Source: Tolypothrix carrinoi HA7290-LM1 (GTDB lineage Bacteria; Cyanobacteriota; Cyanobacteriia; Cyanobacteriales; Nostocaceae). From it: a stretch of 19,569 nt of DNA. Positions 1-19,569 of this stretch are shown here, piece by piece (position 1 is the first letter of the stretch; each line of letters opens with the position of its first letter). The position numbers were made by a program, and so were the translations under genes. Where the stretch lies: assembly GCA_019358935.1 (NCBI GenBank), contig JAHHIK010000135.1:1-19569 (forward strand), read 5' to 3'. The notes under the pieces were generated by a model, which had not been told where the DNA came from, ran no database searches, and worked only from the letters and a program-made list of their open reading frames with translations.

Positions 1-124
1 AACGAGTTAAAAACTAGGGTAGTGAAAATTCTGGAAGCGCTGACTGTTGATGTCATCACTTCTTTGGCAGCTTGGGATTACATTATCCAAGCATTATCTG
101 TAGCAGGTATTTAACAAAATGGTA
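1..124 (+). mobile_element. 3' end of an IS630-family element (transposase C-terminus, terminal sequence and TA target); runs off the window
   Basis: Frame 1 reads NELKTRVVKILEALTVDVITSLAAWDYIIQALSVAGI* (1-114), resembling cyanobacterial IS630 transposase C-termini. It ends CAAAATGG|TA (TA at 123-124). Positions 2-125 are the exact reverse complement of 19446-19569. Confidence 0.85.
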
Positions 125-823
125 TAACCATGCTTCCCAGAACTTGGCAGCCTGAGCTTCTAATCTTTTGGAGTAACGGGTTGTATCCTCGCGCAGTCTC
201 GTAATGCTAACACCATGTGTTGCACTTATCTCGCAAGCATGGTTTTTAAACCAAAGCTCCAGACCAAAAGTAGTAACTTCTGGATGAAACTGCAATGCTA
301 GACCACATTTACCCCAGGAAAACGCCTGGTTTTGATACTTTGGGCTAGAGGCAAGATGGATAGACCCGACAGGTAGATCGAAAGTATCACCGTGCCAGTG
401 GAACACAAGGGTGTTCTCTGCTACTAAGTGAGCTAAAGGTGTGTGTATTCCCTCTTTACTTAGTTCTAACGGTGACCAGCCAATCTCTCTATATGGTCCT
501 GGGTAGACTCTAGCACCAAGAGTACGTGCCATTAGTTGAGCTCCCAGACATATTCCTAAAGTAGGCAAATCAGCATCAAGGCGACGCTCTAACAAACGCA
601 GTTCATCAACTAGGAAGGGATAATTCCGATCATCGTAAGCTCCCATAGGACCACCTAGAATGACAAAAATGTCTGGAGTTAGTGGATTGAGACTAGCGAG
701 ATTATCTAGTCCAGCTTCTACGTACGTAACTGCATAATCTTTCTGATGCAAATTTGCTACCAAACTACCAAGATACCCAAAAGCAGGGTTTCTTGTGTGT
801 CTGATTACAGTAATATTTTTCAT
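83..823 (-). CDS. Class I glutamine amidotransferase-like protein (stand-alone; possible gamma-glutamyl hydrolase/peptidase); last 12 aa derived from the IS630 end
   Basis: ILGGPMG, nucleophile elbow GICLGAQL, EIGW, FHWHGDTF and QFHPE give an intact Cys-His-Glu triad. ATG at 823 preferred over GTG at 832. No synthetase domain. Confidence 0.9.
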   Translation of the reverse strand: MKNITVIRHTRNPAFGYLGSLVANLHQKDYAVTYVEAGLDNLASLNPLTPDIFVILGGPMGAYDDRNYPFLVDELRLLERRLDADLPTLGICLGAQLMARTLGARVYPGPYREIGWSPLELSKEGIHTPLAHLVAENTLVFHWHGDTFDLPVGSIHLASSPKYQNQAFSWGKCGLALQFHPEVTTFGLELWFKNHACEISATHGVSITRLREDTTRYSKRLEAQAAKFWEAWLYHFVKYLLQIMLG

Positions 824-1046
824 GCCTATCACTTTTCAAAAGTAAAATCACATCGGTTTTTTTAATCAAGTGCAAAAGTATATGAGTTTTTACAATAATT
901 TCGGAGGATATTTTTTGAGAAAATTCAAATATAAATTGCTAGTATTTACTATTATAGAATTGACCAAAAAATTAACTCTTACATTTTAAGTAAGTCAACC
1001 TAAAAAACGTAAAATAGACTGAGTGCATCATTTCAGTGATGATTGA

Positions 1047-1075
1047 TGTCAGCTCTGTTAAGAATATAGCTGACA
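1047..1075. repeat. Hairpin in the GST-GATase intergenic region
   Basis: TGTCAGCT (1047-1054) / AGCTGACA (1068-1075) perfect 8-bp arms with further inner pairing; no clear U-tract. Confidence 0.45.
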
Positions 1076-1144
1076 CCAGAAGAAGACTGTATCCTTTTAA
1101 AATTAAGCTTTACAGTCGAGCTTAGTGACATTCCAGTAGAAAAC

Positions 1145-1741
1145 TTATAAACCTGGCATACCAACGTAACCCTTAAGCTTCTTTATTCTGTCAATCCAAG
1201 CAACTACATTTGGATAAGCTTCTAAAGAAATCCCTCCCTCCGGCGCAAGCACAATATACGGGTAACAAGCAACATCTGCAATTGTCGGGTGATCAAGTTC
1301 AAGCCAGTTTCGCTTTTGCAAATGTTCGTCCAAAACTTTGAGTATCACATCTGCTCTCTGTTGCACCAACTCTAGGTCTGTCTTCAGGTTAAAAACGAAG
1401 TGCAGTCTAGCTGTAGCAGGACCGTGTTGAATCTCGTTAGCAGCGATGGACAACCACTGCACCACTTTACCCATAGACTCAGCCTCTATTGGTAGCCAGT
1501 TTTCACCGCCGTAGCGTCGTGCAAGATATACCAGAATTGCCTGGGAATCATGAATGACTAGATCGCCATCAATCAGAATCGGTATTTGACCAAGCGGGTT
1601 CAGTTTTAGAAAAGGTGGAGACTTATGCTCACCTTCCATGAAGTTGACAGGTACAATCTCATGCTCCAACCCAAGCAGCGATAGCATAAGCCGTACCTTA
1701 TAGCAATTTCCCGATAACTCGTAATCGAAGAGTTTGATCAT
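1145..1741 (-). CDS. gst: Glutathione S-transferase family protein
   Basis: SGNCYKVRL N-terminal motif, LNPLGQIPIL, DSQAILVYLA, PTIADVACYPY, YPNVVAWIDRI; GGAGGA RBS upstream. Confidence 0.95.
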   Translation of the reverse strand: MIKLFDYELSGNCYKVRLMLSLLGLEHEIVPVNFMEGEHKSPPFLKLNPLGQIPILIDGDLVIHDSQAILVYLARRYGGENWLPIEAESMGKVVQWLSIAANEIQHGPATARLHFVFNLKTDLELVQQRADVILKVLDEHLQKRNWLELDHPTIADVACYPYIVLAPEGGISLEAYPNVVAWIDRIKKLKGYVGMPGL

Positions 1742-1887
1742 TCATTCCTCCCGTTTCTATCAAATCTGAACATTACAACTTGCTCTTGAAAAATATCCAC
1801 TCCCAACTTTTACCAAGTTAGCCTTTAGATGGGTTGTGACTTAAAGGAAAAGTTATCCTTCCAGTCACACAGATAATTTAGCAAGCA

Positions 1888-2469
1888 TTAGAATGATGAA
1901 TTTGGCTGCTTCAAAAATTCTGCCTCCTCTGGCGTTGTGGCTCGACGAAAAATAGCGTTGCGATGGGGAAAACGTCCAAAGCGCTCAATCACCTCTAAGT
2001 GTTGGACAGCCGATGAGGTCATATATACGCTGTCTGGATCATTGCCAAGTTGACGGAACAGTTCAACCGCTTGTCGCTGATGTTCGAGATTCTCGCTGTG
2101 TTCAAAAGGTAAATAGATGAACCAGCGCTGGATTTTTGGTAGCTCCCAATCAAAACCTTTGGCGATCGCATACTGAGCCAAAGAGAGTGCTTGTGGATCT
2201 GTTGCAAATGCTCGGGGATTACCGCGAAACATATTCCGTGGGAACTGATCGAGTAGGAGGATCAACGCCAGACAGCTGTGGGGAGTTTCTTTCCATTGGT
2301 CAAGTTTACCCGCTGCTGCTTTCTCATAGTCTTCCATAAAGCGGGCTTGAATCTCCCGATCAAAATTTGGATTTGGATCTTTAGTAAACCAAATCGCGCG
2401 ATTTTTTCCGTAATCCTCTTCATCTTTTTTTCCAAACCAAAAGTCTAAAATTTTATTAACTCGTGACAT
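1888..2469 (-). CDS. DUF924 family protein
   Basis: ILDFWFG, LILLLDQFPRNMFRG, FIYLPFEHSE, VIERFGRFPHRN. Start placed at ATG 2469 (MSRVNK) because of a GGAGGA RBS; the ORF-track extension to 2568 overlaps an RNA hairpin. Confidence 0.92.
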   Translation of the reverse strand: MSRVNKILDFWFGKKDEEDYGKNRAIWFTKDPNPNFDREIQARFMEDYEKAAAGKLDQWKETPHSCLALILLLDQFPRNMFRGNPRAFATDPQALSLAQYAIAKGFDWELPKIQRWFIYLPFEHSENLEHQRQAVELFRQLGNDPDSVYMTSSAVQHLEVIERFGRFPHRNAIFRRATTPEEAEFLKQPNSSF

Positions 2470-2523
2470 TAAGTCCTCCTGTACATTGTGTGTAAGGTAA
2501 CAGGAAGTCAGATAGAAAATAAA

Positions 2524-2635
2524 GACGAGGCTGTAAAGACTGGCGTACAACAGCCATCGCATTAACAAATATCAACAACTGTTTGGCACGCCAGTCATAC
2601 GAGCCACGACCGAATCTGTACAGGAACGATGGCTA
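2524..2635 (-). other. Long G-U-rich RNA stem-loop with a competing alternative pairing, between the methyltransferase and DUF924
   Basis: On the - strand GACTGGCGTGC pairs with GTACGCCAGTC and AACAGTTGTTG pairs with CGATGGCTGTT (hairpin 2524-2610, about six G-U pairs). Upstream TAGCCATCGT (2635-2626) can instead pair with GCGATGGCTG (2560-2551). Confidence 0.6.
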
Positions 2636-2759
2636 GATTGATATATGATAGGGTCTACAAGTCGAATTAACCTTTAGAGCTTTAGGGTCGCAATCAGAAA
2701 TTAGGTGCTGTTTTGACTGAGAGATAGCTGGTTTAGTTGTATGTCCTTGTCAGCTCTTA

Positions 2760-3539
2760 TTACTCTTGCTTCAGCAGACGCCACCGCGTTACCATGACAT
2801 GAGGAATTCGAGAATAGCGCTTCCATTTTTCTGGTTGCTCAGCTTGTAACCACTCCGGAGGAACTGGCTCCAGGAGACCATCAAGGACAAAACCAGCCTG
2901 AAAGCAAATCCCAAACAGATGCCACAATGGTCGGTGAAAGAAGGGATGACGTATAGGTTGCCCAGGCTTTGCATTTTCATCCCCGATTGCTGGTTGTATG
3001 TAATCTTTTACCAAAACACCTTCCGTACCAAGCCATTGGGTTTGGGTTCCTAACGAGTTAAAACAGGGATGAGTCACTGAGAATACGAACCGTCCCTCGG
3101 GAACAAGCAGCCGACTAAAAGCCTGTATGAGAGGCTCTATGTTTGCCATATCCATAAGTGCCATTGACACCATCGCAGCATGAAAGCAGCGCTCTCCCAG
3201 AGAAGCGAGTTGATCTGGATCGGTTGCATCTAGGAGTTTATACTCAATGCTACCCGATGCATCTATGGTTCGAGCTTTAGCACGTTTCAACAGTTCTTCT
3301 GAAAAATCGCAGGCTAGAACCGATGCTCCTAACCGAGCCAGACTGCGTGCAAAGGTACCGTTACCGGATGCAATTTCAAGTACCCGCTCACCAGGTTTAA
3401 TAGTGAGGAGTGTCTCCATTGCAGGGTTAACGACGTATTCATGGGCGATGTCTATATCACCTACTTGATTGTCCCACCATTGTGCATTTGCATTCCAGAC
3501 ATCGCGTACACGCTGGTTTATTTCCTTTATTTCAATCAT
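2760..3539 (-). CDS. Class I SAM-dependent methyltransferase
   Basis: Motif I RVLEIASGNG, acidic ACDFSE, LLDATD, RLLVPEGRFVFSVTHPCF. ATG at 3539 follows an AAGGTG RBS (ORF track starts at GTG 3548). Confidence 0.92.
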   Translation of the reverse strand: MIEIKEINQRVRDVWNANAQWWDNQVGDIDIAHEYVVNPAMETLLTIKPGERVLEIASGNGTFARSLARLGASVLACDFSEELLKRAKARTIDASGSIEYKLLDATDPDQLASLGERCFHAAMVSMALMDMANIEPLIQAFSRLLVPEGRFVFSVTHPCFNSLGTQTQWLGTEGVLVKDYIQPAIGDENAKPGQPIRHPFFHRPLWHLFGICFQAGFVLDGLLEPVPPEWLQAEQPEKWKRYSRIPHVMVTRWRLLKQE

Positions 3540-3672
3540 GAAGTGCACCTTAATTTTGCGTAGTCTAGAGAAACTTTTCTTTGCTTATCATCTTGCCCCT
3601 TAAAAGAAGGGTAGGGTGGGATGAATTGCTTAATTTCTGTATTGCCAAAGCTTTGAGCAATTTCAATCGGTA

Positions 3673-4530
3673 TCAGGCTACCATTGTTGTTTTTTTCCCA
3701 CTGGAAAATCCCGTTAACAGATTCATTTGAGCATCCCAGAATTCGACCCACAAGTCACAGTATTTATGACATAATTTCGTCATGTCATCGTATTGAGCGG
3801 GAGTGATCGCCTGCATGAGGACGTACCAAAGGTCATCTTCGTGAGTGTCGTCGTTGGCTTCAGCCTGTACATCATCACTAGTCCCATGACAGACATAGTA
3901 CCCTGAGGTGACATTTATCCCTACAGCTTTTATATTTTCACGCAAAGGTGCACTGAACAGGACAACTTCCTGTTCTGCAACTGCAAGCAAGCTCGTTAGT
4001 AAATTTAAATCATTGTAGGTATCCTCCAGACACTTGCGTACCTGCTTGGCAATTTTGCTAGGAATATATCTCTGTCGTTCCTCAAGACTAATTCTCAGTT
4101 CATCAAGTACACGCTCAAACAAAGGATAGTGGGCGTTATAAGGATTGCCTCGATAGTAGCCATACTCATCGAAACCAGGCTGAAAGCCAAACTCGTCTAA
4201 ATCATTCAGGGTGAGGAGAAATCGGGCATACATCTTACTACCAGGTTTGAGTCGCTGTTCCAACTGATGGGTTTGGTATTGTGCCATCAGAAGGGCATCT
4301 GTAAATATCTGCACAATCGCATGACGGTACTCAAGGTGGATGCGTTTCATCTGTTCTCGATTAAAAGCACCCCGATTCAGCGCTGCAATGACTGGATGAG
4401 TTGCAACCGGATGATGCTTCAAGCTAGAGCGTAAGTTAGCAACAAAGTTCTCGTTTTCCAACCATAAAGAAGCAGGTACTGATTCTTTCATTGCCAATCT
4501 GGCTTTTTGACGTGGATTATCCATTTCCAT
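3673..4530 (-). CDS. Putative heme-oxygenase-like diiron oxidase (HDO; CADD/PqqC/TenA fold)
   Basis: Helical-looking 285 aa with HPxxxHP near the N-terminus and LWVEFWD near the C-terminus. Candidate ligands E113, H134, E186, H215, D227, H230 follow the E..H..E..H..DxxH order of CADD-type diiron sites. GGAGGG RBS. Fold assignment is by motif recognition only. Confidence 0.72.
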   Translation of the reverse strand: MEMDNPRQKARLAMKESVPASLWLENENFVANLRSSLKHHPVATHPVIAALNRGAFNREQMKRIHLEYRHAIVQIFTDALLMAQYQTHQLEQRLKPGSKMYARFLLTLNDLDEFGFQPGFDEYGYYRGNPYNAHYPLFERVLDELRISLEERQRYIPSKIAKQVRKCLEDTYNDLNLLTSLLAVAEQEVVLFSAPLRENIKAVGINVTSGYYVCHGTSDDVQAEANDDTHEDDLWYVLMQAITPAQYDDMTKLCHKYCDLWVEFWDAQMNLLTGFSSGKKTTMVA

Positions 4531-4589
4531 GATGTATCCCTCCGTGTATTTCTACTACGATTTTTTAATCCTGATTTAAGGGTGATATG

Positions 4590-4795
4590 GAATGGCACTA
4601 AAATCAGGCGTGGAAGATTTGAGATTGACTGCGCTTTGCTCTTTCTCTTTCTTTTGTAAATTTCGTCTGTTGACTTAGACTGTCAGTAGCAAATGTCAAG
4701 AAAGTAGAAAGTATTTCCGCTCCTTGCTACCCCAAGGTACCTATTCTTCCAAGCCTTTACTATCCAAAGGTTTCACTTTAACAAGCGTGCCATTC
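4590..4795. mobile_element. 206-bp MITE-like element in the HDO leader
   Basis: Perfect terminal inverted repeats GAATGGCAC (4590-4598) / GTGCCATTC (4787-4795); flanks ATATG / ATATT resemble a target duplication; non-coding interior. Confidence 0.65.
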
Positions 4796-4847
4796 ATATT
4801 AAATCTGATTGCATCAGATGTCTCACACCAATTCAAAACCTGAATTA

Positions 4848-4880
4848 AATATAAAACCTACTCCCTAGTGGAGAGTCAAG
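4848..4880 (-). promoter_or_regulatory. MerR-type promoter/operator driving the HDO-MT-DUF924-GST-GATase cluster
   Basis: - strand cTTGACT ctccactagggagtaggttt TATATT: -35 at 4879-4874, 20-bp spacer, -10 at 4853-4848. First 12 bp identical to both copZ promoters; right half-site degenerate (AGTAG versus TGGAG). Confidence 0.75.
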
Positions 4881-5016
4881 CCAAAACGATAAAATTTTTT
4901 CTTTTTTTTTATAGAGTTAATAGATAAAAGTAATACTTTCATAAATCTATCTTTTTACCGGAGTTTATACTAGTGTTCATTGCTGTTCGTCATTTATCGG
5001 GGTGGGATCAGCGAGC

Positions 5017-5330
5017 CTGTCATTTGCCGCCACTTAACTCTCAAAAGCTTTGTCATGAAAAGCTTCTAGAAAAAAATCTTACTTTTACCCTTTGGCGAAG
5101 GATTTGGCGGACTTAACACGCTAGCAGGAAGCTGTACCATTTGAACCCTGCCGATTTTTATAGCCTGAAACCCTTATGGCTACATTGCAAAACTCTGCAC
5201 CAAATAGAGTAAAGGTCAATTGGCACAACAGTAGCGTACTACATATGACATGAGGCGTGAGCAACGGCATTTTATTTTCAAATCTCTTGCACAGCAAGGT
5301 TTTTAGGCGTTATGTGGCGGCAAACGTCAG
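5017..5330. mobile_element. 314-bp MITE-like element, possibly with a nested element at about 5133-5227
   Basis: CTGTCATTTGCCGCCACTTAAC (5017-5038) matches the reverse complement of 5309-5330 (CTGACGTTTGCCGCCACATAAC) at 19/22. Inner TGTACCATTTGA / TCAATTGGCACA match at 10/12. Confidence 0.65.
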
Positions 5331-5528
5331 CAACGGTTATCTTACCCCTTTATCCAGGTAAATGAATGACTTCTACAATATCAGTCTCTAGACAGATGAG
5401 AATACTTTGTTTCTAATAAAAGATTTATATAAAAAACAGCAAATATCATGCCAATATTTTTATGGTATGAACGTAAAAAAGGTTTTTGTGAAGTGAAATA
5501 ATTGTTTTTTAAGCAGGGTCGTTGAATT

Positions 5529-5945
5529 ATGTTAGTTCAGGAACATTTACAACGAATTGGTTCAATTGCTAAACAAAGCGGTATACCTGTTAAGACAATT
5601 CGCTACTATGAAGAACTCGGTCTAGTTCAATCTTCTACTAGAACAGAGGGAGGATTTAGACTATTTCAACTTGATGTTCTCACTCGCTTAAACTTTATCA
5701 AACGTGCTCAAAGCCTTAATTTTAGTCTTTCAGAAATTAAGTTTTTTTTAGATGTTCATGATCAGGGTGATTTGCCTTGTCAGCATATACGATCTCAGAT
5801 GGAATATAAGCTGTCAGAAATTAATCAGCAAATCGAGCAACTGTCGCTCTTGAAATTAGAGCTAGAAGAGCTACTTTTGGGTTGGAGAGTTATAACTAAA
5901 AAACCAGAAAAGACTATCTGCCCTATAATTGAGAAATGTTGTTGA
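5529..5945 (+). CDS. MerR-family heavy-metal-responsive transcriptional regulator
   Basis: IGSIAKQSGIPVKTIRYYEELGL HTH, RTEGGFRLF, RLNFIKRAQSLNFSLSEI; Cys84, Cys131 (CPII), terminal Cys137-Cys138. Confidence 0.95.
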   Translation: MLVQEHLQRIGSIAKQSGIPVKTIRYYEELGLVQSSTRTEGGFRLFQLDVLTRLNFIKRAQSLNFSLSEIKFFLDVHDQGDLPCQHIRSQMEYKLSEINQQIEQLSLLKLELEELLLGWRVITKKPEKTICPIIEKCC

Positions 5946-6038
5946 GAAAGCATTAAGAGTAACAAATTCTTCATCTGTTGAATTAGGTTCGAGTCCCTGG
6001 ACGTCTATACATACACCGCTTTAACATAAATAATCATA

Positions 6039-6178
6039 TATAGCGCTTCTCACTTCGTTGCAATACGGTTAGAACCCCACCCCACTTTTGGCGTTAGCCA
6101 AAGTTTCCCTCCCCACAGGCGGGGAGGGAATTAAGGGGTGGTGTCAAAGCGTACGGCATCCAAACGAGAAACACTGTA
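6039..6178. mobile_element. 140-bp TA-bounded MITE with an internal GC-rich hairpin
   Basis: Imperfect 28-bp terminal inverted repeats (19/28: TATAGCGCTTCTCACTTCGTTGCAATAC ... GTACGGCATCCAAACGAGAAACACTGTA); internal TTCCCTCCCC / GGGGAGGGAA and CCACCCC / GGGGTGG arms. Confidence 0.7.
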
Positions 6179-6374
6179 TAGTTATGGCATAAACATCAAA
6201 TGTTTAACAGCTTGCGCCATGACTATGTTTTTTATGTAGAGGCATTTTTTGTAGAAAATTTGCAAAATCAAGATATGAGAAGCAGCAAGTAATATTCAGG
6301 CTTTGAGGTAAAGCATTGCGTTTACGCAACGTAGCCCCACTTTTTATACTCTCAAAAATTTTTTCTCACTACCC

Positions 6375-6407
6375 CTTGACTCTCCAGCTTACTAGAGATT
6401 TTAAAAT
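6375..6407 (+). promoter_or_regulatory. MerR-type promoter/operator of copZ-pacS-cupredoxin
   Basis: cTTGACT (6376-6381), 20-bp spacer containing CTCCA-gcttac-TAGAG, TAAAAT (6402-6407). Confidence 0.88.
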
Positions 6408-6436
6408 GGAATTATTTGATTAAAAAGGTACATGAT

Positions 6437-6631
6437 ATGACACTTCAATTGAAAGTTCCTAACATGGCTTGTTCTGCTTGTGGAGAAAACATCACAAAAG
6501 CAGTCAAAACCGTCGATCCAGCCGCAACCGTTCAAACTGATACCAAAACTAAGCTTGTCCATATCGAAACTCAAGCATCAAAAGCTGCCGTCACAGAAGC
6601 AATTACGGCAGCAGGTTATACCGTTGTTTAG
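6437..6631 (+). CDS. copZ: Copper chaperone (HMA domain, Atx1/CopZ), copy 1
   Basis: MTLQLKVPNMACSAC...AITAAGY with MxCxxC motif; ATG 6437 lies downstream of an AAAGGT RBS and the promoter. Confidence 0.93.
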   Translation: MTLQLKVPNMACSACGENITKAVKTVDPAATVQTDTKTKLVHIETQASKAAVTEAITAAGYTVV

Positions 6632-6680
6632 CACTAAATTCTCAACAAAAGCAGTTCAGGACATCGTTAGGAGGTTTTGA

Positions 6681-8942
6681 ATGGAAAACGCGAATTTGAA
6701 ACTGCGGGGCATGAGTTGTGCCTCTTGCGCTAACGCAATTGAAGATGCAATTCGCTCCATTCCTGGTGTGAATGAGTGTAACGTCAACTTTGGGGCAGAG
6801 CAAGCTACGGTCACCTATGACCCCAGAAAAACTGACCCAGAAGTGATCTGCGATGCGGTAGATGCGGTGGGATACTCTGCTCAACCCATGCAAGACGATG
6901 ATTTATTTGCCGCAGACGATGATGCTCAACAGCAGGCACGCCAAGCCGGAAATCGAGCCTTAGTCAGAAAAGTTTGGGTTGGCGGCATTGTCAGCGCCAT
7001 TCTAGTCATTGGTTCGCTACCAATGATGACGGGATTATCCATTCCCTTTATTCCCATGTGGTTGCACAATCCCTGGCTGCAATTGGTGCTGACGACTCCA
7101 GTGCTGTTTTGGTGTGGTGCATCCTTCTTTATCAATGCCTGGAAAGCTCTCAAACGTCACACGGCAACGATGGATACCTTGGTGGCGATTGGTACTCTTG
7201 CCGCTTATCTCTATTCCCTCTTCCCTACCTTCTTGCCTGGGTTCTTCACCCACCGAGGATTGCCGCCTGATGTCTACTACGAAGCAGCTGCGGTCATCGT
7301 CACTCTTATCTTGTTGGGACGACTGCTTGAGAATCGTGCCAAAGGACAAACTTCTGAAGCAATTCGTAAGTTGATAGGCTTGCAAGCAAAGACTGCTCGT
7401 GTGATTCGCGATAGCAAAGAAGTTGACATTCCGATTACTCAAGTGATTGAAGGCGATGTGATTCTAGTGCGTCCGGGTGAAAAGATTCCAGTAGATGGCG
7501 AGATTATTGATGGCTCCTCAACTATCGATGAGGCAATGGTCACCGGTGAAAGTCTCCCTGTGAAGAAGCAACCAGGTGATGAAGTGATTGGAGCCACGCT
7601 CAACAAAACAGGTAGCTTCAAATTTCGCGCAACACGAGTGGGTAAAGATACATTTTTGGCGCAGATTGTCAAGCTAGTGCAGCAAGCCCAAGGTTCAAAA
7701 GCACCGATTCAGCGATTAGCAGATCAAGTCACAGGCTGGTTTGTACCTGCCGTCATTGCCATTGCGATCACAACTTTCATCCTCTGGTACAACATGACGG
7801 GCAATGTGACAATGGTACTCATTACCACTGTAGATGTACTAATTATTGCTTGCCCGTGTGCCCTTGGCTTGGCAACGCCAACTTCTATCATGGTAGCAAC
7901 AGGCAAGGGTGCAGAAAATGGTATTCTCATTAAAGGGGCAGAAAGTCTAGAACTCGCACACAAGCTAAAAACTATTGTTCTTGACAAAACGGGTACGATT
8001 ACGCAAGGTAAGCCCACCGTCACTGACTTTGTAACCGTCAACGGTACAGCCAATGGCAACGAGCGAAATCTCCTGTGCCTGGCAGCATCTGTCGAACGCA
8101 ATTCAGAACATCCGCTAGCGGAGGCAGTTGTAAATTATGCTCAATCTCAAGGTGTGGAATTGAGGGATTCACAGGATTTTGAGGCGATCGCTGGTAGCGG
8201 TGTGCAAGGATATGTATCAAATCAATGGATACAAATTGGTACCCATCGTTGGATGAATGAGTTAGGCATTGATACAAATGCATTACAAGAACATTGGGAT
8301 CACCTAGAGTATCTAGGTAAGACGGTCATCTGGATTGCGGTGAATAGCAAAGTTCAAGGGATTATGGGCATTGCTGATGCGGTGAAACCGTCTTCTGTGA
8401 ACGCGATTCGTACATTGCAAAAAATGGGGTTGGAAGTGGTGATGTTGACGGGAGACAATCGCCGCACTGCCGAAGTGATTGCGCGTGAAGTCGGCATTAA
8501 GCGAATCTTTGCTGAAGTTCGCCCGGATCACAAAGCCGAGACCGTCGAGAAACTTCAGTCGGAAGGCAAAATTGTAGCAATGGTCGGGGATGGCATCAAT
8601 GATTCACCAGCGTTGGCTCAAGCTGATGTCGGTATGGCAATTGGAACAGGAACAGATGTGGCGATCGCGGCTAGTGACATCACCCTTATCTCTGGGGATT
8701 TACTCTTGATTGTCACCGCCATTCAACTCTCTCGTGCCACGATTCGCAATATTCGTCAGAATCTCTTCTTCGCCTTTATCTACAACGTCGCTGGTATTCC
8801 AATCGCAGCAGGAATTCTCTTCCCTATCTTCGGTTGGCTGCTCAACCCCACTATTGCAGGTGCAGCAATGGCGTTTAGTTCCGTCTCCGTAGTAACGAAT
8901 GCGCTGCGTTTGCGTAACTTTCAACCTAAAACAACTGGTTGA
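6681..8942 (+). CDS. pacS: Cu(I)-translocating P1B-1 ATPase (PacS/CopA type)
   Basis: N-terminal [41 protein letters not shown], transmembrane YN and MAFSS ligands; AGGAGG RBS. Confidence 0.96.
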
Positions 8943-8962
8943 ATAAATCACAGGGAGTAGTA

Positions 8963-9046
8963 ATGATGCTTAAGAAAGTAACATTTTTTGGAACCTTGGC
9001 AGGATTTGGATTTCTGCTGGGAGCGATTTCAGGAGCGTTAGCGTAG
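8963..9046 (+). pseudogene. Signal-peptide-only ORF (27 aa), probable stump of a deleted exported protein gene
   Basis: GGGAG RBS, then MMLKKVTFFGTLAGFGFLLGAISGALA*; resembles the N-terminus of the downstream cupredoxin (IIGSIASLGLVFGIAS). Confidence 0.55.
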
Positions 9047-9087
9047 CTTGCAATGTAGTTAAATTCCCCAACGGAGGCGTTTAAATC

Positions 9088-9645
9088 ATGAACAAAATAG
9101 CAATCATTGGTAGTATTGCAAGTTTGGGATTGGTGTTTGGAATTGCTTCTAACAAAGCAGTTGCACAAATGTCCCACGAACAGATGCAACCATCTCATAC
9201 AAAGCAAACGGGTCAGTTCCGTCGCATCGAACAACCCTTGTGGGCAAAAGGAGCCGTTACTGCTGGCGGATTAGGACTGATAGGACTGGAGTTATGGTGG
9301 TTTCTGCTGAGTAAGCCAAAATCGCAAAAAGCACAATCAAAGCAGGGGATTCAAGAGGTAACAATTACCGTTGATGGTGGGTATGAACCAAGCCAAGTGG
9401 TAGTTAATACAGGTCAAAGAGTTCGGCTCAACTTCTACCGTAAAGACTCCAGTAGTTGCCTTGAAGAAATCCGATTTCCTGACTTCCATATTGCCCAAGA
9501 GCTACCCCTAAACCAAGTTACTCCGATTGAGTTTACTCCCAACCAACCAGGAACTTACACCTTTACCTGCGGCATGAATATGTTTCGCGGTGTGATTGAA
9601 GTGGAGTCATCCAATGCTCTTCGCACAGAGCAGATTTCAGCATGA
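9088..9645 (+). CDS. Membrane-anchored cupredoxin-domain protein (CupA-like)
   Basis: Signal peptide (AVA|Q), hydrophobic segment ending LELWWFL, VDGGYEPS, SSCLEEI and FTCGMNMFRG copper ligands; GGAGG RBS. Confidence 0.9.
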   Translation: MNKIAIIGSIASLGLVFGIASNKAVAQMSHEQMQPSHTKQTGQFRRIEQPLWAKGAVTAGGLGLIGLELWWFLLSKPKSQKAQSKQGIQEVTITVDGGYEPSQVVVNTGQRVRLNFYRKDSSSCLEEIRFPDFHIAQELPLNQVTPIEFTPNQPGTYTFTCGMNMFRGVIEVESSNALRTEQISA

Positions 9646-9661
9646 AAACGGGGAGCACCTG

Positions 9662-10650
9662 GGGAGCATCCCATTTTTGCAGAAATACTGATTCATGAGT
9701 GTAGTATGGGGAGAACACAATACTTACTAAAACCATAGGCATGACCCTCGAAGAAAAAGAACGGTTACAAGCAGCAGTAAAAGAAATCGCGACAATCCTG
9801 TATAAAAATACATCACCATCCGAGTTAGAGACTTTGGAAGGAATCGAAAAAACAGTGCGATCGCAGATACTGGAGTACGTCAGTTCTGAAATCGCCTTTT
9901 TTTTATCGAACAAACTACAGGCACAAATAAAGGACGACCCAGACAAATCACGCATTTGTGTAGGGGAGTTGCCGATCACGGAAAAGCAAGCGCGCTCCTT
10001 GGGGCTCGAGCCAAGAAGTCACCTGAGCCCAGTATTAGAGAAATGCAGCTTCAGACTATGTGCCAATGAGTCCTACCAAAATGCCGAGTTGGAACTAGAA
10101 GCATTAACGGGAGTGAAAGTCGGACATAGCACACTACACCGACTGGTGAACAGACAGGATCTGCCACAACCATCGGCATTGCAAGCGGTTTCTCAAGTGA
10201 GTTTGGACGGGGGTAAGGTGCGGTTGCGAACACCAAAAGGACAAGAATGTGAGTGGCGCGATTATAAAGCGGTACGCTTAGGCGGAATTTATTATGGCGC
10301 TTTTTTTCACGATCACCAATCCCTTTTGGATTGGGTTAACTCACAGAGGCTAGTCACCCCATTAGTGTGCTTGGGGGATGGGCATGATGGTGTTTGGAAA
10401 TTATTTACTGAAATTGGCAGTTCTTCAACCCGACTGGAGATCCTCGATTGGTATCAAGTGCTTTGAAAACCTATACAAAGTTGGTGGTTCTCTCAAGCGA
10501 CTTAAGCAAGCAGAAAACTTACTCTGGATTGGTGAGGTAGATGCGACGATCGCTTTGTTTGTTGATTTAGTGAAAAAACAGGCAAAGAATTTTTGTGCAT
10601 ATTTGAACAAGCATCGAAGGTTGTTCCTCCGCAGTGGCTCTCATCATTAA
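9662..10650 (+). mobile_element. Degenerate ISKra4-family element (transposase pseudogene from 9741)
   Basis: Left end GGGAGCATCCCATTT at 9662. TLEGIEKTVR, T8 slippery run at 9897-9904, LDGGKVRLRTP, WRDYKAV, CLGDGHDGVW, EILDWY. Extra frameshifts near 9950 and 10460; similarity lost after about 10620. Confidence 0.85.
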
Positions 10651-10799
10651 GCACTAGGTAATTGGAAGTATCCCAGTTTGATTTTTTTAGAACCAGAGTT
10701 TAATAAAATAAAACTAAATAAAAAACTGGGCTTGCTCGTAAATCATTCTTATCTTAAAAGCATTTTTACCAAAGACTCAACAATTTTTTTTACATCCCT

Positions 10800-10832
10800 C
10801 TTGACTCTCCAGTTAAATGGAGGATTTAAGGT
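10800..10832 (+). promoter_or_regulatory. MerR-type promoter/operator of copZ2-flavodoxin-His-rich protein-RND unit
   Basis: cTTGACT (10801-10806), 20-bp spacer with perfect dyad CTCCA-gttaaa-TGGAG, TAAGGT (10827-10832). Confidence 0.88.
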
Positions 10833-10905
10833 GATTTTAGATGAGGTGGAGCTTTTCAATCACACATCTAACTCCATAACAAATTATCCAAGGTTATTGA
10901 CAGCT

Positions 10906-11103
10906 ATGACACTACAACTTAAAGTTCCTAAACTGGTTTGCTCTGGTTGCGTCAAAACTATCACTGAGGCAATTAAAAAGGTTGATGTTAACGCTATTGT
11001 TCAAGCTGACCCAAAAACGAAATTAATTAACGTAGAAACTCAAGCACCTAGAACAGCTATTGAGACAGCGATCGCGTCAGCAGGTTATCCAACAGCTGCT
11101 TAA
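10906..11103 (+). CDS. copZ: Copper chaperone (HMA domain, Atx1/CopZ), copy 2
   Basis: MTLQLKVPKLVCSGC...AIASAGY; same N-terminus as copy 1, so start set at ATG 10906 rather than 10678. Confidence 0.92.
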   Translation: MTLQLKVPKLVCSGCVKTITEAIKKVDVNAIVQADPKTKLINVETQAPRTAIETAIASAGYPTAA

Positions 11104-11209
11104 TTTGTAAATGACGTATTCTACCATCAGCTATTGGCTTATGCTCTGCTGATAGCTGAATTTCCGAAAAACTCTCAAACATTTTCACGCCAGTCAGTAA
11201 GGAGGAAAA

Positions 11210-11682
11210 ATGGCTAAGATTGGCTTGTTTTATGGAACTCAAACTGGGAATACCCAAACCCAAGCCCAACTTATTCAGAAAGAGTTTGGTGGCGACAGCG
11301 TTGTTGATATCTACGACATCTCTAAAGTAGAATCGAACGATTTTGAGAACTACAACTACATCATCATTGGATGCCCTACCTGGAACATAGGTGAACTGCA
11401 AGACGACTGGGATAATTTCTTTGACGAGTTAGACAATATCGATTTTAGTGGCAAGAAAGTTGCCTATTTTGGGGCTGGCGACCAGAACGGCTACCCCGAC
11501 TCTTTTCAAGACGCAATGGGCATCTTAGAAGAAAAGATTCAGAACTTGGGGGTGAAACCGCCCGCTACTGGTCAACTGAGGGCTACGACTTTACGGAGTC
11601 AAAAGCAGTGCGCGACAGCAAGTTTGTCGGTTTAGCGCTAGATGAAGATAACCAATCTGAGTTAACACAACAACGCATCTTA
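11210..11682 (+). pseudogene. isiB: Long-chain flavodoxin (IsiB/FldA type), frameshifted and C-terminally truncated
   Basis: GLFYGTQTGNT, GCPTWNIGELQDDW, YFGAGDQ. The G5 run at 11548-11552 lacks one G; the shifted frame continues [19 protein letters not shown]...[19 protein letters not shown], then runs straight into the next gene's RBS without the final helix. Confidence 0.9.
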
Positions 11683-11695
11683 GGAGGTAAGTTTT

Positions 11696-12577
11696 ATGAA
11701 GATATTGATGAGTGCGATCGCTACTATTGCAACTCTATTATTTGCACAAAGTTGTTCGACATCACCTAATGCTCAAGAACCGTCAACCGCAGTTTCAGTT
11801 CAACAACACAACGACAAGCATTCAACACAAGTGGGAAGTCACGCAGGACATTCGATGAATGATTCAAGTGACACAAAAACGAATGCAGCGATTCAAGCAA
11901 AACTTACGGTTCCAGAAACGGTCGCAGTTAATGCTCCTGTCCCGTTAGTAATTAATCTTCAAGATGCAACAGAGAAACCTATCGACAAGTTTGATGTTTC
12001 CCACGAACAACTCATGCATCTCATCGTAGTCAGTGATGACCTTCGGTTTTTCGATCATCTGCATCCACGTTATGAAGGCAACGGGCGTTTTACCATCGAA
12101 GCGCAATTACCCAAATCTGGAGGGTATACACTCTTTAGCGATTACAAACCCACTGGACAAACTCAGCAAGTCTCGACACTCAAAACCCAAGTTCCAGGGG
12201 ACAGTTCATCTTCCCCGGACGTAAACTTCAAGCGTAGTCAAACATTTACCAACACCAAGGTCAATTTAGAGCTACCTACTGAAACGGTCAAAGCGGGTGA
12301 GGAATTTGCTGTAACCTTCAATCTCAAAGGCTCTAATAATCAACCTGTCACCGATTTACAGCCTTATATGGGTGAACGGGGACACTTGGTAATTTTGCGT
12401 CAATCGGCCTCACTCACCTCAGCTGATTATATCCATGCTCACGCAATCAAAGATACAACTCCCGGACAAGTTCAGTTTGTGACCAGCTTTCCCAAACCTG
12501 GACTATACAAGCTTTGGGGACAGTTCAACCGCAATGGTGAAATCGTCACGGCTGATTTTTGGGTAAAGGCGAATTAA
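11696..12577 (+). CDS. Secreted/lipoprotein His-rich putative metal-binding protein with two repeated domains
   Basis: Signal peptide ending AQS-C; His-rich linker (HNDKH, HAGHSM); [20 protein letters not shown] and [12 protein letters not shown]...YIHAH repeats; AGGAGG RBS. Confidence 0.8.
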
Positions 12578-12651
12578 CAAAGAACGGGTACTACAGTTCT
12601 GATGCATTCTGATTTCCCAAGGTTTTACATCGCTTTAATTGTTGGTGAGTT

Positions 12652-14046
12652 ATGGAATCTTCTGAGTCTCGACCTTCAAATAGTAAACGTCAGTTCGCGC
12701 CAAAGTTAACGCCGGGTTTCTGGGCAATGTTAGCCTTGCTCCTAGTTGGTGGCGGTGTTGGGTCTTGGTGGTTTTTGGCTCCGGACAAGGAATCACCTCC
12801 AACGGCAGCTAGCCAACCCCAGGCAACAAAGGTACAAGTTGCGACGGTGCAAACTGCCACTATAGAGGAAAGTGCAGAATTTGTTGCAAATCTTCAGTCT
12901 CGTCGCTCTGTCACTCTACGACCGAGAATTCAGGGTCAAGTCTCTCAGATATTTGTTCGGGCAGGGGAGCGGGTTAAAGAAGGTATCCCAATTTTGAAAG
13001 TTGATGCAAAGCAACAACAAGCTTCTGTTGACAGTAGAATCGCAGCTTATGAGTCCACTCAAGCTGATTTGGAAATAGCCCAAGCAGAAGTAAAAAGCGC
13101 CCAAGCAGAAGCAAAAAATGCAACAGCGACACTAAAAGCGTTACAAGCTCGTCGAGTTTCTGAACAGTCTGACTTAAAACTCAATCAGCGCGAGTATGAG
13201 CGGTTCAGCCAGCTATATCAAGAAGGAGCCACCAGTTTGCAAATCCTGGAGCAAAGGCGGAACAGCTTAGAAGCAGCCAAAGCCAAGCTTGCTCAGACGG
13301 ATGCTGACATTGCAGCTCAAGAAGCCATGATTACTAGAGCAGAGGCAGTGATCGCTAAGGCAAAGGCAACAATTGTTAAGAACCGGAGGTTAATCAACCA
13401 AGCTCGGGCAAATGTAAATGAGCAAGCAGCAGAACTTCAGTTTTATACAATTTCTGCGCCGTTTGCGGGTATTGTGGGTGACATTCCTGTTAAGGTGGGT
13501 GATTTTGTCGATACGTCTACCCAGTTAATCACCGTTTCTGAAAACGGTTTATTAGAGGTTAACATTTCGGTTCCCGCAGAACAGGTCGCTCAATTGCGGT
13601 TAGGAAGTTTAGTGGAGTTGGTAGACGGTCAGGGGCGGAAAGCTGGTACCAGTCGCGTATTTTTCATTGCGCCCAACACGGCGAATCAGACACAATCGGT
13701 ACTTGTCAAAGCACTGTTGGATAATTCTCAAGCTCGAGTGCGAACCGACCAATTTATTCGAGCGCGGGTGATTTTGGATCGGCGTCCCGGAGTCCGCATT
13801 CCCACAACCGCTGTAACTCGTTTAGCCAAAGAGACGTTTGTGTTTGTAGTTGAGGAATCGCGCTCATCGCAGTCTGCCCAATCTCAGTTTGTGGCTCGGC
13901 AAAAACCTGTTGAACTAGGCAGTATTGAAGGCAATCAATACCAGGTTTTGAAAGGATTGCAACCAGGAGAACAAATCATCATCTCTAGTTTGCTCACTTT
14001 AAGGGATGGTGCGCCAATTATTCCTGAACCTGAGAAAAATAATTAA
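12652..14046 (+). CDS. RND efflux periplasmic adaptor (membrane fusion protein)
   Basis: N-terminal transmembrane segment, LRPRIQGQVSQIFVRAGERVKEG, long coiled coil, ISAPFAGIVGDIPVKVGDFV, VLKGLQPGEQII. Confidence 0.95.
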   Translation: MESSESRPSNSKRQFAPKLTPGFWAMLALLLVGGGVGSWWFLAPDKESPPTAASQPQATKVQVATVQTATIEESAEFVANLQSRRSVTLRPRIQGQVSQIFVRAGERVKEGIPILKVDAKQQQASVDSRIAAYESTQADLEIAQAEVKSAQAEAKNATATLKALQARRVSEQSDLKLNQREYERFSQLYQEGATSLQILEQRRNSLEAAKAKLAQTDADIAAQEAMITRAEAVIAKAKATIVKNRRLINQARANVNEQAAELQFYTISAPFAGIVGDIPVKVGDFVDTSTQLITVSENGLLEVNISVPAEQVAQLRLGSLVELVDGQGRKAGTSRVFFIAPNTANQTQSVLVKALLDNSQARVRTDQFIRARVILDRRPGVRIPTTAVTRLAKETFVFVVEESRSSQSAQSQFVARQKPVELGSIEGNQYQVLKGLQPGEQIIISSLLTLRDGAPIIPEPEKNN

Positions 14047-14155
14047 TTAGCGAACAATGCATATTGTTGCAGCAAAAGCAAGTCCTAATTGTTTATTTTT
14101 TCATTGACCGATAGTTCTTTGATGGTACAAGCCTCTACATTTATCCCTGGAATCC

Positions 14156-14186
14156 ATCCAAAATCTAAAATCCAAAATCCAAAATC
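14156..14186. repeat. Short tandemly repeated heptamer (STRR), ATCCAAA/ATCTAAA, about 4.4 copies
   Basis: atccaaa atctaaa atccaaa atccaaa atc immediately upstream of the RND gene; typical of filamentous cyanobacteria. Confidence 0.85.
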
Positions 14187-14195
14187 GGTTGACCT

Positions 14196-17100
14196 ATGTT
14201 CGCGGATTTTTTCATCAAGCGACCCGTCTTTGCGATCGTCTGCTCCCTGATAGTTTTGGTATTGGGACTAATTAGCATTCCAACGCTGCCTGTAGAGCAG
14301 TATCCAGACATTAGCCCCGTTCAAATTAGCGTCACAGCCAACTATGTTGGAGCCAGTGCCCAAATTGTCGAAGAAACCGTGACATCGGTTTTAGAGCGAC
14401 AGATCAATGGGGTCGAAGGCATGAGATATATGAATTCGACCAGCAGCAATGACGGTAATAGCACAATTACCATCACTTTTGAACAGGGCTATGACATTAA
14501 TGTTGCAGCCTCTGATGTACAGAATCGTGTTTTGCTGGCACAACCGAAACTACCAGAAGTGGTTCGACAAACCGGAGTCGCAGTTACAAAACAATCAAGT
14601 GGGATTGTTTTAGCAATGGCGCTATACAGCGAGGACGATCGCTACGATGATACTTTTATTAGTAACTATGCAGATTTGTATGTGTTAGACTCGCTCAGAC
14701 GTATCAATGGTGTAGGAAATGTCCTATCCTTTGGAGAACGTCGTTATGCCATGCGAATTTGGCTCGATCCCAATCGCCTTGCTGGTCGTAATTTGACGGC
14801 TCAAGATGTGGTGAATGCCCTCAATCAACAAAATTTGCAGTTAGGCATCGGTGCGATTGGACAACCACCCGCCCCCGATGGGCAAAAGTTTCAGATCGAT
14901 TTGCAAGCTGTTGGACGACTGCGAGAAGCCAAGGAGTTTGAGAATATCATCCTCAAAGCAGGAAATGACGGGACGCTGATCAAACTCAAAGATGTCGGGC
15001 GGGCAGAACTGGGGGCAGAAAGTTACAGCACATTTGCTCGCTATGACGGTCATATTTCTGTAGGCTATCAAATCATCCAAATTCCTGGCAGTAACGCCTT
15101 GGAAATTGCTAAGGCGGTTAAGGCAGAGATGGCACGACTGGCAAAGAATTTTCCACCAGGATTAACATATGAAATCCCCTATGATTCTTCCCGATTTGTT
15201 GAAGCATCCTTCTGGGAAGTGGTCAAAACGCTGATTGAATCGATTGTGCTGGTTGTTGGAGTTATTTTCATTTTCTTGCAAGACTGGCGGACTACCATTG
15301 TTCCAGCGATCGTGATTCCGGTTTCCTTAATTGGCACTTTTGCATTTGTCAAAGTGTTTAATTTTTCACTTAATAGTCTGACTTTATTTGGTTTAACCCT
15401 GGCGACCGGAATGGTTGTCGATGATGCAATCGTTATTGTTGAAGATGTGGTTCGTTTGCTTGAGGAAAAAAGTATCAGTCCGCGTCAGGCGGCTTCTGAA
15501 GCAATGCACGAACTGTTTGGAGCCGTAATTGCAACCTCGCTAGTTCTCATGGCGGTTTTTGTTCCAGTTGCTTTCTTTCCGGGAACAACAGGACAACTCT
15601 ACAAACAATTTGCACTAACGATCGCATTTTCGACTACGCTTTCCACCTTTAATGCCATTACATTTACTCCTGCCGTGTCCGCCATACTGTTACGTCGAGG
15701 ACAACAACCACGCGGCTGGCTCGGCTGGTTTTTTGCAAGGGTAAATGACTTTCTCGACTGGATGCACAGAGGCTATCAACGGATTCTCGGCACTGTCATT
15801 CGCTTTAAGATGGTTGTGTTGTTGTTATTTACTGTATCTTTGGTACTTACAGGCTGGTTGTATCTGCGTGTTCCTCAAGCATTTGTGCCAGAGGAGGACC
15901 AGGGCTATTTTGTCAACCTGATTCAGGGACCGGATGGCGTTTCGTTAAATTACACTCGCTCAGTCGTCATGAAAGCCGAAAAAGAATTACTCAACGTCCC
16001 TGAGATTGAGGGCGTGTTTGCAATGGGCGGTGTTAGTTTTAGCGGAAACACTCCCAATCGTGGATTGATTATGACTCCCCTCAAATCGTGGTCAGAGCGG
16101 CAAAAGCCAGAGCAATCGGTATCAGCAATTCTCAATCGGGTACGCGCACCGCTGATGGGAATTCCAGAAGCACCTGTTCTAGCCGTCAATCCTCCAACTA
16201 TCCAGAGTCTCGGCAGTGTTGGCGGTTTTGTGTTTCAATTGCAAGACCGAGGCGATCAAAGCAATCGAGACATGAATGCACTGGATCAAGTCAAGAACGA
16301 GCTAATTAGCCGCGCCAATCAAACTCCAGGATTGCAAGGAGTCTTTAGTACCTATACTGCTAACGCGCCTCAGTTGATGGTTGAAGTAGATCGAAGCAAA
16401 GCAGAAGCTGTACAGATTCCAATTGATGAAATTTTCAGTACCCTACAAACGTTTATCGGTTCGCGCTATGTGAATGATTTCAACGAATTTGGTCGAACAT
16501 ACCGCGTTTATGTTCAAGCAGACTCACAATTTCGTTCTAACCCAAAAGATGTTGGTCGCTTGTATGTGCGCTCAAGAGTTGGCAACATGATACCCCTTAG
16601 TAACGTTGTAACGATTAAATCAACGACTGGGGCACAAACAATTAATCACTACAACCTTTACCGCTCCATTGAAATCAACGGAGCAGCTGCTCCTGGTTTT
16701 AGTTCTGGGCAAGCAATTGCGGCTATGGAAAAGCTAGCAGCTGAGGTATTACCCGCAAATTTCGGTTTTGAATGGTCGGGTATCTCCTTAGAAGAAGTAG
16801 AATCTGGCGGTCAAGCTCCAATTATTTTCAGTTTGGGGGTCTTTTTTGTCTTCCTTGTGCTGGCAGCGCAATACAACAATTTTGTCGATCCTTTCATCAT
16901 TATGCTGGCAGTTCCCTTGGCGGTCTTGGGAGCTTTATCGACTCAATCCCTGCGGGGCTTGTACAACGATGTTTACTGTCAAGTTGGTTTAGTCATGCTG
17001 ATTGGGTTAGCTAGCAAGAATTCGATTTTAATTGTAGAATTTGCCAACCAGCTACGAGAACAGGGACTTTCAGTTACTAAGGCAGTGGTGGAAGCTGCAC

Positions 17101-17312
17101 AAGCACGATTGCGTCCTATCCTCATGACAACAGTTTCAACTTTAATCGGCAGCTATCCGCTGCTTGTTGCGACAGGAGCTGGATCTGCCAGCCGACTGTC
17201 ATTGGGGACGGCGGTTTTTGGTGGGATGTTCATTTCTACGTTCTTGAGCTTGTTTGTAGTGCCAGTACTCTACATCATTATTATTAAGATTCGCCAACAG
17301 TTGGTGCGATAG
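14196..17312 (+). CDS. RND efflux permease, HAE1 (AcrB/MexF-like) family
   Basis: FFIKRPVFA, LPVEQYPDI, ERRYAMRIWLDP, GMVVDDAIV proton-relay Asp pair, GLASKNSILIVEFA, RLRPILMT; 1038 aa. Confidence 0.95.
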   Translation: MFADFFIKRPVFAIVCSLIVLVLGLISIPTLPVEQYPDISPVQISVTANYVGASAQIVEETVTSVLERQINGVEGMRYMNSTSSNDGNSTITITFEQGYDINVAASDVQNRVLLAQPKLPEVVRQTGVAVTKQSSGIVLAMALYSEDDRYDDTFISNYADLYVLDSLRRINGVGNVLSFGERRYAMRIWLDPNRLAGRNLTAQDVVNALNQQNLQLGIGAIGQPPAPDGQKFQIDLQAVGRLREAKEFENIILKAGNDGTLIKLKDVGRAELGAESYSTFARYDGHISVGYQIIQIPGSNALEIAKAVKAEMARLAKNFPPGLTYEIPYDSSRFVEASFWEVVKTLIESIVLVVGVIFIFLQDWRTTIVPAIVIPVSLIGTFAFVKVFNFSLNSLTLFGLTLATGMVVDDAIVIVEDVVRLLEEKSISPRQAASEAMHELFGAVIATSLVLMAVFVPVAFFPGTTGQLYKQFALTIAFSTTLSTFNAITFTPAVSAILLRRGQQPRGWLGWFFARVNDFLDWMHRGYQRILGTVIRFKMVVLLLFTVSLVLTGWLYLRVPQAFVPEEDQGYFVNLIQGPDGVSLNYTRSVVMKAEKELLNVPEIEGVFAMGGVSFSGNTPNRGLIMTPLKSWSERQKPEQSVSAILNRVRAPLMGIPEAPVLAVNPPTIQSLGSVGGFVFQLQDRGDQSNRDMNALDQVKNELISRANQTPGLQGVFSTYTANAPQLMVEVDRSKAEAVQIPIDEIFSTLQTFIGSRYVNDFNEFGRTYRVYVQADSQFRSNPKDVGRLYVRSRVGNMIPLSNVVTIKSTTGAQTINHYNLYRSIEINGAAAPGFSSGQAIAAMEKLAAEVLPANFGFEWSGISLEEVESGGQAPIIFSLGVFFVFLVLAAQYNNFVDPFIIMLAVPLAVLGALSTQSLRGLYNDVYCQVGLVMLIGLASKNSILIVEFANQLREQGLSVTKAVVEAAQARLRPILMTTVSTLIGSYPLLVATGAGSASRLSLGTAVFGGMFISTFLSLFVVPVLYIIIIKIRQQLVR

Positions 17313-17347
17313 CGCCTTGCGCGGCTCCCTTTGGGACTGGAGTTTAG

Positions 17348-17371
17348 ACTAGTTCGCGGTGCGAAACTAGT
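17348..17371 (+). terminator. Possible terminator hairpin after the RND gene
   Basis: ACTAGTT-CGC-ggt-GCG-a-AACTAGT stem-loop; no U-tract on the + strand. Confidence 0.35.
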
Positions 17372-17534
17372 GAGACAATAAAGAAAAAATATTCTTAAAG
17401 CTTGAATGAAAAACATAAAATTGAGAGTGATAAAAGCAACGAAATAAATTATATGAAAATTCAACTATTCGTCAAAAGAAAGTAATGTTAATGAAGTAGG
17501 TTATTGCCCGTCATCAAATGTTAGTTTAATTTGG

Positions 17535-18427
17535 TTAACATTCCCTAGTTTGAGAAACTAAACATCGACTGATAATGGTCAAATTATGTGCGATTACTCC
17601 CCAGCCCACACAACGTTTAAATCCCATATCTCCTCTATACAAACAACGTTGGAAACCAAAGCACCGTTTCAAAAAACTAATACGTCCTTCTACACCGTTA
17701 TGCCAATGACGACCCTTTCTAAAATTTCTCTTTCTTTCAGCTTGAATTCGTTGCTTACTTCTATAACCTCCTTTAGGTAATATGACTTGTTTTATTCCTA
17801 ATGATTGAGCATAGTTTTCATTACTTTGAGAGTAAACACCTCTATCACTAGAAACTAGTTTAGGGGGATAGCCAAAATTTTCGAGCCTGTTGGTCAAGAC
17901 TGGAAACTAATTGTTGAGTATCATGAGGGTTGCCCTTTAAATTCCTCCATCAACTTCATCTAACCACACCTTCCGCCCAAACTCTACATCTAGGTTAGGT
18001 TTGCCCCTACATATAATATCTGTATGCACTTCAAATATACTGACAATTTTCTCCGCAGCACTAACTTTTTCTTCAGCTAAGACTCTGCGGGATGCTTGCT
18101 CAACGACTTGTTCTATACGTGGAAGAAAAATTTTCGATTTTTGTAGTATTTTCTGCGATTTAACGGTATCCAAATTATCTAGAATTAACTTCAATTTTTG
18201 AGCCTGTTTAATTGCAGCTTTCGTGACTTCAATCAATTTCATGTAGGCTTGTTTTCTTTTTTGCTTTCCAGATTCATTTCTGGTTTTTGAGAGACTATCA
18301 ATTTGTCTAGATATTCTTCTCGCTGTCCGATAACGATTGCGAAATATCCCCAAGTTCATAGTTTTGGAATTTGCTAAAATAATTGACTTTGATTGAGATA
18401 AAATGCGGCTAATAACCTTGACTCCAT
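17535..18427 (-). pseudogene. Fragmented DDE transposase (ISNCY/IS5-like)
   Basis: EKIVSIFEVHTDIICRGKPNLDVEFGRKVWLDEVDGG, SSDRGVYS, GVEGRISFLKR, GWGVIAHNL; split into two ORFs and missing its N-terminus. Confidence 0.85.
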
Positions 18428-18428
18428 A

Positions 18429-18674
18429 ATAATTTTATTGATAGCAATCGCTTACAGCAGTGCCACAATACAAGGACAACAGATTAAACGCAAAGGCGTT
18501 CATAAATATGTTGGCCGTGTTAAAGAATATGGTCGTACTCAAAGGCGACATAGCAGTTTTTATATTGGCTTATATGGTCACATTTAGGTTAATTTTATGG
18601 AACAATCTAACGACTAACTTATCGATTTAATGAAATTATATCGCAATCAACTCAAGTATTATCAACGGGGTTTA
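18429..18674 (+). pseudogene. C-terminal fragment of an IS4-family transposase (absent from the ORF track)
   Basis: IILLIAIAYSSATIQGQQIKRKGVHKYVGRVKEYGRTQRRHSSFYIGLYGHI*VNFMEQSND*LIDLMKLYRNQLKYYQRGL: two in-frame stops, cut by the IS630 insertion at TA 18675-18676. Confidence 0.78.
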
Positions 18675-19275
18675 TACCAATTTTATATGAAGCTGCATAT
18701 AATAGAGAAAACAAACTCGATAAATTAAAATAACCATGAGCCGCCCTTTTAAGATTGAAATCGCACAAGAGCGAAGAAGAACTTAAAAAACGTCTACAAA
18801 CAGCCAACTTAGGAAACCAGAAAGAAAAGCTTATTATGCTGTGGTGGATAAAAAGCGGGCAGGTTAAGGAGCAGCAAGAAATCGGAAAACGCTTGGCAAA
18901 AGATACTTCAACGGTCACGAGATGGTTACAGAAGTACAGAACTGATGGGCTATCTGAATTATTGAAAATTAAAAAAGCTCTTCTTGTGCAAAACGGAAAA
19001 TTCCTGACGTAGCGATCGCAGCACTCAAAGAAGAGTTAAAGACAGAAAAAGGGTTTAGTAGCTATGGTGCGATAGTCGAGTGGTTGAAAAAAGAGCTTCA
19101 GCTTGATGTCGAGTATGCAACTGTTTATGCCTTGGTTCGATATCAATTAGGAGCGAAGCTAAAAGTACCACGTCCTAAAAGCTACAAGCACTGGCGTTGA
19201 GTTGGTATCAGAGTTTAAAAAAAACTCGGTATCATTCTGAGCAGCCTTGAAAAGCTTTTGGCACGTATCCGTTCA
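18675..19275 (+). mobile_element. 5' part of a decayed IS630-family element (HTH / winged-helix ORF pseudogene)
   Basis: Left end TA|CCAATTTTATATGAAGCTGC; ATG 18736 MSRPFKIEIA, frameshift, SEEELKKRL...STVTRWLQKYRTDGL, frameshift, GFSSYGAIVEWL...LGAKLKVPRP; TTT-A8 slippery site at 19214-19224; DDE domain missing. Confidence 0.85.
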
Positions 19276-19291
19276 GGGGGGGCGATCGTCA

Positions 19292-19380
19292 GAAAAACCC
19301 CTGTCTAAATTTTTGGTGTGCGATCGCTCCTCTGTAGGAGATCGGAGCGAAAAACCCCTGTATCAATTTTTGGTGCGCGA
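19292..19380. repeat. Two 32-bp direct repeats, 57-bp period
   Basis: GAAAAACCCCTGTCTAAATTTTTGGTGTGCGA (19292-19323) and GAAAAACCCCTGTATCAATTTTTGGTGCGCGA (19349-19380). Confidence 0.8.
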
Positions 19381-19446
19381 ACTGACTTGTCAGTGCTTCG
19401 CTATCGTCTGGGGTAATCGCGAGCAAAAACACCCAAAAAAGATTGA

Positions 19447-19569
19447 TACCATTTTGTTAAATACCTGCTACAGATAATGCTTGGATAATGTAATCCCAAG
19501 CTGCCAAAGAAGTGATGACATCAACAGTCAGCGCTTCCAGAATTTTCACTACCCTAGTTTTTAACTCGT
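19447..19569 (-). mobile_element. 3' end of a second copy of the IS630-family element, inverted relative to the left-end copy
   Basis: 19446-19569 is the exact reverse complement of 2-125. Confidence 0.85.

Follow-up and report, generated by a model that had tools for sequence, protein, structure and literature searches.

A gene cassette on a copper island of filamentous cyanobacteria pairs an HO-like diiron oxidase with GST and gamma-glutamyl hydrolase candidates and may encode an undescribed pathway

Introduction

In Pseudomonas aeruginosa, the CueR regulon includes the fluopsin C operon flcABCDE together with copZ and the RND pump mexPQ-opmE; the available portions of two reports agree on this precedent with the first-pass annotation of the DNA described here, which had cited it (PMC13653836, PMC11363339). 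The operon encodes two HO-like diiron oxidases/oxygenases (HDOs), FlcD and FlcE, and fluopsin is the only copper-regulated HDO pathway that we found in the literature searched. Characterised HDOs are linked for the most part with biosynthetic transformations of amino or fatty acids, and reactions are known for only about a dozen of them, according to the available part of PMC13108848.

Other described systems combine related enzymes. As far as the available text of the reports goes, the enzyme classes of our cassette are those of sulfur incorporation in glucosinolate and camalexin synthesis, where GST is followed by GGP1 (PMC12958103), and of ergothioneine synthesis, where EgtB acts with gamma-glutamylcysteine (PMC10989515). 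The classes common to both routes and to the cassette are an iron oxidase, a glutathione or gamma-glutamylcysteine sulfur donor, a class I gamma-glutamyl hydrolase and a methyltransferase. The likeness is an analogy of enzyme classes only, and the cassette has no C-S lyase. In the Dirammox system (dnfABC), a diiron enzyme adjoins a stand-alone YfeJ-like amidotransferase, DnfC, reported in the accessible parts of two papers to hydrolyse glutamate gamma-hydroxamate (PMC11440038, PMC13753816). DnfA, however, is CmlI/AurF-type and not HO-like, and our locus has no DnfB reductase.

Results

Five enzyme genes in one orientation

We analysed a 19,569-nucleotide contig of Tolypothrix carrinoi HA7290-LM1 (JAHHIK010000135.1), here called the window. 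Five minus-strand ORFs lie within 83-4880, bearing out the annotated set of five co-oriented enzyme genes, and no paper on this gene set turned up in the literature searched, consistent with the claim that the combination is undescribed:

83-832, minus strand: stand-alone class I glutamine amidotransferase (GATase), candidate gamma-glutamyl hydrolase; NF005458 above cut-off
1145-1741, minus strand: glutathione S-transferase (GST)
1888-2469, minus strand: DUF924 protein; PF06041, 225 bits; PDB 2I6H, E 3e-38
2760-3548, minus strand: class I SAM methyltransferase of a rare subclade; nearest structures uncharacterised
3673-4530, minus strand: HDO of an uncharacterised subfamily; PF14518, E 5e-5, below cut-off

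The intergenic gaps are 124-312 bp. The DUF924 ORF was listed as 1888-2568, from TTG 2568; the true start is likely ATG 2469, which lies behind AGGAGG, and relatives are 193 aa long. DUF924 proteins receive one passing mention in the literature searched. The GATase is a stand-alone class I GAT by fold, and its C95-H183-E185 triad is intact. Its closest structure is PDB 9XFS and its PDB neighbours are shared with GGP1, although GGP1 itself gave no sequence match; glutaminases and gamma-glutamyl hydrolases have the S1 site in common, and hydrolysis of glutathione conjugates, beyond that of glutamine, is putative. A fold search with the methyltransferase named no characterised close enzyme; it is a class I methyltransferase with uncharacterised nearest structures, and a role as an FlcA-type N-methyltransferase is conjectural. 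There is no C-S lyase or dipeptidase within the cluster, no lyase-family match among the 18 window proteins scanned, and no AurF or reductase family member among window proteins.

In one RNA run (X3) no piece lies between 4812 and 5560, and cover ends roughly 30 bases before reaching the predicted start; contig depth is about 2460-2850 for the HDO and methyltransferase genes, whereas DUF924-GST-GATase stands at 513 and the copper genes at 90-310. Because this is a single study available as contigs only, whose holes and depths cannot rank genes, we counted neither as evidence.

The oxidase is an HDO with a complete ligand set

The first-pass annotation had named this protein an HDO, and an HO-like fold and a complete 3His/3carboxylate site both bear this out. 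The AF2 model is confident (pLDDT 94.4, pTM 0.90), and its top Foldseek and VIA matches are the known HDOs CADD, BesC, HrmI, FlcD and UndA; a single-sequence search of the PDB gave no match, and a profile was needed. In a profile alignment the predicted ligands E113, H134, E186, H215, D227 and H230 align with those of CADD. All six canonical ligands are kept: they are conserved in 57, 57, 57, 56, 57 and 57 of 57 close homologues, respectively, and in 41, 40, 40, 37, 35 and 37 of 43 distant ones. By sequence and model, then, the 3673-4530 protein is an HDO of an uncharacterised subfamily, with dimetal assembly and O2 activation as predicted properties.

This HDO is only 14-18% identical to the 3His/3carboxylate enzymes CADD, BesC, HrmI and UndA, and differs from them in two long inserts, one of 20 residues between E113 and H134 and one of 11 between H215 and D227. 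It lacks the sacrificial Tyr and Lys of CADD: at the positions of Tyr27, Tyr43 and Lys152 of that self-sacrificing pABA synthase it has Ile48, Ile64 and Pro195. Unlike BesC, it has no BesD-type halogenase partner.

The layout resembles the fluopsin C system: an HDO and a SAM methyltransferase stand behind a MerR-type promoter, with copZ, copA and a multidrug-type RND pump adjoining (PMC13653836, PMC11363339, in the portions available). The window HDO, however, keeps six ligands where FlcD has E-H-X-H-V-R, a motif absent here, and the two share 12% structure-based identity. Because the cassette has one HDO rather than two and carries GST, gamma-glutamyl hydrolase and DUF924 in place of the FlcB and FlcC lyases, we exclude the fluopsin pathway itself.

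A MerR-type promoter with a degenerate half-site

Upstream of the HDO are two regulatory features:

4848-4879, minus strand: MerR-type promoter; -35 TTGACT at 4879-4874, 20-bp spacer, -10 TATATT at 4853-4848
5529-5945, plus strand: MerR-family regulator with C84 and C131 (CPII) and no CueR-type first loop cysteine

The 11-mer TTGACTCTCCA occurs three times in the window, at 4879 (minus strand), 6376 and 10801, against 0.01 expected; none of 200 shuffles reached three copies. The proposal that the HDO promoter shares the copper-gene motif therefore stands for the -35, the left half-site, the 20-bp spacer and the -10, but not for the right half-site, which is degenerate before the HDO in all three copies (the window, L001 and L002). 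At 20.5 bits the HDO-leader site falls below the genome's six strong sites, which score 36-50. L001 and L002 likewise have a MerR-type promoter ahead of the HDO, in L002 at 85 bp from the start; there the sequence flanking the motif is itself well conserved, so that conservation of the motif proves little. A generic sigma-70 scan, to which 20-bp spacers are invisible, found 12 promoters versus 14.1 in shuffles.

In CueR, the C-terminal metal loop carries two cysteines, whereas the start of the dimer helix has no cysteine. The window MerR has C84 and C131 without the first loop cysteine, as do all six merR copies compared, and scores 85.8 bits against the CueR model TIGR02044 (cut-off 147.4). 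By the missing cysteine pair and this score the protein is not a CueR, which sets it apart from the fluopsin C regulator. The merR gene starts 650 bp from the HDO promoter, and its own leader lacks a MerR box (best -13 bits). Its divergence from the cassette is real in the window but is not found in L002.

The cassette lies on a mobile copper island

The remainder of the window carries metal genes and repeated ends:

6376-9645, plus strand: MerR box, copZ, Cu(I)-type P1B ATPase (CPC, YN, MAFSS) and cupredoxin; TIGR01511 above cut-off
10801-17312, plus strand: MerR box, copZ, frameshifted flavodoxin, YtkA-like protein, membrane-fusion protein and HAE1 RND permease
1-125, no strand assigned: insertion-sequence (IS) end, with an inverted copy at 19446-19569; also on four other contigs, at the contig end in three

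The permease scores as HAE1 (TIGR00915, 1308 against a cut-off of 940) and not as CusA/CzcA (TIGR00914, 435 against 701), and the pump is a candidate exporter. As annotated, the copper-island context is constant, being present in all six genomes with the cassette or part of it; the HAE1 RND is 95-98% identical across all cassette genomes. Genomes that are 82% identical in rpoB share the island at 92-98% identity, and on this sequence evidence it is horizontally moved.

These features also suit an improbable reading, in which IS activity gathered unrelated stress genes into a mobile metal island as passive cargo, with the half-broken box a relic promoter and no common pathway. IS ends bound the island, and the one at 1-125 has taken the place of the GATase's final 13 residues; identity across the island far exceeds that of rpoB; gene order and content of the cassette vary between genomes, and gaps reach 312 bp; the closest plasmid relatives of the DUF924 protein and GATase occur without the other cassette genes; and the well-conserved motif flanks of L002 weaken the case from the promoter. 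Against passive cargo stands the second arrangement described next.

An unrelated HDO beside the same methyltransferase

Of 389 genomes, 5 carry the methyltransferase subclade (at least 82% identity), and in every one it lies beside a GST and an HDO. In two of the five (G735 and G737), the HDO is unrelated to that of the window yet lies directly beside the same rare methyltransferase, although the window's genome holds only three HDO-like matches among 7355 long ORFs. This module, which in G735 comprises GST, methyltransferase, second HDO, gshA, DUF924 and C26, includes an extra glutamate-cysteine ligase, DUF924 and a different gamma-glutamyl hydrolase, and it adjoins the same copper island and HAE1 pump. 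Gamma-glutamyl chemistry recurs through non-orthologous genes. Because the enzyme types recur although one HDO is replaced by another, a glutathione-dependent pathway is suggested at the level of sequence. The six genomes share island ancestry, however, and so represent about two independent arrangements.

The cassette is not always whole. The L002 cluster lacks the GATase; L003 has an 85% identical HDO with neither cassette partners nor box; and in G799, a 390-contig assembly, one contig end carries DUF924-GST-GATase, and neither a methyltransferase nor an HDO was found.

The expected co-occurrence of HDO homologues with partner or metal genes fails outside three Nostocales genomes. None of 80 metagenome HDO loci has the methyltransferase, GST, DUF924, copA, copZ or merR, whereas 49 of the 80 have a TetR gene within 1.2 kb. 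The second HDO also lies near a TetR elsewhere, and the G735/G737 module lacks a MerR box and faces a TetR gene associated with the palindrome ACAGA..TCTGT. EppR was considered as the neighbouring TetR and rejected, as its paper gives a different locus. Viral collections hold 26 loci with the window-type HDO, whose identity resembles that of Acinetobacter matches, and none with the second type, which was also not found at 1e-10 in five genomes (a search that included no positive genome).

These neighbourhoods bear on a detoxification reading, which we consider possible but rather unlikely: HDO, GST, methyltransferase and gamma-glutamyl hydrolase would inactivate a thiol-reactive compound by oxidation, glutathione conjugation, trimming and methylation, and the RND pump would expel the conjugate. 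The target would be an incoming or stress-generated electrophile, or a copper ionophore that becomes more toxic as copper increases, and the module would have been ancestrally TetR-regulated and later captured by the copper promoter. Both HDO families and the GST family recur across phyla beside TetR_C_13-type repressors and PNPOx-like flavoproteins, the latter being the commonest GST neighbour elsewhere (10 of 24 other loci). A TetR-type palindrome is present in all five TetR-linked loci checked and no relic of it is found in the window leader, and DsbA-like, thioredoxin-reductase-like and flavin monooxygenase genes surround the G735/G737 module. GST, gamma-glutamyl hydrolase and an exporter also make up the textbook route of conjugate disposal. 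Detoxification fits poorly, however, with every cassette genome having the copper island with one specific pump, and with the mainly biosynthetic roles of characterised HDOs (PMC13108848, in the part available).

Discussion

Our preferred reading, held tentatively and at somewhat below an even chance, is copper-linked synthesis of a small, sulfur-containing, methylated metal ligand that is exported by the co-inherited HAE1 pump. The genes would form a functionally coupled, glutathione-using module, with HDO, methyltransferase and GST as the core and DUF924 and gamma-glutamyl hydrolase as accessories, carried on the horizontally moved copper island and placed, in this lineage, behind a MerR-type copper promoter. 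Enzyme classes, the diiron ligand set, co-occurrence and promoter architecture were computed; the steps themselves we infer. (1) Cu(I) would activate MerR and switch on the 4879 promoter; (2) the HDO, like FlcE, would oxidise an amino-acid-like substrate at nitrogen; (3) the GST would add glutathione to the reactive product; (4) the GATase would remove gamma-glutamate, as plant GGP1 does on glutathione conjugates; (5) the thiol would be freed by a host peptidase and a C-S lyase encoded outside the cluster, or by DUF924; (6) the methyltransferase would cap N or S; and (7) the chelate would leave through the RND pump. The outcome would be a fluopsin-like end product reached by a glucosinolate-like sulfur route.

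Several observations count against this ligand-synthesis reading: the HDO subfamily is tied neither to copper nor to the cassette partners (0/80 loci versus 49/80 for TetR); the L003 HDO lacks both partners and box, the second HDO occurs near TetR elsewhere and the G735/G737 module has no MerR box; each of the three promoter copies has a degenerate right operator half, and the cluster has no C-S lyase or dipeptidase; the L002 cluster lacks the GATase, no methyltransferase or HDO was found in G799, and the commonest GST neighbour elsewhere is PNPOx-like; and the six genomes amount to about two independent arrangements.

N-oxidation without sulfur seems a long shot. Here the HDO would N-hydroxylate a gamma-glutamyl amide, the GATase would release a hydroxylamine or hydroxamate, as proposed for DnfA/DnfC, and N-methylation by the methyltransferase would give an N,O metal ligand, the GST being only protective. 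On plasmids, the nearest relative of the GATase (69%) follows immediately after an AurF-type diiron oxygenase, and the YfeJ-like DnfC provides the reported hydroxamate hydrolysis; on the other side, the GATase is the least constant cassette member while the GST is constant, the window has no DnfB-type reductase, and the HDO is not AurF-type.

Taken furthest, and doubtfully, the ligand-synthesis reading becomes a copper-induced mobile-island pathway of filamentous cyanobacteria that would build a small sulfur-containing copper chelator with glutathione as the sulfur donor: a convergent counterpart of fluopsin with plant-like GST/gamma-glutamyl-peptidase chemistry, running with either of two unrelated HDOs and giving a first role to DUF924 and to a two-cysteine cyanobacterial MerR.

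Cyanobacteria under copper stress release strong copper ligands, for which the available part of PMC4284471 names no genes. The cassette, on its mobile copper island of filamentous cyanobacteria, may encode an undescribed pathway that makes a copper-binding molecule or detoxifies a reactive one, and it offers a small gene set for a candidate cyanobacterial copper ligand, along with a precisely defined predicted operator for a cyanobacterial MerR regulon. If detoxification is the true role, an HDO would be used in defence rather than synthesis. Two uncharacterised HDO subfamilies appear interchangeable here; in Acinetobacter and Dyella one of the two occurs widely next to TetR genes, which means that a single substrate would inform hundreds of proteins.

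Gene content and spread of the island

As the first-pass annotation had claimed, five co-oriented enzyme genes are present at 83-4880, all as minus-strand ORFs; Pfam and NCBIfam models assign them as follows:

3673-4530, minus strand, heme-oxygenase-like diiron oxidase/oxygenase (HDO), a weak PF14518 protein
2760-3548, minus strand, class I SAM methyltransferase (MT)
1888-2568 (ORF), minus strand, DUF924 protein
1145-1741, minus strand, GST
83-832, minus strand, stand-alone class I glutamine amidotransferase (GATase)

The final 13 residues of the GATase are replaced by an IS end, which occurs in inverted orientation at both ends of the contig that makes up the window; its catalytic triad is intact. 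On the plus strand, a first block (merR, copZ, a Cu(I)-type P1B ATPase and a cupredoxin gene, then an IS-like stretch) is followed by a second with copZ, a frameshifted flavodoxin gene, a YtkA-like gene and genes for a membrane-fusion protein and an RND permease, the latter scoring as HAE1 and not as CusA/CzcA. Between 126 and 4811, contigs from one RNA run, which may include DNA, cover the cassette in four pieces; short pieces of it also turn up in a biocrust RNA run, which may likewise include DNA.

The window-type HDO occurs in 5 of 389 genomes of the family, 4 of 401 of the phylum and none of 10 of the same genus. One other Nostocales locus, L001, has the same layout at 92-98% nucleotide identity; since rpoB of the two genomes is only 82% identical, the island moved recently. 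A second, L002, carries box-HDO-MT-DUF924-GST directly behind the RND gene and is missing the GATase, while in L003 the HDO stands alone, with neither partners nor box. The HAE1 permease parallels the cassette, in the same pattern as the partner genes: it is 95-98% identical across all six genomes with a whole or partial cassette, at most 69% in four other genomes and 66-76% on plasmids, and two close copA blocks have neither pump nor cassette. The islands of these cassette genomes have a common ancestry, and the genomes together amount to about two arrangements.

Several other features of these loci were observed. Window 9650-10700 is an IS-like insertion where L001 has a second merR. Compared with L001 and RNA run X3, the flavodoxin gene (11210-11680) carries a frameshift near 11537; it is intact in two genomes with a second arrangement, G735 and G737. 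The YtkA-like secreted protein (11696-12577) is His-rich with an internal repeat, and recurs behind the MerR boxes of these islands. In L003 (9998-14261), the partnerless HDO, 85% identical, precedes genes for a ParA/CooC-like ATPase, for peptide deformylase and for a small DUF6171 protein rich in Cys.

A methyltransferase core with replaced partners

Among the 389 genomes the MT has 41 relatives, five at 82% identity or more and the remainder at 44-50%. All five close MTs have an HDO directly adjacent and a GST one or two genes away; at the 25 distant loci examined, no GST, DUF924 or GATase lies within 1.5 kb. The gene order of G735 and G737 runs from a divergent TetR through GST (75%), MT (82%), a second HDO (P0324) and gshA to a pentapeptide gene, then IS remnants, beyond which lie DUF924 (75%) and a peptidase-C26 gamma-glutamyl hydrolase. 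A ytkA-copA-cupredoxin-merR-copZ-fld-MFP-RND island, as in the window, sits a few kb off on the other side. P0324 has no detectable similarity to the window HDO and is identical to a protein that one source names as from Fischerella thermalis; the gshA is an extra copy besides the housekeeping one. Thus HDO and gamma-glutamyl hydrolase have each been supplied twice, from unrelated genes, to the same MT-GST-DUF924 core. That the cassette is passive cargo, which the IS scars and loose spacing would fit, sits poorly with this double replacement, and we consider it rather unlikely. A further genome, G799, retains only DUF924-GST-GATase, at a contig end.

The promoter before the HDO

The window holds three copies of the motif TTGACTCTCCA, where 0.01 would be expected. 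A weight matrix was trained on 14 sites upstream of copA, copZ, merR and ytkA genes, with the HDO site left out. Scanning the genome gave six strong sites of 36-50 bits, five of which belonged to the training set; the HDO site, at 20.5 bits, comes next below them, with one reverse reading of a palindrome in between. All of these sites share a -35 TTGACT, a 20-bp spacer and a -10. The dyad at the HDO site has kept its left half but shows, in the window as in L001 and L002, a degenerate right half, so the proposal that the cassette lies behind the copper-gene promoter motif holds in every element except the right half-site. The scan found no box upstream of the other four cassette genes or merR.

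The CueR signature includes a first loop cysteine. The MerR has C84 and C131 in all six copies compared and lacks that cysteine; its metal is therefore inferred from the genes that its box precedes. Copper may plausibly control the cassette.

An operator of the form TTGACT-CTCCAG-N4-CTGGAG, sharply conserved and with a 20-bp spacer, stands before copA, copZ, merR and ytkA genes; its sites are:

window, 6376 and 10801
contigs C126 and C71 of the window genome, with a further site on C23
loci L002, L105, L147 and L212

Together with the MerR of two cysteines, this operator seems to mark a copper regulon of cyanobacteria that is so far undescribed. The promoter-to-HDO leader (4531-4847) is ~265 bp longer than that of L002, and it ends in 30 bases that match the leader of L003.

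The wider HDO family

The HDO family has 482 homologues. The expectation that they co-occur with cassette partners or metal genes failed family-wide: at E 1e-10, MT, GST, DUF924, copA, copZ and merR were found at none of the best 80 of 121 metagenome loci, many of them short and many from related Acinetobacter. Within the same best 80, TetR lies within 1.2 kb of the HDO at 49, and a 35% GATase ~4 kb away at two. A PNPOx-like flavoprotein is present at several HDO-homologue loci, and is the GST family's commonest neighbour (10 of 24 non-cassette loci). All five TetR loci checked have a TetR-type palindrome, which the window leader lacks. Detoxification of a thiol-reactive compound by the cassette enzymes would fit this TetR heritage, common to both HDO families, and is an explanation we regard as possible if doubtful.

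At loci L026-L041, a near-perfect Fur-type box lies ~200 bp before the HDO, between it and TetR, matching the consensus at 17-19 of 19 positions, where shuffled sequences reached 16 at most. It occurs in 15 of 85 scanned upstream regions, all one Acinetobacter-like locus type, where an iron enzyme would, oddly, appear to be under iron repression. At L109 (423-15545; contig C153 of G749), a 36% identical HDO is inside a clear biosynthetic cluster with ACP, KS-AT-ACP-aminotransferase-condensation protein, Rieske oxygenase, thioesterase, HlyD and ABC genes.

Possible function of the cassette

That glutathione is a substrate is suggested by the GST, the gshA and the presence of two gamma-glutamyl hydrolase types. 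The window GATase has PDB neighbours in common with plant GGP1, being those that rank as GGP1's top four by structure; GGP1 trims glutathione conjugates (PMC12958103). Our leading reading, held tentatively, is that the cassette synthesises a small methylated sulfur ligand. The HDO would oxidise first; glutathione addition and deglutamylation would follow, then C-S cleavage by an enzyme presumably encoded outside the cluster, methylation, and RND export of the product. The missing C-S lyase is a real gap in this route. The metal islands of G762 and G799 (L106:365-2378; L144:11389-13546) also carry an orphan SbnA-family PLP enzyme together with an EamA transporter; the enzyme is above the TIGR03945 cut-off in G799, has a 45% relative elsewhere in the window genome, and could bear on the C-S step.

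The GATase's closest plasmid relative lies behind an AurF-type oxygenase, as would suit a sulfur-free N-oxidation route, which we judge improbable. This locus (L207:6486-10293; plasmid NZ_CP040282) encodes MarR, the AurF-type diiron oxygenase, the GATase (69% identical to that of the window) and a globin, and so holds a dnfA/dnfC-like pair in a cyanobacterium; the excerpted text of the dirammox survey does not mention cyanobacteria.

The likeness to the fluopsin system drawn in the first-pass annotation stands for layout, as PMC13653836 and PMC11363339 describe it; membership is ruled out by the single HDO and the absence of FlcB/FlcC and of a canonical CueR. Literature on DUF924, combined gene terms and cyanobacterial chalkophores or HDOs, with subscription journals thinly covered, held no description of the gene combination. 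The supplementary HDO network of PMC11363339 may list these subfamilies. The first-pass annotation overstated the case for a copper metabolite; the cassette is a real uncharacterised module, probably functionally coupled, and its non-orthologous replacement makes it well worth testing.
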